DNA of 64,000 bases from positions 29,939-93,938 of the forward strand of contig JAKSLD010000002.1 of the NCBI GenBank assembly GCA_024401395.1, read 5' to 3'. The DNA comes from Bacteroidales bacterium. Lineage in GTDB: Bacteria; Bacteroidota; Bacteroidia; Bacteroidales; Marinilabiliaceae. The stretch's first letter is position 1; each line of letters starts with the position of its first letter. The notes under the pieces are model-generated. The model was not told the origin of the DNA. It was given only the letters and a program-made list of their open reading frames with translations, and did no database searches. The position numbers were made by a program, and so were the translations under genes. Below are positions 1 through 64,000 of the stretch, one piece after another.

Positions 1-86
1 ACAACTTGCACGAAGTAGCGCACAAAGAAGTCAAAGCCAAAACGAAACTAAATACCTTATTCATGAAATATTACGATTGATTGATT

Positions 87-260
87 TTACTTAAACTGAT
101 TCAGTTCCTTATTATACTCGTAACCAATGGCACGAAGTTTCTCCACAATTTCGGCTGAATCGATATCGAGGACATCACACAACTCTTCGAAAGAGTCAAA
201 TTCGTCACGGAGTTTCATATTTATGAAGCTCAATAACATCTCTGGATTTTGAGGAATCAT
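87..260 (-). CDS. Small DUF4250-like protein (57 aa: MIPQNPEMLLSFINMKLRDEFDSFEELCDVLDID...YEYNKELNQFK), divergent from the sensor gene
   Basis: Not in the ORF track because it is under 60 aa. Reverse-strand ATG at 258-260 and TAA at 87-89. The conserved pattern MLLSF.N..LRD....EELC..L......I..KL..I.YEY matches, from memory, the Bacteroidetes-specific small protein family DUF4250. Confidence 0.5.
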   Translation of the reverse strand: MIPQNPEMLLSFINMKLRDEFDSFEELCDVLDIDSAEIVEKLRAIGYEYNKELNQFK

Positions 261-321
261 TGATTATTAACGTTAAATCGGCACAAAGATGTAAAAAAAT
301 ATCATTACTTCGGACAATAAT

Positions 322-358
322 GACTAATTTCGCAAAAGACTGATTAAATTCGCAAACA
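322..358 (+). promoter_or_regulatory. Tandem ~20-bp direct repeat (TGACTAATTTCGCAAAAGAC / TGATTAAATTCGCAAACATA) 20-55 bp upstream of the sensor/AraC gene
   Basis: Two adjacent 20-mers share 15 of 20 positions. AraC-family DNA-binding domains commonly bind direct-repeat half-sites. Confidence 0.3.
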
Positions 359-378
359 TATTATCAACATAATTACTT

Positions 379-3300
379 ATGCGGCTATTATTATTATGCG
401 CTCTACTCATATTCTTCGTTGATTTGACTGGTGCTCAGGAATACGGTTTCAGGCACCTATCGAAGGATGATGGTATATCGCATGACCAAATAAACGACAT
501 ATATCAAGACTCTGAAGGCTTCATGTGGATTTCTACCGCGTGGGGGCTCAACCGTTATGACGGGTACAGAGCCAAGCAATATCACTGTACCACGACTGAC
601 AGCACGACTATCAGGAATAATTTTGTACAGTGGACTCGAGACATTGCGAACCACAAGATGTACGTCCGCACAGCCACTGGCGACTGCATATACGACAAAA
701 CGACAGACACTTTCTCGTATGATGTAGCAAAATATGTACCAGCTGGCGGGTATGAAGGAGCCATACAGACATACGTTGACCAGCACCATAATGTATGGGT
801 AGCCAACAACAACGACCTATATGTCTCTATAAACAGCGAGACAGAGTTGATATTGGTCACACCTACCCTTGCCATAGAGTCTGAAATCACAGGCATAACA
901 GAGAACAATCACCAGCTAGTATTCGCCACGAAAGAGGGACAGATAGGAGCTGTAGACCTATCGAATTTCGACACGACACTACGAGGAGGCATTGTTGCGG
1001 AGATTACAAAGAGCACCTTAGCTGAGGGTCGCAATAAGCCATTCATTGACAACGAAGGCGAGTTTTGGTTTGTGAACCGAGATGCTCTAGGCTTGTGGAG
1101 GTACACCCCAAGAACAAACAAATGGTCGTACTACAACGACTCACCTAACAGTCAGTACAATATTCCAGCATATTTGATAAGGCAGATTGCCCAAGACAAA
1201 AGCGGCATATTATGGCTTGTCACAGACCATGCGGGTGTAATACTTATTGACAAAAAAGAAGAAAAGACCACAGTTCTGAGACACAAAGAAACAGACGCGC
1301 GTTCGATATGCAGTGACGCGCTCAACTGTATATTCTGCGACTATAACGGTACCATATGGATTGGCTACTACCAGTCGGGTTTTTCATATTACAATCCATC
1401 CAACTTTAAGTTCGGCGTTGACAGACTTGGGCAGTTGAAGCGACTAGACCCTGGATTCGTATCAAATATCACAACGATTACAGACGACGGCAACGGTCAT
1501 ATCTGGATGGGCACCAACGGCAGCGGTCTTGCCTGCATAGACCTGAACAACGAAAACAACTGTAAGATATACCGCCACAATCCTAAAGACGATAATTCAC
1601 TTCCTTCGGATGTGATTGTAGATCTTGAGATTACCAAAGACGGCAATTTATGGATAGGCACCTATCTTGGAGGTCTGTCTATATTTGACGGCAAGAAATT
1701 CACCAACTTCAAAGACAAGGCCAATATCCCAGCAGCTGTATCGTGTCAGAATATATGGTCGATACAACAGACTAAGAACGAGACGGTATGGGTTGGATCC
1801 CTGACTAAAGGTATTGCGGCATACGACCCTAAGACGAAAAAATTCACGGAATACACCCGAGAGAACGACCATCTTATATCAGACTATGCCGGATGTATGG
1901 AGCCCATTGCAAACAGCAACAGCCTATACGTCGGTACAGAGCGAGGCATATACCTTATTTCATCCAACTCAACCAACCCGAATATACGTGAGATAGACAG
2001 CGATAATCAGTTCCCAATATTACACGAACAGATACACGACCTGCTTGAAGATTCACGAGGACTGTTATGGGCAGGCACACGAGGCGGTCTGTGCGTATAC
2101 AACCCTGTAGAGAACACCTGCAAAGAATTCAAGATACATTCTTCGAACATAAACGGCTATGTATCAGCGATAGAAGAAGACAACATGCACAATATATGGG
2201 CGACCACAGCAGAAGGTCTAACATATATTCGTGTGACACCTACACCTGCGCAAGAACTTCCATATCGTTTTGACCAGTACAAATATACCAAAGATGATGG
2301 ACTAGAAGATGGTACATACAACCATAGATCCATGCACAAACTACCTGATGGCCGTGTACTCATTGGTCGTTCGTTTGGTCTTTCCCACTTTATGCCGAAC
2401 AATCTACACCTGAACCAAGAGCCACCAGAGGTATATTTCACGCTTTTGCGCATATTCGGAGAAGAAGCCAAGCCTTTGAAGACCATATATGATGCCATGC
2501 CACTGCAGAAACAACTGTATTTGTCAAAAGAAGGGTTTGAGTTGCCATCAAGTGCATCCATGTTCACTGTAGAATTCTCTACATTGAACTACATATTGAC
2601 ACACAAGACGACATACACATATCGTCTGGAAGGCTTATCGGACAACAGGATAGTAACGAACAAAGCAGAAGCGACATTCACGAACCTGCTTCCTGGCAAC
2701 TATACATTATATGTAACGGCGACAAATGCAGACGGTTATACAAACAACCATGAATACGCATTGCCTATACGCATATTGCCACCTTGGTATGCATCGACAA
2801 TAGCTTTTGTAATATACCTACTATTATTTGTACTATTCGCATGGTGTGCTGTTCAAACGTGCATCTTCCTCATGCAGACAAAGTATGAAAAGCACTCGAA
2901 ATACGACCAAGAGATACGCAATGGTATAATGCAAGAGCAAAAAGAGAAGTTGTTCAGCAACATATCGCGTGATTTCGACGAGCCTATCAAAGAGATGATA
3001 CAGCCGCTACAATCACTAAGAGAAAAGGCTGGAGAGAACTGCCTGGAAGAGATAAACCAAATAGAGAAAAATGCCAAACGTATTCAGGAGTCGATGGCTC
3101 ACATACTGAATCTCGATATCGTATCATCTTCGAAAAAGCGACTGAATCCAGAAAGGCTAGATATAGTTGCACATATCAAGCAACTATACAAAACTTTCGA
3201 GAACAAAGAATCTCAGGATATAGAGTACACCTTCTACTCATCACAGCCAAATATCATAATGGACTTTGACCCCGAGAAGATTTCGACTGCCATATCACAG

Positions 3301-3984
3301 ATAATTACGAACGCATCTAAATATACGCCAGCATTCGGTCAGATCTCGTTATCCATTGAGGCCCAGCCAGAAAGCGTATCTATTATCATTACAGACACAG
3401 GTGTAGGCATCTCGAAGAAGTATAAAAAGCACCTATTCGACAAATTCTACCAGACACCATCAGCCGACAATAATTCGGGATATGGCATAGGTCTGCACGT
3501 AGCTAATGAGCTGATAAAGATGCACAACGGCACGATATCGGCAGAAGACAACCCTAGTGGGCAAGGGTCACAGTTTGTCATTGTACTTCCGTATGTACAA
3601 TCTGGCACAGTCATGAATGACGACAACACATCGTTCATTAGTGAAAAACCAGATGAAAACGACAAAGATCTGATAGAAAATGCTAAGAAGCAGATAGAGG
3701 AGAATATACTTACAGATTTCTCAGTAGAAGATCTTGCTAGAAATTTACGTATCAGCAGAGTACAATTATATAAGAAAATCACATCGTACACAGGCAAGAC
3801 ACCTGTAGAATTCATAAGACAAGTAAGGCTGCATCATGCGGCAGAGCTGCTAAAATGGCAAAAGAAGTCAATATATGACATAGCGAAATCATCAGGATTC
3901 AGCAATGTGGACTATTTCGAGCAATACTTCAAAGAAGAGTTCGGAGCCAGTCCGGAAGAATACAGACTGAGGCAGCAACTCTAG
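379..3984 (+). CDS. Hybrid two-component-system-like sensor/regulator: periplasmic beta-propeller plus Y_Y_Y sensor, a single TM, HisKA-like region, HATPase_c and a C-terminal AraC-type HTH. There is no receiver domain and the H-box is degenerate
   Basis: 1201 aa. Signal peptide, then about 800 aa of a repeat-rich periplasmic region typical of Bacteroides HTCS. TM segment WYASTIAFVIYLLLFVLFAWCAV. N-box QIITNASKYTP, G1 ITDTGVGIS and G2 GYGIGL are intact. AraC HTH is present (DLARNLRISRVQLYKKITSYTGKTPVEFIRQVRL...). Only ~25 aa lie between HATPase and HTH, so there is no room for a REC domain. The expected H-box FxxxSHELRTPL reads FSNISRDFDEPI (His replaced by Arg). Confidence 0.85.
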   Translation: MRLLLLCALLIFFVDLTGAQEYGFRHLSKDDGISHDQINDIYQDSEGFMWISTAWGLNRYDGYRAKQYHCTTTDSTTIRNNFVQWTRDIANHKMYVRTATGDCIYDKTTDTFSYDVAKYVPAGGYEGAIQTYVDQHHNVWVANNNDLYVSINSETELILVTPTLAIESEITGITENNHQLVFATKEGQIGAVDLSNFDTTLRGGIVAEITKSTLAEGRNKPFIDNEGEFWFVNRDALGLWRYTPRTNKWSYYNDSPNSQYNIPAYLIRQIAQDKSGILWLVTDHAGVILIDKKEEKTTVLRHKETDARSICSDALNCIFCDYNGTIWIGYYQSGFSYYNPSNFKFGVDRLGQLKRLDPGFVSNITTITDDGNGHIWMGTNGSGLACIDLNNENNCKIYRHNPKDDNSLPSDVIVDLEITKDGNLWIGTYLGGLSIFDGKKFTNFKDKANIPAAVSCQNIWSIQQTKNETVWVGSLTKGIAAYDPKTKKFTEYTRENDHLISDYAGCMEPIANSNSLYVGTERGIYLISSNSTNPNIREIDSDNQFPILHEQIHDLLEDSRGLLWAGTRGGLCVYNPVENTCKEFKIHSSNINGYVSAIEEDNMHNIWATTAEGLTYIRVTPTPAQELPYRFDQYKYTKDDGLEDGTYNHRSMHKLPDGRVLIGRSFGLSHFMPNNLHLNQEPPEVYFTLLRIFGEEAKPLKTIYDAMPLQKQLYLSKEGFELPSSASMFTVEFSTLNYILTHKTTYTYRLEGLSDNRIVTNKAEATFTNLLPGNYTLYVTATNADGYTNNHEYALPIRILPPWYASTIAFVIYLLLFVLFAWCAVQTCIFLMQTKYEKHSKYDQEIRNGIMQEQKEKLFSNISRDFDEPIKEMIQPLQSLREKAGENCLEEINQIEKNAKRIQESMAHILNLDIVSSSKKRLNPERLDIVAHIKQLYKTFENKESQDIEYTFYSSQPNIIMDFDPEKISTAISQIITNASKYTPAFGQISLSIEAQPESVSIIITDTGVGISKKYKKHLFDKFYQTPSADNNSGYGIGLHVANELIKMHNGTISAEDNPSGQGSQFVIVLPYVQSGTVMNDDNTSFISEKPDENDKDLIENAKKQIEENILTDFSVEDLARNLRISRVQLYKKITSYTGKTPVEFIRQVRLHHAAELLKWQKKSIYDIAKSSGFSNVDYFEQYFKEEFGASPEEYRLRQQL

Positions 3985-4001
3985 TTCGACTTATTCGTCC
4001 T

Positions 4002-4898
4002 ATGAAAAAAAACACTACCTTTGCCGAGATGAAACTAAAAAAAGCAACAACTGGCATCGCTACCCTAGTGATGCTACTCAATATAACAACGTCGTGCGTA
4101 GACAATTCTTATGAGGGGGAGCCAATAGCCTCTGTGGGAGACAAGACACTCACCTCGCACGACATAGCGTTGATTCTGCCTTCCAACACCACGAGAGAAG
4201 ACAGTATAGTCATTGTTGACGATTATGTCAGGCATTGGGTACATCAGCAAGTTATGCTACAAAAGGCGCAGATAAACCTTGCTGACGAAGAAAAAGATAT
4301 TCAGGATGCGATAGATCAATACCGCACGGCACTTTTGGTTGACAAGTATCAGCGTAAGGTACTTGACCAGAAATTCCAGCCCAATATCACAGATGCAGAG
4401 ATAGAACAGTATTACAAAGACCAGTCGTCCAGTTTCCTACTCACAGAGAATATAATGATGGGCATGATGGCGGTAGTACCAAAGACAGCACCAAAGTTAG
4501 CAGACATCCGTTCAAAGATTAAGAATATTTCATCAGATAATTATTCTGAGATTGAGCAATACCTATATATTAATGCATCAAAATATGTTATGTCGCTAGA
4601 CAAATGGGTAACTGTATCATCTATGACGCAGTATATACCAAAAGATTTGAACTTCAATGAATTCCAGGCATTGCGATCGCACCAGCTGGCAGAAGTATCA
4701 GACGAGAATAATGTATATATGTTCCTAGCCAACCAAAACATAATGGAAGGTCAGGTTTCGCCATTAGAATATCTACAAGACAAGATATATACCATATTAC
4801 TTAACAAGAAAAAGATACAATTCATCAAGAGTCTTGAAGGAGAACTATATAATGAGGCGATGATGAACAATCAGATAAAATATTACAAGACAAAATGA
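4002..4898 (+). CDS. Periplasmic lipoprotein with a SurA N-terminal-like chaperone domain (PPIase-associated, no parvulin domain seen)
   Basis: Lipoprotein signal (…LLNITTSC). Position immediately upstream of a SurA-like PPIase, as in the conserved Bacteroides arrangement. Weak similarity by eye to the SurA/PpiD N-terminal domain. Confidence 0.45.
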   Translation: MKKNTTFAEMKLKKATTGIATLVMLLNITTSCVDNSYEGEPIASVGDKTLTSHDIALILPSNTTREDSIVIVDDYVRHWVHQQVMLQKAQINLADEEKDIQDAIDQYRTALLVDKYQRKVLDQKFQPNITDAEIEQYYKDQSSSFLLTENIMMGMMAVVPKTAPKLADIRSKIKNISSDNYSEIEQYLYINASKYVMSLDKWVTVSSMTQYIPKDLNFNEFQALRSHQLAEVSDENNVYMFLANQNIMEGQVSPLEYLQDKIYTILLNKKKIQFIKSLEGELYNEAMMNNQIKYYKTK

Positions 4899-6256
4899 GA
4901 CATATATTCTACACAGTCATTTCAATAATATGTATATGTGCATGCAACCTGACAAACAGTGCTGCACAAGGGCGCATGCTAGTTGACCAAGTAGTGGCGA
5001 CAGTAGGCGACGAATCCATATTATGGTCGGATATAGAAAATCAGTATCAGCAAGCCCTTATTGAGGGTATGAAGTACAATGGAGATTTACGAGGCTACAT
5101 ACTAGAACAGCTTCTTGTACAGAAACTGATGGTAAACCAAGCCATACTTGACTCCGTTGAGGTAACAGATGCAGAAGTAGTTGCAGAGACAGACCGAGTC
5201 CTAACCATCTATTCCAACCAGCTAGGCGGACAAGAGAAGCTCGAAGAATATTTTTCGAAGTCATATCAGCAGATACGCAGGGAAAAGATAGAAAGCACAC
5301 GTGCAGAGTTGATTACCAACAAGATGCAGCAAAACATTATTAAGGATATCAAGATTACGCCATCAGAGATACGCAGATATTTCTCAAAGATGTCGCAAGA
5401 CTCGATACCTAATATTCCTGCGCAATATGAGATAGCACAGATTGTGGTATACCCAGAGATTGAGCAAAAAGAGATAGACAGAATAAAGACCAGACTCAGA
5501 GATTTCCAGAAGCAAGTTGCTGAAGGCAGAGACTTTGCGACATTGGCCGTACTATATTCAGAAGACCCAGGTTCGGCTGCAAGAGGAGGAGAATTAGGCT
5601 GGTATTCAAAGAATGGCGGTCTTGTACAAGAATTTGCCACGGCGGCATTCAATCTTACAGAGAAGAACAAAGTTTCAAAAATAGTAGAGACAGAATTCGG
5701 TTATCATATCATACAACTAATAGACCGCAAGGGAGACCGTATGAACTGCCGTCACATTCTGCTCAAGCCTAAAGTATCAGCAGACAGCAGGAAGAAAGCG
5801 CAAGAGTTTCTGGACACGATAAGCAGTCTTATTGACAGAGACAAGATAACTTTTGCAGATGCGGCATTGAATTTCTCCATGGACAAAGAATCACGCTCGA
5901 ATGGAGGCGTCATGATCAGCAGTGACGGTTCGACGAAATTTGCGTTATCCGATATTCCGGCAGCCATTGCCAAGGCCATATCAAATCTGAAAGAGGGAGA
6001 ATATTCCAAGCCATTCCAGATGATAGACGAAGCGCGAGGCAAGGAGACATACAGAATAGTGATGCTCAAGAAGCGACATGAGCCACACAAAGCGAATATG
6101 CAGCAAGACTATGCTATGCTTCAGCGAATCATGGAAAACATGAAGCAACGAGATATGATTGCGAATTGGATCAAGAAGCATCAAAAAGAGATATACATTA
6201 ATATAGCTCCTGAATGGCAAGACACCAAGTTCGACTATCCTGGGTGGATTCACTAA
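4895..6256 (+). CDS. Peptidyl-prolyl cis-trans isomerase, SurA-like (parvulin domain)
   Basis: Signal peptide. Parvulin-type rotamase domain (FATLAVLYSEDPGSAARGGELGW...FGYHIIQLIDRK). ATGA overlap with the upstream gene. Confidence 0.8.
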   Translation: MRHIFYTVISIICICACNLTNSAAQGRMLVDQVVATVGDESILWSDIENQYQQALIEGMKYNGDLRGYILEQLLVQKLMVNQAILDSVEVTDAEVVAETDRVLTIYSNQLGGQEKLEEYFSKSYQQIRREKIESTRAELITNKMQQNIIKDIKITPSEIRRYFSKMSQDSIPNIPAQYEIAQIVVYPEIEQKEIDRIKTRLRDFQKQVAEGRDFATLAVLYSEDPGSAARGGELGWYSKNGGLVQEFATAAFNLTEKNKVSKIVETEFGYHIIQLIDRKGDRMNCRHILLKPKVSADSRKKAQEFLDTISSLIDRDKITFADAALNFSMDKESRSNGGVMISSDGSTKFALSDIPAAIAKAISNLKEGEYSKPFQMIDEARGKETYRIVMLKKRHEPHKANMQQDYAMLQRIMENMKQRDMIANWIKKHQKEIYINIAPEWQDTKFDYPGWIH

Positions 6257-7866
6257 TGTCACCTATAAAAAATATAACACAAGCATTAGTTTGTCTAATG
6301 CTTGTGCTTCTTTGTGTATATACACCTGCTAATGCGCAGAGGAAAGCACCACAGAAAAATGTGCGCATAAAGATAGAGAGAGCCAATTTCCTGAGGCATG
6401 ACGACAAGATAGGAAAAAACACACAGTCGCTCAACGGCAATGTATTACTATCACATGCCAAGACGTTACTCTATTGCGATTCAGCATATATGTATAACGA
6501 CTCAAACACAGTTATAGCATACGGGTCGATACATATTATACAAAATGACTCCATACACCTATATGGAGACAAGCTGACATATCTCGGAAATGACAATTTA
6601 GCCAAGATAAGAGAAAATGTCAGGGCCAACAAAGGAGACACTTGGCTATATGCAGATTATCTAGATTATGACAGACTACAAGACAAGGCATATTTCTATG
6701 ACGGAGGCAAGGTAGTCAACAAGGATAATGTATTGACATCAAAGAACGGCATATATTATCCGAACACAAACAACGTATATTTCAAGGACGATGTTGTAGG
6801 CACGTCGCCTAGATACACGCTCAATTCAGACACACTGCTATACAACACACAATCGGAAATAATAACAATATTAGGTCCGACTACCATCCTTAATTCAGAC
6901 TCCACACTCATAGAATCTACGCATGGATGGTACAACACCAAGACAGACTATGCCAGACTGCTAGATTATTCAACAATATCCAAGAAGACATATTCCCTTA
7001 CGGGACAAGAGATAAACTATAACAAACCTACCGGAGAAGCAGAAGTCAATACTGGCATGATACTAGTAGACTCCGTAGACAATGTCACGCTAAAGGGAAA
7101 TTACGGCAAGTATAACGAGATTACGCAAGAAGCGTTTGCGACCAAGCATGCCACCCTGCTACACGTTTACAGGATGGACACCCTATATGCGCATGCAGAT
7201 ACATTCCATATAGTACCACTTGGGGATACAAGCAGGCTTATCAAGTCATACCACCGAGTAAAATTCTTCAGAGCAGACCTACAAGGGCGGTGCGACAGTC
7301 TGGTATTTGATTTCAGAGATTCAATAGGTACGATGTACAAGGCGCCAATTCTATGGGGGCAAGGCAACCAGATGACAGCGCAAGAGATAAAACTATATAC
7401 GAGAGAGCAAGTTCTATACAAGACAGACCTTATAGAAGCTGCATTCTGCATATCGCCAGAAGCAGACTCATCGGGGTACAATCAAGTCAAAGGAAAGCTC
7501 ATGACAGGGCACATTAAGAACAACGACCTATACAGGATAGACGTGTCAGGAAACGGGCAGACCATATACTATCCGCACGACGACGCCACATTAATAGGAA
7601 TAAACAGGGCAGAAAGTGCGGACATGTCGATATACCTTAAAGAGCGCAAGATCAAGAATATTACGATGCGAGTATCGCCATCGGGCAATATCAATCCGCC
7701 GCTGCTATTAGGAGAAGAAGACTGCAAGTTGAAAGGATTCAGGTGGCTTGAAGAATACAGGCCAAAGACAAAAGAAGAGATATACCTAGAGACGCCGATT
7801 CCAGACGGATTAATGCCACAGATAGACGTCTATGAAGGCTATTCGTTCGACGAACTAGGCGAATAA
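6256..7866 (+). CDS. OstA-like (LptA/LptD N-terminal domain) cell-envelope protein
   Basis: Signal peptide MSPIKNITQALVCLMLVLLCVYTPANAQ. OstA-like beta-jellyroll region with repeated ...GNV.L....Y.D.A.Y. motifs. TAATG overlap with the PPIase gene. The track start at 6214 was trimmed to the ATG at 6256. Confidence 0.6.
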   Translation: MSPIKNITQALVCLMLVLLCVYTPANAQRKAPQKNVRIKIERANFLRHDDKIGKNTQSLNGNVLLSHAKTLLYCDSAYMYNDSNTVIAYGSIHIIQNDSIHLYGDKLTYLGNDNLAKIRENVRANKGDTWLYADYLDYDRLQDKAYFYDGGKVVNKDNVLTSKNGIYYPNTNNVYFKDDVVGTSPRYTLNSDTLLYNTQSEIITILGPTTILNSDSTLIESTHGWYNTKTDYARLLDYSTISKKTYSLTGQEINYNKPTGEAEVNTGMILVDSVDNVTLKGNYGKYNEITQEAFATKHATLLHVYRMDTLYAHADTFHIVPLGDTSRLIKSYHRVKFFRADLQGRCDSLVFDFRDSIGTMYKAPILWGQGNQMTAQEIKLYTREQVLYKTDLIEAAFCISPEADSSGYNQVKGKLMTGHIKNNDLYRIDVSGNGQTIYYPHDDATLIGINRAESADMSIYLKERKIKNITMRVSPSGNINPPLLLGEEDCKLKGFRWLEEYRPKTKEEIYLETPIPDGLMPQIDVYEGYSFDELGE

Positions 7867-7942
7867 AGAGAAAGCGCATACGAACCGCCAAGAATAGTAA
7901 TAAGAGAACTTATCATTAACAATCACGGCGAGAGTAGCGTCT

Positions 7943-7977
7943 GTATTAAGAGAGCGTTAAGAGAGCGTTATAAGAGC
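7943..7977 (+). repeat. Tandem copies of the dispersed intergenic motif GTATTAAGAGAGCGTTA (AAGAGAGCGTTA x2)
   Basis: The 22-mer GTATTAAGAGAGCGTTAAGAGA recurs exactly as its reverse complement at 60624-60645. Related copies lie at 35838-35853 and 44507-44545. Confidence 0.5.
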
Positions 7978-8046
7978 ATCAAGAGTACGGCAGAAGAAAT
8001 CAGGCTAAAAACAGCTAGTATTTTCATAAATTATACATATCTTCTT

Positions 8047-8074
8047 ACCTCTGCATAAAGCAGAGGTATTTTTA
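8047..8074 (+). terminator. Rho-independent terminator (ACCTCTGC-ATAAA-GCAGAGGT followed by ATTTTTA)
   Basis: Perfect 8-bp stem with a 5-nt loop and a U-run, downstream of the OstA-like gene. Confidence 0.5.
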
Positions 8075-8092
8075 TGTTCCTACGTAAGCAAT

Positions 8093-8129
8093 AAAAAAGG
8101 GCTTCCTCATCACGAGGTCGCCCTTTTGT
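8093..8129. terminator. Possible bidirectional terminator hairpin (AAAAAAGGGC...GCCCTTTTG)
   Basis: GC-rich stem flanked by an A-run on the 5' side and a T-run on the 3' side. Confidence 0.35.
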
Positions 8130-8262
8130 CATACACGGAACCAATAACAGTCCCGATATAGACTTAAAATGGAGTATAATTTTAACGGGAATGTGTGGTT
8201 TGATTTGTTGTTTACTGATACAAAGATATAATGGTCATATTTGGTCTCTAGAAAAATGTGAG

Positions 8263-8363
8263 AATTTCGCCCCTCGTACGGCGAAATCAGGAATATAGGG
8301 GCAAAAACAGGAAATGAGGGGTGAAATTCGGATAAAAATTTCGCCCCTAGGGGTGAAATTCGG
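8263..8363 (+). promoter_or_regulatory. Array of inverted and direct repeats (AATTTCGCCCC / GGGGTGAAATTCGG) in the leader of the LytTR-znuABC unit
   Basis: Palindrome ATTTCGCC-N8-GGCGAAAT at 8264-8287. Exact 14-bp direct repeat GGGGTGAAATTCGG at 8318-8331 and 8350-8363. Its inverse AATTTCGCCCC at 8337-8347 sits between them, so two mutually exclusive hairpins are possible. Confidence 0.5.
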
Positions 8364-8406
8364 GAGAAATACTTGGCGTTTTATCAAAAAAGTGTACCTT
8401 TGTGAT

Positions 8407-9294
8407 ATGGAATTTGATGTACAAACACCTAAATATCTACTGAGGAAAGAGAACATCGTGAGGATGATTCTCTTCACTGCGGTGTTTGCGCTTATTTTCA
8501 TAAATACGTATCAGCCCTTCAACTCACGTCAATGGCTTGGCGAGGGCAAAGAGATGAGCGACACGAAATACTTCCTTTTATCATCAATGCTTGTAATAAT
8601 AGGTATGGCTGTAGTTGCAATCAGCCGTGTCATTATGTACAAGAATTACGGAAAGAAGAAACCCGGGAAGGCACAGAGGCAGCTATCGATAGTAATGTAC
8701 GTCTTATGGGTTGCTTTAGAGGTAGTTGCGATGTCATTTACATTTGTAGGGATAGAAAAACTATTCTTTGCAGATACCCGTGACATATTTGAGTTGCTAA
8801 AGATTTCGCTAAAGAACACAGCCTGGGTACTACTGTTACCATACGCCATATTATGGCTATATTTTTCATGGGACGACAAGAACGAAAGGCTGAAAAAAGT
8901 CTATGAAGCCGGCAGAACCCTGATAAACCGAGGCAATCTACTGCCCAGCATGATAAACTTCAGAGACAAGAACGGAGAAGTAAAATTCTCAGTCAAGGCA
9001 CAAGACCTAGTATACCTTCAAGGAGCGGACAACTACTTCCGCGTCAACTACCTAGACGGGCACAAACTGGCGCAAGCCACTATAAGAGGCTCATTATCAA
9101 GCGTACAAGAAGAATTAAAGTCATACAGCATAATACGTTGCCACAGGTCATATCTAGTCAGTGCCCAGCGAATAAAACTAGTAGAAAAGAAAGCCGAGGC
9201 ATTTCAGATAAGACTAGACATACCACAAGAGGTATACCTTCCTGTTTCCAAAACATACGTAGATGACGTATGGCAGCTATTTTCCAACAAATGA
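8407..9294 (+). CDS. Membrane-anchored LytTR DNA-binding-domain protein (no receiver domain)
   Basis: Three to four N-terminal TM helices, then a C-terminal LytTR domain (FSVKAQDLVYLQGADNYFRVNYLDGHKLAQATIRGSLSSVQEEL...IIRCHRSYLVS). Start trimmed to the ATG at 8407; the track extension runs over the repeat array. Confidence 0.8.
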   Translation: MEFDVQTPKYLLRKENIVRMILFTAVFALIFINTYQPFNSRQWLGEGKEMSDTKYFLLSSMLVIIGMAVVAISRVIMYKNYGKKKPGKAQRQLSIVMYVLWVALEVVAMSFTFVGIEKLFFADTRDIFELLKISLKNTAWVLLLPYAILWLYFSWDDKNERLKKVYEAGRTLINRGNLLPSMINFRDKNGEVKFSVKAQDLVYLQGADNYFRVNYLDGHKLAQATIRGSLSSVQEELKSYSIIRCHRSYLVSAQRIKLVEKKAEAFQIRLDIPQEVYLPVSKTYVDDVWQLFSNK

Positions 9295-10184
9295 GAAAGT
9301 ACATCATAATCTTAATAACCTCGGTGTGCATAGCATTGGCATCATGCACGAATGGGGGAACAAGCGACAAAACTACGGTAACTGTCTCATTGCCAGTACA
9401 AGAATACTTTGTAAAGGCCATAGCCGACACCTTATTAGATGTCAATGTAATGATACCCGTCACGGCAGGACATTCCACATACACGCCGCTACCCTCACAA
9501 CTTAGAGCACTGAGTCGGTCCGTTGCGTACCTTGCCATTGGCTCATTAGACTTTGAAATAGCGTGGAAAGAGAGACTGATGAACGCCGTAGACAAAGAAA
9601 AATTCACCTGGCGAGACCTCGACTTAACAGTACAAACCTGTTATACGTCGCATATTCACGGAGACGAAGACCACAGCACAGAAATAGAGGAAGGAGACGA
9701 AGATAACCATGAAGAACATTTGGCGAAAGATCCACACTACTGGACCTCACCGATACAAGCCAGAAAGATGTTTGAGACATTAAGCGAGGAGATAAAGAGA
9801 CAATGTGGCAAAGGTCAAGAGACCATCGACCAAAAGATAAAGGCAATCAACGACACATTGGCATATTTTGATCAAAAACTAAGACAATGCTCGGCAAAAG
9901 CCTTTATGATATACCATCCAGCATTGACCTACCTAGCCAGAGACTATGGGATGACACAGTTGACCATAGAGCAAGAAGGCAAATCCATATCGCCCAGGAA
10001 GTATGCAGAGCAGATAGAGAAAGCGAGAGAGATGGGAGTCAAGGTAGTATTCTGTCAGCAAGGCTATGACACAGAACGAGTAAGAAGTGCTGCGAACGAC
10101 CTTGGGGCGAAGATAGTAGAGATACAGCCAGAATCGAGCGACTATATAGGTACGATGAATACCATAATAGACGCCCTCAGATAG
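9291..10184 (+). CDS. znuA: Zinc ABC transporter substrate-binding lipoprotein (ZnuA/TroA family) with a His/acidic-rich loop
   Basis: Lipoprotein signal (…CIALASC). His-rich loop HIHGDEDHSTEIEEGDEDNHEEHLAKDPHYW. ATGA overlap with the LytTR gene. Confidence 0.85.
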   Translation: MRKYIIILITSVCIALASCTNGGTSDKTTVTVSLPVQEYFVKAIADTLLDVNVMIPVTAGHSTYTPLPSQLRALSRSVAYLAIGSLDFEIAWKERLMNAVDKEKFTWRDLDLTVQTCYTSHIHGDEDHSTEIEEGDEDNHEEHLAKDPHYWTSPIQARKMFETLSEEIKRQCGKGQETIDQKIKAINDTLAYFDQKLRQCSAKAFMIYHPALTYLARDYGMTQLTIEQEGKSISPRKYAEQIEKAREMGVKVVFCQQGYDTERVRSAANDLGAKIVEIQPESSDYIGTMNTIIDALR

Positions 10185-10193
10185 ACAAAACAG

Positions 10194-10883
10194 ATGGACA
10201 ACAGAGAGCCGATATTACAGATGACGGATATAACCGCCGGGTATGAGCACAAGACAGTACTGTCGAATGCCAATATCACGGTATATCCCGACAGTTTTAT
10301 TGCGCTAGTGGGTCCGAACGGAGGTGGCAAGACCACGATGATAAAGCTCATGTTAGGTCAGCTCACCCCTAACAGCGGAAGCATAAAGACAGCCGACAAC
10401 ATACATATAGGATACCTGCCCCAGATAAACGATTCAGACTTAGAGTTTCCAATATCCGTACTTGACGTCGTATTATCAGGGACAAAATGCAGATTCAGGC
10501 ATTCAAAAGAAGAGATAGCATACGCACACGAGCTGCTAAAATTCGTTCAACTAGACGAATTAGCAGGGAGACAGATAGGGCAACTATCCGGAGGACAAAG
10601 ACAGAGAGCGTTTTTGTGCAGGGCATTGATGTGCAAGCCACAGCTATTGATACTAGACGAGCCAAGTACATATATGGACAAAGACTCTACAGACAATATG
10701 TATGAGCTATTGAGCGACCTACACAAGACGATGGCGATAGTGCTAGTATCACACGACATAGACTCGATGTCGCACAGGGCGCACACGATTATCAGAGTAG
10801 ACAGGACTACGCATCTCGTATCAAATCACTATTCGACAGTCGTACCATATACACCAATAACCAAACGTTATTCATCCAACTAG
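10194..10883 (+). CDS. znuC: Metal (zinc) ABC transporter ATP-binding protein
   Basis: Walker A GPNGGGKTT. Signature LSGGQRQRAFLCRAL. Walker B LLILDEP. Confidence 0.8.
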   Translation: MDNREPILQMTDITAGYEHKTVLSNANITVYPDSFIALVGPNGGGKTTMIKLMLGQLTPNSGSIKTADNIHIGYLPQINDSDLEFPISVLDVVLSGTKCRFRHSKEEIAYAHELLKFVQLDELAGRQIGQLSGGQRQRAFLCRALMCKPQLLILDEPSTYMDKDSTDNMYELLSDLHKTMAIVLVSHDIDSMSHRAHTIIRVDRTTHLVSNHYSTVVPYTPITKRYSSN

Positions 10884-10885
10884 CA

Positions 10886-11671
10886 ATGTTGCAGTACGAA
10901 TTCATGCAAAATGCACTATGGGGAATAGTGTTGATATCGATAATAGCAGGATTTATCGGTACGGTTATCGTTGTGCGCAGGAAAGTATTCGTTGCAGGAG
11001 GCATTACCCATGCCAGTTTCGGAGGAATAGGCATTGCATACTATTTCGGCATCAATCCATTGATAGGCGCATTTCTGTTTGCCGTGACCACTGCCCTATC
11101 GATAGACATACTAGAGAGAAAATCAAAGATAAGACCAGACAGTGCCATAGCCATGCTGTGGTCATTAGGCATGGCGATAGGACTAATATTCATGTTTTTA
11201 TCGCCAGGGTACTCTGCCAACCTGATGGGCTTCATGTTTGGAGACATACTTTCTATATCCGCAGGAGACTTGATACTCTCGGGCTGTATAGCGGGAAGTA
11301 TAAGCTTGCTCGCAATTTTTTATTACAGACCACTATTATATGTATCATTCTCCCCGAGTTTTGCCAAGCTATCCGGACTAAAAGTCAACCTGATAGAGAG
11401 CATCATATCCATATTGACGGCATTAGGCATAGTAGTAGCAATAAAAGCAGTCGGCATTGTACTTGTACTATCATTATTCACCATACCACAAGCTATAGCC
11501 GGGATGTTCACCCACAACATGAAAATAATGTTCTACCTATCGACAGGGATAGCGTTGCTGGCCGGGATAGCGGGGCTCATGGCAGCATATTACATAGACC
11601 TACCAGCAGGAGCGGTCATCACAGCCACATTAGCCCTAGCTATGGTTTGCATCAAAATGTTGCGTAAGTAA
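10886..11671 (+). CDS. znuB: ABC-3 family metal transporter permease
   Basis: Polytopic membrane protein in the ZnuB/MntB position, immediately after the ATPase. Confidence 0.8.
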   Translation: MLQYEFMQNALWGIVLISIIAGFIGTVIVVRRKVFVAGGITHASFGGIGIAYYFGINPLIGAFLFAVTTALSIDILERKSKIRPDSAIAMLWSLGMAIGLIFMFLSPGYSANLMGFMFGDILSISAGDLILSGCIAGSISLLAIFYYRPLLYVSFSPSFAKLSGLKVNLIESIISILTALGIVVAIKAVGIVLVLSLFTIPQAIAGMFTHNMKIMFYLSTGIALLAGIAGLMAAYYIDLPAGAVITATLALAMVCIKMLRK

Positions 11672-11718
11672 ACATAATTAGTTATCTTTCGTAGAATATT
11701 TCAAAACTACGACTTTCT

Positions 11719-12300
11719 ATGCGACTCTTATTTCGATATATAGTTAGTATTTTTGCGATAGCACTCGCGATGACCTCGTGTCAGCGCGACAGGCAAGCCA
11801 TTATGGGTATATACAACACCCATTACTATGAAGAACACGCAGACTTTTCGGATATGGACTGTTCACTAGAACTAGACATGAGAGAAGACTTCGGGTGGTC
11901 GACTGTAGAGAACTCGACAAAGATGGCATTGACATTCCATTTCTCCGAGCCATTTGAATTTCCATCAATGAGGCTAGAATACGAAGCGACCTTCAGCGGC
12001 GAGTGGGATGTGAACGGAGACACATTATCGGTATTATTGGGAGATAATGTTGACGGTATAAAATACACATTCTTAAAATCCAATGCCAAGACACCTACCG
12101 AAGAGAGCATGGTGAGAAATATACGAGGAATGTTGGCTAAGGATTTCAAAGCAGCGAAAAACGACCCTGACAAATTGAAATTCATATTGAAATATTGCAA
12201 CTCCAAAGCCATAATCAAGTCGAACACAGAGACAGAGATGACACTAATCCCATTGGAGCAAGGCAAAAGCAAACTCATAGTAAAGAAAAAAGGGGAATGA
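11719..12300 (+). CDS. Hypothetical lipoprotein
   Basis: Lipobox …ALAMTSC. No recognisable domain. ATGA overlap with the M16 peptidase gene. Confidence 0.45.
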   Translation: MRLLFRYIVSIFAIALAMTSCQRDRQAIMGIYNTHYYEEHADFSDMDCSLELDMREDFGWSTVENSTKMALTFHFSEPFEFPSMRLEYEATFSGEWDVNGDTLSVLLGDNVDGIKYTFLKSNAKTPTEESMVRNIRGMLAKDFKAAKNDPDKLKFILKYCNSKAIIKSNTETEMTLIPLEQGKSKLIVKKKGE

Positions 12301-13547
12301 TAGAATTTGAAAAGCGCACACTCAGCAATGGATTACAAGTGGTGGTAAATGTAGACACAGACACACCACTTGCGACATTAAACATAATGTACAGGGCAGG
12401 ATCCAGGAATGAGAAGCCAGACAAGACCGGCTATGCGCACATGCTAGAACACTGTATGTTCACAGGGACAGAGAAATACCCTGATTACGACGAGTATGTA
12501 CAATCGCTATATGGAGAGAACAACGCTTATACGACTACAGATATAACAAATTACTACATTACACTTCCAGCAGAGTACATAGAACAAGCCATAGAGATAG
12601 AGGCAGACAGGATGAACAACCTAGCCCTATTTGAAGAAGGTTTTGTTGCGCAGAGGTCGGTGGTAATAGAAGAGATGAAGCAAACATCACTAAACAAGCC
12701 ATACGGAGATTTCTACCATCTGCTGAGAAAGTTGATATATAAAGAACACAGCTACAAGTGGCCAGTAATAGGTAAAGACATAAAGCATCTAGAAGAGGCT
12801 ACCAGAGAAGACCTGTTAGAATTCTACAACAGATACTACACCCCAGACAATGCGGTGGTGGTAGTATCAGGCAAGGTAGACCCCCAGAACATATTTGAGC
12901 TGGCAGAGAAATATTTCGGAGGAATAGAGAAAAAATGCAATCCTAGAGATATCCCTACAGAACCAAAGCAGACAGAAAAGAGAGAGCTACACGTAGAGAG
13001 AGACGTACCTGCGTCAAAAGTATGCGTTGCATACAACATAGGCAACCAGATAAGCAGAGACTTCTACATATCCGACCTACTGACAGACATTCTAGCAGAC
13101 GGAGATTCGGCGATGCTACCAGTAAATCTTGTCAGGAACAAACACCTGTGTGTAGACGCCAACGCATCTGTCATGGACACTATAGACCCTGGATTCATCA
13201 TGTTAACAGCGACTGCGAACGAAGAAGAAAACGCAGACAATCCGAAGTTGCTAGAGACCATTGCAGACGAGTTGAGGAATATACTACTCACATTGCCAGA
13301 AAAACTGACAGACTACGACTTTGAGAAAGTCAAGAACAGAGCGATAGTTGCTAAGACATTCCAGCAGATAAAGACACAAGACAAAGCGCCATCGTTGGCA
13401 TTAGGGTCATTATTAGGAGACACGAACCTTGTGAATACAGATTATGACAAATTTGCGAGTGTGACAGCGCAAGAGATAGCGGAGTTCATAAAGAGGACAG
13501 TAGTACCCGATAACGAATGTGTGTTATACTATCATAAAAAGATGTGA
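12297..13547 (+). CDS. M16 (pitrilysin/insulinase) family zinc peptidase
   Basis: Inverted zinc-binding motif HMLEH (HxxEH) near the N-terminus. Start trimmed from a TTG at 12195 to the ATG at 12297. Confidence 0.8.
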   Translation: MIEFEKRTLSNGLQVVVNVDTDTPLATLNIMYRAGSRNEKPDKTGYAHMLEHCMFTGTEKYPDYDEYVQSLYGENNAYTTTDITNYYITLPAEYIEQAIEIEADRMNNLALFEEGFVAQRSVVIEEMKQTSLNKPYGDFYHLLRKLIYKEHSYKWPVIGKDIKHLEEATREDLLEFYNRYYTPDNAVVVVSGKVDPQNIFELAEKYFGGIEKKCNPRDIPTEPKQTEKRELHVERDVPASKVCVAYNIGNQISRDFYISDLLTDILADGDSAMLPVNLVRNKHLCVDANASVMDTIDPGFIMLTATANEEENADNPKLLETIADELRNILLTLPEKLTDYDFEKVKNRAIVAKTFQQIKTQDKAPSLALGSLLGDTNLVNTDYDKFASVTAQEIAEFIKRTVVPDNECVLYYHKKM

Positions 13548-13580
13548 GATTGCAATTAAATAGCTATCTTTGTGCTCAAT

Positions 13581-14375
13581 ATGAAAGCACAGCACATCAC
13601 AATTATTGGCGGTGGCAATATGGGTGGAGCCATAGCCAAAGGCATTGTTGCATCAAACTTATCAGATGCAAAGAACATAACAGTAACTCGCAGAACTGCG
13701 TCGGCACTTGCTGACTGGCAGTCGAAGGGTTATAAAACCAGCACAGACAACAAGGAGGCTGTACGCGAAGCTGATATAATAGTATTCGCGGTTAAGCCAT
13801 ACCTTATTATGGATGTCATTGCGGAGATAAAAGAGTCTATCAATCCGAAGGCGCTCTGTATCTCTGTAGCGACAGGAGTCTCGTTGGCGCAATTGGAAGG
13901 TGCACTTCCAAAAGGCATGGCCATTGTGCGTGCTATGCCAAACACTGCCGCAGAGGTAGGAGAGTCGGTAACCGCACTCTGTCCATTCAATGTTACAGAA
14001 GAGCAACTGGCAGATGCTCAAGAGATATTTTCAAAGATGGGTTTAGCTATCGTGATAGAAGAGGCAAAGATGCCAGCTATCACAGCGTTAGCTTCTTGTG
14101 GTATTGCCCACGCATTGCGTTTTATCAGAGCTATGATGGAAGCAGGCATTGAGATGGGCTTGACAAGCAAGCAATCGGCAGAGATAGCAGCTCAGACAGC
14201 TAAGGGTGCAGCTCAGCTTATCCTTACTAACGGATCACACCCCGAGGTAGAAGTTGACAAAGTATGCACTCCCGCAGGGGTAACTATTACAGGTATCAAT
14301 GCGATGGAGCATGCAGGCTTTACATCGGCCGTTATTAAGGGCATTATGGGCTCATTCAACAAGATTAAGAGTTAA
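13581..14375 (+). CDS. proC: Pyrroline-5-carboxylate reductase
   Basis: N-terminal NADP Rossmann motif ITIIGGGNMGGAIAKG and ProC C-terminal dimerisation domain. Context with proB and proA. Confidence 0.85.
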   Translation: MKAQHITIIGGGNMGGAIAKGIVASNLSDAKNITVTRRTASALADWQSKGYKTSTDNKEAVREADIIVFAVKPYLIMDVIAEIKESINPKALCISVATGVSLAQLEGALPKGMAIVRAMPNTAAEVGESVTALCPFNVTEEQLADAQEIFSKMGLAIVIEEAKMPAITALASCGIAHALRFIRAMMEAGIEMGLTSKQSAEIAAQTAKGAAQLILTNGSHPEVEVDKVCTPAGVTITGINAMEHAGFTSAVIKGIMGSFNKIKS

Positions 14376-14404
14376 GACTCTTTATTTAGCTGTGTAAAAA
14401 TATC

Positions 14405-15496
14405 ATGGACATAACAATAAAGATAGGTTCCAACGTACTCACCAATACAGATGGCACTTTGCACGTAGAGCGAATGAAATCGCTAGCGGCACAGATAGCC
14501 AAGCTACATGAGGAAGGAAACAGAATAATACTTGTCTCTTCAGGAGCCATGGCAGCAGGCAGAAGCATACTGAAGGGATATGAGCAGATGGACGCTGTAA
14601 GTCAGCGCCAGTTGCTCTCCAGTGTTGGTCAGGTCAAGTTGATTGACACATGGAAACAGATATTTGATGCTCACAACATCAATATAGGTCAGTTATTGGC
14701 CACAAAGAACGACTTTGGTTCGCGAGAGCACTATCTCAATATGAAGAACTGCGTTCAATCACTATGGGAGAACAAAGTATTACCTATTGTGAATGAGAAC
14801 GACACAGTTTCGGTAACAGCCTTGATGTTTACTGATAATGATGAACTATCAGGATTGATGGCGAGTATGATGGACTGTCAGAAGCTATTTATCCTCAGCA
14901 ACATCAACGGCATATACAACGGCAATCCACAAGACCCGCAAGCAAAAGTAATCACAGAGATACAAGCAGGCAAGAGCGTTGCCGAGTACGTACAGACCAC
15001 CAAATCCTCATTCGGTCGTGGTGGTATGGTTACAAAATGCCGCACAGCAGAAAAGACAGCCGGGTATGGCATTCACGTGTACATAGCAAATGGTACGTCT
15101 GAGAATGTGATTACCAGGCTTGCTACAGAAGACCCAGAATTTCCACGCACGCACTTCCAGCCAGGAGAACACAGTCCGGCCATCAAGAAATGGATTGCGT
15201 ACTCCGAAGGATTCACGAAGGCGAATGTTGTGATAAACGAAGGAGCTGTCAATGCTCTTAACGACCATAAAAAAGCTGCCAGTCTGCTGGTAGCCGGAGT
15301 AGTAAGATTTGAGGGCGGAGAATTCAAGACAGGCGACCTACTCACTATTGTCAATGAAAAAGGTGAGAAGATAGGAGTCGGCAAATCCAACTACGATAGA
15401 GACAAGGCGATGAAAGCCATTGAAGCTATCAGAGAATTAGGATTAAAGGGAGGTATCAAGCCATTGATACATTACGATTATCTCTGCGTATTCTAA
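14405..15496 (+). CDS. proB: Glutamate 5-kinase with C-terminal PUA domain
   Basis: Amino-acid kinase fold (IILVSSGAMAAG) plus a PUA-like C-terminus. Confidence 0.9.
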   Translation: MDITIKIGSNVLTNTDGTLHVERMKSLAAQIAKLHEEGNRIILVSSGAMAAGRSILKGYEQMDAVSQRQLLSSVGQVKLIDTWKQIFDAHNINIGQLLATKNDFGSREHYLNMKNCVQSLWENKVLPIVNENDTVSVTALMFTDNDELSGLMASMMDCQKLFILSNINGIYNGNPQDPQAKVITEIQAGKSVAEYVQTTKSSFGRGGMVTKCRTAEKTAGYGIHVYIANGTSENVITRLATEDPEFPRTHFQPGEHSPAIKKWIAYSEGFTKANVVINEGAVNALNDHKKAASLLVAGVVRFEGGEFKTGDLLTIVNEKGEKIGVGKSNYDRDKAMKAIEAIRELGLKGGIKPLIHYDYLCVF

Positions 15497-15519
15497 AAAC
15501 ATATTAATTCATCACGATT

Positions 15520-16770
15520 ATGTCACACACATTAGAGCAATTAAAAGCCGTAAAAGAGGCTTCAAGATATATGGTCAACTTGACAGCAGACAAGTCGACC
15601 AACCTTCTCAATGCCATAGCAGATGCACTAGAGGCAAATAGTGCTGCAATTCTGGAAGCCAATGCCAAGGATTTGAGCAGAATGGATAAAGAGAATCCTA
15701 ATTACGACCGTCTTAAACTCACAGACGAGCGAATTAAGGGCATAGCAGAAGACACACGCAAGGTAGCCATACTTCCAGCACCTTGTGGAGAAGAGCTAGA
15801 GCAAAAGACACTTCCAAACGGGCTTGTACTACGTAAGGTACGTGTACCACTAGGCAATATAGGAGTAATATATGAGGCACGACCAAACGTTACTGTTGAT
15901 GTAGCTACACTCTGTCTGCGGTCGGGCAATGCTGTTGTACTCAAAGGAAGTAAGGATGCTCATGACAGCAATGTTGTACTTGTAAAGATTATGCACGACG
16001 TGCTCAAGTCGCAAGGTATACCTACGGATATACTTCAACTATTGGATCCTGCGCATGATGCAGCAGACGAGTTGATGGCGGCTGTGAACTATGTTGACGT
16101 TTTGATACCAAGAGGTTCTCAGAGACTTATCAGAGCTGTACGAGAGCAAGCCAAGGTTCCTGTGATAGAGACAGGCGCAGGTGTAGTTCATACATATTTT
16201 GATGTAGACGGCGATCTGACGATTGCTACAAACTGCGTTGACAACGCAAAGACAAGACGTGTAAGCGTCTGCAACGCATTGGATTGTCTCATCATACATA
16301 AAGACAGGCTCAATGACCTTGCTACATTAGCCAAGCCACTTGCGGAGAAAGGCGTAGAGATATTTGCTGATGAGAGAGCACATACGGCATTGAAGTCGAC
16401 ATATCCTGCAGGATTGCTACATGAGGCAGAAGAATCAGATTTCGGCAGAGAATTTCTTTCGATGAAGATGGCTATCAAGACTGTGGACAATGTAGATGGT
16501 GCTCTTGACCATATATATAAGTACAGTTTGAAGCATTCTGAGGCTATTGTGACTAACAACGAAGCCACTGCTGCAAGATTTGAGAAAGAAGTAGATGCTG
16601 CGTGCGTTTATGTCAATGCTCCTACATCATTTACTGACGGTGCTCAGTTCGGTCTTGGTGCAGAGATAGGCATTTCCACACAAAAGCTACACGCAAGAGG
16701 TCCGATGGCACTCAAAGAGTTGACAAGCTACAAGTGGCTTATCAGGGGTAATGGTCAGATAAGAAAATAA
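15520..16770 (+). CDS. proA: Gamma-glutamyl phosphate reductase (glutamate-5-semialdehyde dehydrogenase)
   Basis: Aldehyde dehydrogenase fold with ProA length (416 aa) and context. Confidence 0.9.
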   Translation: MSHTLEQLKAVKEASRYMVNLTADKSTNLLNAIADALEANSAAILEANAKDLSRMDKENPNYDRLKLTDERIKGIAEDTRKVAILPAPCGEELEQKTLPNGLVLRKVRVPLGNIGVIYEARPNVTVDVATLCLRSGNAVVLKGSKDAHDSNVVLVKIMHDVLKSQGIPTDILQLLDPAHDAADELMAAVNYVDVLIPRGSQRLIRAVREQAKVPVIETGAGVVHTYFDVDGDLTIATNCVDNAKTRRVSVCNALDCLIIHKDRLNDLATLAKPLAEKGVEIFADERAHTALKSTYPAGLLHEAEESDFGREFLSMKMAIKTVDNVDGALDHIYKYSLKHSEAIVTNNEATAARFEKEVDAACVYVNAPTSFTDGAQFGLGAEIGISTQKLHARGPMALKELTSYKWLIRGNGQIRK

Positions 16771-16777
16771 GAGTGAT

Positions 16778-17380
16778 ATGAGAATATCAATTATCAAATA
16801 TAATGCTGGTAATATCAGGTCGGTAGCCAATGCGTTGCAGCGCATAGGCTGTACAGATGTAGAAATTACCGATGATATAGAAAAGCTACGCACGGCAGAT
16901 AAGGTTATTTTTCCAGGAGTAGGAGAAGCATCCACAACAATGGCAAATCTCAGAGCCACTGGGTTGGACAAGGTAATTCTGGATTTGAAGCAGCCTGTAT
17001 TGGGTATTTGTCTTGGTATGCAGCTTATGTGCAGTCACTCGGACGAAGGAAATGCCGACGGCCTTGGCATTTTCCCAGTTGACGTAAAGAGATTCCAGTT
17101 ACCAGAAGACAACAGCCTCAACTATAAGATTCCACAGATGGGATGGAATTCCATTTCGAATTTGAAGAGTGCTATCTTCTCGCCAGAGATGGAGAACCAG
17201 TATGTATATTTCGTGCATAGCTATTATGCTGAATTATGTGAATACACAGCAGCTCAGACTGAGCACGTGATAAGATACAGTTCAGCGCTTGCTCGCAATA
17301 ATTTTTATGCGACACAATTCCACCCAGAGAAATCGGGAAGTGTCGGCGAAGGGATACTTAGAAACTTCATTAACCTATGA
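16778..17380 (+). CDS. hisH: Imidazole glycerol phosphate synthase, glutamine amidotransferase subunit
   Basis: Class I GATase (GICLGMQLM; catalytic H and E near the C-terminus). Confidence 0.9.
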
Positions 17381-18105
17381 TAGAGATAATTCCTGCTATA
17401 GATATGATAGAAGGACGCTGCGTCCGACTGTCGAAAGGTGATTACAACACCAAGAAGGTTTACAATGAAGACCCAAGTGAGGTAGCGCGTATGTTTGAAG
17501 ATGCCGGCATCAAGAGACTACACGTTGTAGACCTTGACGGTGCTAAAGCCGGACATATTGTCAATCATAAGGCCTTAGAAAAGATCACAAAGTCGACCAA
17601 CCTCATCGTAGATTTCGGTGGAGGATTGAAGACAACAGAAGACCTCAATATAGCCTTTGAGTGCGGAGCGCAAATGGTTACCGGAGGTTCGATAGCCATA
17701 AAGAAGCCAGAAGAATTCTGCTCTTGGATAGAAAAATTCGGAGGAGAGAAGATAATTCTTGGTGCCGATGCCAAAAACAAGAAGATAGCCGTAACAGGTT
17801 GGCTAGAAGATACAGATGCAGAACTTATTCCATTTATCAATCAATATGTAGATAAGGGGATAAAGAAAGTGATCTGTACAGACATTTCCAAAGACGGCAT
17901 GCTTCAGGGGCCTAATACAGAGCTATATAAAGAGATTATGGCTGCGCAACCAGGGTTGTGGCTCATAGCCTCAGGCGGTGTAAGCTGCAATGACGACATA
18001 GCCAAACTTGACGAAGCAGGAATACCAGCAGTCATAATGGGCAAGGCTATTTATGAAGGCAAGATCACTATGGCTCAGCTAACAAGTTGGGTAGATAAAC
18101 AATAA
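17377..18105 (+). CDS. hisA: ProFAR isomerase
   Basis: HisA/HisF TIM-barrel ([15 protein letters not shown]). ATGA overlap with hisH. Confidence 0.9.
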
Positions 18106-18138
18106 AGCATTAACTTTGTAACACAATCAGTCTACAAT

Positions 18139-18897
18139 ATGTTAGCAAAACGAATAGTACCCTGCTTAGATATACGCAACGGCAAAACCGTCAAGGGAGT
18201 CAACTTCGAGAACATACGCGAGGTAGGAGACCCTGTAGAACTTGGTGCGTGGTATGCAGAGCAAGGAGCAGACGAGCTAGTATTTCTAGACATTACAGCC
18301 TCGCATGAAGAGCGCAAGACCTTTCCAGACCTTGTGAACCGCATAGCAAAGGGTGTCAATATACCATTTACCGTTGGTGGAGGCATATCAGAACTTTCGG
18401 ATGCCGATATGCTACTCAATGCAGGCGCTGACAAGATATCCATCAATTCATCAGCTGTAAGAAATCCACAGTTGGTAAGTGACATGGCAAAGAATTTCGG
18501 TTCCCAGTTTGTGGTAGTTGCTATAGATGCAAAGCTGAATCCAGAGACAGGATTATGGGATGTGATGGTAAAAGGCGGTCGTGAGCGCACAGAAAAAGAG
18601 CTCTTTTCGTGGGCCAAAGAGGTACAAGAGAGAGGAGCCGGCGAGATACTCTTCACGTCGATGCTACACGACGGCACTAAGGCAGGATTTGCCAACAAAG
18701 AATTGGCAAGACTTTCGAGAGAACTCTCGATACCAGTAATTGCCTCAGGCGGAGCTGGCAAGATGGAACACTTTGTAGACGTATTCAATGAAGGTATGGC
18801 AGATGCGGCATTAGCTGCCTCGATATTCCATTTCAAGGAGATTATGATACCAGATTTGAAGAACTACCTAAGACAGAACAATATTTTAGTCAGATAA
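18139..18897 (+). CDS. hisF: Imidazole glycerol phosphate synthase cyclase subunit
   Basis: [18 protein letters not shown]; HisF TIM-barrel. Confidence 0.9.
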
Positions 18898-18920
18898 TAA
18901 TATCATAAAGATATATAACA

Positions 18921-19514
18921 ATGTTAGATTACAAGAAGAACTCAGACGGATTAGTTCCTGCTATCATTCAAGATGCCAACACAGGCAAAGTGCTTATGCT
19001 TGGATATATGAATGAAGAGGCCTACAACAAGACAGTAGCTGAGAAGAAAGTAACATTCTGGAGCCGTACACGTCAGACACTTTGGACAAAGGGAGAGACA
19101 AGCGGCAATTTCCTCAATGTTGTATCAATCGCAGAAGATTGCGATAACGACACACTACTCATCAAGGTTAATCCAGTAGGACCTGTTTGTCATACAGGCA
19201 CAGACACATGCTGGGGCGAGGACAACAAGATGGAAGGCGTGATGTTCCTCAAGGAGCTTCAAGACTTCATTGACAAACGTCATGAAGAGATGCCAGAAGG
19301 CTCATACACTACATCACTTTTCCAGAAAGGCACAAACAAGATAGCGAAGAAACTCGGAGAAGAAGCCGTAGAGGCTGTTATCGGAGCCATGGCAAACGAT
19401 GACGAGAACTTCCTATATGAGTGTGCAGACGTTCTCTATCACATGATAGTACTCCTTACACACAAGGGTTACCGTATTGAGGACGTAGTTGCAGAACTTA
19501 AGTCGCGACATTAA
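18921..19514 (+). CDS. hisI: Bifunctional phosphoribosyl-AMP cyclohydrolase / phosphoribosyl-ATP pyrophosphatase
   Basis: HisI N-terminal half (C…CHTGTDTCW) and HisE C-terminal half. Confidence 0.9.
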   Translation: MLDYKKNSDGLVPAIIQDANTGKVLMLGYMNEEAYNKTVAEKKVTFWSRTRQTLWTKGETSGNFLNVVSIAEDCDNDTLLIKVNPVGPVCHTGTDTCWGEDNKMEGVMFLKELQDFIDKRHEEMPEGSYTTSLFQKGTNKIAKKLGEEAVEAVIGAMANDDENFLYECADVLYHMIVLLTHKGYRIEDVVAELKSRH

Positions 19515-19524
19515 TAGTAAGTTA

Positions 19525-20073
19525 ATGACGATAAATCCTATAGATGTCATAAGTCAGTATTATGAAAAAGATACTGACTTATGGCATATTCTTATTGAAC
19601 ACTCCGAGGCTGTTGCGGAGTTAGCATTACAGATAGTAGACAAACACCCAGAGTTAAAAGCAGACAGGCAGTTTGTCTATGAGGGTGCCATGCTACATGA
19701 CATTGGCATTATCAAGACAGATGCTCCTGGCATACAATGTTATGGAGAGGCTCCATATATATGTCACGGCACCTTAGGAGCAGAGATGTTAAGGTCGCGA
19801 GGTTTGGATAGGCACGCGCTAGTATGCGAGCGACACACTGGAGCCGGACTATCACGAGAAGATATTGTCAACCAGAATTTGCCTATACCACACAAAGATT
19901 TTCTGCCTGTTACTGTAGAAGAACAGATAATCTGCTATGCCGACAAATTTTTCAGCAAGAGCAGAGAATTGAGGAAGCAGAAAGAATTTGAGCATGTTCT
20001 AAGGTCAGTATCCAAGTATGGAGAAGAATCTGGGAAGAGATTTATGGCGATGCATGAGAAATTCAGAGTGTAG
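19525..20073 (+). CDS. HD-domain phosphohydrolase
   Basis: HD motif (AMLHDIGIIK; HGTLGAEML). Start set at the ATG at 19525; the track starts at a TTG at 19489. Confidence 0.65.
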   Translation: MTINPIDVISQYYEKDTDLWHILIEHSEAVAELALQIVDKHPELKADRQFVYEGAMLHDIGIIKTDAPGIQCYGEAPYICHGTLGAEMLRSRGLDRHALVCERHTGAGLSREDIVNQNLPIPHKDFLPVTVEEQIICYADKFFSKSRELRKQKEFEHVLRSVSKYGEESGKRFMAMHEKFRV

Positions 20074-20093
20074 AATCATAAAAATGATATGCT

Positions 20094-20453
20094 ATGGCTT
20101 GGCTTAATCAGATGCTAGGGATATACAATTTCTTTATTGGATTATATTTCGCATTAGAATTATCAGGGTCACTATGGCATAAATCGGCACTATATATACA
20201 ATATGGAGGGTTAGGGTTGCTGGGGCATTTCGGCATTCCTGCCTTTTTATTTTTAATAACCGGAGCTCTATTGTATTTCTATAAGAAGAGTCTTATTGTT
20301 TCATGTCTATGGACATTTCCGTTAGCGTATACTGTTTGCAGCATATTCTTTTTCAAGGGAGACTTTGATTGGTCGTGGGGGATACCAGCGGCAATATGCT
20401 TGGGGAATATTGCAGTGATGAAACCAGAAGCACTAAACGTTAGTAGATTTTAG
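20094..20453 (+). CDS. Hypothetical small membrane protein
   Basis: Four predicted TM helices. No recognisable domain. Confidence 0.35.
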   Translation: MAWLNQMLGIYNFFIGLYFALELSGSLWHKSALYIQYGGLGLLGHFGIPAFLFLITGALLYFYKKSLIVSCLWTFPLAYTVCSIFFFKGDFDWSWGIPAAICLGNIAVMKPEALNVSRF

Positions 20454-20535
20454 GTATATTGTATATATTTACTGCGGTTTAGGGAAATAATCTCTAGTAC
20501 CGGCACGAAATAGGAATACAATAAAATCTACGCCA

Positions 20536-22803
20536 ATGAAAAACAGAATATTACCATTAATAGCAGGATGTGCTATAATGGCAAGTTGCACGACACCCCA
20601 AGAGAGTCCGATGGATGCGTACATAACCGACCTTATGTCGCACATGACGATACAAGAGAAGATAGGACAGCTCAATCAGCAAGTAGCCGGAGATATTATG
20701 ACCGGCAGTGAGCAAGACACAGAAATCACTGATTTACTAAAACGAGGAGAGATAGGCTCTGTACTCAATGTAAAGGGAGTAGAGAGAGTGAAGGCTATAC
20801 AGAAAATAGCAGTAGAAGAGTCACGCCTTGGCATACCGCTCATAGTAGGTATGGATGTCATACACGGATATGAGACAGTATTCCCAATTCCATTAGGACT
20901 TGCTGCCACATGGGATATAGACGGCATAGAAGAATCGGCACGCATTGCGGCTAAAGAAGCCAGTGCCAATGGTGTAGCATGGACATTCTCCCCTATGGTA
21001 GACATATGTGTAGACCCACGATGGGGACGACAAGCAGAAGGTGCTGGAGAAGACCCATATCTAGGAAGCAAAGTTGCAGAAGCCATGGTCAAGGGATACC
21101 AGGGAGAGAACTATGAGAACGACTACAACATAATGGCCTGTATCAAACACTTTGCCCTTTATGGAGCAGCAGAAGCAGGCAGAGACTACAACACAGTAGA
21201 CATGAGTCGTCTGAGAATGTACAACCAATACTTTGACCCATACAAAGCGGCCGTAGAGGCAGGTGCAGGTTCGGTCATGACCAGTTTCAATATAGTAGAC
21301 GGACTACCAGCCACATCGAACAAATGGTTAGTTACAGATGTGCTACGCAAGCAATGGGGCTTTGAAGGTTTCGTAGTAACAGACTATGCCTCAATTGACG
21401 AGATGGAGAAGCACGGCATCAGCGACAAGCAGCACAATGCGGCTCTAGCGCTCAAAGCAGGCACTGACATGGACATGGTATCGCGCAGTTTTGTAGAGAC
21501 ACTTGAAAAGTCGCTCAAAGAAGGACTTGTCACCACATCGGACATTGACCTAGCGTGCAGACGAGTACTAGAAGCCAAGTATAAGTTGGGGCTATTCAAC
21601 GACCCATACAAATACTGCAACATAGATAAGGCACAAAACAGCACATACCTACCAGAGTACAGAGAAACAGCGCGGAAACTTACCCAAGAGAGCTTTGTAC
21701 TTCTGAAGAACGACAACAATATACTTCCACTTAAGAAACAAGGAACCATTGCCCTTATAGGTCCGATGGCAGAATCGAAGGGTGATATTGTAGGCACATG
21801 GTGTGTAGCATCAGACCCGACAAAATACAAATCAGTACGAGAAGGTCTAGAGACAGCACTTGCAGGCAAAGCCAAAGTCCTCACAGCGCAAGGCTGCAAT
21901 TTTGTTGACGATGAATACGTACAGAAAGCGACACGTTCAGTCGTTCCATTCATAGACAAAGAAAAGGGCAAGCGAGAGGCAATAGAGATAGCGCGCAAGT
22001 CGGACGTAATAATCTGCGCCATGGGCGAAGATGCCTGGATGAGCGGAGAAGGAGCCAGCAGAGCCGACATAGAGATGCCAGCTCCACAGAGAGAACTCCT
22101 TGCAGAGCTAAAGAAACTCAATAAACCAATGGTACTACTCAATTTTGCCGGTCGTGCTACAGCCATCAAATGGGAAAGCGAGAATATTCCTGCCATTATG
22201 AATGTATGGTTTGGCAGTGAATGTGCAGATGCGTTGGCAGACGTACTGTTTGGCGATGCAGTACCACAAGGAAAGCTGACCATCTCGATGCCACAATGCG
22301 TAGGACAAGTACCATTGTACTACAACCATCTAAATACAGGTCGTCCTTTAGCAGAAGGAACAGAGCGCTATGCCAACTTTACGAGCAATTACATAGATGT
22401 ACGTAATGATGCGTTGTACCCATTCGGCTACGGACTATCATACACGACATTTGAATACTCCGACATTACGCTATCAGCAAATACAATGACAGTTGACGGA
22501 ACAATAAAAGCGAAAGTCACGGTAAAGAATACAGGCGATTATGACGGAGTAGAGATAGTTCAATTGTACATACGCGACCCACAAGCTTCGGTATCCCGCC
22601 CTGTAAAAGAGCTAAAAGACTTCAAGCGAGTAGATTTGAAGAAAGGAGAGCAGAAAGACGTTGAGTTTACAATTACTCCAGACAAGTTGAAATTCTACAA
22701 TTACGATTTAGAATATGTACTAGAACCTGGTGCTTTCGATTTGATGATCGGCGCGAACTCATCAGACAAGGCATTGAAGAAGACAACATTTGAGGTTAAA
22801 TAA
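20536..22803 (+). CDS. bglX: Periplasmic beta-glucosidase, glycoside hydrolase family 3
   Basis: Signal peptide. GH3 N- and C-terminal domains (GFVVTDY nucleophile region) and a C-terminal fibronectin-like domain. Confidence 0.9.
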   Translation: MKNRILPLIAGCAIMASCTTPQESPMDAYITDLMSHMTIQEKIGQLNQQVAGDIMTGSEQDTEITDLLKRGEIGSVLNVKGVERVKAIQKIAVEESRLGIPLIVGMDVIHGYETVFPIPLGLAATWDIDGIEESARIAAKEASANGVAWTFSPMVDICVDPRWGRQAEGAGEDPYLGSKVAEAMVKGYQGENYENDYNIMACIKHFALYGAAEAGRDYNTVDMSRLRMYNQYFDPYKAAVEAGAGSVMTSFNIVDGLPATSNKWLVTDVLRKQWGFEGFVVTDYASIDEMEKHGISDKQHNAALALKAGTDMDMVSRSFVETLEKSLKEGLVTTSDIDLACRRVLEAKYKLGLFNDPYKYCNIDKAQNSTYLPEYRETARKLTQESFVLLKNDNNILPLKKQGTIALIGPMAESKGDIVGTWCVASDPTKYKSVREGLETALAGKAKVLTAQGCNFVDDEYVQKATRSVVPFIDKEKGKREAIEIARKSDVIICAMGEDAWMSGEGASRADIEMPAPQRELLAELKKLNKPMVLLNFAGRATAIKWESENIPAIMNVWFGSECADALADVLFGDAVPQGKLTISMPQCVGQVPLYYNHLNTGRPLAEGTERYANFTSNYIDVRNDALYPFGYGLSYTTFEYSDITLSANTMTVDGTIKAKVTVKNTGDYDGVEIVQLYIRDPQASVSRPVKELKDFKRVDLKKGEQKDVEFTITPDKLKFYNYDLEYVLEPGAFDLMIGANSSDKALKKTTFEVK

Positions 22804-22809
22804 TATAAT

Positions 22810-22839
22810 AAGGGTAGGCCTGACAGCCTACCCTTTTCT
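22810..22839 (+). terminator. Rho-independent terminator (AAGGGTAGGC-CTGACA-GCCTACCCTT then TTCTA)
   Basis: 10-bp perfect stem immediately after the GH3 stop codon. Confidence 0.5.
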
Positions 22840-22859
22840 ATTGTGGACAATATAAAATA

Positions 22860-23048
22860 CTATACAAAAGCTCTGTAGAGATTACAACCAGCTAGGTTAC
22901 CAATCACTATAGAGATATAAACCGCCATGACAGAAGCCAGATTATCCCAAAGCAAGTCAGGAGAGACCATACAATAGTAATAAGCATCTGCTATGCAGTG
23001 GGTGAATCCGCAGAGGATGAATACGGGTATACGTATTGTTTCTATCAT
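22860..23048 (-). pseudogene. Truncated paralog of the FNT-like channel gene at 28694-29275. An in-frame internal deletion leaves 62 codons (first 6 codons fused to the last ~54)
   Basis: 22855-23180 aligns to 28690-28862 plus 29255-29408 at roughly 90-95% identity. The ~394 bp encoding the middle of the protein is missing. The frame is preserved (MIETIR-IP-VFILCGFTHCIADAYYY...). Confidence 0.6.
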
Positions 23049-23129
23049 AATTTCATTTGGTTTCGTACAAATGCAGGGGAATAATCTCGTTTCACAAAAT
23101 TCTTCTCTGACAGATAGCCGGTACAGAGC

Positions 23130-23180
23130 GGGAAGGTACTTGGTAGTATAAGGGAAGGCAGTTGTTCATCGCAGTTTTTT
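23130..23180 (+). repeat. Degenerate copy of the GGGAAGNCCCTTGTTCATCGTAATTTTTT repeat unit (part of the duplicated segment)
   Basis: GGGAAGGTACTTGGTAGTATAAGGGAAGGCAGTTGTTCATCGCAGTTTTTTT parallels 29356-29408. Confidence 0.5.
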
Positions 23181-23211
23181 TATAATGCGAAGAGGGAGAA
23201 ATGGGATGATG

Positions 23212-24417
23212 TCATGCATAGCTATGCATGCCCCCCAGAAGATAATTCACACCGAAATAGGTAAACAAAACCGTAAAGAAAGCCAGCACGCAGAATGTAT
23301 GGTAGGCCTTCGGCGTCTGCAACCAAGAGAACTTCCTGTAATGAACCGGGAAACAATATACCAGTAGAGTTACCAAAGCCCATACCTCCTTAGGGTCCCA
23401 AGTCCAGTAGTTACCCCATGAGATATTTGCCCATAGCGCACCGACAAATATTCCGAGAGCCAGAAGTATTATTGAAGGATAAAGCAATGTCCTACTTAGC
23501 ATCATCATAGCTTCTCCCTTACGCTTATTGGCAAGTCCTATTACACCACATATCAATACCACAGCAAGTAAAGCATAAGCCGACATTATTATGATGATAT
23601 GTACGAACAGCAGAGGCGATCTCAAGACAGGAGGCAAAGTACCCTCTTGCCATCCAATTATATATTTTACTATCCAATATGCGACGAATGCTCCTACAAG
23701 AGACAATACTGTAATCTTAGCAGGCTTTGGCACACCCTTGAGCCATGTTCTCTGAGACAATAATTGTCGGAAAGAAGAAGAAGGAGAAACAAGCCAAACA
23801 AGAGAACCTATCAAAAGGAACAAATATCCTATATACGTAATCAATATTCCCCAAGGGTCATGAACCACCGCCAATGTTGTACCCTTAAAGTCCTCATCAT
23901 ACGAAGCCTGAAGAAATCTATAGCCATCTTTCTTACAGATATTATTCATTGAGATATCGTACTTATCCCCATCTATGGCGATATGACTTACAAAATCTTC
24001 TGCCATTTCACTAGACTTATGCATCTTAATTTCGAACAATTCGAGTTCTACCTCAAATGGCAATCGTTCAACAAGAATCCCTCTATCATCTGTCACAATA
24101 TTAGTATGATGGCCCTCTCTGACATAAAGGTAACCCTCTCTACCGAAATAGTGAGTCACTCCTGCTCCTACCAAAATAAAGGCGAAAGCTATATGCAATA
24201 CGAATAATGCTGGTCTTCTCTGTAATTTACTGCTAAATATGTACGCTACACCTAAAATAGCGAAGATAGACCAAACGATGCAGAACCAATCTGCACCATA
24301 TACATACCTATGAGAAAAATCTGTTCCGTACAAGCTCTCCAAAATGGAAGCCACAACGAGAACAATCAGTATTGCTATAACAGCAACCAACGTAAATATA
24401 CCTAATTTCTTTTTCAT
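23212..24417 (-). CDS. CcsA-type cytochrome c biogenesis (haem-handling, system II-like) membrane protein
   Basis: W-rich WWD motif WGNYWTWDPKEVWALV. Conserved His residues in flanking TM helices. N-terminal single TM plus an extracytoplasmic region. Start set at the ATG at 24415-24417; the track start is a TTG. Confidence 0.7.
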   Translation of the reverse strand: MKKKLGIFTLVAVIAILIVLVVASILESLYGTDFSHRYVYGADWFCIVWSIFAILGVAYIFSSKLQRRPALFVLHIAFAFILVGAGVTHYFGREGYLYVREGHHTNIVTDDRGILVERLPFEVELELFEIKMHKSSEMAEDFVSHIAIDGDKYDISMNNICKKDGYRFLQASYDEDFKGTTLAVVHDPWGILITYIGYLFLLIGSLVWLVSPSSSFRQLLSQRTWLKGVPKPAKITVLSLVGAFVAYWIVKYIIGWQEGTLPPVLRSPLLFVHIIIIMSAYALLAVVLICGVIGLANKRKGEAMMMLSRTLLYPSIILLALGIFVGALWANISWGNYWTWDPKEVWALVTLLVYCFPVHYRKFSWLQTPKAYHTFCVLAFFTVLFTYFGVNYLLGGMHSYA

Positions 24418-24496
24418 ACTACTGCAAAGATAGGTTCTTCGTCTCAAAAGACGAAGAACCTATTGAAACTATATGACTAAAATTATTATAGTGGAT

Positions 24497-26131
24497 TTAT
24501 ATAGCGTTGATAAACTTTTCGACGCAATCACGTTCCTCCTTAGAAAGCATTCGGAAATTCTCTACCGACTTACGCGCATCACTCTCTGGGGAATAGCCAT
24601 GCCACATGATAGCCTCTATGACATTTCTAGCTCGGCAGTCATGCAATCGCTCCTCAGCTCCTGTAACAGTCTTACTCAGTCCTCTACCCCACAATGGAGT
24701 AGTTCTGCACCATCCAGTTCTGATATCGTTCACCATAAACAGACGATGCTGAACCAAATCCGAATATGGCCAAATAGTCTGATGAGGGTATCTTGGCAAC
24801 TCCTCATTAGCGTTCTTAAAGAACTTATTTGGGTCCTGAACATCATCATCTCCAGTCTTCCACGATGGTTTATGGCAATAAGCACAACCAATCTTATTAA
24901 AGATCTTCTTACCCTTCTGAACATCAGCCTGGTCCAAATCGCGAGCTGCAGGAACAGCCAATCCTCTGTGCCATACCATAAAGTCCTTGTAGTCCTGATC
25001 CGACATCTCTGGCTCTTTCAGTACCTCTTTGCTTCCGATAAGGAAATTGTATATATCCTCCTCTACGTCGCCAGTAAGGTTCTGCTCTGGATAATACTTA
25101 TAGAACTCAGCCTGCACCTCAGGATCCTTTGATGCTACCTGAGCATAAGACTTAGTCATATAGTGATACATTCTATCAGAGCGAGTCACGTTTGTGATAT
25201 TCCATATAGCATTGGCACCTGCGCCATCTTGAAGTGGGCCACGGCTGATGGCATACGTAAATCTTCTCATATACTTAGTACCGTCACCCTGAAGCGTATT
25301 TGCATACATATTAGTAAATACGCCATTAGAGTACATTGCAGGATTAAGCGACACTCCAAAAGATTCCTGCCTCTGATACTCTGCGAGAATCTCTGAGTCA
25401 TCTATTGCATCAAGCATACCAGTACCATACACACCGATGGTAGACTCTAATCGTACCTTGACACTCTCATAAGGAACTACGCTAGTCACTCCACCCTTAG
25501 TTACCTCGAGAGGCACATAAAAAGCATCTTCGTCAATCGTCACTTCAGGGTAAGTAAGGTCGTATGTCTCACCATCATCAAACTTATTTCCCCATTCATC
25601 AGTAGCCCTCAACCAAGTAATATGGATACCATCCTCATTTATTGGAGCCTTAAAAGGTTTAACAGCCATGGTCTGAGGCATACCTGTGAGGCTACTGAGG
25701 TAGGTATCAGTCTCATCAGTAATTACGAGAAGATAACCATTACCCATATCATCAGCGCGGTACCTATCCTGACGTTTGCCATGGCCATACGACGGGTGGC
25801 AATAGAGGCAGCCCCTTCTGACATACAAAGGACCAAGGCCCTTGAATGCACCTGTAGTAGAGTTTTTGTAATCTCTCTTGAAGAAATATTCTCCCTTCTT
25901 GAAGGCGTCATACATACCAGCCTGCTCTGTTGCAGGAGTAGCCTGCTCATAGGCATGCGAAGTATAATTGAAAACAGTTCCTAGTTCGCCGCCAGCATAC
26001 CACTCCTCAGAATATGTCGAGGGGTCATCCAACTGGGTATCGCTACCACTCCCCCCCTTGATGTCATCTGCACAAGAAAATAGCACAGATGACATCAACA
26101 CTGAATAATAAAGATAATATGATTGTCTCAT
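24497..26131 (-). CDS. DUF1111 family di-haem protein (putative di-haem peroxidase / thiol oxidoreductase-like)
   Basis: Two CxxCH haem-binding motifs (CLYCH, CAYCH) in a ~540-aa secreted protein. Classic pairing with imelysin. Confidence 0.75.
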   Translation of the reverse strand: MRQSYYLYYSVLMSSVLFSCADDIKGGSGSDTQLDDPSTYSEEWYAGGELGTVFNYTSHAYEQATPATEQAGMYDAFKKGEYFFKRDYKNSTTGAFKGLGPLYVRRGCLYCHPSYGHGKRQDRYRADDMGNGYLLVITDETDTYLSSLTGMPQTMAVKPFKAPINEDGIHITWLRATDEWGNKFDDGETYDLTYPEVTIDEDAFYVPLEVTKGGVTSVVPYESVKVRLESTIGVYGTGMLDAIDDSEILAEYQRQESFGVSLNPAMYSNGVFTNMYANTLQGDGTKYMRRFTYAISRGPLQDGAGANAIWNITNVTRSDRMYHYMTKSYAQVASKDPEVQAEFYKYYPEQNLTGDVEEDIYNFLIGSKEVLKEPEMSDQDYKDFMVWHRGLAVPAARDLDQADVQKGKKIFNKIGCAYCHKPSWKTGDDDVQDPNKFFKNANEELPRYPHQTIWPYSDLVQHRLFMVNDIRTGWCRTTPLWGRGLSKTVTGAEERLHDCRARNVIEAIMWHGYSPESDARKSVENFRMLSKEERDCVEKFINAI

Positions 26132-26143
26132 AATTCGATTATG

Positions 26144-27250
26144 TTATTTATTCTGAAGGAACATCTCTGCTGCAAGAAGCGCATCGTCAAGCGTCTCAAG
26201 AGCACCGATAGCCGTCTGAGCACTAGCGTCGGTATAATTGAGCACAAAAGGCTTCTTCATGTTGCTGATAGCACTGATAGCCGACTCAATAGCAGATACG
26301 ACAGCATCATCAACTAGCTTGCCGTTCTTAGCATTAGCTATAGCCACTGAAAGAGACCCTGCTTGAGGCTTCTCCGATTTAAGACCACCATAATAAGCAT
26401 TGCGAACGCTGACTATATTGTCCACAAAATCCTGAATTGAGTTATATGAATAAGGAGACTCAATATAGTCCACATCCTCACCATTATGAGGAGTACCAAT
26501 TTTACCATGAGCAACCTCATCAACAATAGTACGAGCACCCTCAAGAATCTGGATGCTACCAGCCAATACTGTCTTCCATCGGTTATTTGCACCTGCAGTC
26601 TCCATATCTTCACCAAAGTTGTCAGGTATCTCTATCTCTGCATCTTCAAGGAGCTGCTGTTTAGCCTCTGATATATTCTCTACACCTGCCCAAGCGCCCT
26701 CAAGACGAGCTGCTGATACAGCCAAGTCCTCTGCAATACTTGCCACGAAAGTGAGATCCTTTTCGGTCAAATCAGCGTAGTCACGAGGCTTACCATCTCT
26801 AAAAAGTATATACTCCACGCCATGGAAGCCGAGCAGCTCAGGGTTAGAAGTCTCAAAATCCGTCATACTGCTATAGGCTTCAATATTGAATGGCCATGTA
26901 TCAATATGAGGGTCTATACCATAGTTAGAAGCTGCGCCGAAAAGAAAAGCTTCCGACCACTCCCAGTATTGTCTAGCCTGCTTCCACTCCTCACAAGCTT
27001 TCACGACGCCCTCATTATCGGACATATTCTCCACAGCCTCCAGCAACGAAACAGCGTGATCAGCAAGACCACGGTAAGTCGGGATTACCGTATTATTTAC
27101 GAACTGGGCATTAGCCACCTTCAATACAGAATCAGATACTACCGACCCACCATCTTTGTTATCATCATCTTCGTCATCACAAGATGTCAAACTCATTGCA
27201 CAAGTAGCAGACATTGCTACAAATAGCACCTTTGCAAAAGAAAAATTCAT
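26144..27250 (-). CDS. Imelysin-family (peptidase M75 / EfeO-like) lipoprotein
   Basis: Lipoprotein signal (…MSLTSC). Imelysin HxxE region GFHGVEYILF. Confidence 0.75.
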   Translation of the reverse strand: MNFSFAKVLFVAMSATCAMSLTSCDDEDDDNKDGGSVVSDSVLKVANAQFVNNTVIPTYRGLADHAVSLLEAVENMSDNEGVVKACEEWKQARQYWEWSEAFLFGAASNYGIDPHIDTWPFNIEAYSSMTDFETSNPELLGFHGVEYILFRDGKPRDYADLTEKDLTFVASIAEDLAVSAARLEGAWAGVENISEAKQQLLEDAEIEIPDNFGEDMETAGANNRWKTVLAGSIQILEGARTIVDEVAHGKIGTPHNGEDVDYIESPYSYNSIQDFVDNIVSVRNAYYGGLKSEKPQAGSLSVAIANAKNGKLVDDAVVSAIESAISAISNMKKPFVLNYTDASAQTAIGALETLDDALLAAEMFLQNK

Positions 27251-27287
27251 GTTAGATATAAGTTTATACGTTGTTTATCTATTATTA

Positions 27288-28559
27288 CTAAAACTTAAAG
27301 AATCCACTATAAGCAATACCCAGGGATACACCAGGTTCGTCATTATACTGCGACTTAAGGAACCTTTTTGAGTATTCTGCCTTTATAACAATTTCCTTCA
27401 TAGGCATAAAATTCAAACCCACAGCCATTCTGTGTTTGCCACACCACTCATAAGTATCAGAGAGTTTACCCTTAAAAAAAGAGTCATAATACTCGTAGTG
27501 ACCGAAGAGGTACAGTACATTATCCGTTTTGTTGGGATTCAGCAAAGAACATCCAAGTTCAAGGCTAAAAGCGACTGCATCAGACCCCACATACTGACGT
27601 TTACTTGGGCTATCATCATACTTAGTAGCGAAAGTCTCCCTATTCCACAATCCTATCTCATAGGCATCACACAAATGGGCATAGTCGGCATAGCCTCGCG
27701 CTATGATTCTCCTATTCCTATACTGGAAGTCAAAGGACCCGACAACCAATGTTCCCTTACAATCCTTATATTTAGTGTTCTTACTCAGCGAATTTCTAAA
27801 AGTAGGGCCAGCATATCCAGAGACACCCAACCTCAAGCCAGGGATGCTATAGTTGTCGACTCTCAACACCCCAGCATAGTTATTAGCAACCTTAAACTCG
27901 TATGGACTAGCTGCTCCATAATGGACAAAAGACTCATTACCGAACTGATCAGCATTAAGACCAGAAGTGAATATTGCCTCATATTTCCAGTTTTCAGTCC
28001 TTCCCCAAAAGCTGATACCTACCTGATGCCAAGTACAAGGCAATATAGTATTCTCCCCCTCCGGTCTATATACGGTGAAGAATTCATTTGGCAAGTGACC
28101 CTGGTTAGTCAAGCCGACAGGGATAATGATTTCACCAGCTCTGATATTCAGCTCATTGCTGAAAGATTTCTGTATCCAGAACTGCTCAAGAGCCACCTCT
28201 CCACCTCTCTCTACTTCTGCTTCATACTCTCCCGACTCTTCGGCCTCCATCTCAACAGCTGTTTCAGCTCCGCCATGCTCAAACTCTATTTCAGTATTCA
28301 GCTTCCATCCTTTACCAAAATCATAGGCGACGAAGAATACCACGTGAGGCAAGTCAAATCTTCCATGTGAGTCATCATCAGCATGCGCCTCGGGTTTACT
28401 ATACCTATAAATATGGTCTGAGTAAAAATTTCGACTCATCACGGCCTCGCCATATCCACCAAGTGAGAGACGATTTTTCTTCACTTGAATAGAATCTGTC
28501 TGCGCCATTGCCACTATCGTCAGGAGAGTCGCCACAGACAATGTTATAAGTTTTTTCAT
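27288..28559 (-). CDS. Putative outer-membrane beta-barrel protein associated with the imelysin locus
   Basis: Signal peptide MKKLITLSVATLLTIVAMAQ. Alternating amphipathic beta-strand pattern ending in an aromatic C-terminus (…GFFKF). Start trimmed to the ATG at 28557-28559. Confidence 0.5.
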   Translation of the reverse strand: MKKLITLSVATLLTIVAMAQTDSIQVKKNRLSLGGYGEAVMSRNFYSDHIYRYSKPEAHADDDSHGRFDLPHVVFFVAYDFGKGWKLNTEIEFEHGGAETAVEMEAEESGEYEAEVERGGEVALEQFWIQKSFSNELNIRAGEIIIPVGLTNQGHLPNEFFTVYRPEGENTILPCTWHQVGISFWGRTENWKYEAIFTSGLNADQFGNESFVHYGAASPYEFKVANNYAGVLRVDNYSIPGLRLGVSGYAGPTFRNSLSKNTKYKDCKGTLVVGSFDFQYRNRRIIARGYADYAHLCDAYEIGLWNRETFATKYDDSPSKRQYVGSDAVAFSLELGCSLLNPNKTDNVLYLFGHYEYYDSFFKGKLSDTYEWCGKHRMAVGLNFMPMKEIVIKAEYSKRFLKSQYNDEPGVSLGIAYSGFFKF

Positions 28560-28644
28560 CTCTTTACGTCTAATCATTTTCACGACGCAAAGTTCGCCCA
28601 ACAATATTGGTATTGAAATACCTACATTTAGGGAATAAAATATC

Positions 28645-28682
28645 AAAGGGGGAGCATCACTGCTGATACCCCCCCTTTTTTG
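28645..28682 (-). terminator. Candidate terminator hairpin (GGGGG...CCCCCCC with T-runs on both sides)
   Basis: Lies between the stop of the FNT-like gene and the start of the OMP gene. Confidence 0.35.
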
Positions 28683-28693
28683 GGTATAACAAA

Positions 28694-29275
28694 CTATACA
28701 AAAGCTCTGTAGAGATTACAACCAACGAGGTTTCCAATCACTATAGAGATATAAACCACCAAGACAGAAGCCAGATTATCCAGCAGCAAGTCAGGAGAGA
28801 CCATACAATAGTAATAAGCATCTGCTATGCAGTGGGTGAATCCGCAGAGGATGAATACAGGCACACCAAAAAGAAGAGGCAAGAACTGCTGCTTACGGGC
28901 GAATTCCACGGCAGTCGTCATGATAAGGCCACAACCAATACCAAGCAATCCACACTTAAGGGGACCAAGAGACAAACGCTTCTGCAAAATAGCATCAGCC
29001 GTTTTGACTAGATCAGGCTCACAATACCTTACCAACATAGCTGTGACGAAACAACCTAGTATATTAGCCAGCAAAATCACTCCCAAGTTTCCCCAAGAAT
29101 CCCTTGTAACATAACCAGCCGTGCCCGTGTAGAGTTTCAGTTTATAATGCACGACAGCCAACAGGCCGAAAGCAAAAAGGACGGCACCTACGACACCTCC
29201 TACATTCAAAAAGACCGTTCCACCTACACCGATTGCAATACCGGCGAATACTCCTCTACGTATTGTTTCTACCAT
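28694..29275 (-). CDS. Compact formate/nitrite-transporter (FNT)-like channel protein, 193 aa
   Basis: Six short TM segments. FNT-like signatures AVLFAFGLLAVVHYKLKLYTGTAG (compare GLxLVVxxGxELFTGN) and GFTHCIADAYYY (compare GFEHSIANMF). Shorter than canonical FNTs (~260-280 aa). Confidence 0.55.
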   Translation of the reverse strand: MVETIRRGVFAGIAIGVGGTVFLNVGGVVGAVLFAFGLLAVVHYKLKLYTGTAGYVTRDSWGNLGVILLANILGCFVTAMLVRYCEPDLVKTADAILQKRLSLGPLKCGLLGIGCGLIMTTAVEFARKQQFLPLLFGVPVFILCGFTHCIADAYYYCMVSPDLLLDNLASVLVVYISIVIGNLVGCNLYRAFV

Positions 29276-29355
29276 AATTCTATTGGGTTTCGGACAAATG
29301 TAGGAGAATAATCTCTATTCACAAAATTCTTCCTTGACAGATAGTCGGAATACAG

Positions 29356-29474
29356 CTGGAAGTCCCTTGCTAGTATAAGGGAAGTCCCTTGTTCATCGTA
29401 ATTTTTTTATTTTGGAGGCTCGGGCTACACTCGGGCTATACTCGGGGAAGACCCTTGTTCATCGTAAATTTTTT
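29356..29474 (+). repeat. Composite repeat element E1: three GGAAGNCCCTTG-type units around an 11-bp tandem (CTCGGGCTACA / CTCGGGCTATA, about 2.5 copies)
   Basis: Near-identical to the reverse complement of 44337-44465. Unit GGGAAGTCCCTTGTTCATCGTAA(A)TTTTTT at 29379-29408 and 29446-29474. Confidence 0.7.
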
Positions 29475-29651
29475 ATGAAGGCCATGCGGAGAAGAGAGAA
29501 GAAACACAAAATAGTGCGACAAGGAAACAGCAATATCAGGAACGGTGACAAGAAGAGAGCCTATTCAAGTATTTTTTCTGAAAAAAGGAACTTTCGTCTG
29601 ATTTGAAATAGTTAATTTTGACTTGGATATAAAAACTAATGCATAACTAAT

Positions 29652-30503
29652 ATGGGGTACATTCATTGGAATCCTCAAATAGACATTTCTATACTTGGCT
29701 TTTCTATTCGATGGTACGGAATACTATGGGCTGTAGGATTAATTTTTGCGGCCTATATTGTAGGACGTCTTTATAAGGCCAATAAAATAGGAGAGGGGAC
29801 AGCCGACAAACTCTTTATATATTGTATGATAGGCATTTTGGCTGGAGCCAGGCTTGGGCACTGTATATTTTATGATTCAGAATATTTCTTAACCAGTTGG
29901 ACACATTTGATCGAAATGTTTGTTCCTATTCGTTTCATGCCAGATGGAGGAATAACATTTACAGGATATGCGGGATTGGCCTCACATGGAGGAGCCATAG
30001 GTGCATTGATAGCCTTATGGTACTACAGCAAAAAATATAAGATGAAATTCCTATTCGTATTAGACTGCATAGCCATTGCTGCACCTTTTACTGCATTATC
30101 GATAAGATTCGGGAATCTCATAAATTCAGAAATCATCGGATGTCCAACGGATGTGCCATGGGCCTTTATTTTTGAAAGAGTAGATAACATTCCCAGACAT
30201 CCTGCACAACTATATGAAGCCCTTTTCTATTTATTAGTATTTATAACAGGTATAATTATATATCGCAAAACTATACTTCGGAACAGCTTAGGATTGGGGT
30301 TCTTTTTTGGATATTGCATAACAAGTATTTTCACATTTCGATTCTTTATAGAATTCTTAAAAGAAGTACAATCTGATTTCGAAGAATCTCTGCTATTGGA
30401 TATGGGACAGTTGCTATCTATACCATTTATCATTATCGGTATATACTTTATATCCAAATCTCTAAAAGCTGTCAAGGACAAACTGCAAAACCAGAACCTC
30501 TAA
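29652..30503 (+). CDS. lgt: Prolipoprotein diacylglyceryl transferase
   Basis: Lgt signature (YGILWAVG…; GLASHGGAIG). Seven TM helices. Confidence 0.85.
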   Translation: MGYIHWNPQIDISILGFSIRWYGILWAVGLIFAAYIVGRLYKANKIGEGTADKLFIYCMIGILAGARLGHCIFYDSEYFLTSWTHLIEMFVPIRFMPDGGITFTGYAGLASHGGAIGALIALWYYSKKYKMKFLFVLDCIAIAAPFTALSIRFGNLINSEIIGCPTDVPWAFIFERVDNIPRHPAQLYEALFYLLVFITGIIIYRKTILRNSLGLGFFFGYCITSIFTFRFFIEFLKEVQSDFEESLLLDMGQLLSIPFIIIGIYFISKSLKAVKDKLQNQNL

Positions 30504-30545
30504 GTAGATATACACGTCAATGGCATCTCCTTTGGTAGGCCTATA

Positions 30546-30572
30546 GAAGTCCCTTGTTCATCGTAAATTTTT
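30546..30572 (+). repeat. Solo copy of the 30-bp repeat unit (GAAGTCCCTTGTTCATCGTAAATTTTT)
   Basis: Direct orientation relative to the units at 29379 and 29446. Immediately downstream of lgt. Confidence 0.65.
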
Positions 30573-30690
30573 AAAAATACAGGTACGGGGGTAGCTTGAG
30601 GATTTGAGTCGTTTTTACTGTCGAGGTATAGGAAATGAGTAACAATACTACTATATTTGCTATATCATGAACAACTAAATAAACAATACT

Positions 30691-31278
30691 ATGGAGAATA
30701 TTGTTGGATTATATGAAGCGTTAACACCTGAGCTCAAATTCTACTGGGTCATAGCTATCGTTGCCACTTTAGTTTTTGCGATTCAGATGATACTCACATT
30801 TATCGGGATAGGCGATACGGATGTAGATATGGATTTCTCGGGCGGAACGGACGGCAATACGCTTGATACCGGGGGAACCATGCAGTTGTTCAGCGTACGA
30901 AATGTGGTCAATTTCATGCTTGGACTTGGCTGGGGCGGTGTATGCTGGTCATCAGTCATAGGCAATCCCATATTACTAGCTGCGGTTGCTGTTGCCACAG
31001 GCATTCTGTTTGTCATTATTTTCATTTTCCTATTCAAAACTGTCATGAAGCTTGAGAGCAATGGAGCATACAAGATAGAAGATTGTGTAGGCAAGGCGTG
31101 CGATGTGTACCTACGTATTCCTGCTGAGAGAGGCGGGCAAGGCAAGGTGCAGGTAAGCATAGGCGGTGCTGTACATGAGATAGCTGCCGTAACAGATGGG
31201 GAGCAGCTGCCAAGTGGAGCGAAAGTCGTGATACTTAGCCTAATAGACAAGCACACCGTATTAGTCAGTAAAGCGTAA
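30691..31278 (+). CDS. NfeD-family membrane protein (partner of flotillin)
   Basis: N-terminal TM helices plus a C-terminal OB-fold (…VHEIAAVTDGEQLPSGAKVVILS). Immediately upstream of the SPFH gene. Confidence 0.75.
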   Translation: MENIVGLYEALTPELKFYWVIAIVATLVFAIQMILTFIGIGDTDVDMDFSGGTDGNTLDTGGTMQLFSVRNVVNFMLGLGWGGVCWSSVIGNPILLAAVAVATGILFVIIFIFLFKTVMKLESNGAYKIEDCVGKACDVYLRIPAERGGQGKVQVSIGGAVHEIAAVTDGEQLPSGAKVVILSLIDKHTVLVSKA

Positions 31279-31310
31279 ACAGAATTATAAATAATAACAA
31301 CTAAAAAAAG

Positions 31311-32690
31311 ATGATAGAACCTTCATTACTTATTGTAATTGCGGTTGTAGTAGCAGTGCTTATGCTTATTGCGCTCATCAACCGCTATCGTCGCTGTCCT
31401 TCGGATAAGATACTTGTAATCTACGGAACCAGCGGCTCAAAGAAAAGTGCCAAATGTGTACACGGTGGCGGTGCATTTGTCTGGCCGATAATACAAGACT
31501 ACGCATACCTTTCGTTGACACCTATAGGTATTGATGCCAATCTTACCAATGCATTGAGTCGACAGAATATCCGTGTAGACGTACCATGTCGATTCACGGT
31601 AGGTATCTCTACAGAAGAAGAGACCATGGTAGCGGCTGCAGAGCGCTTGCTCGGACAAAGTGCGCAGCAGATTCAGGAACTTGCCAGAGATATTCTCTTC
31701 GGACAGCTTCGTCTGGTTATTGCAACGATGTCCATCGAGGAGTTGAACTCAGACCGAGACAAGTTCCTAGAGGCCATTACAGCCAACGTTGAGGTAGAGC
31801 TCAAAAAGATTGGCTTGAAGCTTATCAACGTAAACGTAACAGATATCAAGGACGAGTCGGGCTATATTGAGGCTCTCGGTCAGGAAGCCGCAGCAAAGGC
31901 AATCAACGAAGCCAAAGTTCGAGTAGCAGAGCAAGAGAAGATAGGTGAAATCGGTAAAGCAGAGGCAGACCGAGAGACACGTATCCGTACAGCAGAGGCA
32001 AACGCACAAGCTGTAAAGGGCGAGAATGAAGCCAAGGTAAATATTGCGCAGTCAGATGCAAGTCGTCGTGAGGCAGAAGCAGAAGCACAACGCAGAGCGT
32101 CGGCAGCAGAAAAAGTAGCGCAAGCCAAGGCACTTGAGGAGGCATACGCAGCAGAGCAGAAAGCAGAAGAGGCGCGTGCGGACAGAGAGCGTTCGACACA
32201 GACAGCCAACGTCATCGTTGCTCAGGAGATTGAGAAGAAGCGACTAGTGCTTGCTGCCGAGGCTACAGCAGAGCAGAAGCGAGTAAATGCCAAAGGTGAG
32301 GCTGATGCTATCTTTGCGAAGATGGAAGCTGAAGGTAAGGGTCTGTATGAGATATTGACAAAGCAGGCACAAGGTTATGACAAGATGATTCAGGCAGCAG
32401 GCGGTGATGCTACAAAGGCATACACATTACTCTTGCTAGAGAAATTGCCAGAACTAGTCAAGACACAGGTTGAGGCTATTAAAGGCATACAGATTGACAA
32501 GATTACTGTTTGGGACAATGGTGGTGCAAACGGCAATGGTCAGACCTCTACAGCCAACTTTCTCTCGGGGCTTATGAAGAGCGTTCCTCCACTTGGAGAA
32601 TTATTCGACCAAGCAGGACTATCGTTACCTGAGTATCTAGCAAAGAAGAAAGAAGAAGAGCAAAAGCCAGATACTCCAACAGAAGGATAA
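31311..32690 (+). CDS. Flotillin-like SPFH (band 7) protein, YqiK/FloA-like
   Basis: N-terminal TM, SPFH domain and a long Ala/Glu-rich coiled coil (EAEAQRRASAAEKVAQAKALEEAYAAEQKAEEA). Confidence 0.85.
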   Translation: MIEPSLLIVIAVVVAVLMLIALINRYRRCPSDKILVIYGTSGSKKSAKCVHGGGAFVWPIIQDYAYLSLTPIGIDANLTNALSRQNIRVDVPCRFTVGISTEEETMVAAAERLLGQSAQQIQELARDILFGQLRLVIATMSIEELNSDRDKFLEAITANVEVELKKIGLKLINVNVTDIKDESGYIEALGQEAAAKAINEAKVRVAEQEKIGEIGKAEADRETRIRTAEANAQAVKGENEAKVNIAQSDASRREAEAEAQRRASAAEKVAQAKALEEAYAAEQKAEEARADRERSTQTANVIVAQEIEKKRLVLAAEATAEQKRVNAKGEADAIFAKMEAEGKGLYEILTKQAQGYDKMIQAAGGDATKAYTLLLLEKLPELVKTQVEAIKGIQIDKITVWDNGGANGNGQTSTANFLSGLMKSVPPLGELFDQAGLSLPEYLAKKKEEEQKPDTPTEG

Positions 32691-32712
32691 ATAAGAAACG
32701 AATACAAACGAA

Positions 32713-32753
32713 AGAGGCTGTGTCAAGATGAAGACACAGCCTCTTTTTTTTTC
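32713..32753 (+). terminator. Strong rho-independent terminator (AGAGGCTGTGTC-AAGATGAA-GACACAGCCTCT then T9)
   Basis: 12-bp perfect stem followed by nine T residues, right after the flotillin stop. Confidence 0.7.
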
Positions 32754-32780
32754 ATAATATTTTTTGGACTTTGTGCCACT

Positions 32781-33290
32781 TCAATACTCAGCAACGGGAT
32801 TTGACAAGAATTGTGTGTTTTCTTTTTTGTAAAAGCATTGAAGAAAATACATCAGCTGCATTCCTTCGTTTGATTGCATTTCTATCGAAAAGCATATGTT
32901 ATTACTCATGTTAAAGAGTAATATATATTCTTTGCTTCTACAAATCACAATATTCTCTACTACATTACTATTATGCTGCTTCATTTTACAATAAATCACC
33001 CCCTTTCCAAATTTTCCATTTCTAAATGTGCTTTGCTTTGCATTTTTTATAGCGGTGGCAATAAGATTCTTTTCATGTGTATTTAAATGATGCAAATCTT
33101 CTACGGTTATTTGGGTCAAGTAATTTTTTGTACTAACAAACGTATTGCCTGTAGCAGATAGTGTTTGGCTTATGTATACATCTGAAATATTATCCAGATT
33201 TATGACGTTATTAGTTGACGAACAACTTATGAATAACAAGCAAAACAAGAATACATGGAGTGAAAAGGAAAGACGTGTTATCTTTTTCAT
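32781..33290 (-). CDS. Hypothetical lipoprotein in a locally AT-rich segment
   Basis: Lipobox …LLFISCSS. No recognisable domain. The surrounding ~600 bp are much more AT-rich than the neighbouring genes. Confidence 0.4.
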   Translation of the reverse strand: MKKITRLSFSLHVFLFCLLFISCSSTNNVINLDNISDVYISQTLSATGNTFVSTKNYLTQITVEDLHHLNTHEKNLIATAIKNAKQSTFRNGKFGKGVIYCKMKQHNSNVVENIVICRSKEYILLFNMSNNICFSIEMQSNEGMQLMYFLQCFYKKENTQFLSNPVAEY

Positions 33291-33410
33291 ACGACACTAA
33301 TTATAAGAGAGAAAGTAAAAGATTCTAATGGTGCAAATGCGACAAATATATTGACAAATGCAACTTATCAGTATAATATTTTCAGAGGCAGACAAGAATT
33401 TCTCTTGGTA

Positions 33411-33448
33411 TAAAAAACAGAGGGCGTGTCGATCTTGACACACCCTCT
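33411..33448 (-). terminator. Rho-independent terminator for the minus-strand GH31 gene
   Basis: Stem AGAGGGCGTGTC / GACACACCCTCT (one mismatch) with an A-run on the plus strand, which reads as a T-run on the minus strand. Confidence 0.5.
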
Positions 33449-33488
33449 TTGTAGCATATCAATGTCTTCTTTTGCGTGGATAGCTATA

Positions 33489-35744
33489 TCAATATGTTGT
33501 TTCCTTAACCTTAGACCAATCAATCTTATCAGTTGATTGAGCTACTGGCACATGCTTGAGTTTAGTACCCTTCTGTACCATGAGGACGATAGGTATTTCG
33601 CCGACTTGAACTTCATTCCATCCTGGGTTATAAGTCTTACCAGTCTGGTAGTCGACCCACTTAGTCTTACCAGGGAGATATACAGTACGACTAGAACCCT
33701 CCTCAAACATAGGAGCCACGAGAATCTTGCTACCGAACATATACTGATCCTCTACTAACCAAGCGCCTGGATCGTCTGGGAATTCGAGCAAGAGAGCACG
33801 CATCATAGGGAGACCCTTCTCTGTACAAAGTTTAGCCTCGTCTACGATATAAGGCATCAACTTATACTTCATTTCAGCCACCTTACGGAAGTAATCCACG
33901 AAATCCTTATTGTAGAGCCATGGTTCGGTAGGAGGAGCACCGTGAACGCGAGAATGAGAAGTGAACATACCGAAAGGCAACCATCTTCGGTACAATCCCT
34001 CTGGGCATGACTGAACGAAGCCGCCTATATCGTGGCTCCAGAAAGAGAAGCCCGAGAGGCCGAATGAGAGACCACCGTGTAGAGTCGAGAGCATCGCTGC
34101 ATTAGTATTAGCTGCATCGCCCCCCCAATGAAGAGGGTAACGTTGAGAACCAGCCCAAGCAGAACGAGACCAGATGATACCATCACCGGTAGTTGCCTTA
34201 GTTATTTCGTAGACAGCCTTATCATAGCGAACAGTATAGATATTATGCTCGTACAGGCCAGTTCTACCAGAAGCATACAAGCCGTTAGTCACAGGAGACG
34301 CCTCACCGAAATCCACTTTAATAGCGCCGACACCCAACTTGAGCAAGCCAGCCAATTTATTCTGGTACCACTTAACAGTCTCCTTGTTAGTGAAATCCAG
34401 TACGACATCCTCATAAGGGAGCGAGCCATTAGCATTCTTAACATACATACCCTTGTCAACCAACTCCTTAAAATAGGTATTCTTTGGGGTAAAATATGGA
34501 AGTTGCCACAAAGAGATATGGAAGCCCTGCTCCTTCAGATCCTTGACCATCTTGGCAGGGTCAGAGAAACGATCCTCAGCAAACTTATAGTCGCACTGCC
34601 AATCGATACCGAACCAGCCAGTATCGAAATGGATTACGTCAGATGGGATTCTATTGTCGCGCAACTGCTTAGCTATTTCGTAGCCCTCCTCCTGAGAGAA
34701 ATAAGTGATACGGCTCATCCAAGTACCGAAAGACCATAGAGGTGGCATTTCAGGTTTACCCACCAAGTTGGTATACTCATCAAGAATCTCCTTAGGAGAA
34801 CCGAGCATTACGAACATATCCAAGTTCTCATCGGCCATAAAAAGTTTCTGAGTACCTATATAAGTAGCGCCGAAATCGGCAGTTACAGGTGCAGAAGTAT
34901 GGAGAAATACGCCATAACCCTTATTAGACATATAGAAAGGGACAGGCTTATACATCATATCAGTCTCAGGGCCCTGAGGGTCGGTCACGAACATATTAAT
35001 TTTCTGACCCACCTTATTGAGAGCAGTAAACGACTCACCGCAACCATATATTCTCTCGTTAGGTGCGAGAGAAAGCATAGGAGCGATGCTGCGAGAGTTA
35101 TCTGCGCCACGCTTGATGAAACAGAAAGGAAGAGACTTAACCTGTGTGGTGTCATTATCAAGGAGGTGACGCGTCTGTTGGATAATATTACCCTTAGCAT
35201 CCTTGATTACTATACGCCAAGGGTGGCGGTAGATAGAGATAGTACCATACTTAGAAGTGTACTTAACCTGATCCTTAGTTGCGATATGACTCCAAGCAGA
35301 ACTTGTCGGAACATCGCCAGCCAACATCACCTCCTCAGCTGCAGGCACGTCGGGGTGGATATTAGACGTATACATACGGATACGGAACGTACGTTCAGTC
35401 ACGAAATCGATCTTGAAATCCAGTTCAGGATCATTATCGTATGCTGGAGTAGGGAAATCGAGCATATCTAGGCGGACAGGCCATGAGCCATTAGTATTGA
35501 AAGCCTGACGAGGCTCAAGAGAGTATCTACTCCATTTGATTTTACCCTCGCCCTTTGTTGCATCGAAATCAGAAAGAGAGTCGGCGAAGAAATACGTATT
35601 TGCGAAATTCCCGAAATCGGCAGAGACATCTATGGGCTGACTCAACAGTAGGTTCGGGCCAGTAGTCTGGTGATACTGAGCTGAAATAGGGGCTATTGAA
35701 AGCATAGTTGCAGCCAGTAGCGATGGAAAAAAATAGTGTGACAT
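33489..35744 (-). CDS. Glycoside hydrolase family 31 (alpha-glucosidase / alpha-xylosidase-like)
   Basis: Signal peptide. GH31 catalytic-region motifs IHFDTGWF (the hxDxxW nucleophile region) and GAIKVDFGE (the K/V-DFGE acid/base region). 751 aa. Confidence 0.8.
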   Translation of the reverse strand: MSHYFFPSLLAATMLSIAPISAQYHQTTGPNLLLSQPIDVSADFGNFANTYFFADSLSDFDATKGEGKIKWSRYSLEPRQAFNTNGSWPVRLDMLDFPTPAYDNDPELDFKIDFVTERTFRIRMYTSNIHPDVPAAEEVMLAGDVPTSSAWSHIATKDQVKYTSKYGTISIYRHPWRIVIKDAKGNIIQQTRHLLDNDTTQVKSLPFCFIKRGADNSRSIAPMLSLAPNERIYGCGESFTALNKVGQKINMFVTDPQGPETDMMYKPVPFYMSNKGYGVFLHTSAPVTADFGATYIGTQKLFMADENLDMFVMLGSPKEILDEYTNLVGKPEMPPLWSFGTWMSRITYFSQEEGYEIAKQLRDNRIPSDVIHFDTGWFGIDWQCDYKFAEDRFSDPAKMVKDLKEQGFHISLWQLPYFTPKNTYFKELVDKGMYVKNANGSLPYEDVVLDFTNKETVKWYQNKLAGLLKLGVGAIKVDFGEASPVTNGLYASGRTGLYEHNIYTVRYDKAVYEITKATTGDGIIWSRSAWAGSQRYPLHWGGDAANTNAAMLSTLHGGLSFGLSGFSFWSHDIGGFVQSCPEGLYRRWLPFGMFTSHSRVHGAPPTEPWLYNKDFVDYFRKVAEMKYKLMPYIVDEAKLCTEKGLPMMRALLLEFPDDPGAWLVEDQYMFGSKILVAPMFEEGSSRTVYLPGKTKWVDYQTGKTYNPGWNEVQVGEIPIVLMVQKGTKLKHVPVAQSTDKIDWSKVKETTY

Positions 35745-35837
35745 AGTAAATATTAATATTTATTTGTCAAAGGTAGTAATATTTCAATAAAAGCACACAT
35801 TTGAGGGAGAAAAGAGGCCATGGAAAGATAGCGTGAG

Positions 35838-35853
35838 GTATAAGGGAGCGTTA
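35838..35853 (+). repeat. Copy of the dispersed motif (GTATAAGGGAGCGTTA), followed by a short TGCGTATATG tandem
   Basis: Related to 7943-7977, 44507-44545 and 60624-60645. Confidence 0.4.
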
Positions 35854-35960
35854 TGGGTGCGTATATGATGCGTATATGGTGCGTTAAGGTTGCTCGTAAT
35901 TTTTTATTTTATGAAGAGAAAAGAGAGTTATCTTTGCGAGAAGAAATACTCGTTAGAATT

Positions 35961-37136
35961 ATGACATATCAAGATATAAAAGAGTACGCTGAGAGCGTGT
36001 TTGAGTATGTACGTGGAGTGCGCAGGGATTTACACAGGCACCCTGAGTTGGCATTTCATGAAGAGTGGACATCGGGATATGTAGAGAAAGAGCTGCAAAA
36101 GATGGGGATAGCATACGTCAAAGGCTTTGCGGAGTATGGCATCAGAGGAATCATTGAATCGGGGAAAGACGGAGAGACTATAGTATTGAGGGCAGATATG
36201 GATGCGCTGCCGATAGAGGAAGACGAGAGACACGAGATAAAATCGGAAATCAAGGGAGCAATGCACGCTTGCGGTCATGATATGCACACAGCTACCCTAC
36301 TTGGCGTGGCAAAGATACTTATGGAGACAAGAGAGCAATGGCAAGGAAAAGTTGTGCTATTATTCCAGCCTAGCGAAGAAGTGTGGCCTGGGGGAGCGAT
36401 AAGAATGCTGAATGACGGAGTGCTAGATGGGTATACGCCAAAGATTGTGATGGCAAATCATGTGATGCCAGATTTAGAAGTAGGGAAAGTTGGGTTTCAT
36501 GGTGGCACATATATGGCATCGGGAGATGAGATACACATCAGGATAAAAGGGCATGGCGGTCATGGTGGCGTTCCACATCTGCTTACGGACACAGTATTGA
36601 CTGGAGCCCAGATACTTGTGGCATTGCAGGAACTAGTAGCCAGAGAAGTACCTGCGAACATACCTACAGTATTGTCATTCGGCAGATTTGAGGCATTAGG
36701 AGCTACCAATATCATACCAGACGACGTGTATCTTGCAGGAACACTTCGCACTATGTCTGAAGAGTGGAGGGGAAGAATGAAGGCAAGAATAAGAGAAGTC
36801 GTGTCGGCACTGTCCACAGCATTCCGCGTAGAGACAAGCATAGACATAAAAGACGGGTTCCCATCGGTATACAACAATCCAGAATTAACAGAACAAGTAC
36901 GACAAACAGCCATATCAGCTATAGGACAAGAGAATGTTGTCAATATGGAGGTGCGCACAACAGCAGAAGATTTCGGGTATTATACACAGAGATACCCTTC
37001 GGTATATTACAGATTTGGCGTAGGAGAGAGTGGAAATGTGCATACGGCGCAGTTTGACCCAGACGAGGAGTCGCTCAAGACATCAGTAGCTGTGATGGTT
37101 GCCGCAGTAATGGATATGTGCAAAAGCAAGAATTAA
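35961..37136 (+). CDS. M20D-family amidohydrolase (N-acyl-L-amino-acid amidohydrolase / hippurate hydrolase-like)
   Basis: MHACGHD metal-binding motif and M20 dimerisation domain. Start set at the ATG at 35961 (MTYQDIKEYAE…). Confidence 0.75.
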   Translation: MTYQDIKEYAESVFEYVRGVRRDLHRHPELAFHEEWTSGYVEKELQKMGIAYVKGFAEYGIRGIIESGKDGETIVLRADMDALPIEEDERHEIKSEIKGAMHACGHDMHTATLLGVAKILMETREQWQGKVVLLFQPSEEVWPGGAIRMLNDGVLDGYTPKIVMANHVMPDLEVGKVGFHGGTYMASGDEIHIRIKGHGGHGGVPHLLTDTVLTGAQILVALQELVAREVPANIPTVLSFGRFEALGATNIIPDDVYLAGTLRTMSEEWRGRMKARIREVVSALSTAFRVETSIDIKDGFPSVYNNPELTEQVRQTAISAIGQENVVNMEVRTTAEDFGYYTQRYPSVYYRFGVGESGNVHTAQFDPDEESLKTSVAVMVAAVMDMCKSKN

Positions 37137-37684
37137 AGAGACATATACCAGACCACACCTATAGCGACCAAAGCCAAGCTATATGCAATGAGGCCTAAAA
37201 TACTATTAAGGACAATCGTCCTACGAGTCACCAGATGGTCGTAGACAGTCGCTCTGCTATCGAAGTTCAGTATATGATAATGTTCCCTTATCATTGAAGC
37301 AGCCTCTTCATCCTCGTTTTTTATATGAGCCAGAAGAAGATGCTTCTGAACGGCACGTTCCTTACGATCGTGACATATACTGACGACCATTAATATGACA
37401 GCGACAATACCTGTACAGAGAATTCCGGAAGTCACACTCACGAAATAGCCCAGCAGGAAAATAACGGGAACAGCTACGCAACTCAGCATAATAAACTCCC
37501 TGACGGCATCCAAACGCAAATCCAGACTTGCATCCCAATATAAACGACGGTACTCTTCTGGTATTGGAATATTATTCTCACGATTCTTGATATCCATCAA
37601 GAACTCCGTCTGGGATGGCATTTTGTTCTTCTGAGTCCTGCTACTGACGAAGGAAAGCAAGTTGACAGGATGATACTTTCCCAT
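37133..37684 (-). CDS. Hypothetical two-TM membrane protein downstream of an NfeD-like gene
   Basis: No recognisable domain. Two hydrophobic segments. Confidence 0.35.
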   Translation of the reverse strand: MGKYHPVNLLSFVSSRTQKNKMPSQTEFLMDIKNRENNIPIPEEYRRLYWDASLDLRLDAVREFIMLSCVAVPVIFLLGYFVSVTSGILCTGIVAVILMVVSICHDRKERAVQKHLLLAHIKNEDEEAASMIREHYHILNFDSRATVYDHLVTRRTIVLNSILGLIAYSLALVAIGVVWYMSL

Positions 37685-37685
37685 A

Positions 37686-38147
37686 TTAAGCCTTTTCTAC
37701 AAGGATAGTATTATTGTCCAACGAGACAACCTTAACTTCCGTACCTTGGTCTATGAAAGCTGTAGCCTTTACCTCCAGATAGCCATATTTATCGAACTTA
37801 GCCTTTCCGAAAAGGTTAAGACGAGTTGCTGCTATACCTGTATCGCCTACGGCTATGGTAGTTGGCTGTTCATTTACCTGAGAATCTATCTTAGAATCAA
37901 GACTTAGCTTTTTACGTATAGCTGAATTCCACAACAATGCACACAGGAGAATGAGAACAAGTACTACTCCTGCCACTACACAGAGAGCGACGGCTGTTCC
38001 ATATTCTTGATTAGCCAGATATGCAGCTCCAATTACAGATGCAGTTCCCACAATTCCTGCGATACCGATACCAGGAATCAATAATATTTCTGCGAGGAGA
38101 CAAAACAGACCTATTATGGACAATAAAACAATTAAAGCGGTTGTCAT
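37686..38147 (-). CDS. NfeD-like membrane protein (short form with C-terminal OB fold)
   Basis: TM helices plus a C-terminal beta-rich OB-like region (IAVGDTGIAATRLNLFGKAKFDKYGYLEVKATAFIDQGTEVKVV). Confidence 0.55.
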   Translation of the reverse strand: MTTALIVLLSIIGLFCLLAEILLIPGIGIAGIVGTASVIGAAYLANQEYGTAVALCVVAGVVLVLILLCALLWNSAIRKKLSLDSKIDSQVNEQPTTIAVGDTGIAATRLNLFGKAKFDKYGYLEVKATAFIDQGTEVKVVSLDNNTILVEKA

Positions 38148-38195
38148 TTTTCTAGTTGTTATTAATGCTATTGCAAAGGTAATAATATTATTTAC

Positions 38196-38504
38196 TCATA
38201 CAAGAACTATCTCAGAAATAAAGACAACCACACAACATATCACAGCAACCTGGAATAGATTTGCGCCCTTCCAGGCTGAGAACATACCGATGATGAACGC
38301 CAACAACCCCGCTATGGGAGACTGTGTGGCTTCGACTATAGCCGGGAACGTCATCACAGATAAAGTCACGTATGGGACATAATATAGGAATGAAGTAATG
38401 AATTCATTCTTTATCTGTTTTCGCAGCAAAGTCATAGGTATCACCCTTATTAGGTATGTGACCCCTATCATTATTGCCATATATATGTATACGTTATGTG
38501 TCAT
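38196..38504 (-). CDS. azlD: Branched-chain amino acid exporter small subunit AzlD
   Basis: ~100-aa protein with three TM helices immediately after azlC. Confidence 0.7.
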   Translation of the reverse strand: MTHNVYIYMAIMIGVTYLIRVIPMTLLRKQIKNEFITSFLYYVPYVTLSVMTFPAIVEATQSPIAGLLAFIIGMFSAWKGANLFQVAVICCVVVFISEIVLV

Positions 38505-39223
38505 ACCTCTTCCTCCTCTGTAGTTTTATGTGGAAACAATAGAGCTGCGACAGATGAAATGATGACCGTCAGAATAATGATGCGCGTTCCTCCCGACAAA
38601 TCTGAGACATATGGGAGATAATTAGCAGCCAGACTCATCGCGAAACTGATAGACACGAGCCAGAACAACACCTTGTTCTCCTTTGCCGGTGGAATAATAA
38701 TTGCGATGAACATACCATATAGAGCTACACTCAGGGCACTTACGATATTCTTTGGCAATATATCTCCTGCTATACACCCGAATGCGGTTCCGCTAGCCCA
38801 GAAAATGGCAGGCAATATAGCAGCGCCGTAAGAGTACCAAGGATTTAAGGATCCCTTTCTGGCTATGGCTATAGCAAACAGTTCATCCGTCAGGTCCAAA
38901 GCCATTACAAATCTATGGATTACAGGGGTCTTGGCTGAGATACGCTGACTCCAGGCGGCACTCATCAGCAGGTAACGAGCATTGGCGATAAATGTCATCA
39001 ACGCCACCTCGGTATATGTCGCCTGAGCCGCTATAAGAGAAAACCCGATATATTCACCTGCAGAAGCCATACAGAAGAAACTTGTCCAGAAACCCTGACC
39101 TGCTGTCAGTCCTGCATTGACTGCTATGATACCTAAAGAAAAGGATACGGCGAGGTAGCCCAAAGCTATCGGGATTGAATCTCGCATTCCTTCGCGAAAG
39201 GCTGTTTTATTGGTCTGTAGCAT
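38501..39223 (-). CDS. azlC: Branched-chain amino acid exporter AzlC
   Basis: AzlC family polytopic membrane protein (…DSIPIALGYLAVSFSLGI…). Confidence 0.8.
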   Translation of the reverse strand: MLQTNKTAFREGMRDSIPIALGYLAVSFSLGIIAVNAGLTAGQGFWTSFFCMASAGEYIGFSLIAAQATYTEVALMTFIANARYLLMSAAWSQRISAKTPVIHRFVMALDLTDELFAIAIARKGSLNPWYSYGAAILPAIFWASGTAFGCIAGDILPKNIVSALSVALYGMFIAIIIPPAKENKVLFWLVSISFAMSLAANYLPYVSDLSGGTRIIILTVIISSVAALLFPHKTTEEEEV

Positions 39224-39442
39224 TGTCTATTCTAATAGTAATGCAAAGTTAGAGATTAAATTGTTAAAAAGTATTTAATAATCGATACAATATAAGGCAG
39301 GGTAAACAGACCTCTTTTCAAACAAATTGAGATTATTTCTGATTTTGAGCGAACAAAGGGAAGAAAAATCGTGTTTTGTCGGTCGCTCAATAAAAAAAAT
39401 GCCTCATTTAATCCGAAAAATAACAATTACAAGGCTCACTGA

Positions 39443-39512
39443 TATATTTGCTTACACATTAAAACATTTTATCTTTGTTAACTTGCAGATTAAAAGCAAA
39501 TAAGTACCTTTG
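39443..39512 (+). promoter_or_regulatory. Three Bacteroides-type -7 promoter motifs (TATATTTG, TATCTTTG, TACCTTTG) in the leader of the ATP-grasp cluster. A 10-bp-stem hairpin lies upstream at 39345-39390
   Basis: Matches to the TAnnTTTG consensus of the Bacteroides primary sigma factor at 39443, 39470 and 39505. Confidence 0.4.
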
Positions 39513-39532
39513 CATTAAACCTATTACCAATA

Positions 39533-40879
39533 GTGTCGGATTTAATTAGAATTGTGTGTATGTATAGTCTACTATTAAAACAAACAGATGCAGTGAATAG
39601 ATGGATGGAGCGATATGGTGTTCGCTTCGGCATCTATAAGAACGGAGAGTTCAAGGAACAATTGTTCCCCTTTGACGCTATTCCACGTATTATCAGTCAC
39701 GAAGACTGGAAGATGCTGGAGGTCGGACTCATCCAGCGAGTTGATGCGCTTAACGCTTTCCTGAGAGACATATATACAGAGAAGCGTATTGTAAAAGACG
39801 GTATCGTTCCAGAGGATTTCATCTACTCTTCCAAGGGGTATCTCCCTCAGTGTGAGGGTTTCATCCCTCCAAAGGGCATTTACTCTCATATATCGGGCAT
39901 CGATTTGGTTCAGGCAGAGGATGGCACATGGTATATCCTGGAGGATAACCTCAGAATACCATCTGGCGCATCATACCCAATGATTGCCAGAGACCTGACA
40001 CGTAAGGTTTCTCCTGAGACTTTTACTGATTCGTCTCTCATAGACAACCGTAATTATGCTCAGCTCCTCAGGGATTCAATGGATTATGTGAATGTCGACA
40101 ATGGTCTGGAGGTTATCCTTACCCCAGGCAGATACAATTCCGCATATTTCGAGCATTCTTATTTGGCTGAGAAGGCTCGCGTGGTATTGGCCTACCCAGA
40201 TGACCTTTTCGTGGATAATGGATATGTCTACTACAGGGGACTGAATAACAAGAGCGAACGAGTGGGTGTCATATATCGCCGTATTTCGGATGAATATCTA
40301 GACCCTATGACATTCGAGCCAACGTCGCTGCTTGGCGTGCCTAATCTGTTCGAAGCCTACCGTCAAGGAAATGTAGCAATATTCAACGCCTTTGGAAATG
40401 GTGTTGCCGATGACAAGGGTATATACTATTTCGTCCCAAAGATGATTAAGTATTATCTCAATGAGGAGCCTATACTGAAGAATGCACCTACATATCTCCC
40501 TATATATGAGGAGGATCGCAAATATGTATTGGACAACCTGGAAAAACTGGTCCTCAAGGATGTTTCTGAAGCTGGAGGATATGGCGTAATGTTCGGCCGC
40601 GATATGTCGCCTGAGAAACTGGCTGAGATGAAGCACCTCATCAAGACTGAATCTCGCCGCTGGATTGCTCAGGAGATTATCAATTTCATCGACTTGGATA
40701 TCATCGACAATGGCGAGAAGGTGAAGAGGAAAGCCGACCTCAGAGCGTTTGTTCTCTCGGGGGAGACAACAAGGGTTTGGGCAAGTGGTCTCACTCGTTT
40801 CACACGCAACGAAAAATCTTTCATCGTCAACTCTTCTCAGGGTGGCGGTTTCAAAGATACTTGGGTTCTTGATAAATAA
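39533..40879 (+). CDS. Circularly permuted ATP-grasp type 2 protein (predicted amidoligase)
   Basis: Conserved blocks NG..Y.…P.D.IPRIIS..EW..LE.GL.QR…LN.FL.D.Y and WYILEDN.R.PSG.SY match, by eye, the CP-ATP-grasp family (homologs of mycobacterial Rv2411c). The track start at 39533 is a GTG; the first ATGs are at 39560 and 39605. Confidence 0.75.
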   Translation: MSDLIRIVCMYSLLLKQTDAVNRWMERYGVRFGIYKNGEFKEQLFPFDAIPRIISHEDWKMLEVGLIQRVDALNAFLRDIYTEKRIVKDGIVPEDFIYSSKGYLPQCEGFIPPKGIYSHISGIDLVQAEDGTWYILEDNLRIPSGASYPMIARDLTRKVSPETFTDSSLIDNRNYAQLLRDSMDYVNVDNGLEVILTPGRYNSAYFEHSYLAEKARVVLAYPDDLFVDNGYVYYRGLNNKSERVGVIYRRISDEYLDPMTFEPTSLLGVPNLFEAYRQGNVAIFNAFGNGVADDKGIYYFVPKMIKYYLNEEPILKNAPTYLPIYEEDRKYVLDNLEKLVLKDVSEAGGYGVMFGRDMSPEKLAEMKHLIKTESRRWIAQEIINFIDLDIIDNGEKVKRKADLRAFVLSGETTRVWASGLTRFTRNEKSFIVNSSQGGGFKDTWVLDK

Positions 40880-40905
40880 GAAATAACGCATAACAATATA
40901 ATATT

Positions 40906-41583
40906 ATGACTTACAATATTGCAATATCTCCAGCTAAGGCTAGCCGCCTCTATTGGTTGGGCCGTTACTCAGAACGTGTTTGTTCTACCCTCCATATGCT
41001 CCATAAGTGCTATGACGAGGTCGTAGATAATGAGCATACAGACGTACATTCTGATTTCTGCGTACGTATGGGTATCCCTTTTGAATATGACAACGCAAGA
41101 CAGTTCTTGAAGAATTACCTCTACAACAAAGAGAAGACATACTCTGTCATCAATATGCTCGAGCGTGTTAAGGATAATGCAATTCTCTTGAGAGAGGAAC
41201 TTAAAAGTGAATCCCTCGCTTACGTCGAAATGGCTATCAACTATATGAACCAGGCTTCTATGGATGAAAGCCGCCTCTATGACTTGCAGCCTGTAACAGA
41301 CTACTTGTTCGCTTTCTTCGGTGCTATCGAGGAGCGTATTTTCAATATGGATGCACTCAACCTTATCTTGATTGGCAAATATGTCGAGAAATCGGAATTA
41401 TATATCCGATTCGACTATGACCTCGCGCGTATCGATGAGTCTCTATGCCGACTCGAGCATTTTGTCAATGTGGAAGTCGGTTTGTGCGACGACCGCAAGA
41501 TGTCTGCAGTAAGGAATGGCATTAATGAGATGCCTATGTCTGCATCTATCATCGACAACCTCAACACAATATTTGCGGCCTGA
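40906..41583 (+). CDS. Alpha-E domain protein (DUF403), the usual partner of CP-ATP-grasp
   Basis: All-alpha protein beginning …ASRLYWLGRYSER, which is the N-terminal signature of alpha-E domains. Confidence 0.7.
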   Translation: MTYNIAISPAKASRLYWLGRYSERVCSTLHMLHKCYDEVVDNEHTDVHSDFCVRMGIPFEYDNARQFLKNYLYNKEKTYSVINMLERVKDNAILLREELKSESLAYVEMAINYMNQASMDESRLYDLQPVTDYLFAFFGAIEERIFNMDALNLILIGKYVEKSELYIRFDYDLARIDESLCRLEHFVNVEVGLCDDRKMSAVRNGINEMPMSASIIDNLNTIFAA

Positions 41584-41586
41584 TAT

Positions 41587-42390
41587 ATGGTACTCAAGTA
41601 TAGCCATATTACTGTGATCACGTTTTCTTCGCTCATCCATGCTCACAGTTTCAGTATGCGTTGCTCTCCTTTTCAGAACAGCAACCAGCGTATCATCGAG
41701 GAGAATGTCTCGGCTATCCCTCATTGTAATATAGCTAGGAATACTGATTCTATGGGCAACACAGTCGATTATGGGTATATTGAGGACTATCACGATTCTT
41801 TCGCTTTTGAAAGTCGTGGCATCATCTCTATCAGTTCGCACATATCTAAGGAAAGCAACAACCCCCTATTCTTCTATGCGACGCCCCTCACCAGCCCTTC
41901 TTCGGATCTAATATATCTTGCTCATCTGTTAGACGCTAGGGCTGGTGAGGAGGTTTTCATTCGCCAGGCATCGGATCTCATCCATAAGCATGTCCAGTAT
42001 GTTTCTGGAAGCACGGATGTCTGCACTTCCGCAGAAGCTGCTTTCGCACAGGGCAAAGGGGTTTGCCAGGATTTTGCTCATATAGCTATATGCCTATGCC
42101 GCCTGTGTGGCATTTCTGCTAGATATGTCAATGGATATATGCTTGGCGAGGGTCAGACTCACGCTTGGGTGGAGTATTTCATTCCGTCTATCTCTGAATG
42201 GCATGCCTACGACCCGACTAACAACAGGGTGGTAGATGACTCTTATATCAAACTGGCCCAGGGCAGAGATTATAATGATTGTCGCACTAATCACGGGGTT
42301 TTCAGAGGCGATGTCAGTCAGACTATGCATGTCAGGCTCTCTGTGCAAGAGGTCCTGAATGGTAATTATTTATATAGCAATGTAATATGA
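41587..42390 (+). CDS. Transglutaminase-like cysteine protease superfamily protein with a Bact_transglu_N-like N-terminus
   Basis: Cys-His-Asp catalytic signature: GKGVCQDFAHI (Cys), THAWVEYF (His), WHAYDPTN (Asp). Confidence 0.8.
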   Translation: MVLKYSHITVITFSSLIHAHSFSMRCSPFQNSNQRIIEENVSAIPHCNIARNTDSMGNTVDYGYIEDYHDSFAFESRGIISISSHISKESNNPLFFYATPLTSPSSDLIYLAHLLDARAGEEVFIRQASDLIHKHVQYVSGSTDVCTSAEAAFAQGKGVCQDFAHIAICLCRLCGISARYVNGYMLGEGQTHAWVEYFIPSISEWHAYDPTNNRVVDDSYIKLAQGRDYNDCRTNHGVFRGDVSQTMHVRLSVQEVLNGNYLYSNVI

Positions 42391-43310
42391 TACAAACCGT
42401 AATATCAGAGAATCTCCCAGTAGATGAGCGTCTTATCATCAAAAAGAACTCTATAGGCAATAAGGATGGTAAGCGTGTGTGTATCGTCACAGGTATTCAC
42501 GGAGATGAACTCGAAGGTCAGTACGTCTGTTATGAACTGATGAGACGTCTGAAGAAGGAGAGCCACCAGCTCAAGGGGCGCGTTGAGATATACCCTGCCT
42601 TGAATCCTCTTGGCGTGGACTCTGTCACAAGGGCTATTCCTACTTTCGACCTGGATATGAACCGAATCTTCCCTGGTAATCCTGATGGACATATGATTGA
42701 GTATGTGGCTCATAGAATTATCGAGGACCTTGCCGGAGCCGATCTTGTCATTGATATCCATTCTTCTAATGTCTATTTGTACGAGATTCCTCAGGCTCGC
42801 ATCAGTAAGACTTTCTCTGACAAACTGATGCCTATAGCGGAAATGCTTAACCTCGATTTTATCTGGGTACACGATGCTGCAACGGTACTGGAATCTACCA
42901 TCGCCCATTCTCTCAATTCTATCGGAACCCCGACAGTGGTAGTCGAGATGGGTATCGGTATGAAGATTACTAAGGAGTATGGCGACCGTCTGGTGGATGG
43001 CATCATAAATATGCTCGATAAGTTCGGTATGTGGGGTGGCAATCTCCCGGTACGTATCAAGCAGCCTATCATATCCACAGTTGGCGATGTCTGTTTTATC
43101 AATGCTAACTACTCTGGCGTAATCATTAACCCTATGCCGCACTCTTCTCGCGTATGCAAGGGGGATGTCCTATGCCAGATCGTAAGTTCTCTCACTGGCG
43201 AAGTGCTCGAAAACGTGGAAGCTCCTGTCGATGGCTTGCTTTTTACTATGCGAAGCTATCCTATAGTCTATGAAGGGTCTCTGCTCGCCCGAATTTTCTA
43301 CAAACAATAA
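42387..43310 (+). CDS. AstE/AspA (succinylglutamate desuccinylase / aspartoacylase, M14-like) zinc hydrolase
   Basis: Zinc-ligand motifs are intact: VTGIHGDELEG (HxxE), NRIFPG, VIDIHSS (His), VVEMG (catalytic Glu). ATGA overlap with the transglutaminase gene. Confidence 0.8.
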   Translation: MIQTVISENLPVDERLIIKKNSIGNKDGKRVCIVTGIHGDELEGQYVCYELMRRLKKESHQLKGRVEIYPALNPLGVDSVTRAIPTFDLDMNRIFPGNPDGHMIEYVAHRIIEDLAGADLVIDIHSSNVYLYEIPQARISKTFSDKLMPIAEMLNLDFIWVHDAATVLESTIAHSLNSIGTPTVVVEMGIGMKITKEYGDRLVDGIINMLDKFGMWGGNLPVRIKQPIISTVGDVCFINANYSGVIINPMPHSSRVCKGDVLCQIVSSLTGEVLENVEAPVDGLLFTMRSYPIVYEGSLLARIFYKQ

Positions 43311-43324
43311 GTGCGACTAAGGAA

Positions 43325-44257
43325 ATGAAACAATGTGATATTTTTACAATGAAATCACCTTTTAGAGATGACTATCGCATACCTGGGTTCTATTTCGGCA
43401 ATGGAGACAAGACGGTAGCTATCATCGGCGCTATGCGAGGCAACGAGGTGCAGCAACTTTTCGTCTGCTCTCAGTTGGTCAAGAACCTCCTTGCTCTTGA
43501 GGGTGAAGGCAAGATTAATCCAAACGTAGGCATCCTTGTCATTCCTACCGTCAATCCTTATTCTCTGAATATCCATAAGCGCTTTTGGGCTATGGATAAC
43601 ACAGATATCAACCGTATGTTCCCTGGATATGACCAGGGCGAAACAACTCAGAGAATAGCTGCCGCTCTTTTCGAGACCGTGAGGGGCTACGAATATGGTA
43701 TCCAGCTCTCTAGCTATTACCTCAATGGTAATTTCGTGCCTCACGTCAGGGTGATGGATACTGGCTACCAGGACCTGGAGAGTGCTAAGAGCTTCGGATT
43801 GCCTTTTATATATGAGTACGAACCGAAACCTTATGACACAACTCTGCTCAACTATAACTGGCAGATTTTCGATACTAAGGCGTTTAGCATATACAGCGGC
43901 TCTACTGATGTCATCAATAAGGACCTCGCAAAACAAACGTGGCTCAGCATATTGCGTTTCCTTCACGCTAAGGGTATAATCGATAAGCCTATGCACGGCG
44001 GTATGGTGCCTTTCAAATTCAGAAACGAGATGTTGAGCACTGTCGTCTCTCGCCAATCTGGTATCTTGTACCCTAAATGCGATGTCGCTCAGAATGTCAA
44101 GAAGGGCGACTTGCTGGCCGAGGTTTTGTCTCCTTATATGGGCGAGACAATAGATTCTATCTACTCGCCTGTCACAGGTACGGTATTCTTCGCCCACCAT
44201 ACCCCACTTATCCATCAACATTCAAGAATTTTCCAAATCGTAGAATATCCGGAATAA
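43325..44257 (+). CDS. Second AstE/AspA-family paralog with degenerate metal-binding residues (likely non-catalytic)
   Basis: Same fold and spacing (IIGAMRGNEVQQ, NRMFPG). HGDE is replaced by RGNE, and the DIHSS position reads QLSSY, so both His zinc ligands are absent. Confidence 0.7.
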   Translation: MKQCDIFTMKSPFRDDYRIPGFYFGNGDKTVAIIGAMRGNEVQQLFVCSQLVKNLLALEGEGKINPNVGILVIPTVNPYSLNIHKRFWAMDNTDINRMFPGYDQGETTQRIAAALFETVRGYEYGIQLSSYYLNGNFVPHVRVMDTGYQDLESAKSFGLPFIYEYEPKPYDTTLLNYNWQIFDTKAFSIYSGSTDVINKDLAKQTWLSILRFLHAKGIIDKPMHGGMVPFKFRNEMLSTVVSRQSGILYPKCDVAQNVKKGDLLAEVLSPYMGETIDSIYSPVTGTVFFAHHTPLIHQHSRIFQIVEYPE

Positions 44258-44336
44258 TACACCCAGGCACTGAATATAATACTAGATGAGAAGGCTGTGC
44301 CGCGTGAGTGGTCCAGCCTTATTTTTTGCTGGTTTA

Positions 44337-44465
44337 TCAAAAAATTACGATGAACAAGGGTCTTCCCCGAGTGTAGACCGAGTATAGACCGAGTGTAGAC
44401 CGAGTCCCCAAAATAAAAAAATTACGATGAACAAGGTACTTCCCTATGACTAGAAAGGGTCTAGT
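44337..44465 (-). repeat. Composite repeat element E2, an inverted copy of E1 with three copies of the 11-bp tandem GAGTGTAGACC / GAGTATAGACC
   Basis: The reverse complement aligns along its full length with 29356-29474. The only length difference is the 11-bp tandem copy number (3 versus about 2). Confidence 0.7.
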
Positions 44466-44506
44466 GACCGCCTCCAGAATAATAATATAAGTATCAATAT
44501 CGTGGC

Positions 44507-44545
44507 TTAACGCTCTCTTATACCTCCCTTAATGCTCCCTTATAC
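44507..44545 (-). repeat. Two degenerate tandem copies of the dispersed motif (TTAACGCTCTCTTATAC, CTTAATGCTCCCTTATAC)
   Basis: Reverse complement of the GTATAAGAGAGCGTTAA family seen at 7943, 35838 and 60624. Confidence 0.45.
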
Positions 44546-44644
44546 CAGACAATGGATATGTACTATTTTTTCATTATATAATACTAAACCGACAAACCTC
44601 TCTTTATTGGGTCTCAACGCTTGGATATAAGATTCTTTATTGAA

Positions 44645-44652
44645 TATATTTG
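44645..44652 (+). promoter_or_regulatory. Candidate Bacteroides -7 promoter element TATATTTG, 29 bp upstream of manA
   Basis: Perfect match to TAnnTTTG. No clear -33 TTTG. Confidence 0.3.
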
Positions 44653-44680
44653 CCGTGCGAATAGTTAAGTTTTATGCGAT

Positions 44681-45652
44681 ATGAAGCCTTATAAGTTTGA
44701 CCCATATTTGAAGACAACCCTCTGGGGGGGCTATCAGATTGCTCCGTTCAAGGGGATTTATACAGCACAGCCAAACATAGGTGAGTCTTGGGAGATCAGT
44801 GGTGTCCCAGGACACGAAAGCGTAGCCATCGAGCGCGGACTTATCGACGATGTCGATCTAGGACTCACTCTGACGGAATTGATCGACAAATACAAGGGTC
44901 TACTTGTAGGCAATAAGGTCTACAAACGTTTTGGAAATAAATTTCCTCTGCTCGTAAAATTCATCGATTCCCGCCAGGATCTTAGCGTTCAGGTTCACCC
45001 TGACGATAAGTTGGCTCAGGAACGCCACGGTTGCGCCGGAAAGACTGAGATGTGGTATATCATCAAAAGCGATGTCGGCGCTAAGATATATGCAGGACTG
45101 AGAAAGCAGATTACTCCCGATGATTACGAGCAGATGGTAAGCACTGAGGATGGCTCTAACCCTATGGCCGACGTAATAGCAACACACGAGGCTCATCAGG
45201 GCGACCTTTTCTTCCTTCCAGCCGGACGCCTCCACGCTATTGGCGCAGGATGCTTCCTCGCTGAGATCCAGCAGACGAGCGACATAACATACCGCGTATA
45301 CGACTTTGGCCGTAAGGATGCTCATGGCAACCCTCGCGAATTGCATACCGAACTGGCTAAGGACGCTATCGACTATCAGGTTTGGCCTGAATATCGTACT
45401 AGCTACGATAGTACTCAGCCTACTTCTCAGTTGATTAATTGCCCTTACTTCGTCGTACACCGACTTGTAGTGCAGGTTGCTCAACAGATAGATTTCCACT
45501 GCGACTCGTTCGTAGTTGTAATGTGTCTATGGGGCGAGGCTAACGTCAATGGCGTGAAAGTCCGCCAGGGTGAAACACTCCTCGTTCCAGCGTCAGAGAA
45601 TGTATTGTACATATTCGGCAATGCCACATTCCTCACGGCACACATAGCTTAG
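44681..45652 (+). CDS. manA: Mannose-6-phosphate isomerase, class I (cupin)
   Basis: Type I PMI signature (…TLWGGYQIAPFKG…; conserved Zn ligands Q/H/E/H across the cupin motifs; FLPAGRLHAIG). Confidence 0.8.
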   Translation: MKPYKFDPYLKTTLWGGYQIAPFKGIYTAQPNIGESWEISGVPGHESVAIERGLIDDVDLGLTLTELIDKYKGLLVGNKVYKRFGNKFPLLVKFIDSRQDLSVQVHPDDKLAQERHGCAGKTEMWYIIKSDVGAKIYAGLRKQITPDDYEQMVSTEDGSNPMADVIATHEAHQGDLFFLPAGRLHAIGAGCFLAEIQQTSDITYRVYDFGRKDAHGNPRELHTELAKDAIDYQVWPEYRTSYDSTQPTSQLINCPYFVVHRLVVQVAQQIDFHCDSFVVVMCLWGEANVNGVKVRQGETLLVPASENVLYIFGNATFLTAHIA

Positions 45653-45684
45653 CTTCATACTTTATCATACCTATATATGAGTGA

Positions 45685-45734
45685 AAACTGAGACGAGTCT
45701 CCCTCCTGACTCTTCTCAGTTTGTTTTTATTTTT
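45685..45734 (+). terminator. Rho-independent terminator (15-bp stem with one mismatch, then GTTTTTATTTTT)
   Basis: AAACTGAGACGAGTC-TCCCTCCT-GACTCTTCTCAGTTT followed by a T-run after manA. Confidence 0.6.
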
Positions 45735-45846
45735 ACCTTTATCGGTCATCTCTATACCATAATTGAACAAAACACGATTTTCGTTGAAAAAGCATACGTC
45801 TTATTTTCGCATTGATTAACTTTGTATCATAAAATAATAGCATCTA

Positions 45847-46839
45847 ATGGATACAGTAGATATTAAAGAATTGAACGAAAGAATCAAGCAGGAGTCGGCT
45901 TTCGTCGATCTCATCTCGCTTGAAATGAATAAAGTCATCGTAGGTCAGAAACACCTCGTTGAATCCCTCATGATCGGCCTCTTGTCTGATGGCCACATCC
46001 TCTTGGAGGGTGTACCTGGCTTGGCTAAGACTCTTGCCATTAACACCTTGGCTAAGGTAATCGATGCTGGCTTCGCTCGCATTCAGTTTACTCCTGACCT
46101 CCTCCCTGCCGATATCCTCGGTACTCTCATCTATTCCCAAAAGACTGAGGAGTTCCAGGTAAAGAAGGGTCCTATCTTCTCTAACTTCATCCTCGCAGAT
46201 GAGATCAACCGTGCCCCTGCTAAAGTGCAGTCGGCGCTCTTGGAGGCTATGCAGGAACGTCAGGTTACTATCGGCGACGAGACCTACCCAATGGAGAAGC
46301 CTTTCCTCGTTATGGCTACTCAGAACCCTATCGAGCAGGAAGGTACATACCCTCTCCCTGAAGCTCAGGTCGACCGTTTCATGCTAAAGGTCGTAATCGA
46401 CTACCCTAAGAAGGAGGAGGAACGCCTCATCGTTCGCCAGAACCTCCAGAAATCGTTCCCTCAGCCACAGGCTATTCTCAAGCCAGAGGATATCATCCGT
46501 GCCCGTCAGGTGGTGAATGATGTCTATATGGACGAGAAGATTGAGAAATATATCGTAGATATCGTATTCGCTACTCGTTACCCAGAGCAGTATAAACTCG
46601 AGCGCTTCCAGCAGATGATCCAGTGCGGAGCTTCTCCTCGTGCCTCTATCTCATTGGCACGCGCTGCTAAGGCCTACGCTTTCATCAAGAGAAGAGGCTA
46701 CGTAATCCCAGAGGATATCCGCGCAGTATGCCACGACGTTCTCCGCCACCGTATCGCCCTCACTTACGAGGCTGAGGCTAGCAACGTGACAACTGAGGAA
46801 ATCATCTCTGAGATTCTTAACCAGGTTGAGGTACCTTAA
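45847..46839 (+). CDS. MoxR-family AAA+ ATPase (first gene of the Bat aerotolerance operon)
   Basis: Walker A GVPGLAKT, Walker B ILADEINRA. MoxR length and context. Confidence 0.9.
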   Translation: MDTVDIKELNERIKQESAFVDLISLEMNKVIVGQKHLVESLMIGLLSDGHILLEGVPGLAKTLAINTLAKVIDAGFARIQFTPDLLPADILGTLIYSQKTEEFQVKKGPIFSNFILADEINRAPAKVQSALLEAMQERQVTIGDETYPMEKPFLVMATQNPIEQEGTYPLPEAQVDRFMLKVVIDYPKKEEERLIVRQNLQKSFPQPQAILKPEDIIRARQVVNDVYMDEKIEKYIVDIVFATRYPEQYKLERFQQMIQCGASPRASISLARAAKAYAFIKRRGYVIPEDIRAVCHDVLRHRIALTYEAEASNVTTEEIISEILNQVEVP

Positions 46840-46853
46840 TAGACGGTATAATA

Positions 46854-47753
46854 GTGGATACAGCTGAACTCATACAGAAGGTCCGCCAAATTGAAATTAA
46901 AACCCGCGGCCTGTCCAACCATATCTTTGCTGGCGAGTATCACTCGGCATTCAAGGGGCGTGGTATGGCTTTCGCCGAGGTGCGCGACTACCAGTTTGGC
47001 GACGACGTTCGTAACATAGACTGGAATGTGACCGCCCGCATGGGTAAGCCTTTCATCAAGGTCTTTGAGGAGGAACGCGAGAATACCGTTCTCTTGCTCA
47101 TTGATGTCTCTGGCTCCCGCGAGTTCGGCACAGCAACCCGCTTCAAGAAGAACCTGATTACTGAGCTTGCCGCTACTTTGGCATTCTCTACTATTCAGAA
47201 TAATGATAAGATTGGTGTCATCTTCTTTTCCGACAAGGTGGAACAGTTCATTCCTCCTCAAAAGGGAAAGAAACATGTGCTCCATATAATCCGCGAGTTG
47301 CTGACATTCGAACCTACAGGACGTAAGACCGACCTCAGCGAGGCTCTTCGCTACCTCACAGGAGCTATCAAGAAACGTTCTACCGCTTTCTTGATATCGG
47401 ACTTTATCCAGGAATCTAACGCCGAGACTCCTAAGGGGGATAGCACTCCTTTTGAGCGTTCACTCCGAATCGCTTCCCATAAGCACGACGTAGTGGCTCT
47501 GCGTATACTGGACAAGCGTGAGGCCGAATTGCCTGACGTGGGTCTTATGCTCATGGCTGATGCAGAAACGGGCGAACAGCGTTGGGTGGACTCTTCTTCC
47601 GCAGCAGTGCGTAACGCATGGCACAATTCGTGGGTGGAACGCAACAACGCTCTCCAGCAGTCTTTCACAAGATGTGGCGTGGATACGGTGGATATCGCTA
47701 CCGATCACGACTATGTCATCGACTTGCTGAAACTCTTCAAACAAAGAAGCTAA
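46854..47753 (+). CDS. DUF58 protein (vWA-like, MoxR partner)
   Basis: DUF58 signature (…YQFGDDVRNIDWNVTAR…) directly downstream of MoxR. Confidence 0.85.
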   Translation: MDTAELIQKVRQIEIKTRGLSNHIFAGEYHSAFKGRGMAFAEVRDYQFGDDVRNIDWNVTARMGKPFIKVFEEERENTVLLLIDVSGSREFGTATRFKKNLITELAATLAFSTIQNNDKIGVIFFSDKVEQFIPPQKGKKHVLHIIRELLTFEPTGRKTDLSEALRYLTGAIKKRSTAFLISDFIQESNAETPKGDSTPFERSLRIASHKHDVVALRILDKREAELPDVGLMLMADAETGEQRWVDSSSAAVRNAWHNSWVERNNALQQSFTRCGVDTVDIATDHDYVIDLLKLFKQRS

Positions 47754-48722
47754 ATGAAGTACCTATACCTTATACTATTACTCTTCTGCACCGGTGTTTC
47801 AAATGTCTTGACATCGGCTCAGAACGTACGTACCCACGCCGAAATGGATTCTACCATCATATTCATAGGCGGTCAGGTGGGCTTGGATGTAGTAGCAATA
47901 TTTCCTAAGGATGCCGACTTCCACTTTCTCCCTTTAGAGGGCGACTCGCTGTCGAAGGAGGTGGAGATAGTGGAACGTTTCATGCCTGATTCTACTGTCG
48001 AGGCTGATATGTTGTTGATTCATCAGCGCTATATCATACAGTCGTTCGATAGTGGCTTGCACTATATCCCGCTAAAACCATTGGTGAAATTGCCCGACAA
48101 TACTACGGTGGATGTGGAGATCCCTGCTCTCAATGTCCTCAATCCTTTTAATATCGAGATCGACGAGCAGTCGCAGATAGCTAAGATTACCGACATCCGA
48201 AACGCTATGGATGCCCCTTGGACTTTTAACGAGTTGCTGGAGTTGTGGCCTTGGTTCCTCGGTGCATTGGTAATTGTGGCTCTTGCCGTATTGGGTTACT
48301 GGTACTACAAAAAGAATAAACTCAAGGTATCTGGTGTTCCAGAGAAGCCTAAGAAGGTGGAACCTTGTCACGTAACTGCCCTCGACAATCTTGAAGCTCT
48401 CAAGACTAAGGAGCTGTGGCAGCATTCTCACGTGAAGGAGTATTACTCTGAGCTGACTGAGATTCTGCGTATTTATATAAGCGAGAGATATAGCATCAAT
48501 GCTATGGAGAGTACGACTGACGAGATTATGACCGACCTTAAGTCGATTCCTAATATCGATATGTCTGATACTACCCGTATGCAGAATATCCTGGAACTTG
48601 CGGATTTCGCTAAGTTCGCTAAGATGGAGCCTCTGCCTGATGAAAACGACGGCGCTATGAAACAAGCTGTGGAGTTTGTCAATAACACTGCCGAAACAAA
48701 TACGGAGGCTCAAACAAAATAA
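47754..48722 (+). CDS. Bat-operon hypothetical membrane protein (between DUF58 and BatA)
   Basis: Signal peptide plus one internal TM. Occupies the conserved hypothetical slot of the Bacteroides Bat operon. Confidence 0.55.
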   Translation: MKYLYLILLLFCTGVSNVLTSAQNVRTHAEMDSTIIFIGGQVGLDVVAIFPKDADFHFLPLEGDSLSKEVEIVERFMPDSTVEADMLLIHQRYIIQSFDSGLHYIPLKPLVKLPDNTTVDVEIPALNVLNPFNIEIDEQSQIAKITDIRNAMDAPWTFNELLELWPWFLGALVIVALAVLGYWYYKKNKLKVSGVPEKPKKVEPCHVTALDNLEALKTKELWQHSHVKEYYSELTEILRIYISERYSINAMESTTDEIMTDLKSIPNIDMSDTTRMQNILELADFAKFAKMEPLPDENDGAMKQAVEFVNNTAETNTEAQTK

Positions 48723-48743
48723 CACTACAAGGAGATTATCACA

Positions 48744-49727
48744 GTGGAATTCTTACATCCCGAATACTTTTGGTTTCTCTTGGTAATACCGTTCTATATC
48801 GGATGGTATATCTGGAAAAATCGTAAAATAAATACTACCATACAGGTTTCTACCCTTTCGCCTATGAAAGGTGTGGGCAATTCGTGGAAGAGCTATCTTC
48901 GCCACTTGCCTATGGCGCTCAGAATGCTTGCCTTGGCAGCAGCAATATGCGTCATAGCTCGTCCTCAATCTACTTCTAGTCACCGCGACGAGAAGACTGA
49001 GGGTATCGATATCGTTATGGCAATGGATATCTCGGGTTCTATGCGTGCTCAGGATTTCAAACCTAACCGTCTCGAAGCGGCTAAGGACGTAGCCATAAAG
49101 TTTATCAGTGGCCGAGAAAATGATAATATCGGTCTTGTGATATTCGCCGGAGAGAGTTTCACTCAGTGCCCATTGACTACCGACCATATGTCTCTCACTA
49201 ACCTCTTCAATGCTATTCAGACGGGTATGCTAGAGGATGGTACCGCTATCGGTTCTGGTCTGGCTACTGCTGTCAACCGTATCAAGGAGAGCAAGGCTAA
49301 GAGTAAGGTGATAATCCTTCTCACTGATGGTGTAAATAACCGTGGCTCTATCTCCCCAGCTAAGGCTGCTGAAATAGCTAAGACTTTTGACGTGAGAGTC
49401 TATACCATCGGAGTAGGTACTAATGGAACTGCCCCATTCCCTGTTCAGACTGCCTTTGGTATCCAGTATCAGGATATGGAGGTCGAAATTGATGAAGATC
49501 TTCTTACCGAGATTGCTAACGTAACAGGTGGTAAATATTTCCGAGCTACCAATAAGAGTAGTTTGCAGAAGATATATCAGGAGATAGACCAGATGGAAAA
49601 GACTATCATGGATGTCCGTGAATATACCAAGAGAACAGAGGAGTACCTGCCTTTCGCTATAGCTTGTATGTTACTGCTACTCCTGGAAATGCTTCTCAGA
49701 AATACTATCCTCCGTACTTTACCATAG
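48744..49727 (+). CDS. batA: BatA aerotolerance protein (N-terminal TM plus von Willebrand factor A domain)
   Basis: vWA MIDAS motif DISGSM. Two TM helices. C-terminal TM. Confidence 0.8.
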   Translation: MEFLHPEYFWFLLVIPFYIGWYIWKNRKINTTIQVSTLSPMKGVGNSWKSYLRHLPMALRMLALAAAICVIARPQSTSSHRDEKTEGIDIVMAMDISGSMRAQDFKPNRLEAAKDVAIKFISGRENDNIGLVIFAGESFTQCPLTTDHMSLTNLFNAIQTGMLEDGTAIGSGLATAVNRIKESKAKSKVIILLTDGVNNRGSISPAKAAEIAKTFDVRVYTIGVGTNGTAPFPVQTAFGIQYQDMEVEIDEDLLTEIANVTGGKYFRATNKSSLQKIYQEIDQMEKTIMDVREYTKRTEEYLPFAIACMLLLLLEMLLRNTILRTLP

Positions 49728-49740
49728 AAATTAGAACATT

Positions 49741-50793
49741 ATGCGTTTCGCTAATCCATATATGCTTTATCTGTTGCTGTTGGTCCCAATAGCAATAGTG
49801 GTATACTATTATTTGCAGAGTAAACGACGTAAGGCTTTGAATGCCTTCGGCGAGGAGAACCTCATCAAGCATTTGATGCCGCTGTACTCCCCTACCCGTC
49901 AGTCTGTAAAGGCGTGGATTCTCCTCATCGCTTTTGCTTTACAGGTTCTCATTCTGGCTCGCCCTCAATTCGGAACCAAACTTGAGACTACTAAGCGTAG
50001 CGGTATTGAGTTGATGGTCGCTCTCGATGTATCTAATTCCATGAACTCAATGGATGTCTCGCCTTCTCGTCTGGAAATGGCTAAGATGGCTGTTTCTCGA
50101 TTGGTGGACAAACTGTCTGGCGACAGATTGGGTATCGTAGTTTTCGCTGGTCAGGCATACGTTCAGTTGCCTATTACAACTGATTACCCTTCTGCTAAGA
50201 TGTTCCTCAATTCGGTATCTACTGGCATGGTTCCTACCCAGGGTACAGCTATCGGCGCTGCTATCAATATGTGCCGTAACTCTTTTACTACACAAGAGAA
50301 TATCAACAGGGCTATTATAGTAATTACTGATGGTGAAAACCACGAGGATGATGGCGTTGCAGCAGCGAAGCAGGCAGCAGCAGAGGGTATCAGGATTTAC
50401 ACCGTAGGAATGGGTACCCCTAAGGGATCTCCTATACCGACTACTCCTGGAAATACACGCGACTTCATCAAGGATAAGGATGGCAATGTCGTAATTTCTA
50501 AAATAGACGAACAGACTTTGATCAATATCGCTAGTGAGGCAAATGGTGCTTATATCCCTGCTAATAATATACGCAATGGTATCAATGCCTTGATCGAGGA
50601 ACTCGACCATATAGAGAAGAGCGAATTTGAATCTAAGGTGTATGCACAATATAGCGACAAATTCCAGTATCTTGAGGTGGTGGTAATCATTCTCCTCCTT
50701 ATTGATCTCCTGATATTGGGTCGTAAAAATACTCACTTGAGCAAATTCGACCTGTTTACTCGTAAGGAAAACGCTAAAGATTTGTTCAACTAA
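49741..50793 (+). CDS. batB: BatB aerotolerance protein (vWA domain)
   Basis: vWA MIDAS motif DVSNSM. TM helices at both ends. Confidence 0.8.
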   Translation: MRFANPYMLYLLLLVPIAIVVYYYLQSKRRKALNAFGEENLIKHLMPLYSPTRQSVKAWILLIAFALQVLILARPQFGTKLETTKRSGIELMVALDVSNSMNSMDVSPSRLEMAKMAVSRLVDKLSGDRLGIVVFAGQAYVQLPITTDYPSAKMFLNSVSTGMVPTQGTAIGAAINMCRNSFTTQENINRAIIVITDGENHEDDGVAAAKQAAAEGIRIYTVGMGTPKGSPIPTTPGNTRDFIKDKDGNVVISKIDEQTLINIASEANGAYIPANNIRNGINALIEELDHIEKSEFESKVYAQYSDKFQYLEVVVIILLLIDLLILGRKNTHLSKFDLFTRKENAKDLFN

Positions 50794-50807
50794 TCAAACT
50801 CATTGTT

Positions 50808-51515
50808 ATGCGATACATACTTACATTTGTCATAGCACTATTGGTTGCAACATCAGTAGAGGCTCAGAAGGAACGAAAATACATACGCGACAGCTTTAAG
50901 CAATATACCGAAGGTGAATACTCCGAGGCTCAGGAGTCGTCTGTACGAGCTATGGCTGAAGTGCCTGACTCTTACGAGGCTAACTACAACTATGCCTGCT
51001 CTCTGTTCAAGCAGGAGAAGGTTGATGAGGCTTTGGAGAAGTTCAACCAAATGGCTTCTTCTGAAAAGGACAAGGATAAACTGAGCCAGCTATACCATAA
51101 TATCGGCAACTGCCACTACGTGAAGCAGGAGTTCGACAAGAGTATCGATGCTTACAAGAAATCTCTGCGCGCTAATCCAGAGGGTGATGAGGGGTATCGC
51201 ACTCGCTATAACCTCGTAGCTGCTCAGAAAATGTTGCAGAATAATCCTCAACAGGATAACCAGCAGCAACAGCAGCAGGATAAACAGGATCAACAACAGC
51301 AGCAACAGCAGCAACAACAGCAAGAACAACAACAGCAGCAAGATCAGCAACAGCAGGAGAACCAGCAGCAGCAACAACAGCAGCAACAGGAGGAGATGAG
51401 TAAGGAGGATGCTCAGCGACTCCTCGATGCTCTCCAACAGGACGAGAATAAACTCCACGAGGAGAAGGACAAGATTAAAGCCGTAGGTAGCAAGAAGATA
51501 GAGAAAAATTGGTAA
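50808..51515 (+). CDS. batC: BatC-like TPR protein with a long Gln-rich low-complexity tract
   Basis: Signal peptide, TPR repeats, then about 45 residues of Q-rich tract. Confidence 0.7.
   Translation: MRYILTFVIALLVATSVEAQKERKYIRDSFKQYTEGEYSEAQESSVRAMAEVPDSYEANYNYACSLFKQEKVDEALEKFNQMASSEKDKDKLSQLYHNIGNCHYVKQEFDKSIDAYKKSLRANPEGDEGYRTRYNLVAAQKMLQNNPQQDNQQQQQQDKQDQQQQQQQQQQQEQQQQQDQQQQENQQQQQQQQQEEMSKEDAQRLLDALQQDENKLHEEKDKIKAVGSKKIEKNW
51247..51392 (+). repeat. (CAG/CAA)n trinucleotide tract encoding the poly-Gln region of BatC
   Basis: Nearly uninterrupted CAR codons over ~145 bp. The antisense poly-Leu ORF across the same region is a by-product of this tract. Confidence 0.8.
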
Positions 51516-51544
51516 TTTTGTTCCATCCCTATAACGATAGAAAA

Positions 51545-53371
51545 ATGACAACACATAGATATAGTTTTCGTAGCATCGCTCTTTGCCTGTTGATGTCTCT
51601 GATAGCTCTGGGCATCAAGGCACAGACTACTTTCACAGGCCAGGCTCCTCAAACTGTTGGCGTGGGAGAGAACTTCAGAGTAGTGTATAAGGTTAATGCT
51701 AATTCTAATGACATTCGTCTTCCTGAGGTCAGTGGAATTAACATTCTCTATGGCCCTAGCACTCAACGTAGTTCTTCATATAGTGTCGTAAATGGCGTGG
51801 CTACGTCTACTATCGAGAACTCTTTTACGTATGTAATGCGAATCGACAAGGAGGGTTCGTACGAAATAGCTCCTGCAACAATTACTGTTGAGGGTACTCA
51901 ATACAAGAGTAATGCTCTGACTATTAACGCTATCAAGGATGCTACATCTTCTAGCAACGCTCCTCAAAACCAAGTTGGTAGCAATAGCTCTCAGCAAACA
52001 GTCAGCCGTGGCGAGGATATCGTAGTTGTCCAGTCTATCAACAAGAATTCGGTATATGAGGGTGAGGCACTTGTTCTCACTACTACTATATACACTAATG
52101 TCGACCTTCAGGATATATCGGATGTCAAGGCTCCAAAACTCGACAATTTCGTTTCTGAGGATCTTATGGACGACCACCATTTGCAGTTCCAGTTAGGTCA
52201 ACTCAATGGTAAGTCCTACCACATGGCAGTATCTAGCCGTCAGCTCCTTATCCCACAGAAGAGCGGCAAACTTACTATCGACCCTACTGAGTATGAGTTT
52301 GTTGTAAAGAAGCGTGTACGCAATGGCGGTGGCTTCTTTGGAGGGTTCTTTGATGATGTCCAGCTATATCGTCAACGTGTATCTAGCAAACCTCTTACAC
52401 TTAACGTCAAGGCTCTCCCTCAGCCTCGCCCAGCTGGATTCAGTGGCGGTGTGGGTGATTTCAAGCTTAACGTCAGCATTACTCCTGATAATGTTGAGAC
52501 TGATAATAGTGTGCAGGTAAAGGTATCTATCAATGGCGAGGGTAACCTCAAGATCACTACCCTTCCTAAACCTCAGTTCCATCAGGATTTTGATACTTTC
52601 GACCCTAAGGAGTCTAGTAGCTTATCTGCTTTCGTAGGTGGATATAAGGGTAGCCGCACTGCTGAATACCTCATCATCCCTCGTAGAGATGGCGAATTCG
52701 AGATTCCTCAGGTTTCGTTTACTTACTTCAGCCTTGCTCAGGGCAAATACGTGACTTTGACCAAGGGCCCATTCCCTCTTCACGTAGCTAAGGGGGCCAA
52801 CTCGGGCTCTTCTGCTACTACTCAGGTTTTCCAGGGTGGCCAGCGTGAACAGGTTCAGTACGTCGGCAAGGATATCAGATACTTGCATACTTCTGATACC
52901 AACCTCAAGGCAAAGGATGATTTCTTCCTCTTCTCTGGTCCTTTCTGGTGCGTAATCCTCTTCCCTCTTGCTTTGCTCGTAGCGTTCTTCTTTATCTACC
53001 GCAAGAAGATTCAGGATAACGCTAACATGACTGCTGTCAAGAAGCGTAAAGCTAATAAGGTCGCACAAAAACGTCTCAAAAAGGCACAGATCTTTATCAA
53101 GAAGGGGGAACGCGAGAATTTCTTCGACGAGGTAATGCGCGCTATGTGGGGCTACTTGAGCGACAAGCTCTCTATCCCAATGTCTGAATTGACTAAGGAT
53201 AATGCTCGCGAAAAGATGGCTGAACATAATATAGCTGAGGCTGACGCAGAGGAGTTCATCAAGGTTCTCGACTCTTGTGAGTTCGCCCGATATGCTCCTG
53301 CTGAATTGTCCGACTCAATGGATGATATATACAACCGCGCTGCCGACGTCATCGGTCGAATGGAGAAATAA
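51545..53371 (+). CDS. batD: BatD-like oxygen-tolerance protein
   Basis: Signal peptide (MTTHRYSFRSIALCLLMSLIALGIKAQ), large extracytoplasmic domain, single TM (FWCVILFPLALLVAFFFIY) and cytoplasmic tail. BatD position in the operon. Confidence 0.75.
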   Translation: MTTHRYSFRSIALCLLMSLIALGIKAQTTFTGQAPQTVGVGENFRVVYKVNANSNDIRLPEVSGINILYGPSTQRSSSYSVVNGVATSTIENSFTYVMRIDKEGSYEIAPATITVEGTQYKSNALTINAIKDATSSSNAPQNQVGSNSSQQTVSRGEDIVVVQSINKNSVYEGEALVLTTTIYTNVDLQDISDVKAPKLDNFVSEDLMDDHHLQFQLGQLNGKSYHMAVSSRQLLIPQKSGKLTIDPTEYEFVVKKRVRNGGGFFGGFFDDVQLYRQRVSSKPLTLNVKALPQPRPAGFSGGVGDFKLNVSITPDNVETDNSVQVKVSINGEGNLKITTLPKPQFHQDFDTFDPKESSSLSAFVGGYKGSRTAEYLIIPRRDGEFEIPQVSFTYFSLAQGKYVTLTKGPFPLHVAKGANSGSSATTQVFQGGQREQVQYVGKDIRYLHTSDTNLKAKDDFFLFSGPFWCVILFPLALLVAFFFIYRKKIQDNANMTAVKKRKANKVAQKRLKKAQIFIKKGERENFFDEVMRAMWGYLSDKLSIPMSELTKDNAREKMAEHNIAEADAEEFIKVLDSCEFARYAPAELSDSMDDIYNRAADVIGRMEK

Positions 53372-53390
53372 ACCCATAATAAGGCAAGAA

Positions 53391-54170
53391 ATGATACGAC
53401 ATAAAATCAACATATTCTTTACCGTAGTCATAACTATCTTATGTACTACATTCGCTAATGCTCAGGTTTCAGAAAAGGCCTTGCAGGATAGCTTGACTAA
53501 CGCCAATAACTACGCACAGAATGGCCTCAACTCTCAGGCAATAGATACTTACGAGTATATCATTTCCAAAGGATATACTAATGCTTCGGTTTATTACAAC
53601 CTGGGTTATTCATACTACAAGCAGGGTAATCTCGGTCGCGCTATCCTTAATATGGAACGCGCTAAGAAACTTAGCCCTAATGACCCCGATGTATTGTATA
53701 ATCTCGACTTGGCGTATGCTCTGACCGACCAGATGCAGGTCGTAGAGCCTATGTTTCTTGAGGTATGGTGGGACGGCGTAAAGAATATGTTAAGTCCCGA
53801 TGGTTGGGCTTGGGTTCTTGCTGTCTTGTTCATTATCATGCTTGCTGGCATAGCAGCTTTCTTATTCGCAAATAGCATTTCTCTACGTAAAGTGGGCTTC
53901 TTCGGTGCTTTGGTATGCGCTTGCCTATGTGTCGTAGCTTTTAGTATTGCTCTCAATAAGCGCGGTGAAATTGTTGACAGCACAGAGGCTATCATCCTCA
54001 GTTCGTCTGTCACTCTCACTACTTCTCCTGACAAGAATGGCTCAGAGATGGCTGTTCTTCACGAAGGCACTCACATTGAGATTATCTCTATCCTCAATGA
54101 ATGGGCCGAAGTCCGTCTCAAGGACGGAAATGTTGGATGGCTCAAGGTAGCTGACTTTGAAAAGATCTAA
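53391..54170 (+). CDS. batE: BatE-like protein (TPR plus C-terminal SH3-like domain)
   Basis: Signal peptide, TPR repeats and a TM. C-terminal SH3b-like segment (…WAEVRLKDGNVGWLKVADFEKI). Confidence 0.7.
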   Translation: MIRHKINIFFTVVITILCTTFANAQVSEKALQDSLTNANNYAQNGLNSQAIDTYEYIISKGYTNASVYYNLGYSYYKQGNLGRAILNMERAKKLSPNDPDVLYNLDLAYALTDQMQVVEPMFLEVWWDGVKNMLSPDGWAWVLAVLFIIMLAGIAAFLFANSISLRKVGFFGALVCACLCVVAFSIALNKRGEIVDSTEAIILSSSVTLTTSPDKNGSEMAVLHEGTHIEIISILNEWAEVRLKDGNVGWLKVADFEKI

Positions 54171-55539
54171 CATAAACTATGTCAATTACTGCTTGGGAGT
54201 AGTCTTATTACTCCTAAGTAGCATTATTTATGGTTGCGAATCTGAATATTCGACACCATCTAATACTAATGCTCTTGTCTTTTCTACCGACACTCTCTCT
54301 TTCGACACTCTTTTCGTAGGTGACCGTTCAGAAACTTACGCCTTGAAACTTTACAATAAGTCTGATAAGAATGTTCTCATAGACCAAATCCTTCTTGAGG
54401 GTGGAGAGCTTAGTCACTACAACGTAAATATCGATGGCAATAATGTCTCTTCGCTCTCCTCTGTCGAACTGGCAGCTAAGGATAGCCTCTATATCTTCGT
54501 CAATATCTTGTGCCCGGATATTTCTGATGCGTTTTGTTCGATATCTGATAAAATAACGCTTCGTGTCGGAAGCCTTACTAAGAGTTCTGTAATCACTACT
54601 TATATTCAGAATTTCAACTTGCTGGATAATGCGGTAATCAACCATAACACTACTCTCAATTCTACTCTGCCATATCGTGTGGTGGGGGAACTGAAGGTAA
54701 ATGAAGGCACTACTCTAAACATAGCCCCTAATACAAGGCTGTATATGGCTAAGGGCTCCCGCATAGAGGTATTCGGTGCATTGATTGCTCAGGGTGAAAT
54801 CGATAAACACATTGTTATTCACGGTGATCGACTGACTTCTTTTTACGACAGTATCCCTGCTCAATGGGATCATATCTGTATCAATAAGTCTGCTCAGGCT
54901 TATCTCAAGTGCGTGGATATTTCTAATGCAAAATATGCGCTGCAGGTCGATAGCACTGCTACAGTGGAGGTCAATAGCTCTTCTCTTCGCGATGCTTCTA
55001 AAAACCTCATCTATTCTCGTTTCGGAAATATCTCGATTCTTAATAGCCTTTTCTGTAATTGCGGTGCAGCTGTCATAGAGGATCAGGCTAGTAATATCGA
55101 CATTGTCCATTCTACTTTCAGCAACCATTTTACATGGGATTACCGCAAGAAACCGTCTTTGAACTTGTTGCCATACGGAGATAATACCTATGGTGATATA
55201 CTCATCGCTAATAGTGTCATCGAGGGAAATCTCGATGAGGAGCTGGTTTGCGAATCTGAATCTATGGTGGTCGACCATTCGGCTATCTCAATAAAAAATG
55301 AATCTAAACTCGACAAAGACTCTCGATTTACGAACGTTATTTCAATGCGAAAGATTAACTTTGTAAATAGAAAGGGACACGACTACCATATTAAACCTAC
55401 ATCGGAGGGAATAGAGAAGGGCAACAGTAAATATGTCTCTTTGTGCCCGATTGATTTCGAAGGTAATGAACGCGACACCTCAACTCCGACTATAGGCGCA
55501 TACGAATGTCCTCAGCAAGATAATAACGATGAAAAATAG
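54157..55539 (+). CDS. Hypothetical lipoprotein, probably a right-handed beta-helix (pectin-lyase-fold-like)
   Basis: Lipoprotein signal (…SSIIYGC). Repetitive N/S/T-rich beta-strand periodicity. No confident family assignment. Confidence 0.4.
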   Translation: MKRSNINYVNYCLGVVLLLLSSIIYGCESEYSTPSNTNALVFSTDTLSFDTLFVGDRSETYALKLYNKSDKNVLIDQILLEGGELSHYNVNIDGNNVSSLSSVELAAKDSLYIFVNILCPDISDAFCSISDKITLRVGSLTKSSVITTYIQNFNLLDNAVINHNTTLNSTLPYRVVGELKVNEGTTLNIAPNTRLYMAKGSRIEVFGALIAQGEIDKHIVIHGDRLTSFYDSIPAQWDHICINKSAQAYLKCVDISNAKYALQVDSTATVEVNSSSLRDASKNLIYSRFGNISILNSLFCNCGAAVIEDQASNIDIVHSTFSNHFTWDYRKKPSLNLLPYGDNTYGDILIANSVIEGNLDEELVCESESMVVDHSAISIKNESKLDKDSRFTNVISMRKINFVNRKGHDYHIKPTSEGIEKGNSKYVSLCPIDFEGNERDTSTPTIGAYECPQQDNNDEK

Positions 55540-56518
55540 TATTTACCTCCTATTCGCATTGACACTGATTCTATGCCTTGATGTCAATGCCCAATCGCAC
55601 AAAGACACTTTGCTCTTTGTTTCATACAATGTTGAGAATTTCTTCCACCCTTCAGATGACCCTGAAAGGAACGATGACGATTTTACTGACAAAGGCGAAT
55701 ATATGTGGACAATGGACCGCGCTATCCGTAAGGCAGAGAAAATCGCTCGCGTAATCAATCATATCTCTTCTACTAGTAAGGCTCCGGCAGTTGTCGGCTT
55801 CTGCGAAATCGAGGGTTTGGATGCTCTCAATCTATTGATGGATTATGGCCGTATGTCTCAACGTGGCTACCGCGCAGTTAACCTTGAATATGAGGATGGA
55901 CGCGGTATCGCAACTATGATGATCTACCGCCCAGACCAGCTGACTTTGATTGATAGTGCCTTGGTCAACTGCAGTATTCCTGAAAAGGATTTTAACACTC
56001 GTACTATCTTGCATTGCACTTTTACCCACGGCAATGATACTATCCACGTAATGGAGAATCACTGGCCTTCTAAATATGGTGGCGCAACCGAAAGTATCTG
56101 GCGACGTGTCCACGTGGCTAATGTCCTGAAATCTTATTGCGACTCTATCCTATCGGTTTCTCCTAATGCCAATATCGTCCTTATGGGTGATTTTAATGAG
56201 AATGCCAAGAGTGAGGAGATTCACGATGTGCTGGGCGCTACTGCCCATGGCCCTGTACTCTACAACTTGTCAGGTAATGACCCTAACCGTAATAGTTCCT
56301 ATAAGTATCGCGAACGTTGGAATACTATAGACCACATAATCGTAACTAAGAATCTTTTCAATAAGGCTGATCCTAAATTTGAGGTCATCGCTCCTAATTT
56401 CCTCTTGGAACAGGATTTCTACAATAATTCATATAAGCCTTATCGAACCTATGTGGGTCGTAAGTATAATGATGGTTATTCTGACCACCTCCCTGTCAAA
56501 CTGACTATTACTTTGTAA
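55529..56518 (+). CDS. Endonuclease/exonuclease/phosphatase (EEP) family protein
   Basis: Signal peptide. EEP catalytic motifs (LLFVSYNVENF; …LMGDFNE; …SDHLPV). Confidence 0.75.
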   Translation: MKNSIYLLFALTLILCLDVNAQSHKDTLLFVSYNVENFFHPSDDPERNDDDFTDKGEYMWTMDRAIRKAEKIARVINHISSTSKAPAVVGFCEIEGLDALNLLMDYGRMSQRGYRAVNLEYEDGRGIATMMIYRPDQLTLIDSALVNCSIPEKDFNTRTILHCTFTHGNDTIHVMENHWPSKYGGATESIWRRVHVANVLKSYCDSILSVSPNANIVLMGDFNENAKSEEIHDVLGATAHGPVLYNLSGNDPNRNSSYKYRERWNTIDHIIVTKNLFNKADPKFEVIAPNFLLEQDFYNNSYKPYRTYVGRKYNDGYSDHLPVKLTITL

Positions 56519-56519
56519 T

Positions 56520-57212
56520 ATGGATATCCTTAATTCTATCAATATAGAGAGCCATTTCTTCCAGAAGGTCGCTATCATTGTCTATAACGGACAAATATCT
56601 ATCAATGGCATCATGCATATATGCGCCACCAATGAGACTTTGCATGAGACTATGGGCAATCTGTGTCTGACTCCCCTAAATTACGTAGCGGACTATCTTG
56701 GTCGCGCTGTATACTTTGCCAATAATAACGAGGCTGTAGAAAAAATCATCATCCACGGAGATAAACAGACGGATATAGTTCTTGATGGTGCTCAACTGTC
56801 TACTCTTTCTCCTCTCGCTTCTGCTTTCCGCGCTATACTGGCGGTTGGCGAGGGTCGTATATCTATGCTGGATGCCGTAGCTGATATGCGCGAGGCTAAA
56901 TACTATTTCGTAGGTGTGAAACCTTCTGAGGGCTCTTCTATCCGCCCGCAGGATACTGTCCATAAGCTCACAACGGTCGAAATTGAACGTGGCGATAAGA
57001 AGATAGAGGCTGTAGCTCTCTTCTTCTCTCGTGAGTCGGCTCTCAAACACGCTAACAATGGCAAGGTGCCTGTGTCTGAGATCTCGCTCGCAGAGGCGGC
57101 TAAGTTGTGGAACTATCAGACTCCTATTTCTATAGAGCCTCACGAGGATTTTTCTATCGCCATCGCCCCTGATACTATCCTTCAGGTTGAAATATCAAAT
57201 AATAGCAATTAA
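56520..57212 (+). CDS. Hypothetical protein (possibly SseB-like)
   Basis: No signal peptide and no strong motif. The SseB-like call is tentative. Confidence 0.35.
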   Translation: MDILNSINIESHFFQKVAIIVYNGQISINGIMHICATNETLHETMGNLCLTPLNYVADYLGRAVYFANNNEAVEKIIIHGDKQTDIVLDGAQLSTLSPLASAFRAILAVGEGRISMLDAVADMREAKYYFVGVKPSEGSSIRPQDTVHKLTTVEIERGDKKIEAVALFFSRESALKHANNGKVPVSEISLAEAAKLWNYQTPISIEPHEDFSIAIAPDTILQVEISNNSN

Positions 57213-57227
57213 ATCTTTTTCTATACA

Positions 57228-57884
57228 GTGTTCAAGGCTTTCTTCTTCGATATGGATGGCGTACTCTATGATAGTATGCCTAATCATGAGTACACATGGA
57301 CTCACTCTTTTGCTGCTTATGGAATAACATTCCCAGCTGAATTGGCTTATATCAATGAAGGACGCACTGGTCGTGGCACTATCAACCTTGTTATGAATAA
57401 GGAGTATAACCGCGATGCCACAGAGGAGGAGATAGAGTCTATTTATGGCCTCAAGACTGAACTCATGAGGAAGTGCCCTAAGGCTCCTGTTATGCCTGGA
57501 ATGCAGGAGCTGATCAAGTCTCTTCGCTCTCAGGGTATTCTGACTTTTGTCGTCACTGGAAGCAAACAGCCTTCTCTCATAGATAAATTGTCTGCTGATT
57601 TCGGTTTTACCAAGGAGTATGTTGTCTCTGGCGCTGATGTAAAAAAGGGGAAACCCGACCCAGAGCCTTATCTCATCGCTCTCCAGCGTTCGGGTCTTAT
57701 GGCTGAGGAGTGCGCAGTAGTGGAGAATGCTCCTCTTGGTGTACGGGCAGCTAAGGGCGCAGGCCTCTTCTGCTATGGCGTAAATACAGGAAAATTGGCC
57801 GACCACTACCTCACTGATGAGGGGGTCGACCAATTATATCATTCTACTGCCGAACTTTCTTCTAGCCTTTTATCCTGTCGCTAG
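57228..57884 (+). CDS. HAD-superfamily hydrolase (beta-phosphoglucomutase-like, subfamily IA)
   Basis: Motif I FFDMDGVLYDS, motif II VVTGS, and a motif III/IV region (K…ENAPLGVRAAKGAG). Confidence 0.8.
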   Translation: MFKAFFFDMDGVLYDSMPNHEYTWTHSFAAYGITFPAELAYINEGRTGRGTINLVMNKEYNRDATEEEIESIYGLKTELMRKCPKAPVMPGMQELIKSLRSQGILTFVVTGSKQPSLIDKLSADFGFTKEYVVSGADVKKGKPDPEPYLIALQRSGLMAEECAVVENAPLGVRAAKGAGLFCYGVNTGKLADHYLTDEGVDQLYHSTAELSSSLLSCR

Positions 57885-58761
57885 TCCTGTTTAGACCTGA
57901 CACCTTTACCGGTGGTTTGTAGGCGTCAAATCCATTTCCATATACACCTGTAACTGAGGCTACCGATACAAAGGCTTCTGGATCTTCTGCTCTAACTATC
58001 CTCAACACGTCGTGCATTTCTGTGCGACGGACTAGCATCATCACTATCTCGCGGTTCTCTCCCGTATAATATCCTTCTCCGTGGATAAGGGTAATGCCTC
58101 GTAATATCTTGCTGCTGATGACATCGGCAAGTTCTCTGCCTCGTCTGGATATTATCATTATCTGTATAGATTGCTTTGATCCTGTCAATACGTAGTCGGC
58201 CGACATCGATATGCCTATCATTACTACATATCCGTATAGCATCTCTTGTATGCTGTGGTGTAATGTATAGCCCGACGCAATAATTACTATATCGCACATC
58301 ATCATTACTCGCCCTGGCATGATATTACGATATTTGTTGACTATCATCGCTACTATCTCCGTTCCTCCTGTACTGCCGCCTTGCGAGAGCATCATACCGA
58401 TACTTGAACCGACTATAATACTGCCCATAATGGAACACATGAATTTGTCCGTTACTAATGGCTCTGTAATCCACGTTCCTAAAATATCTACCATCACACT
58501 GAGGAAGGTAATACAGTATATCGTCTTGAACCCGAAACTTACACCGACTACTCTTATCGCTATTACTAACATTATGCCGTTAGCAATAAGGTTTATCATA
58601 CCCGCAGGTAGAAATCCATTCGAAAGAAGTTCTATAAGCTTGGAAAGTCCAAGAAATCCACTACCTACAATGTTTTGTGGAAGAATAAAGCCGCACCATC
58701 CTATGCAGGATACTATTAGCGCCAGCGTCAGCCATAAATACTGCCTGAATATCTCTTTCAT
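57862..58761 (-). CDS. YitT-family membrane protein (DUF161/DUF2179)
   Basis: Five to six TM helices followed by a C-terminal DUF2179-like soluble domain. Confidence 0.7.
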   Translation of the reverse strand: MKEIFRQYLWLTLALIVSCIGWCGFILPQNIVGSGFLGLSKLIELLSNGFLPAGMINLIANGIMLVIAIRVVGVSFGFKTIYCITFLSVMVDILGTWITEPLVTDKFMCSIMGSIIVGSSIGMMLSQGGSTGGTEIVAMIVNKYRNIMPGRVMMMCDIVIIASGYTLHHSIQEMLYGYVVMIGISMSADYVLTGSKQSIQIMIISRRGRELADVISSKILRGITLIHGEGYYTGENREIVMMLVRRTEMHDVLRIVRAEDPEAFVSVASVTGVYGNGFDAYKPPVKVSGLNRTSDRIKG

Positions 58762-58857
58762 TTTAAATAAGATTCTAAAAATGGCATACGTGCTTCACGT
58801 ACTTTCGGGACGCAAAATTAATAGATATTTGTACCAAATGTACGTATCTACGAAATT

Positions 58858-60555
58858 TTAATCATTTATAACACCAAGGTCTATTACCTGGTCTGCCATC
58901 TTTATGGTATCTTCACTGTGACTCACTATCACCGCGGTCCTGTCTTGCATTATCTTATGGAACGACCCTAGCAGATTTTTCCTCGTCTCTCTGTCTAATG
59001 ACGCCATGGGCTCATCAAGGAATATTATCTGCGAATTCTTATTGTAGAATGATCTGGCTAATGCAATCCTTTGCCACTGACCCTGACTGAGCATCTCGCT
59101 TCCTTCAAAAAGGTTGCCTAGCGTCGTATCATATCCTTTAGGTAATTTACTTAATAGCTCGTCTACTCCTGCCGAATACGCCGCTTCTCGTACCGACTCT
59201 TCTGTAGCTTCTTCTCTGATATTTCCTAAATTGATGTTTTCTTTGGCCGACGTGTTGTATAGCATGAAATCTTGGAATATCGCTGATACATTATCGGAAA
59301 TATCATTTGCTGAGAAATCGTTTATCGACTCGCCGTCTATCAATATCTCTCCACTGGTAGGCCTGTATAACCCACATAGCAATTTTACTAATGTTGTCTT
59401 GCCTGAGCCGTTTGGCCCGACTAACGCCACGGTCTGACCAGGCTCTATCTTGAATGATATATTCTTGATGGCTTCTCTCTGCGAATCTGGATATTTGAAT
59501 GATACGTTTCTGACCTCTATCCCGACTTTCATTGGTCGTGGGAATACTTTCCCGCCGTTTGCCTTGTCTGGCAGCGCATAGCGTCTGTCTATAGCTATGT
59601 CTAGATAATCAAACAGATTTCTCAGATATATATTCGTATCTACTAGCGATGCCACATTTCCCATCAGCCCTTGTGCCGTAGAATTGGCTCTTTGTATCGA
59701 CATAAAGTACAATGCCAGCGAACCTGCCGTCAAATCGCCTTCTATTGCTCGCCAGACGACGATTCCTGCCAGCATCACAACGCCTGCCGTGGAGATTACT
59801 TGCCCTAATGCTTCTCGCTTGACGTTCTTCTCATATAATGCCTCTCGCTGATTCCTCAACGTGGTCTGCAGCTCATCGTGCCTGCTCGCAAATAGCTCTC
59901 CTAAACCAAAGAGCCTGACTTCCTTGGCAAATTCTTTGACGGTCAGAATACGGCTGTAGTATGATTTCTTGCGCTCGTTGATGGTCTGCTCTCTCTGTAG
60001 ATTGAACATCGAGCGTGAGGATTTTACTTTTATTGCAACCAATGGCAACCCTATCGCTATTATGGCTATAGGCATCGACCAGTGTAGTGATATCAGTACC
60101 GCACCTAGTAAAAGTGCCGTAATACACTCTTGAATTATGGAGCATAGCGAATAAAGTACGGATAATGGCTTACTGGACGACTCGTTGACTGCCCTGAAAA
60201 ATATGTTCTGATACTCTGAATTTTCTAATATCGAGAGGTCCATCATCATCGATTTCTTATGTATCAGCCTCCATATCCTCTCGCTGACTCGCGCCGATAG
60301 CCTCTGTCGCATCACTTGTGCCATACTGGCTGTCACGCCATTGCATATATATATGGCTGCCAATATCGCTGCTGCCTGCGCCAATGGAACAAAATCAAGC
60401 GCCCTCGCCCCTATCTGTTCCATCGTCACATCTACCATCACTTTCAACGCCCATAGCATAACCACAGGCATCACGCCTCTGCACAGTACAAGAACCCCTA
60501 CCACACTCGCTAAGCGTGGTGATGTGGTGAATATAAGTCTCAATGTCCTGCGCAT
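58858..60555 (-). CDS. ABC exporter, fused permease/ATP-binding protein (MsbA-like)
   Basis: Six-TM domain. Walker A GPNGSGKTT, signature LSQGQWQRIALAR, Walker B IFLDEPMASLD. Confidence 0.85.
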   Translation of the reverse strand: MRRTLRLIFTTSPRLASVVGVLVLCRGVMPVVMLWALKVMVDVTMEQIGARALDFVPLAQAAAILAAIYICNGVTASMAQVMRQRLSARVSERIWRLIHKKSMMMDLSILENSEYQNIFFRAVNESSSKPLSVLYSLCSIIQECITALLLGAVLISLHWSMPIAIIAIGLPLVAIKVKSSRSMFNLQREQTINERKKSYYSRILTVKEFAKEVRLFGLGELFASRHDELQTTLRNQREALYEKNVKREALGQVISTAGVVMLAGIVVWRAIEGDLTAGSLALYFMSIQRANSTAQGLMGNVASLVDTNIYLRNLFDYLDIAIDRRYALPDKANGGKVFPRPMKVGIEVRNVSFKYPDSQREAIKNISFKIEPGQTVALVGPNGSGKTTLVKLLCGLYRPTSGEILIDGESINDFSANDISDNVSAIFQDFMLYNTSAKENINLGNIREEATEESVREAAYSAGVDELLSKLPKGYDTTLGNLFEGSEMLSQGQWQRIALARSFYNKNSQIIFLDEPMASLDRETRKNLLGSFHKIMQDRTAVIVSHSEDTIKMADQVIDLGVIND

Positions 60556-60623
60556 ACGCTTTTGGTAGATTTCCTATAGGGAATAAATCTTAACAAATAT
60601 ATCTATACTACTTCTCTATACTT

Positions 60624-60645
60624 TCTCTTAACGCTCTCTTAATAC
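60624..60645 (-). repeat. Exact reverse-complement copy of the 22-mer GTATTAAGAGAGCGTTAAGAGA (dispersed intergenic motif)
   Basis: 22 of 22 identical with 7943-7964 on the opposite strand. Confidence 0.6.
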
Positions 60646-60716
60646 AGTGACTATACAGCGACTATGCTGAGAGCCTCTACAGAGGTTAATATAAATATAT
60701 ATTATCCAAATAAATA

Positions 60717-61730
60717 TTAGCTCTCAATGGTAGTCCTTGAGTATGGCGCTACTGTCTGCTCACAGGTTATCCCTTTCAGAAATTTCCTGTACCCGGCACT
60801 GGCTACCATGGCGGCATTGTCTGTCGTATATTTGAATGGTGGTACGTATACCTTATATCCTTTCTTCTCTTGCAACTCCATAAAGGCATTTCTCAACCCG
60901 CTGTTGGCTGATACTCCTCCCGCAACTGCAAGGTGCTTTATCTTCAGGTCCTTGGCGGCCTTCAATAGCTTCTTCATCAGAATATGTATAACCGTAGCTT
61001 GTAATGAGGCGCACAGGTCTTCTTTATTCTCTTCTATGAAGTTTGGATTTTCTTTGATATTGTCTCTCAAGGTATAGAGGAATGATGTCTTTAACCCAGA
61101 GAAACTGTAGTTGTACCCTTGTATATTTGGCTCCGCAAATGCAAACGCCTTGGGATTTCCTTGCTGTGCTAGTTTGTCTACTACAGGCCCGCCTGGATAA
61201 CCTAGGTTCATTACCTTGGCACATTTGTCAAATGCTTCTCCCGCCGCATCGTCTATGGTCTGCCCTATTACTTCCATATCCATGTAGTCTTTTACAAGGA
61301 GTATTTGACTGTTTCCGCCGGATACCAAAAGGCATAGGAATGGGAATGGGGGCATAGGCTGCGCTGGATCTACTACAAAATGAGCGGATACGTGTGCCTG
61401 CAAATGGTTGACGTCTACCATAGGTACCCCAAGTGCCAATGAGAACGACTTGGCAAATGATGTACCTACCAAAAGTGACCCTAATAGTCCTGGACCTCTG
61501 GTAAATGCTATAGCCGATAAATCGTGCTTTGTTATCCCAGCATCTGCAATAGCCTTGTCAACTACTGGAATAATATTCTGCTCATGTGCTCGCGATGCCA
61601 ACTCAGGTACTACCCCACCATATCTTAGGTGTACTGCCTGCGATGCCGTAACATTAGACAATACTTTGCCATCTTCTAAGACAGCAGCTGATGTATCGTC
61701 ACAAGATGATTCTATGCCAAGAATGTACAT
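60717..61730 (-). CDS. tsaD: tRNA N6-adenosine threonylcarbamoyltransferase
   Basis: MYILGIESSCDDTSAAVL N-terminus. HxxH metal site (…HLQAHV…). Kae1/TsaD length. Confidence 0.9.
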   Translation of the reverse strand: MYILGIESSCDDTSAAVLEDGKVLSNVTASQAVHLRYGGVVPELASRAHEQNIIPVVDKAIADAGITKHDLSAIAFTRGPGLLGSLLVGTSFAKSFSLALGVPMVDVNHLQAHVSAHFVVDPAQPMPPFPFLCLLVSGGNSQILLVKDYMDMEVIGQTIDDAAGEAFDKCAKVMNLGYPGGPVVDKLAQQGNPKAFAFAEPNIQGYNYSFSGLKTSFLYTLRDNIKENPNFIEENKEDLCASLQATVIHILMKKLLKAAKDLKIKHLAVAGGVSANSGLRNAFMELQEKKGYKVYVPPFKYTTDNAAMVASAGYRKFLKGITCEQTVAPYSRTTIES

Positions 61731-61897
61731 ACCAACTCAAAATAGATACGCAAAAATACAATATTCTATTATCTCAATCAAATTTTCACTCTACCTCCTC
61801 ACGCCTTATCTCTCTTCTAGTCTCAATATTGCGTTTGCCAGTAGTATGCTGCTATATTATATATGTATGTTCTCCTACACCAACCTGTGGAATAAAT

Positions 61898-61912
61898 GCT
61901 GAATTATTCAGC
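61898..61912. promoter_or_regulatory. Perfect 15-bp palindrome GCTGAATTATTCAGC upstream of tsaD
   Basis: 7-bp arms about a central T. About 170 bp upstream of the tsaD start on the minus strand. Confidence 0.3.
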
Positions 61913-61959
61913 TCAATCATTTTATTCATTATGAAACATTTATATTGTTGTGTATAATA

Positions 61960-62244
61960 TCACTTTACTTTAGCAAACATTGTGTCAAGTGCCGACTGTG
62001 GGAATGGGCATGGCTCGTTGCGGAATTTAGCCATACGGAATTGCTCACATGCCCTGGCTACGGAGTCTTCCGCAAAGCACTTGAAGAGCGTATCCTTGAG
62101 CCCATCCAGACGCTTGGCATCTTCTGTAGTGAAACGTCCGCAATCTGCATAGCTCATCTTGGGTGTCGGTAAAATATCGTGATAGTAAAACGACCAGACT
62201 AGAAACTGCATACACACGTCTGGGGTCATCAACACATCTTCCAT
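61960..62244 (-). CDS. Hypothetical small Cys-containing protein
   Basis: 94-aa ORF in a gap between genes on the same strand. No recognisable domain. The true start may be an internal Met. Confidence 0.3.
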   Translation of the reverse strand: MEDVLMTPDVCMQFLVWSFYYHDILPTPKMSYADCGRFTTEDAKRLDGLKDTLFKCFAEDSVARACEQFRMAKFRNEPCPFPQSALDTMFAKVK

Positions 62245-62348
62245 AATTCTAATGTCTATATATACTTATTGTAATTATCTGACTCTGCTATATATCATAT
62301 CGACAAAAGTCATCTTTTCCTTTTTTTTGTATATCGGCTGTGCCTGTC

Positions 62349-63317
62349 TTAGAAAACGGATGCTTTCTTAGCAGTTTCTGCGATGCCGCCTTTTCCTGTG
62401 ATTACCTGCTGTCCCCACCAAGTCAATGTTTTCCAGTCGTCAGGCTCTACAAGGTCTAGCCATTGGTTCTCCTTGTTGTTCCCCGTCCACGACCAAGGCA
62501 TAAAGCCGTAGTCAAGTTTATTACAGGTCGACAATATCATTTGATGGTCTGCCCTACAGGTCAGATTATTATTGCCTTCATCGTAATTATAGCCGAACTC
62601 TCCAACAATTATAGGCAATGCTTGCTGATGACAGAGTGTAAGTTTCTGCTCTATATCGGCAGCATTATTCCAACTGCCATACATATGGACTGAGTATAGG
62701 ATGTTGTGCAATGGGTCTGACTCAATAACGTCCTTCCCGAACTCTATGATAGGGGCTATATTCTGTCCCCAACCTGGAGCGTCAATGACAAGTGTCGTGG
62801 CATAGCCTGCCTGTCTCATTATGCCGACTGCCTTTTCATAGGCATCTCTCCAGTATTCGTCCTTCATAGGGTTGTCTCCCCATTCGTTTGCTATATTGAG
62901 CAACAGGAATCGCTCATACTTCTGCAACATTGAGACGCGCTGTGGTTCCGCATACCAACTGGCCATATCTGCAAGACGATCTGCCGATGTATTACCCGTG
63001 ACATCATGAAGTTCTACCATAGGAATCATCTCGAGTTCAATGCACCTGGAGATAATACGCTCTAGGTCAGCGTCCTTACCTTTTGTATTCCATACGATAC
63101 GAATAGTATTACTTCCTGTCGCCTGAATGTCATCAAGTGCCTTGAAAGCCTTTTCTCCAAACCAGGCGTGGGGATTATTCATTCCACGGATAATAAACTC
63201 TTCTCCATTAGCATCAAGCAGCTTGCATCCCTCAGTAGTGAAAGTATTCCTCTGGCTACACGACACACAAGCCAATGTGACGAAAAGTAATGATGATAAT
63301 AAAATCTTGATATTCAT
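62349..63317 (-). CDS. Glycoside hydrolase family 5 lipoprotein (beta-mannanase-like)
   Basis: Lipoprotein signal (…TLACVSC). GH5 conserved residues in order: R (IRIVW), H (ELHD), NE acid (IANEW), HxY (VHMYG), nucleophile E (VGEFG), W (MPWSW). Confidence 0.7.
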   Translation of the reverse strand: MNIKILLSSLLFVTLACVSCSQRNTFTTEGCKLLDANGEEFIIRGMNNPHAWFGEKAFKALDDIQATGSNTIRIVWNTKGKDADLERIISRCIELEMIPMVELHDVTGNTSADRLADMASWYAEPQRVSMLQKYERFLLLNIANEWGDNPMKDEYWRDAYEKAVGIMRQAGYATTLVIDAPGWGQNIAPIIEFGKDVIESDPLHNILYSVHMYGSWNNAADIEQKLTLCHQQALPIIVGEFGYNYDEGNNNLTCRADHQMILSTCNKLDYGFMPWSWTGNNKENQWLDLVEPDDWKTLTWWGQQVITGKGGIAETAKKASVF

Positions 63318-63413
63318 AGCTTATATCTTATCAATGCGATTATTCAACGAACAAATATAATTGTTATATAACTAAATATTCAATGTTACTAAACGAACTT
63401 CAACCATATCTGC

Positions 63414-63848
63414 CTACTTGTTTTGGCTATACAATGCAATGGCATCTCTGATTATCTCCTCATGATCAAATGCAAGAGGTGGCAGATTATTGATTGGAAA
63501 CCATTGAGCCTTTGCTGCATCGTCTTGACCTGAAACTTCTAATGCCGACTCTACAATAGCAAGATATGCCACAGTAATTGTACGCCCACGGGGATCACGG
63601 TCGACCTTGGAGTAGGCTCCTACTTGAATCACATCGGCAACTATAAGCCCTGTTTCTTCTTCCAACTCTCGTATAGCACATTGCTCTGTCGTTTCATCCA
63701 TATCCATGAATCCTCCTGGGAATGCCCAACACAGTTTATAAGGTTCATTCGCCCTCTGAATCAGTAATACCCTAGGATCCGATTCCTTAGTAACAACAAT
63801 ACAGTCTGCCGTAACAGCTGGCCTCGCGTATTTATATGTAAATGACAT
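63414..63848 (-). CDS. NUDIX hydrolase
   Basis: Nudix box GGFMDMDETTEQCAIRELEEETGL. Start set at the internal ATG at 63846-63848. Confidence 0.8.
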   Translation of the reverse strand: MSFTYKYARPAVTADCIVVTKESDPRVLLIQRANEPYKLCWAFPGGFMDMDETTEQCAIRELEEETGLIVADVIQVGAYSKVDRDPRGRTITVAYLAIVESALEVSGQDDAAKAQWFPINNLPPLAFDHEEIIRDAIALYSQNK

Positions 63849-64000
63849 CCGATACTTAATTTTATGTTCAATTATAGTGCACAAATGATACTTGACATCA
63901 ATATTCGCGCGAAACAAAAAAGTCACGCAGAAACCTTTCTACGCGACTTTTATGTTCTATAACTTATTCTCTTAGAATACGATATTGACAATTCTCTTAG

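Follow-up and report, generated by a model that had tools for sequence, protein, structure and literature searches.

The two sequences E1 and E2, which lie in inverted orientation in the window (the whole 64,000-nt stretch of Bacteroidales DNA analysed), are on balance best explained as copies of a mosaic intergenic DNA repeat that is restricted to its lineage, non-coding, and non-autonomous, and whose core is a putative recognition site for a DNA-binding protein. The family is real, but as small non-coding repeats go it is fairly ordinary; it belongs to an uncultured lineage of gut Bacteroidales, whose 11-nt indel signature stands out as the most unusual feature. The first-pass annotation had described a dispersed, intergenic, non-autonomous repeat family with an 11-nt core; copies at other loci and in other species support this description.

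A repeat search located both members of the inverted ~120-bp pair, 15 kb apart, where they had been placed: E1 at 29358-29476 (+) and E2 at 44338-44465 (-), inverted copies of one composite that are 88-89% identical. Within the window, the search returned two sets of inverted arms, 29361-29445/44378-44462 (85 nt, 88%) and 29419-29479/44333-44393 (61 nt, 89%). Repeat and tandem searches likewise recovered the architecture proposed for both copies, namely unit0, unit1, an 11-mer array, and unit2. Specifically, unit0 is a 21-22-nt partial duplicate of unit1; it is present in both copies as claimed, but is conserved only loosely between E1 and E2. The core, CCCTTGTTCATCGTAATTTTT, had five matches in the window at ≤3 mismatches (29386+, 29452+, 30551+, 44340-, and 44417-) versus 0.00 expected from 100 shuffles, and an nhmmer profile of the unit found five strong copies and one decayed copy. 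In each of the two copies, an invariant ~30-nt core (CCCTTGTTCATCGTAA, then a T-tract) is preceded by tandem 11-mers. The entire E1/E2 composite is in 11-nt register, with a unit spacing of 66 nt in E1 and 77 nt in E2. The parts are as follows:

29358-29378, + strand: E1 unit0, GGAAGTCCCTTGCTAGTATAA, 21 nt that partly duplicate the 5' part of unit1
29379-29416, + strand: E1 unit1, GGGAAGTCCC + invariant core CCCTTGTTCATCGTAA + T-tract + ATTTTGG (nhmmer E=2e-10)
29419-29446, + strand: E1 11-nt tandem array, CTCGGGCTAYA, 2.5 copies (TRF; consensus CTCGGGCTACA)
29445-29476, + strand: E1 unit2, GGGAAGACCCTTGTTCATCGTAAATTTTTT (core search and nhmmer)
44338-44368, - strand: E2 unit2 (core search and nhmmer)
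44367-44405, - strand: E2 11-nt tandem array, CTCGGTCTAYA on the - strand, 3.5 copies (TRF)
44408-44444, - strand: E2 unit1 (core search and nhmmer)
44446-44465, - strand: E2 unit0-like segment, CTAGACCCTTTCTAGTCATA
44508-44546, - strand: TAAGGGAG-type 11-nt array that lies 5' of E2 and shares its orientation and 11-nt register

The search for copies covered about 70 kb of this species. Of the two solo units annotated previously, that at 30546 is a copy, but not a bare unit: it has a unit0-like prefix and spans 30528-30573. The degenerate one at 23130-23180 is a decayed copy, but not an independent one, as it sits in a segmental duplication of ~330 nt (22851-23183 vs 28685-29410) of a formate/nitrite-transporter-family (FNT) gene and its upstream region. 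This decayed copy, at 23152, adjoins a pseudogene fragment. One strain contig, L153, breaks at the FNT duplication. The additional copies and arrays are:

30528-30573, + strand: single element (unit0-like prefix + unit), between lgt and an nfeD-like gene
23131-23183, + strand: decayed unit0 + unit1 copy (nhmmer E=0.003), in the 5' duplication of the FNT gene, 82% identical to 29246-29410
35858-35910, + strand: related module upstream of the M20 gene, 11-nt VNTR TGCGTATATGR, then variant core GGTTGCTCGTAATTTTTTATTTT
7941-7985, + strand: core-less TTAAGAGAGCG 11-nt array (TRF)
60602-60665, - strand: core-less 11-nt arrays, with a 24-nt perfect inverted match to 7941-7964

The module upstream of the M20 gene shows the E1/E2 architecture, with an 11-mer array followed by the variant core, and the TAAGGGAG-type 11-mer also precedes the cores there and in the horse-gut genome L088 (see below). 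The nhmmer profile also found a diverged copy to the left of the window, 2.2 kb away in the aspS-GH3 spacer. A site at 11301 (TAAGCTTGCTCGCAATTTTTTATT) was rejected as a chance match inside a coding region. Tandems of period 11 numbered 5 per 64 kb here versus 9 per 710 kb in 98 diverse loci; those of period 10 or 12 numbered 0 in the 64 kb.

Comparison of strain contigs agreed with the earlier suggestion of a slippage-prone 11-nt core, in that array copy number differed between strains in 11-nt steps. Thus, the E1 array had one or two full copies among strains (one fewer in contig L005), the array upstream of the M20 gene had one, two or three, and the array at 7941-7985 had one copy fewer in L158. 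The long and short alleles of E2 differed by exactly 77 nt (four independent contigs); the module missing from the short allele, found in L109, L112, and L113, corresponds to the array plus unit2. In such gains or losses of a whole array-plus-core module (77 nt; 66 nt in E1), the breakpoint falls within two direct cores. In L155, the single-copy 11-mer at 7866 was duplicated de novo, with no core adjoining it. Over 62.5 kb, non-coding indels between conspecific strains were of 1 nt (8), 2 nt (2), 11 nt (5), and 77 nt (1), all those >2 nt being multiples of 11. E1, E2, and the single copy were occupied in every strain contig sampled, with only internal modules varying, and the single element at 30528-30573 was stable in three other strains. 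The 11-nt step of the larger non-coding indels, one helical turn, is a testable signature of either a mutational mechanism or helical-phasing selection.

The occurrence of copies outside the pair, at other loci and in other species, identifies, as had been proposed, a repeat family and not a local duplication. Two horse-gut Bacteroidales MAGs, L063 and L088, contain true copies (n = 2 in each). These adjoin unrelated genes (AraC/ArsP, DUF3990, and prs/gldB), and the copy at L088:395-450 is decayed. Nucleotide matches of the L063 and L088 loci to the window consisted of element pieces only, 100% identical over 20-30 nt; the 30-nt array GGCTACACTCGGGCTATACTCGGGGAAGAC is identical between the window and the horse-gut MAG loci. 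All intact copies, whatever the strain and in all three species, share one and the same 16-nt core but have differing flanks. Scanning a genome collection with the 16-mer core, too short a query for a genome-wide copy count, yielded ~100 matches, nearly all of them due to chance and only those in L063 and L088 real. A metagenome scan using a 21-mer gave 0 matches, a second using a 20-mer with one degenerate position gave 14, and a viral scan gave 8; all were chance matches that carried neither the GGGAAG prefix nor the purine-rich tail. Plasmids and phages gave no match by blastn. Matches in WLWD01, which resembled a multi-copy gene start, were discarded: they encode no more than 17 codons and come from an unrelated repeat. 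In the nearest relatives by Lgt (64-69% identity), no units were found in ~100 kb, much of it redundant between samples, and the neighbourhoods of the Lgt orthologues had no synteny with the window.

In the explanation that we favour, length changes would arise through replication slippage and unequal recombination between direct cores, and likeness among copies would be kept by gene conversion and/or selection. Any activity of the element would be at the DNA level, not through RNA or protein. Its core would be the recognition site of a putative DNA-binding protein, whether architectural, regulatory or recombination-related, and around it indels of whole helical turns (11 nt) would persist. 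Alternatively, recent spread or gene conversion could account for the identical core with no function involved. A purely neutral by-product, in which the lineage is biased to 11-nt tandem duplication and E1 and E2 are a duplicated piece without site-specific function, is unlikely. It is consistent with the 11-nt indels and arrays located away from any core (7866, 7946, and 60642), with the enrichment of period 11 over background and with the existence of decayed copies, but leaves unexplained the identical 16-30-nt core at non-homologous loci in three species with unalignable surroundings, as well as the 30-nt array segment identical at such loci. We also consider it improbable that a sequence-independent process duplicating exactly 11 nt in non-coding DNA seeds the VNTRs, with the CCCTTGTTCATCGTAA-T(n) core as the recognition or loading site of its protein. 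Candidate processes would be the fill-in of a fixed 11-nt staggered cut by a putative nuclease, integrase or transposase or, alternatively, primer-length flap mis-processing on the lagging strand. If this were true, an undescribed DNA transaction would have left the core and arrays as its footprint, and they would be no passive repeat.

The classification of the element as MITE- or REP-like was not supported. For the former, terminal inverted repeats and target-site duplications are lacking: an inverted-repeat search in E1, E2, and the single copy gave trivial or weak pairs only, the units being direct, and sequence inspection revealed no flanking direct repeats at any copy. For the latter, there is no palindromic stem-loop, no palindrome in the core, and no RAYT (IS200/IS605-like Y1 transposase) in the annotated neighbourhood. 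The earlier remark that no transposase is present holds for the E1-E2 segment, based on Pfam annotations of conspecific contigs, and none occurs in the Pfam-annotated parts of the window. A small, multi-copy, intergenic element of this kind might nonetheless be a MITE or solo IS ends mobilised in trans, with the 11-nt tandems as footprints that target-site duplication left behind when it repeatedly inserted and excised. Fixed-stagger footprints would be expected to look like tandems of one length and differing sequence, as seen here, and the de novo duplication at 7866 also fits this, although that duplication adjoins no core. Similarly, E1 and E2 have their outer GGAAG ends turned toward each other in a TIR-like manner, but terminal inverted repeats are absent within every element. 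The start of the unit, GGAAG...CCCTTG, bears a loose resemblance to the ends of IS5-family elements, for example GAGACCTTTGCA of BrickBuilt/ISPg1; at ≤2 mismatches, however, this TIR had 4 matches in the window versus 5.1 expected by chance, all far from the elements. Together with element positions that do not vary among the strains sampled, where no filled/empty site occurs, and the housekeeping genes that occupy the 15-kb segment, these data make mobilisation in trans a doubtful proposition.

Relative to predicted transcription signals, the elements sit upstream of -7 boxes or after a terminator hairpin, outside predicted transcription units:

29295-29302, - strand: predicted Bacteroidetes-type -7 box of the FNT-family gene, TACATTTG, with TTTG 19 nt upstream; E1 lies upstream
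29613-29620, + strand: predicted -7 box of lgt, TAATTTTG; E1 is 137 nt upstream
44645-44652, + strand: predicted -7 box of the PMI gene, TATATTTG; E2 lies upstream
44290-44330, + strand: terminator-like hairpin and T-run of the M14-family gene, immediately before E2, read from the sequence and unflagged by the consensus scan

The distance from the unit to the next predicted promoter is neither constant nor phased (137, 77, and 14 nt), and the orientation of the elements relative to neighbouring genes is mixed, with none fixed. Sigma-70-type promoter and terminator scans returned nothing at the elements, and a visual check of the unit for Bacteroidetes -33/-7, sigma-54, and ECF-type motifs gave no consistent match. 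We considered whether the unit is an RNA-level element, such as an sRNA end, a terminator or a cis-regulatory leader. The unit terminates in a 6-8-nt T-run, its CTCGGG repeats can pair via G-U wobble on the + strand, and three copies (the solo copy at lgt, L063a, and L063b) lie 40-90 nt past a co-directional stop with no other predicted terminator. However, the T-run has no stable hairpin in front of it, nor did the terminator scan find one; fold z-scores, at -1.1 to +1.5 versus shuffles, reached significance for neither strand. Of seven copies, four point away from the gene upstream of them and three run into the end of a convergent gene, and E1 is located between divergent predicted promoters. 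No Rfam family corresponds to the unit: the whole window had 0 matches at the gathering score and noise only at E≤10. An RNA-level role is very unlikely. A small protein or leader peptide (ATG AAC AAG, reverse strand) was dismissed, as the ORFs have 6-29 codons and are not conserved. A replication fork-trap, suggested by the left units all being + and the right units -, was also set aside: GC skew follows the gene strand and gives no terminus signal. The orientation data are too few for this idea.

It had further been suggested that the pair could mediate inversion of the 15-kb segment. The four contigs that cross E2 (L109/L116, L112, L113, and L117) all have the order M14 gene, E2, PMI gene, as in the window, a small sample with junctions at E2 and 0 contigs crossing E1. 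In one NCBI MAG, the consecutive accessions MCQ2214504 (lgt) to MCQ2214519 (PMI) also match the window order. These data count against the suggestion. That the pair is a functional substrate for inverting the lgt-to-M14 segment, by homologous or site-specific recombination, is in our view extremely improbable, despite the inverted orientation and 88-89% identity over ~120 nt. A Logan contig of 14.2 kb (L002/L110) runs exactly from E1 to E2, and each of its ends breaks within the units; the orientation is therefore left open by that assembly graph. In L121, E1-type 11-mers occur at E2, indicating that the two sites exchange sequence or share a polymorphism. By contrast, the longest uninterrupted identities between E1 and E2 are just 29 and 28 nt, near the lower limit for RecA-dependent exchange. 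Moreover, Pfam annotations of ~1-22, 23-46, and 46-64 kb, in which part of the ORFs were scanned, contain no recombinase domains, and other copies of the element are solo or in direct orientation. We infer that the inverted arrangement is incidental to the presence of two copies 15 kb apart and is not a dedicated inversion switch; the element appears not to be a gene-regulatory inversion system.

In practice, the repeat family breaks short-read assemblies of this uncultured gut lineage: all eight contigs carrying lgt end in it. The PMI-MoxR spacer of GCA_045640305.1 holds a contig break that proved to be an assembly gap of ~22 nt instead of a repeat. The arrays at E1, E2, M20, and 7946 are ready VNTR markers for strain typing in metagenomes.

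Several known systems resemble the element in part. Invertons of Bacteroidales are phase-variable, are typically a few hundred bp, and have a promoter and an associated site-specific recombinase. Like E1/E2, they comprise an inverted repeat pair flanking a DNA segment in a Bacteroidales genome; unlike them, the E1-E2 segment is 15 kb of housekeeping genes with no recombinase seen and one orientation observed. The BOX elements of Streptococcus pneumoniae and the BIMEs of E. coli are largely transcribed repeats that are palindromic or form stable stem-loops. They share with the element a mosaic intergenic structure of few module types with a variable number of middle modules, whereas the element has no significant fold and lies outside predicted transcription units.

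BrickBuilt of Porphyromonas gingivalis is a MITE/minisatellite that is always intergenic, species-restricted, and present at ~19 copies per genome, some of them partial (PMC4596501). Its repeat unit is 23 nt long, its leader and tail segments measure 285-318 nt, and it carries TIRs of the IS5 type, GAGACCTTTGCA (PMC4596501). Both occur in the order Bacteroidales and have modular flanks around an internal tandem of variable copy number. They differ in that the repeat here is of 11 nt, is flanked by 30-nt direct units, and has no such TIR at the elements.

STAR elements are interspersed intergenic direct repeats of Staphylococcus aureus with a 14-nt GC-rich consensus, T(G/A/T)TGTTG(G/T)GGCCC(C/A) (PMC3532100), which had 0 matches in the window at ≤2 mismatches. 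As in STAR, the element has a short conserved core in direct orientation with recurring spacers, is strictly intergenic, and has neither TIRs nor a transposase; in both, loci expand and contract between strains at fixed positions and differ between related species. In contrast to STAR, the core here is ~30 nt and A/T-tailed, the spacers are 11-nt tandem arrays, the element as a whole keeps an 11-nt register, and the host belongs to another phylum. The element is a STAR-like interspersed intergenic direct repeat in kind, not by homology. With it, the poorly understood direct-repeat intergenic elements, a class that includes STAR, gain an example from the Bacteroidales.

The two composite repeats, E1 and E2, form a true inverted pair with the layout proposed in the first-pass annotation. 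A repeat search of the window recovered inverted arms of 85 nt (88% identity) and 61 nt (89%). The elements, as read from the sequence, their 11-nt arrays, as detected by TRF, and the neighbouring genes were as follows:

29358-29476 (+): E1
29419-29446: 11-nt array of E1, 2.5 copies
44338-44465 (-): E2
44367-44405: 11-nt array of E2, 3.5 copies
28694-29275 (-): short FNT-family (formate/nitrite-transporter) gene, on one side of E1
29652-30503 (+): lgt, on the other side of E1
43325-44257 (+): M14-family peptidase gene and its terminator-like hairpin, on one side of E2
44681-45652 (+): mannose-6-phosphate isomerase gene, on the other side of E2

In both elements, a unit0-like segment is followed by unit1, an 11-mer tandem and unit2. 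Unit1 comprises GGGAAG-N2-CCTTGTTCATCGTAA, a T-tract and ATTTTGG, and unit0 is a partial duplicate of unit1, 21-22 nt long. The core, CCCTTGTTCATCGTAATTTTT, matched five times in the window at ≤3 mismatches, as compared to 0.00 matches expected from shuffles. Printing the elements in an 11-nt register revealed that the units are spaced by 66 nt (6 × 11) in E1 and 77 nt (7 × 11) in E2, and that the entire composite is phased at 11 nt.

Bacteroidetes-type −7 boxes have the consensus TAnnTTTG, and each flanking gene carries one, 20-32 nt ahead of the start codon. E1 and E2 are positioned upstream of these predicted boxes and thus outside the predicted transcription units. Unit orientation relative to neighbouring genes was mixed: the upstream side of a forward-oriented unit was a co-directional stop in three copies and a divergent start in four, while the downstream side was a co-directional start in four and a convergent gene end in three. 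A terminus signal was absent from the GC skew, which tracked the coding strand.

As the first-pass annotation had suggested, the pair belongs to a dispersed repeat family. Within the window, an nhmmer profile identified five strong units along with a decayed one. A further unit, diverged in sequence (ACTTGTTCATCGCAATTTTT(T)(T)GTTGG), occurs about 2.2 kb to the left of the window in the aspS-GH3 spacer (contig L154, 3766-3785; also L155-L157), where it lies between the canonical hairpin terminators of both genes and varies slightly among strains. The supposed solo unit at 30546 also carries a unit0-like prefix. The degenerate solo at 23131-23183 is a decayed unit, but was not independently inserted: it lies within a segmental duplication of the FNT 5′ region. 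A related module upstream of the M20-family peptidase gene consists of an 11-mer array followed by a variant core, GGTTGCTCGTAATTTTTTATTTT.

The FNT duplication relates 22851-23183 to 28685-29410. In the duplicate, a 62-aa fragment (22860-23048), the 3′ end is preserved at 93% identity and the 5′ end with the promoter region at 82%; 393 nt are deleted internally. The duplicates flank a cluster of ccsA/ResB-like, di-haem oxidoreductase and imelysin genes, and contig L153 breaks at the duplication.

Genome collections were scanned using a 16-mer, a query short enough that matches were mostly due to chance. True copies were found in two horse-faeces Bacteroidales MAGs, two in L063 and one in L088, each comprising a 10-11-mer tandem, the core and a purine-rich stretch. 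A second element in L088 (395-450) has an array identical to that of E1 over 30 nt and a decayed core. The copies adjoin unrelated genes (AraC/ArsP, DUF3990 and prs/gldB), and nucleotide-level matches between these loci and the window were limited to pieces of the element. No genuine copies were detected in metagenome, viral, plasmid or phage collections, and units were absent around lgt in the nearest Lgt relatives. Thus, the family is dispersed but narrow in host range. The window derives from an uncultured Bacteroidales MAG. Lgt identity falls from 99% to at most 69% (approximately 57-61% in Prevotella), indicating that no close relative has been sequenced. A multi-copy repeat in WLWD01 contigs (L126, L129 and L137) carries the 19-mer CTTGTTCATCGTAATTTTT beside a G-rich hairpin (GGGGGCTGAGGGGGCCAGCCCCC); it was rejected as a family member, being unrelated and sharing the 19-mer by chance.

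Strain comparisons supported the suggestion of a slippage-prone 11-nt repeat, with array copy number differing at E1, the M20 gene and 7946. All eight lgt-carrying short-read contigs end in or right beside E1. In L005, the E1 array lacks one 11-mer; in L002, a unit1-type 5′ end is fused to the right flank of unit2, a junction whose sequence is consistent with a single-unit E1 allele. E2 occurs as two alleles: the short one, seen in four independent contigs, lacks exactly 77 nt relative to the long one present in others, and its junction falls inside the two direct cores. E1-type 11-mers occur at E2 in L121. The M20 array has one, two or three copies among otherwise identical strains, the 7946 array has lost one copy in L158, and at 7866 a single-copy 11-mer has been duplicated de novo in L155.

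A second family of short intergenic repeats consists of TAAG(A/G)GAGCGT-type 11-mers:

7941-7985 (+)
35838-35850 (+)
44508-44546 (-)
60624-60650 (-)

Within this family, 7941-7964 and 60624-60647 form a perfect 24-nt inverted match. Similar 11-mers precede the core in L088 (5487-5530), and the Logan contigs L156 and L157 terminate in the 7946 array.

Conspecific contigs covered 62.5 kb of the window. Over this length, non-coding indels were of 1 nt (eight events), 2 nt (two), 11 nt (five) and 77 nt (one), such that all those exceeding 2 nt were multiples of 11. These longer indels lay at 7866, 7962, 29433, 35868/35872 and 44339, in a comparison covering the conspecific loci L001-L008, L109-L123 and L153-L176. 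In coding DNA, a CAG-repeat gene had indels in multiples of 3, and a few other events were 1-4 nt long. The window contains five period-11 tandems per 64 kb and none of period 10 or 12. Among 98 unrelated bacterial loci (710 kb), there were 9 tandems of period 11, 21 of period 10 and 13 of period 12, corresponding to an approximately 6-fold period-11 enrichment in the window; Lgt-64% relatives had 0 per 29.5 kb. The 7866 duplication is away from any core, which argues that the 11-nt process is general to the intergenic DNA of this lineage. The step may stem from selection that favours whole helical turns in supercoiled DNA, or from a mutational mechanism of fixed length. This indel signature is the sole feature worth pursuing.

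Two other loci vary among strains. A TPR-domain gene (50808-51515) belongs to a BatA-BatD-like aerotolerance-type operon; its glutamine-rich CAG/CAA repeat (51261-51396) has eight in-frame length variants (3, 6 or 9 nt). In region 32690-33490, a 169-aa ORF without a Pfam match (32781-33290, -) lies between two terminator-like hairpins (32711-32749 and 33412-33450). The window, L001 and L003 carry this ORF, but L002 and L109 instead have a spacer of approximately 85 nt with a single hairpin, making the gene strain-variable.

The suggestion that the pair mediates inversion of the 15-kb segment was not supported: gene order was constant, and the longest unbroken identities between E1 and E2 are only 29 and 28 nt. 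Specifically, all four contigs crossing E2 (L109/L116, L112, L113 and L117) had the order of the window, as did an NCBI MAG (consecutive accessions MCQ2214504 to MCQ2214519). No contigs crossed E1, and the evaluation is based on the E2 crossings and this one MAG. Rare inversion events at E1/E2 would be compatible with these data.

By the Pfam annotations of conspecific contigs, the segment contains no transposase, as first noted. The elements also lack terminal inverted repeats and target duplications, and no filled and empty sites were found among strains, so neither an insertion sequence nor the proposed MITE fits. The REP label was likewise dropped, given the lack of a palindrome and the fold z-scores of −1.1 to +1.5. 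RNA-family searches returned no match to a known RNA, and consensus scans detected no terminator or sigma-70-type promoter at the elements. A coding element was rejected: the reverse-strand ATG AAC AAG opens ORFs of only 6-29 codons, without conservation.

The evidence best supports reading the element as a mosaic intergenic DNA repeat specific to this lineage. Its copies are dispersed and positionally stable, behave as a VNTR with 11-nt steps, and gain or lose whole modules between direct cores. Length changes probably occur via slippage and unequal recombination, and the element would act at the DNA level. The core is a putative protein recognition site, since intact copies from different strains and from three species all share it unchanged, with differing flanks, and since decayed copies sit where constraint would be relaxed. 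The element is of modest interest as another example of an already known kind. No match to the BrickBuilt/IS5 TIR or to the STAR consensus lies at the elements. Their architecture and behaviour parallel those of STAR elements (PMC3532100), BOX elements, BIMEs and, within Bacteroidales, BrickBuilt (PMC4596501), but they are homologous to none of these.

Follow-up and report, generated by a model that had tools for sequence, protein, structure and literature searches.

A gene triad encoding an ATP-grasp protein, an alpha-E protein and a transglutaminase-like peptidase has been described as a predicted peptide-ligase system (Iyer, Abhiman, Burroughs & Aravind 2009) and also as the 'Anbu operon' (Valas & Bourne 2008). 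Its usual fourth gene, frequent and not obligatory, encodes the proteasome-like Ntn-hydrolase Anbu, and in the papers the system stands as a prediction from comparative genomics, as a sequence-only reading of the locus studied here had also put it. In Proteobacteria, where Anbu closes the operon, nitrogen limitation induces the system. The triad forms part of the nitrogen-limitation regulons of P. putida and B. cenocepacia, and it shows covariation with urea-metabolism domains. This nitrogen link was drawn from proteobacterial operons and not from the present cassette. Zhang & Aravind likened the writer and eraser of the triad to TTLL/CCP, and the papers view the peptidase as reversing tags added by the ligase. 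The only published biochemistry concerns a Yersinia ATP-grasp homologue, which hydrolysed ATP (phosphate release) and was stimulated by neither Glu nor Gln. No mutual interaction was detected among Anbu-operon proteins. A further point of comparison is CphZ (8EIN), an AstE-family iso-dipeptidase encoded beside an amino-acid polymerase and its depolymerase. CphZ acts on beta-Asp-Arg dipeptides of cyanophycin as a homodimer without a dead paralogue, and it also occurs in bacteria devoid of the polymerase and depolymerase.

The cassette described below lies in a window of 64 kb of Bacteroidales DNA, the whole stretch that was analyzed, and looks like an undescribed variant of the peptide-ligase system predicted in 2009. 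No function is assigned to it by NCBIfam equivalog models, PADLOC models or the literature searched, and the 2009 founding paper may mention the variant.

Gene order and flanking signals

The cassette consists of five plus-strand open reading frames in the ORF list of the window (39533-40879, 40906-41583, 41587-42390, 42387-43310 and 43325-44257). Gaps of 26, 3, -4 and 14 bp, as claimed by the sequence-only reading, were recovered exactly from these coordinates, with the start of the fourth gene (AstA) overlapping the peptidase stop by 4 bp. The true start of the first gene (ATPg) is probably the ATG at 39561, giving 439 aa, rather than the GTG at 39533 of the mechanical ORF, since the 439-aa form is called in conspecific contigs and homologues begin at the equivalent position. 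Features are as follows.

39443..39512, plus strand: putative promoter region; -7 motifs of the Bacteroidota type (TAnnTTTG) start at 39443, 39470 and 39505 (motif count)
39561..40879, plus strand: ATPg, predicted circularly permuted ATP-grasp amidoligase (CP_ATPgrasp_2, 2.6e-137; PDB 3N6X)
40906..41583, plus strand: short alpha-E protein, 225 aa (Pfam Alpha-E, 7.5e-17)
41587..42390, plus strand: transglutaminase-like (papain-fold) cysteine peptidase with Bact_transglu_N domain (Pfam; PDB 3ISR)
42387..43310, plus strand: AstA, predicted AstE/AspA-family zinc deacylase with complete catalytic set (AstE_AspA_cat, 6e-26)
43325..44257, plus strand: AstB, predicted pseudo-deacylase paralogue of AstA (AstE_AspA_cat, 7.6e-12; residue signature)
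44291..44327, plus strand: intrinsic-terminator-like hairpin and U-run, 34 nt past the AstB stop
44339-44415: E2 repeat, dispersed element, 77-bp copy (comparison with conspecific contigs)

The three -7 motifs noticed earlier ahead of the operon are present. All three fall within 63 bp, compared with 30 matches on the same strand of the 64 kb (0.47 per kb), and they may function as promoters. Behind the operon, what had been called a weak hairpin folds as a strong one. Its stem of 12 pairs (-19.7 kcal/mol, z = -3.35), which 0 of 200 shuffles matched in folding, is followed by a U-run, and on these grounds the element, identical in conspecific contigs, looks like a good intrinsic terminator. 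The E2 repeat had likewise been placed behind the operon, where a copy does lie, but the element is dispersed and this 77-bp copy is absent from the conspecific contigs compared.

Conservation of the cassette and of its detached parts

A genome scan yielded 80 species-representative genomes with a relative of AstB, treated as one set of 80 loci. The identical five-gene order was found in 70 of these, from Bacteroidota, Bacillota, Desulfovibrionaceae, Verrucomicrobiota and Planctomycetota. The arrangement is therefore not due to chance, and the neighbourhood survey proposed in the sequence-only reading returned a conserved order. Among the remaining loci, 5 were interrupted by contig ends and one from Planctomycetota (L035) had a rearranged order with all five genes still clustered. 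Metagenome contigs extended the range to Fibrobacterota, along with a decayed remnant in Treponema; in a Fibrobacterales locus (L090) the cassette stayed clustered despite gene insertions, and the inserts found within Fibrobacterales cassettes were DUF2442 and YhcG-like genes. Overall, bacterial genomes that maintain the cassette as a unit number in the hundreds and span several phyla. They include gut and rumen bacteria as well as others; the carriers are mainly Bacteroidota and Bacillota, and many stem from gut or rumen samples. Sequence relationships mostly track phyla, and plasmids (PLSDB) carried only distant relatives of AstB (24-26% identity).

Median intergenic gaps across loci were 24, 14, 18 and 4 bp. 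Only the five families were conserved, the next commonest flanking family being present in 11/80 loci. Neither a further gene nor a small ORF or riboswitch was found to be conserved with the cassette, and among the 80 loci the full cassette had no conserved transporter or regulator beside it. As no sixth family is conserved within ~10 kb, the loci examined likewise hold no conserved Anbu gene within that distance, and the fourth and fifth genes encode AstA and AstB.

The genome scan recovered both AstA and AstB, full length and adjacent, at 69 loci, and the two were paired at every locus where both were full length; this obligate adjacency is what suggests an AstA-AstB heteromer. The pair is separable from the ligase genes. 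Solo pairs were common in a Lachnospiraceae-centred sample and occupied at least seven differing contexts. One detached pair (L076) immediately follows the genes of an ABC uptake system, and another (L067) has a TRAP transporter and an M81 peptidase close by. Fourteen metagenome loci had AstB with no AstA nearby, which fits poorly with AstB as a mere partner of AstA.

Catalytic residues and predicted folds of the five proteins

All five domain calls of the sequence-only reading hold in a Pfam HMM search. ATPg matches CP_ATPgrasp_2 over profile positions 1-373 of 374, CP_ATPgrasp_1 at 9.4e-127 and, over residues 24-446, PDB 3N6X from Methylobacillus (E 3e-113). Comparison with homologues shows its catalytic residues to be intact, with a median identity of 66-67% across phyla and 168 positions conserved at 97% or above. 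The Alpha-E match covers only profile positions 6-163 of 294, the N-terminal half, and the full-length homologues found (220-233 aa) point to a uniform short form of ~225 aa compared with the 294-position Pfam model. Residues W17-L18-G19-R20-Y21, E23 and R24 (the WLGRY-ER motif) are invariant among these homologues. The AlphaFold2 model (pLDDT 91.3) has ten helices and retrieved generic helical-bundle matches only, and no solved relative was found; the protein would be an all-helical, non-catalytic partner. The peptidase matches Transglut_core (1.1e-17) and Bact_transglu_N (2.1e-08), and its Cys, His and Asp motifs align with PDB 3ISR (E 2.9e-17). The catalytic triad ascribed to it earlier comprises C160, H192 and D209, and 97% or more of the 71 homologues compared share each of these residues. 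An ATP-grasp gene, an adjacent alpha-E gene with the ER motif and an adjacent Cys-His-Asp peptidase gene, the features by which the triad is recognized, are thus all present.

The first AstE/AspA protein had been credited with intact ligands, and in AstA the residues H38, E41, H125, E187, R82, N92 and R93 are indeed 99-100% conserved among 69 homologues, providing the HxxE...H ligands and catalytic Glu of a zinc deacylase. Its solved relatives include 3cdx, 3na6 and DoeB 6twm (E 1e-13 to 1e-16). AstA was rejected as an orthologue of CphZ, DoeB, AstE or ASPA: it scored below every NCBIfam equivalog cut-off (79.5 bits against 402.7 for DoeB, 20.9 against 180 for aspartoacylase and 21.3 against 305.65 for AstE), and its match to CphZ was weak and confined to the N-terminus (E 3.6e-06, 29.9 bits).

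AstB, only 23% identical to AstA, had been described as a paralogue lacking both His ligands. This loss extends to the whole family and takes in the catalytic glutamate: H38 is replaced by R in 100% of AstB members, H125 by A, S or T, and E187 by Y in 99%. Its signature R38-E41-R86-N96-R97-(A/S/T/P)129-Y190 stands against H-E-R-N-R-H-E in AstA; no HxxE...H zinc ligands or catalytic Glu were found in AstB, which has R38, A/S/T129 and Y190 instead. Judged by these residues, AstB is a member of the AstE/AspA fold family outside the enzyme class. Both proteins have the carboxylate-binding Arg and Asn-Arg (R82/N92/R93 in AstA, R86/N96/R97 in AstB), and AstB also keeps E41. Median pairwise identity (0.52 for AstB, 0.56 for AstA) indicates that constraint on AstB is only slightly weaker than on AstA. 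Its model (pLDDT 86.9) has the full two-domain fold, with a TM score of 0.74-0.77 to 3cdx, DoeB 6twm and 2qj8 and of 0.71-0.77 to CphZ over the full length. Both the AstA search, in which the alignment runs to residue 293, and the AstB model show that the C-terminal domain has been kept, and the AstE/AspA active site is predicted to be capped and suited to small substrates.

Candidate functions and likeness to known systems

We tentatively favour the reading that the cassette is a version of the triad system without Anbu, self-contained, which makes an amide bond (peptide or isopeptide) in a non-ribosomal way and then breaks it. Going by its family, ATPg would use ATP to activate a carboxylate and join it to an amine, and the short alpha-E protein would assist it as a helical partner without catalytic activity. 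Since the cassette has no accessory gene in constant company, its substrates would be compounds found in every cell, with amino acids the likeliest. The Cys-His-Asp peptidase would then cut or transfer the new linkage, and AstA, with its catalytic residues in place, could hydrolyse a small end product to free amino acids, much as CphZ treats beta-Asp-Arg dipeptides. This product would carry a free alpha-carboxylate and be either an iso-dipeptide or an N-acyl amino acid. AstB may serve beside AstA as a non-catalytic subunit with its carboxylate-binding pocket kept, and AstA/AstB would take the operon place and the role of Anbu in the proteobacterial versions. The earlier suggestion of an amidoligase acting with a deacylase, and of a dead paralogue as binding partner, draws support from the conserved unit and the AstA/AstB pairing, while for a gamma-glutamylated substrate we found none. 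By analogy with synthetase, depolymerase and dipeptidase, a free small molecule or oligomer seems preferable to a protein tag as substrate, because every relative with an established function works on dipeptides or on small N-acyl amino acids, the C-terminal domain is still there, and the detached pairs, common in the Lachnospiraceae-centred sample, can lie by ABC (L076) or TRAP and M81 (L067) genes. Without regulation, there would seem to be little point in co-transcribing a ligase and the hydrolases that undo its product, yet cyanophycin clusters offer a precedent and glutathionylspermidine synthetase/amidase a second.

Several other explanations were weighed. That ATPg and the alpha-E protein extend a carboxylate on some housekeeping protein with tails of amino acids, which the peptidase and AstA/AstB then remove and degrade, is an unlikely reading that still carries real weight. 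The very high conservation of ATPg would fit a protein target that does not vary, the cassette comes without biosynthetic genes of its own, and M14-type enzymes strip glutamate tails in eukaryotes. Tagging was also the original Iyer/Aravind prediction, by analogy with TTLL/CCP on tubulin, and in the papers the triad tags with peptides, the peptidase undoing what the ligase has attached. However, no conserved target or small ORF adjoins the cassette, all characterized AstE/AspA members act on small molecules and the capping C-terminal domain is kept in the cassette proteins, the Anbu-operon proteins showed no interaction, and detached pairs beside solute transporters are hard to square with an intracellular tag. 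Those same pairs, persisting near uptake systems without a ligase, speak for catabolic scavenging, in which the cassette would obtain nitrogen or amino acids by breaking down an amide, either recycled or taken from outside, and ATPg would carry out an ATP-dependent activation or re-ligation and would not build a product of its own. Three of the five genes are of hydrolase type, many carriers are gut and rumen bacteria, and nitrogen limitation switches on related operons, which also covary with urea-utilization genes; we nevertheless consider scavenging quite improbable, given that the full cassette has neither a transporter nor a regulator as a conserved companion, that ATP-grasp enzymes of this superfamily are ligases, and that no nutrient-indicating riboswitch or T-box was found.

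The frequent isolation of the pair, in at least seven contexts, and the occasional isolation of AstB could also mean that the triad and AstA-AstB are mere neighbours, functionally uncoupled. This is very unlikely in view of the five-gene order with short or overlapping junctions in 70/80 loci across phyla, the clustering that survives rearrangement (L035) and insertion (L090), and flanking genes that differ at all loci. To an anti-phage defence or toxin system we give hardly any credence: the cassette is patchy and self-contained, with variable flanks and the DUF2442 and YhcG-like inserts of Fibrobacterales, but the five proteins had no PADLOC match beyond a noise match of 0.002, plasmid relatives of AstB are only distant, sequence relationships mostly follow phyla, and the enzyme families are metabolic.

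Among known systems, the nearest solved relatives of AstA and AstB are the N-acetyl-2,4-diaminobutyrate deacetylase DoeB/EutE and the uncharacterized COG3608 proteins 3cdx, 3na6 and 2qj8, which share the two-domain fold and zinc site with the AstA/AstB family. AstA nonetheless falls far short of the DoeB cut-off, and there were no ectoine genes among the genes flanking the cassette. GspSA, the glutathionylspermidine synthetase/amidase, joins an ATP-grasp-type amide ligase with a papain-like thiol amidase on the same bond, and 3N6X was labelled 'putative glutathionylspermidine synthase' by its depositors. In the cassette these are separate proteins, with alpha-E and AstA/AstB extra, and at E <= 0.01 none of its proteins matched the Pfam families of GspS synthetase and CHAP amidase. 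TTLL glutamylases and CCP (M14) deglutamylases likewise combine an ATP-grasp writer with a carboxypeptidase-fold metallo-hydrolase as eraser, in subfamilies that differ from those of the cassette and with tubulin as their protein target.

Cyanophycin metabolism shares the logic of an ATP-dependent amino-acid ligase co-encoded with an endopeptidase and an AstE/AspA hydrolase that takes the small product, and CphZ without the synthetase parallels the detached AstA-AstB pairs. CphA and CphB are not homologous to the cassette ligase and peptidase, and neither a CphA-type synthetase nor an S51 cyanophycinase was found in the five proteins (Pfam) or the flanking genes, so the likeness is one of working and not of membership. 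With the triad system the cassette has its first three genes in common, in the same order, including the close match of ATPg to 3N6X, the ER motif, and the Bact_transglu_N domain with the catalytic triad. It differs in ending with a predicted active AstE/AspA deacylase and a pseudoenzyme, with no conserved Anbu gene within ~10 kb, in its uniformly short alpha-E protein, and in its carriers, which are mainly Bacteroidota and Bacillota, whereas those of the triad system are Proteobacteria and cyanobacteria.

Operon layout and flanking signals

Five plus-strand open reading frames occupy positions 39533-44257 of the window with junctions of 26, 3, -4 and 14 bp, a layout in agreement with the sequence-only reading. 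They encode, in order, a circularly permuted ATP-grasp protein (ATPg), an alpha-E protein, a transglutaminase-like Cys-His-Asp protein (the peptidase) and two AstE/AspA-family proteins, the putative zinc deacylase AstA and its paralogue AstB. The three promoter-type motifs claimed in front of the operon were recovered. The hairpin claimed behind it is also present, but the description of it as weak did not stand: with the folding energy and U-run listed here, it is probably a better terminator than was judged from the sequence alone.

39443, + strand: TAnnTTTG motif (strand background for this motif, 0.47 per kb)
39470, + strand: TAnnTTTG motif
39505, + strand: TAnnTTTG motif, all three lying within 63 bp
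34 nt after the AstB stop, + strand: 12-pair hairpin followed by a U-run (-19.7 kcal/mol, z = -3.35)

ATPg most likely starts at ATG 39561 and not at GTG 39533, because gene calls in conspecific contigs take the 439-aa form and the start of homologues falls at the corresponding residue. An Rfam search (E <= 1) gave no riboswitch or T-box in the window and no family match in the operon region.

Just downstream of the terminator lies a 77-bp insertion (44339-44415), previously designated the E2 repeat. A repeated 21-mer, AAAAAATTACGATGAACAAGG, bounds it, and three tandem units of 11 bp resembling GAGTGTAGACC lie inside. The insertion is missing from two otherwise near-identical conspecific contigs (L001 and L004), and related copies are found on the other strand ~15 kb upstream, at 29378-29476 (inverted) and 30546-30572. 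The element is thus a strain-variable dispersed intergenic repeat. Upstream of the cassette (35853-39223), genes for an M20 peptidase/amidohydrolase, an NfeD-like membrane protein and an AzlD and AzlC branched-chain amino-acid exporter are oriented divergently from it and are conserved in conspecific contigs only. About 1.6 kb downstream (45847-48722) lies what resembles an operon of the Bat/aerotolerance type, with genes for a MoxR AAA+ ATPase (AAA_3), a DUF58/vWA protein and a DUF4381 protein. Zhang & Aravind discuss MoxR-vWA systems as the other setting in which bacteria carry transglutaminase-like peptidases. Flanking-ORF clustering across 80 loci showed that this MoxR-vWA neighbourhood is not kept with the cassette elsewhere.

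Protein families and active-site residues

Pfam searches found all domains previously named for the five proteins, while no NCBIfam equivalog model exists for any of them. ATPg matched CP_ATPgrasp_2 (2.6e-137) and CP_ATPgrasp_1 (9.4e-127), as well as PDB entry 3N6X (E 3e-113). No other cassette protein is as strongly conserved: ATPg reaches a median pairwise identity of 0.66, and 168 of its positions are conserved at >= 97%. The alpha-E protein (Alpha-E, 7.5e-17) falls in a subfamily of short proteins, uniformly 220-233 aa long, in which the WLGRY-ER motif is invariant. It was modelled with confidence (pLDDT 91.3) as a bundle made up of helices only, for which structure comparison found no informative neighbour, and the protein is best read as a non-catalytic partner. 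The peptidase carries Transglut_core (1.1e-17) and Bact_transglu_N (2.1e-08) domains and aligns with 3ISR, a putative cysteine protease; its C160, H192 and D209 are kept in >= 97% of 71 homologues.

The AstE_AspA_cat domain was detected in both AstA (6e-26) and AstB (7.6e-12), which are 23% identical. We aligned the active sites of 69 AstA/AstB pairs from other genomes. In AstA, the zinc ligands H38, E41 and H125, the catalytic base E187 and the carboxylate-binding residues R82, N92 and R93 are conserved in 99-100% of these sequences, consistent with the intact ligands originally attributed to this paralogue. AstB retains E41, R86, N96 and R97. The claimed loss of both histidine ligands was correct (R38 in 100% of the 69; A, S or T at the second position) yet incomplete, as the catalytic glutamate is also replaced, by Y190 in 99%. 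By these residues, AstB is a pseudoenzyme.

AstB is nevertheless not decaying, because its median pairwise identity across phyla is near that of AstA (0.52 vs 0.56), it carries long invariant motifs (KRFWxMDNTDINRMFPGY..GETTQR and LNYNWQ), its AlphaFold2 model (pLDDT 86.9) superposes over its full length on 3cdx, DoeB and CphZ (TM 0.74-0.77), and, among 1.84 billion representative proteins scanned, the R-E...Y signature marks a compact AstB clade, with H-E-H in farther relatives. The same identity values led us to reject the idea that AstB is more conserved than AstA. The most conserved stretch of AstB, residues 81-110 (window 43565-43654; KRFWAMDNTDINRMFPGYD.GETTQR), is also the least confident in the model, with pLDDT of 45-63 vs about 90 elsewhere. 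This coincidence suggests a loop that orders only once a ligand or partner binds. Such a conserved active/dead paralogue pair offers a clean case for the study of pseudoenzyme roles.

Conservation and spread of the cassette

When one genome per GTDB species was scanned, at least 591 confirmed pattern-matched stretches encoding AstB relatives were returned. Among the best 80 of these, the order ATPg, alpha-E, peptidase, AstA, AstB was found in 70 loci from several phyla; five loci are cut by contig ends, one (L035, Planctomycetota) is rearranged with all five genes still clustered, and four lack the first three genes (hereafter the triad). The five genes form one cassette with obligate clustering. 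Hundreds of species-level genomes carry it, gut and rumen being the source of many of them. According to record titles, carriers include many Bacteroidales lineages, Lachnospiraceae, Ruminococcus (R. flavefaciens FD-1 included), Oscillospiraceae, Desulfovibrionaceae, Opitutales and Planctomycetota.

Flanking-ORF clustering placed the five cassette families in 70-77 of the 80 loci and the next family in 11, so no sixth conserved gene (target, transporter or regulator) was apparent. Within 600 bp either side of the cassette, no small ORF or precursor peptide was conserved beyond close relatives, and no riboswitch or T-box reached Rfam gathering scores upstream of 11 Bacillota loci. Among PLSDB plasmids, the AstE relatives were all distant (24-26% identity). 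For the concatenated ATPg, AstA and AstB sequences, identity was 0.65 inside each of the two phyla Bacteroidota and Bacillota and 0.57 from one to the other; sequence relationships thus mostly follow phyla, with a few likely transfers, and rampant recent horizontal transfer is not supported overall. The Verrucomicrobiota and Planctomycetota copies and one Enterobacterales-labelled MAG are nearest to Bacteroidota.

Several individual loci depart from these patterns. L053, L063 and L069 are 97-100% identical over the same concatenated proteins despite being labelled Oscillospiraceae, Wujia chipingensis and Anaerovoracaceae, and their isolate names all end in 'cleanbin', which indicates either very recent transfer or a binning/labelling error. 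A metagenomic Fibrobacterales locus (L090, 7694-9999) has all five genes intact and two insertions, a DUF2442 gene between peptidase and AstA and a YhcG/DUF1016 nuclease-like gene between AstA and AstB. A metagenomic Treponema locus (L088, 8012-10930) lacks the ATP-grasp and alpha-E genes and has its peptidase gene split in two ORFs, yet both AstA and AstB are intact, as if the cassette were decaying around a preserved hydrolase pair.

AstE-like genes may also accompany RimK, an association that we do not count as evidence. AstA/AstB pairs occur directly after an ABC uptake system (L076) and near a TRAP transporter, an M81 (MlrC-like) peptidase and an AraC regulator (L067). In a metagenome scan seeded with the L076 protein, and hence biased on purpose to that Lachnospiraceae-related clade, 42 of 80 loci held just the pair, spread over at least seven contexts, 17 held complete cassettes and 14 held AstB alone, in two contexts and with its pseudoenzyme signature intact. 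The pair is therefore separable from the triad, and its occurrence alone implies that the hydrolase module has value without an adjacent ligase. AstB-type genes with no AstA within about 10 kb were seen at L143, L144, L147-L153, L156, L163 and L165. Persistence of a lone dead subunit was unexpected, and AstB may do more than serve as a partner of AstA.

Proposed mechanism and relation to known systems

The cautious view of the cassette as an amidoligase-deacylase system with an unassigned product is supported by the confirmed families, the residues and the conserved clustering. In the mechanism that we propose, ATPg with alpha-E would form an amide from ubiquitous rather than exotic precursors, since the cassette brings no biosynthetic helper genes. 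The cysteine peptidase would cleave or transfer this linkage, and AstA with AstB would hydrolyse the small product of this step, an N-acyl amino acid or iso-dipeptide, taking the position and role of Anbu, a proteasome-like Ntn hydrolase. We lean, with somewhat less than even confidence, toward a free small-molecule or oligomer substrate, because small molecules are the substrates of all characterised AstE/AspA members, the C-terminal cap domain is still present and detached AstA/AstB pairs adjoin solute transporters. This preference has weak points: co-expressed ligase and hydrolases look futile unless regulated, an AstA-AstB heteromer is suggested by gene adjacency alone, and AstB-only loci fit poorly with a simple partner role. 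The main rival, a protein tag with erasers, would agree with the published prediction for the triad of a peptide-ligase or tagging system whose ligation is reversed by the peptidases; set against the small substrates of the AstE/AspA family, it seems unlikely.

A purely catabolic scavenging pathway would suit the transporter-adjacent pairs; the cassette itself carries a predicted ligase, and we consider this explanation improbable. Coincidental adjacency of triad and AstA/AstB could account for the detached pairs and is very improbable beside the shared order of most loci. Phage defence, with no PADLOC match among the five cassette proteins, is more improbable still. A broader reading, which we regard as a long shot, is that the cassette equips anaerobic communities with a novel, widespread conjugate or oligomer of amino acids, a shared nitrogen/amino-acid resource which lineages with AstA-AstB only or AstB only would therefore scavenge, AstB being a metal-independent enzyme or ligand sensor. 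Its corollary, equally doubtful, is that AstB was neofunctionalised and is not a dead subunit, the compound being recognised by its invariant polar pocket (R38, E41, R86, N96-R97, the E106-T-T-Q-R110 run, N176-Y-N-W-Q180 and Y190). If this broader reading were true, working out the system would at the same time uncover the chemistry, long sought, behind the Anbu operon.

Since 2008-2009, more than 15 years, the widespread triad has counted as an orphan system. Its function was still not demonstrated in papers of 2017-2018. Glu or Gln did not stimulate the phosphate release from ATP shown by the ATP-grasp enzyme of Yersinia, and no peptidase activity was detected for Anbu. In Proteobacteria the triad is induced by nitrogen limitation: the operon is among the most strongly induced genes in P. 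putida and is NtrC/sigma-54 dependent in B. cenocepacia. In marine metagenomes its domains co-vary with urea-metabolism domains. Our literature search found no paper joining ATP-grasp with a succinylglutamate desuccinylase-type protein, although Iyer et al. 2009 lay outside its reach and an earlier mention is possible, and none after 2018 on Anbu together with ATP-grasp. The cassette itself, whose mechanism is a proposal, occurs very widely among bacteria of the gut and rumen. Experiments are feasible because some carriers, to judge from the record titles (Ruminococcus flavefaciens FD-1, Prevotella sp. P5-92), are apparently cultured, and substrate trapping with catalytically dead AstA or naturally dead AstB would provide a handle.

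The three defining genes of the system of Valas & Bourne 2008 and Iyer et al. 2009 are the first three of the cassette, which thus belongs to the triad family with Anbu replaced by AstA/AstB. The known system usually has Anbu as its fourth gene, whereas the cassette has an active/dead AstE/AspA pair, and the cassette alpha-E is a short form, unlike that of the known triad. From the cyanophycin system our preferred model borrows the logic of synthetase and breakdown. There, the AstE/AspA-family enzyme CphZ (8EIN) hydrolyses beta-Asp-Arg dipeptides released from cyanophycin, and its gene adjoins synthetase and cyanophycinase genes and is also present in bacteria with neither. In the cassette, Anbu is swapped for a family of well-understood chemistry, the hydrolysis of small N-acyl amino acids or iso-dipeptides with a free alpha-carboxylate, which narrows the range of possible products and gives the orphan system a tractable handle.
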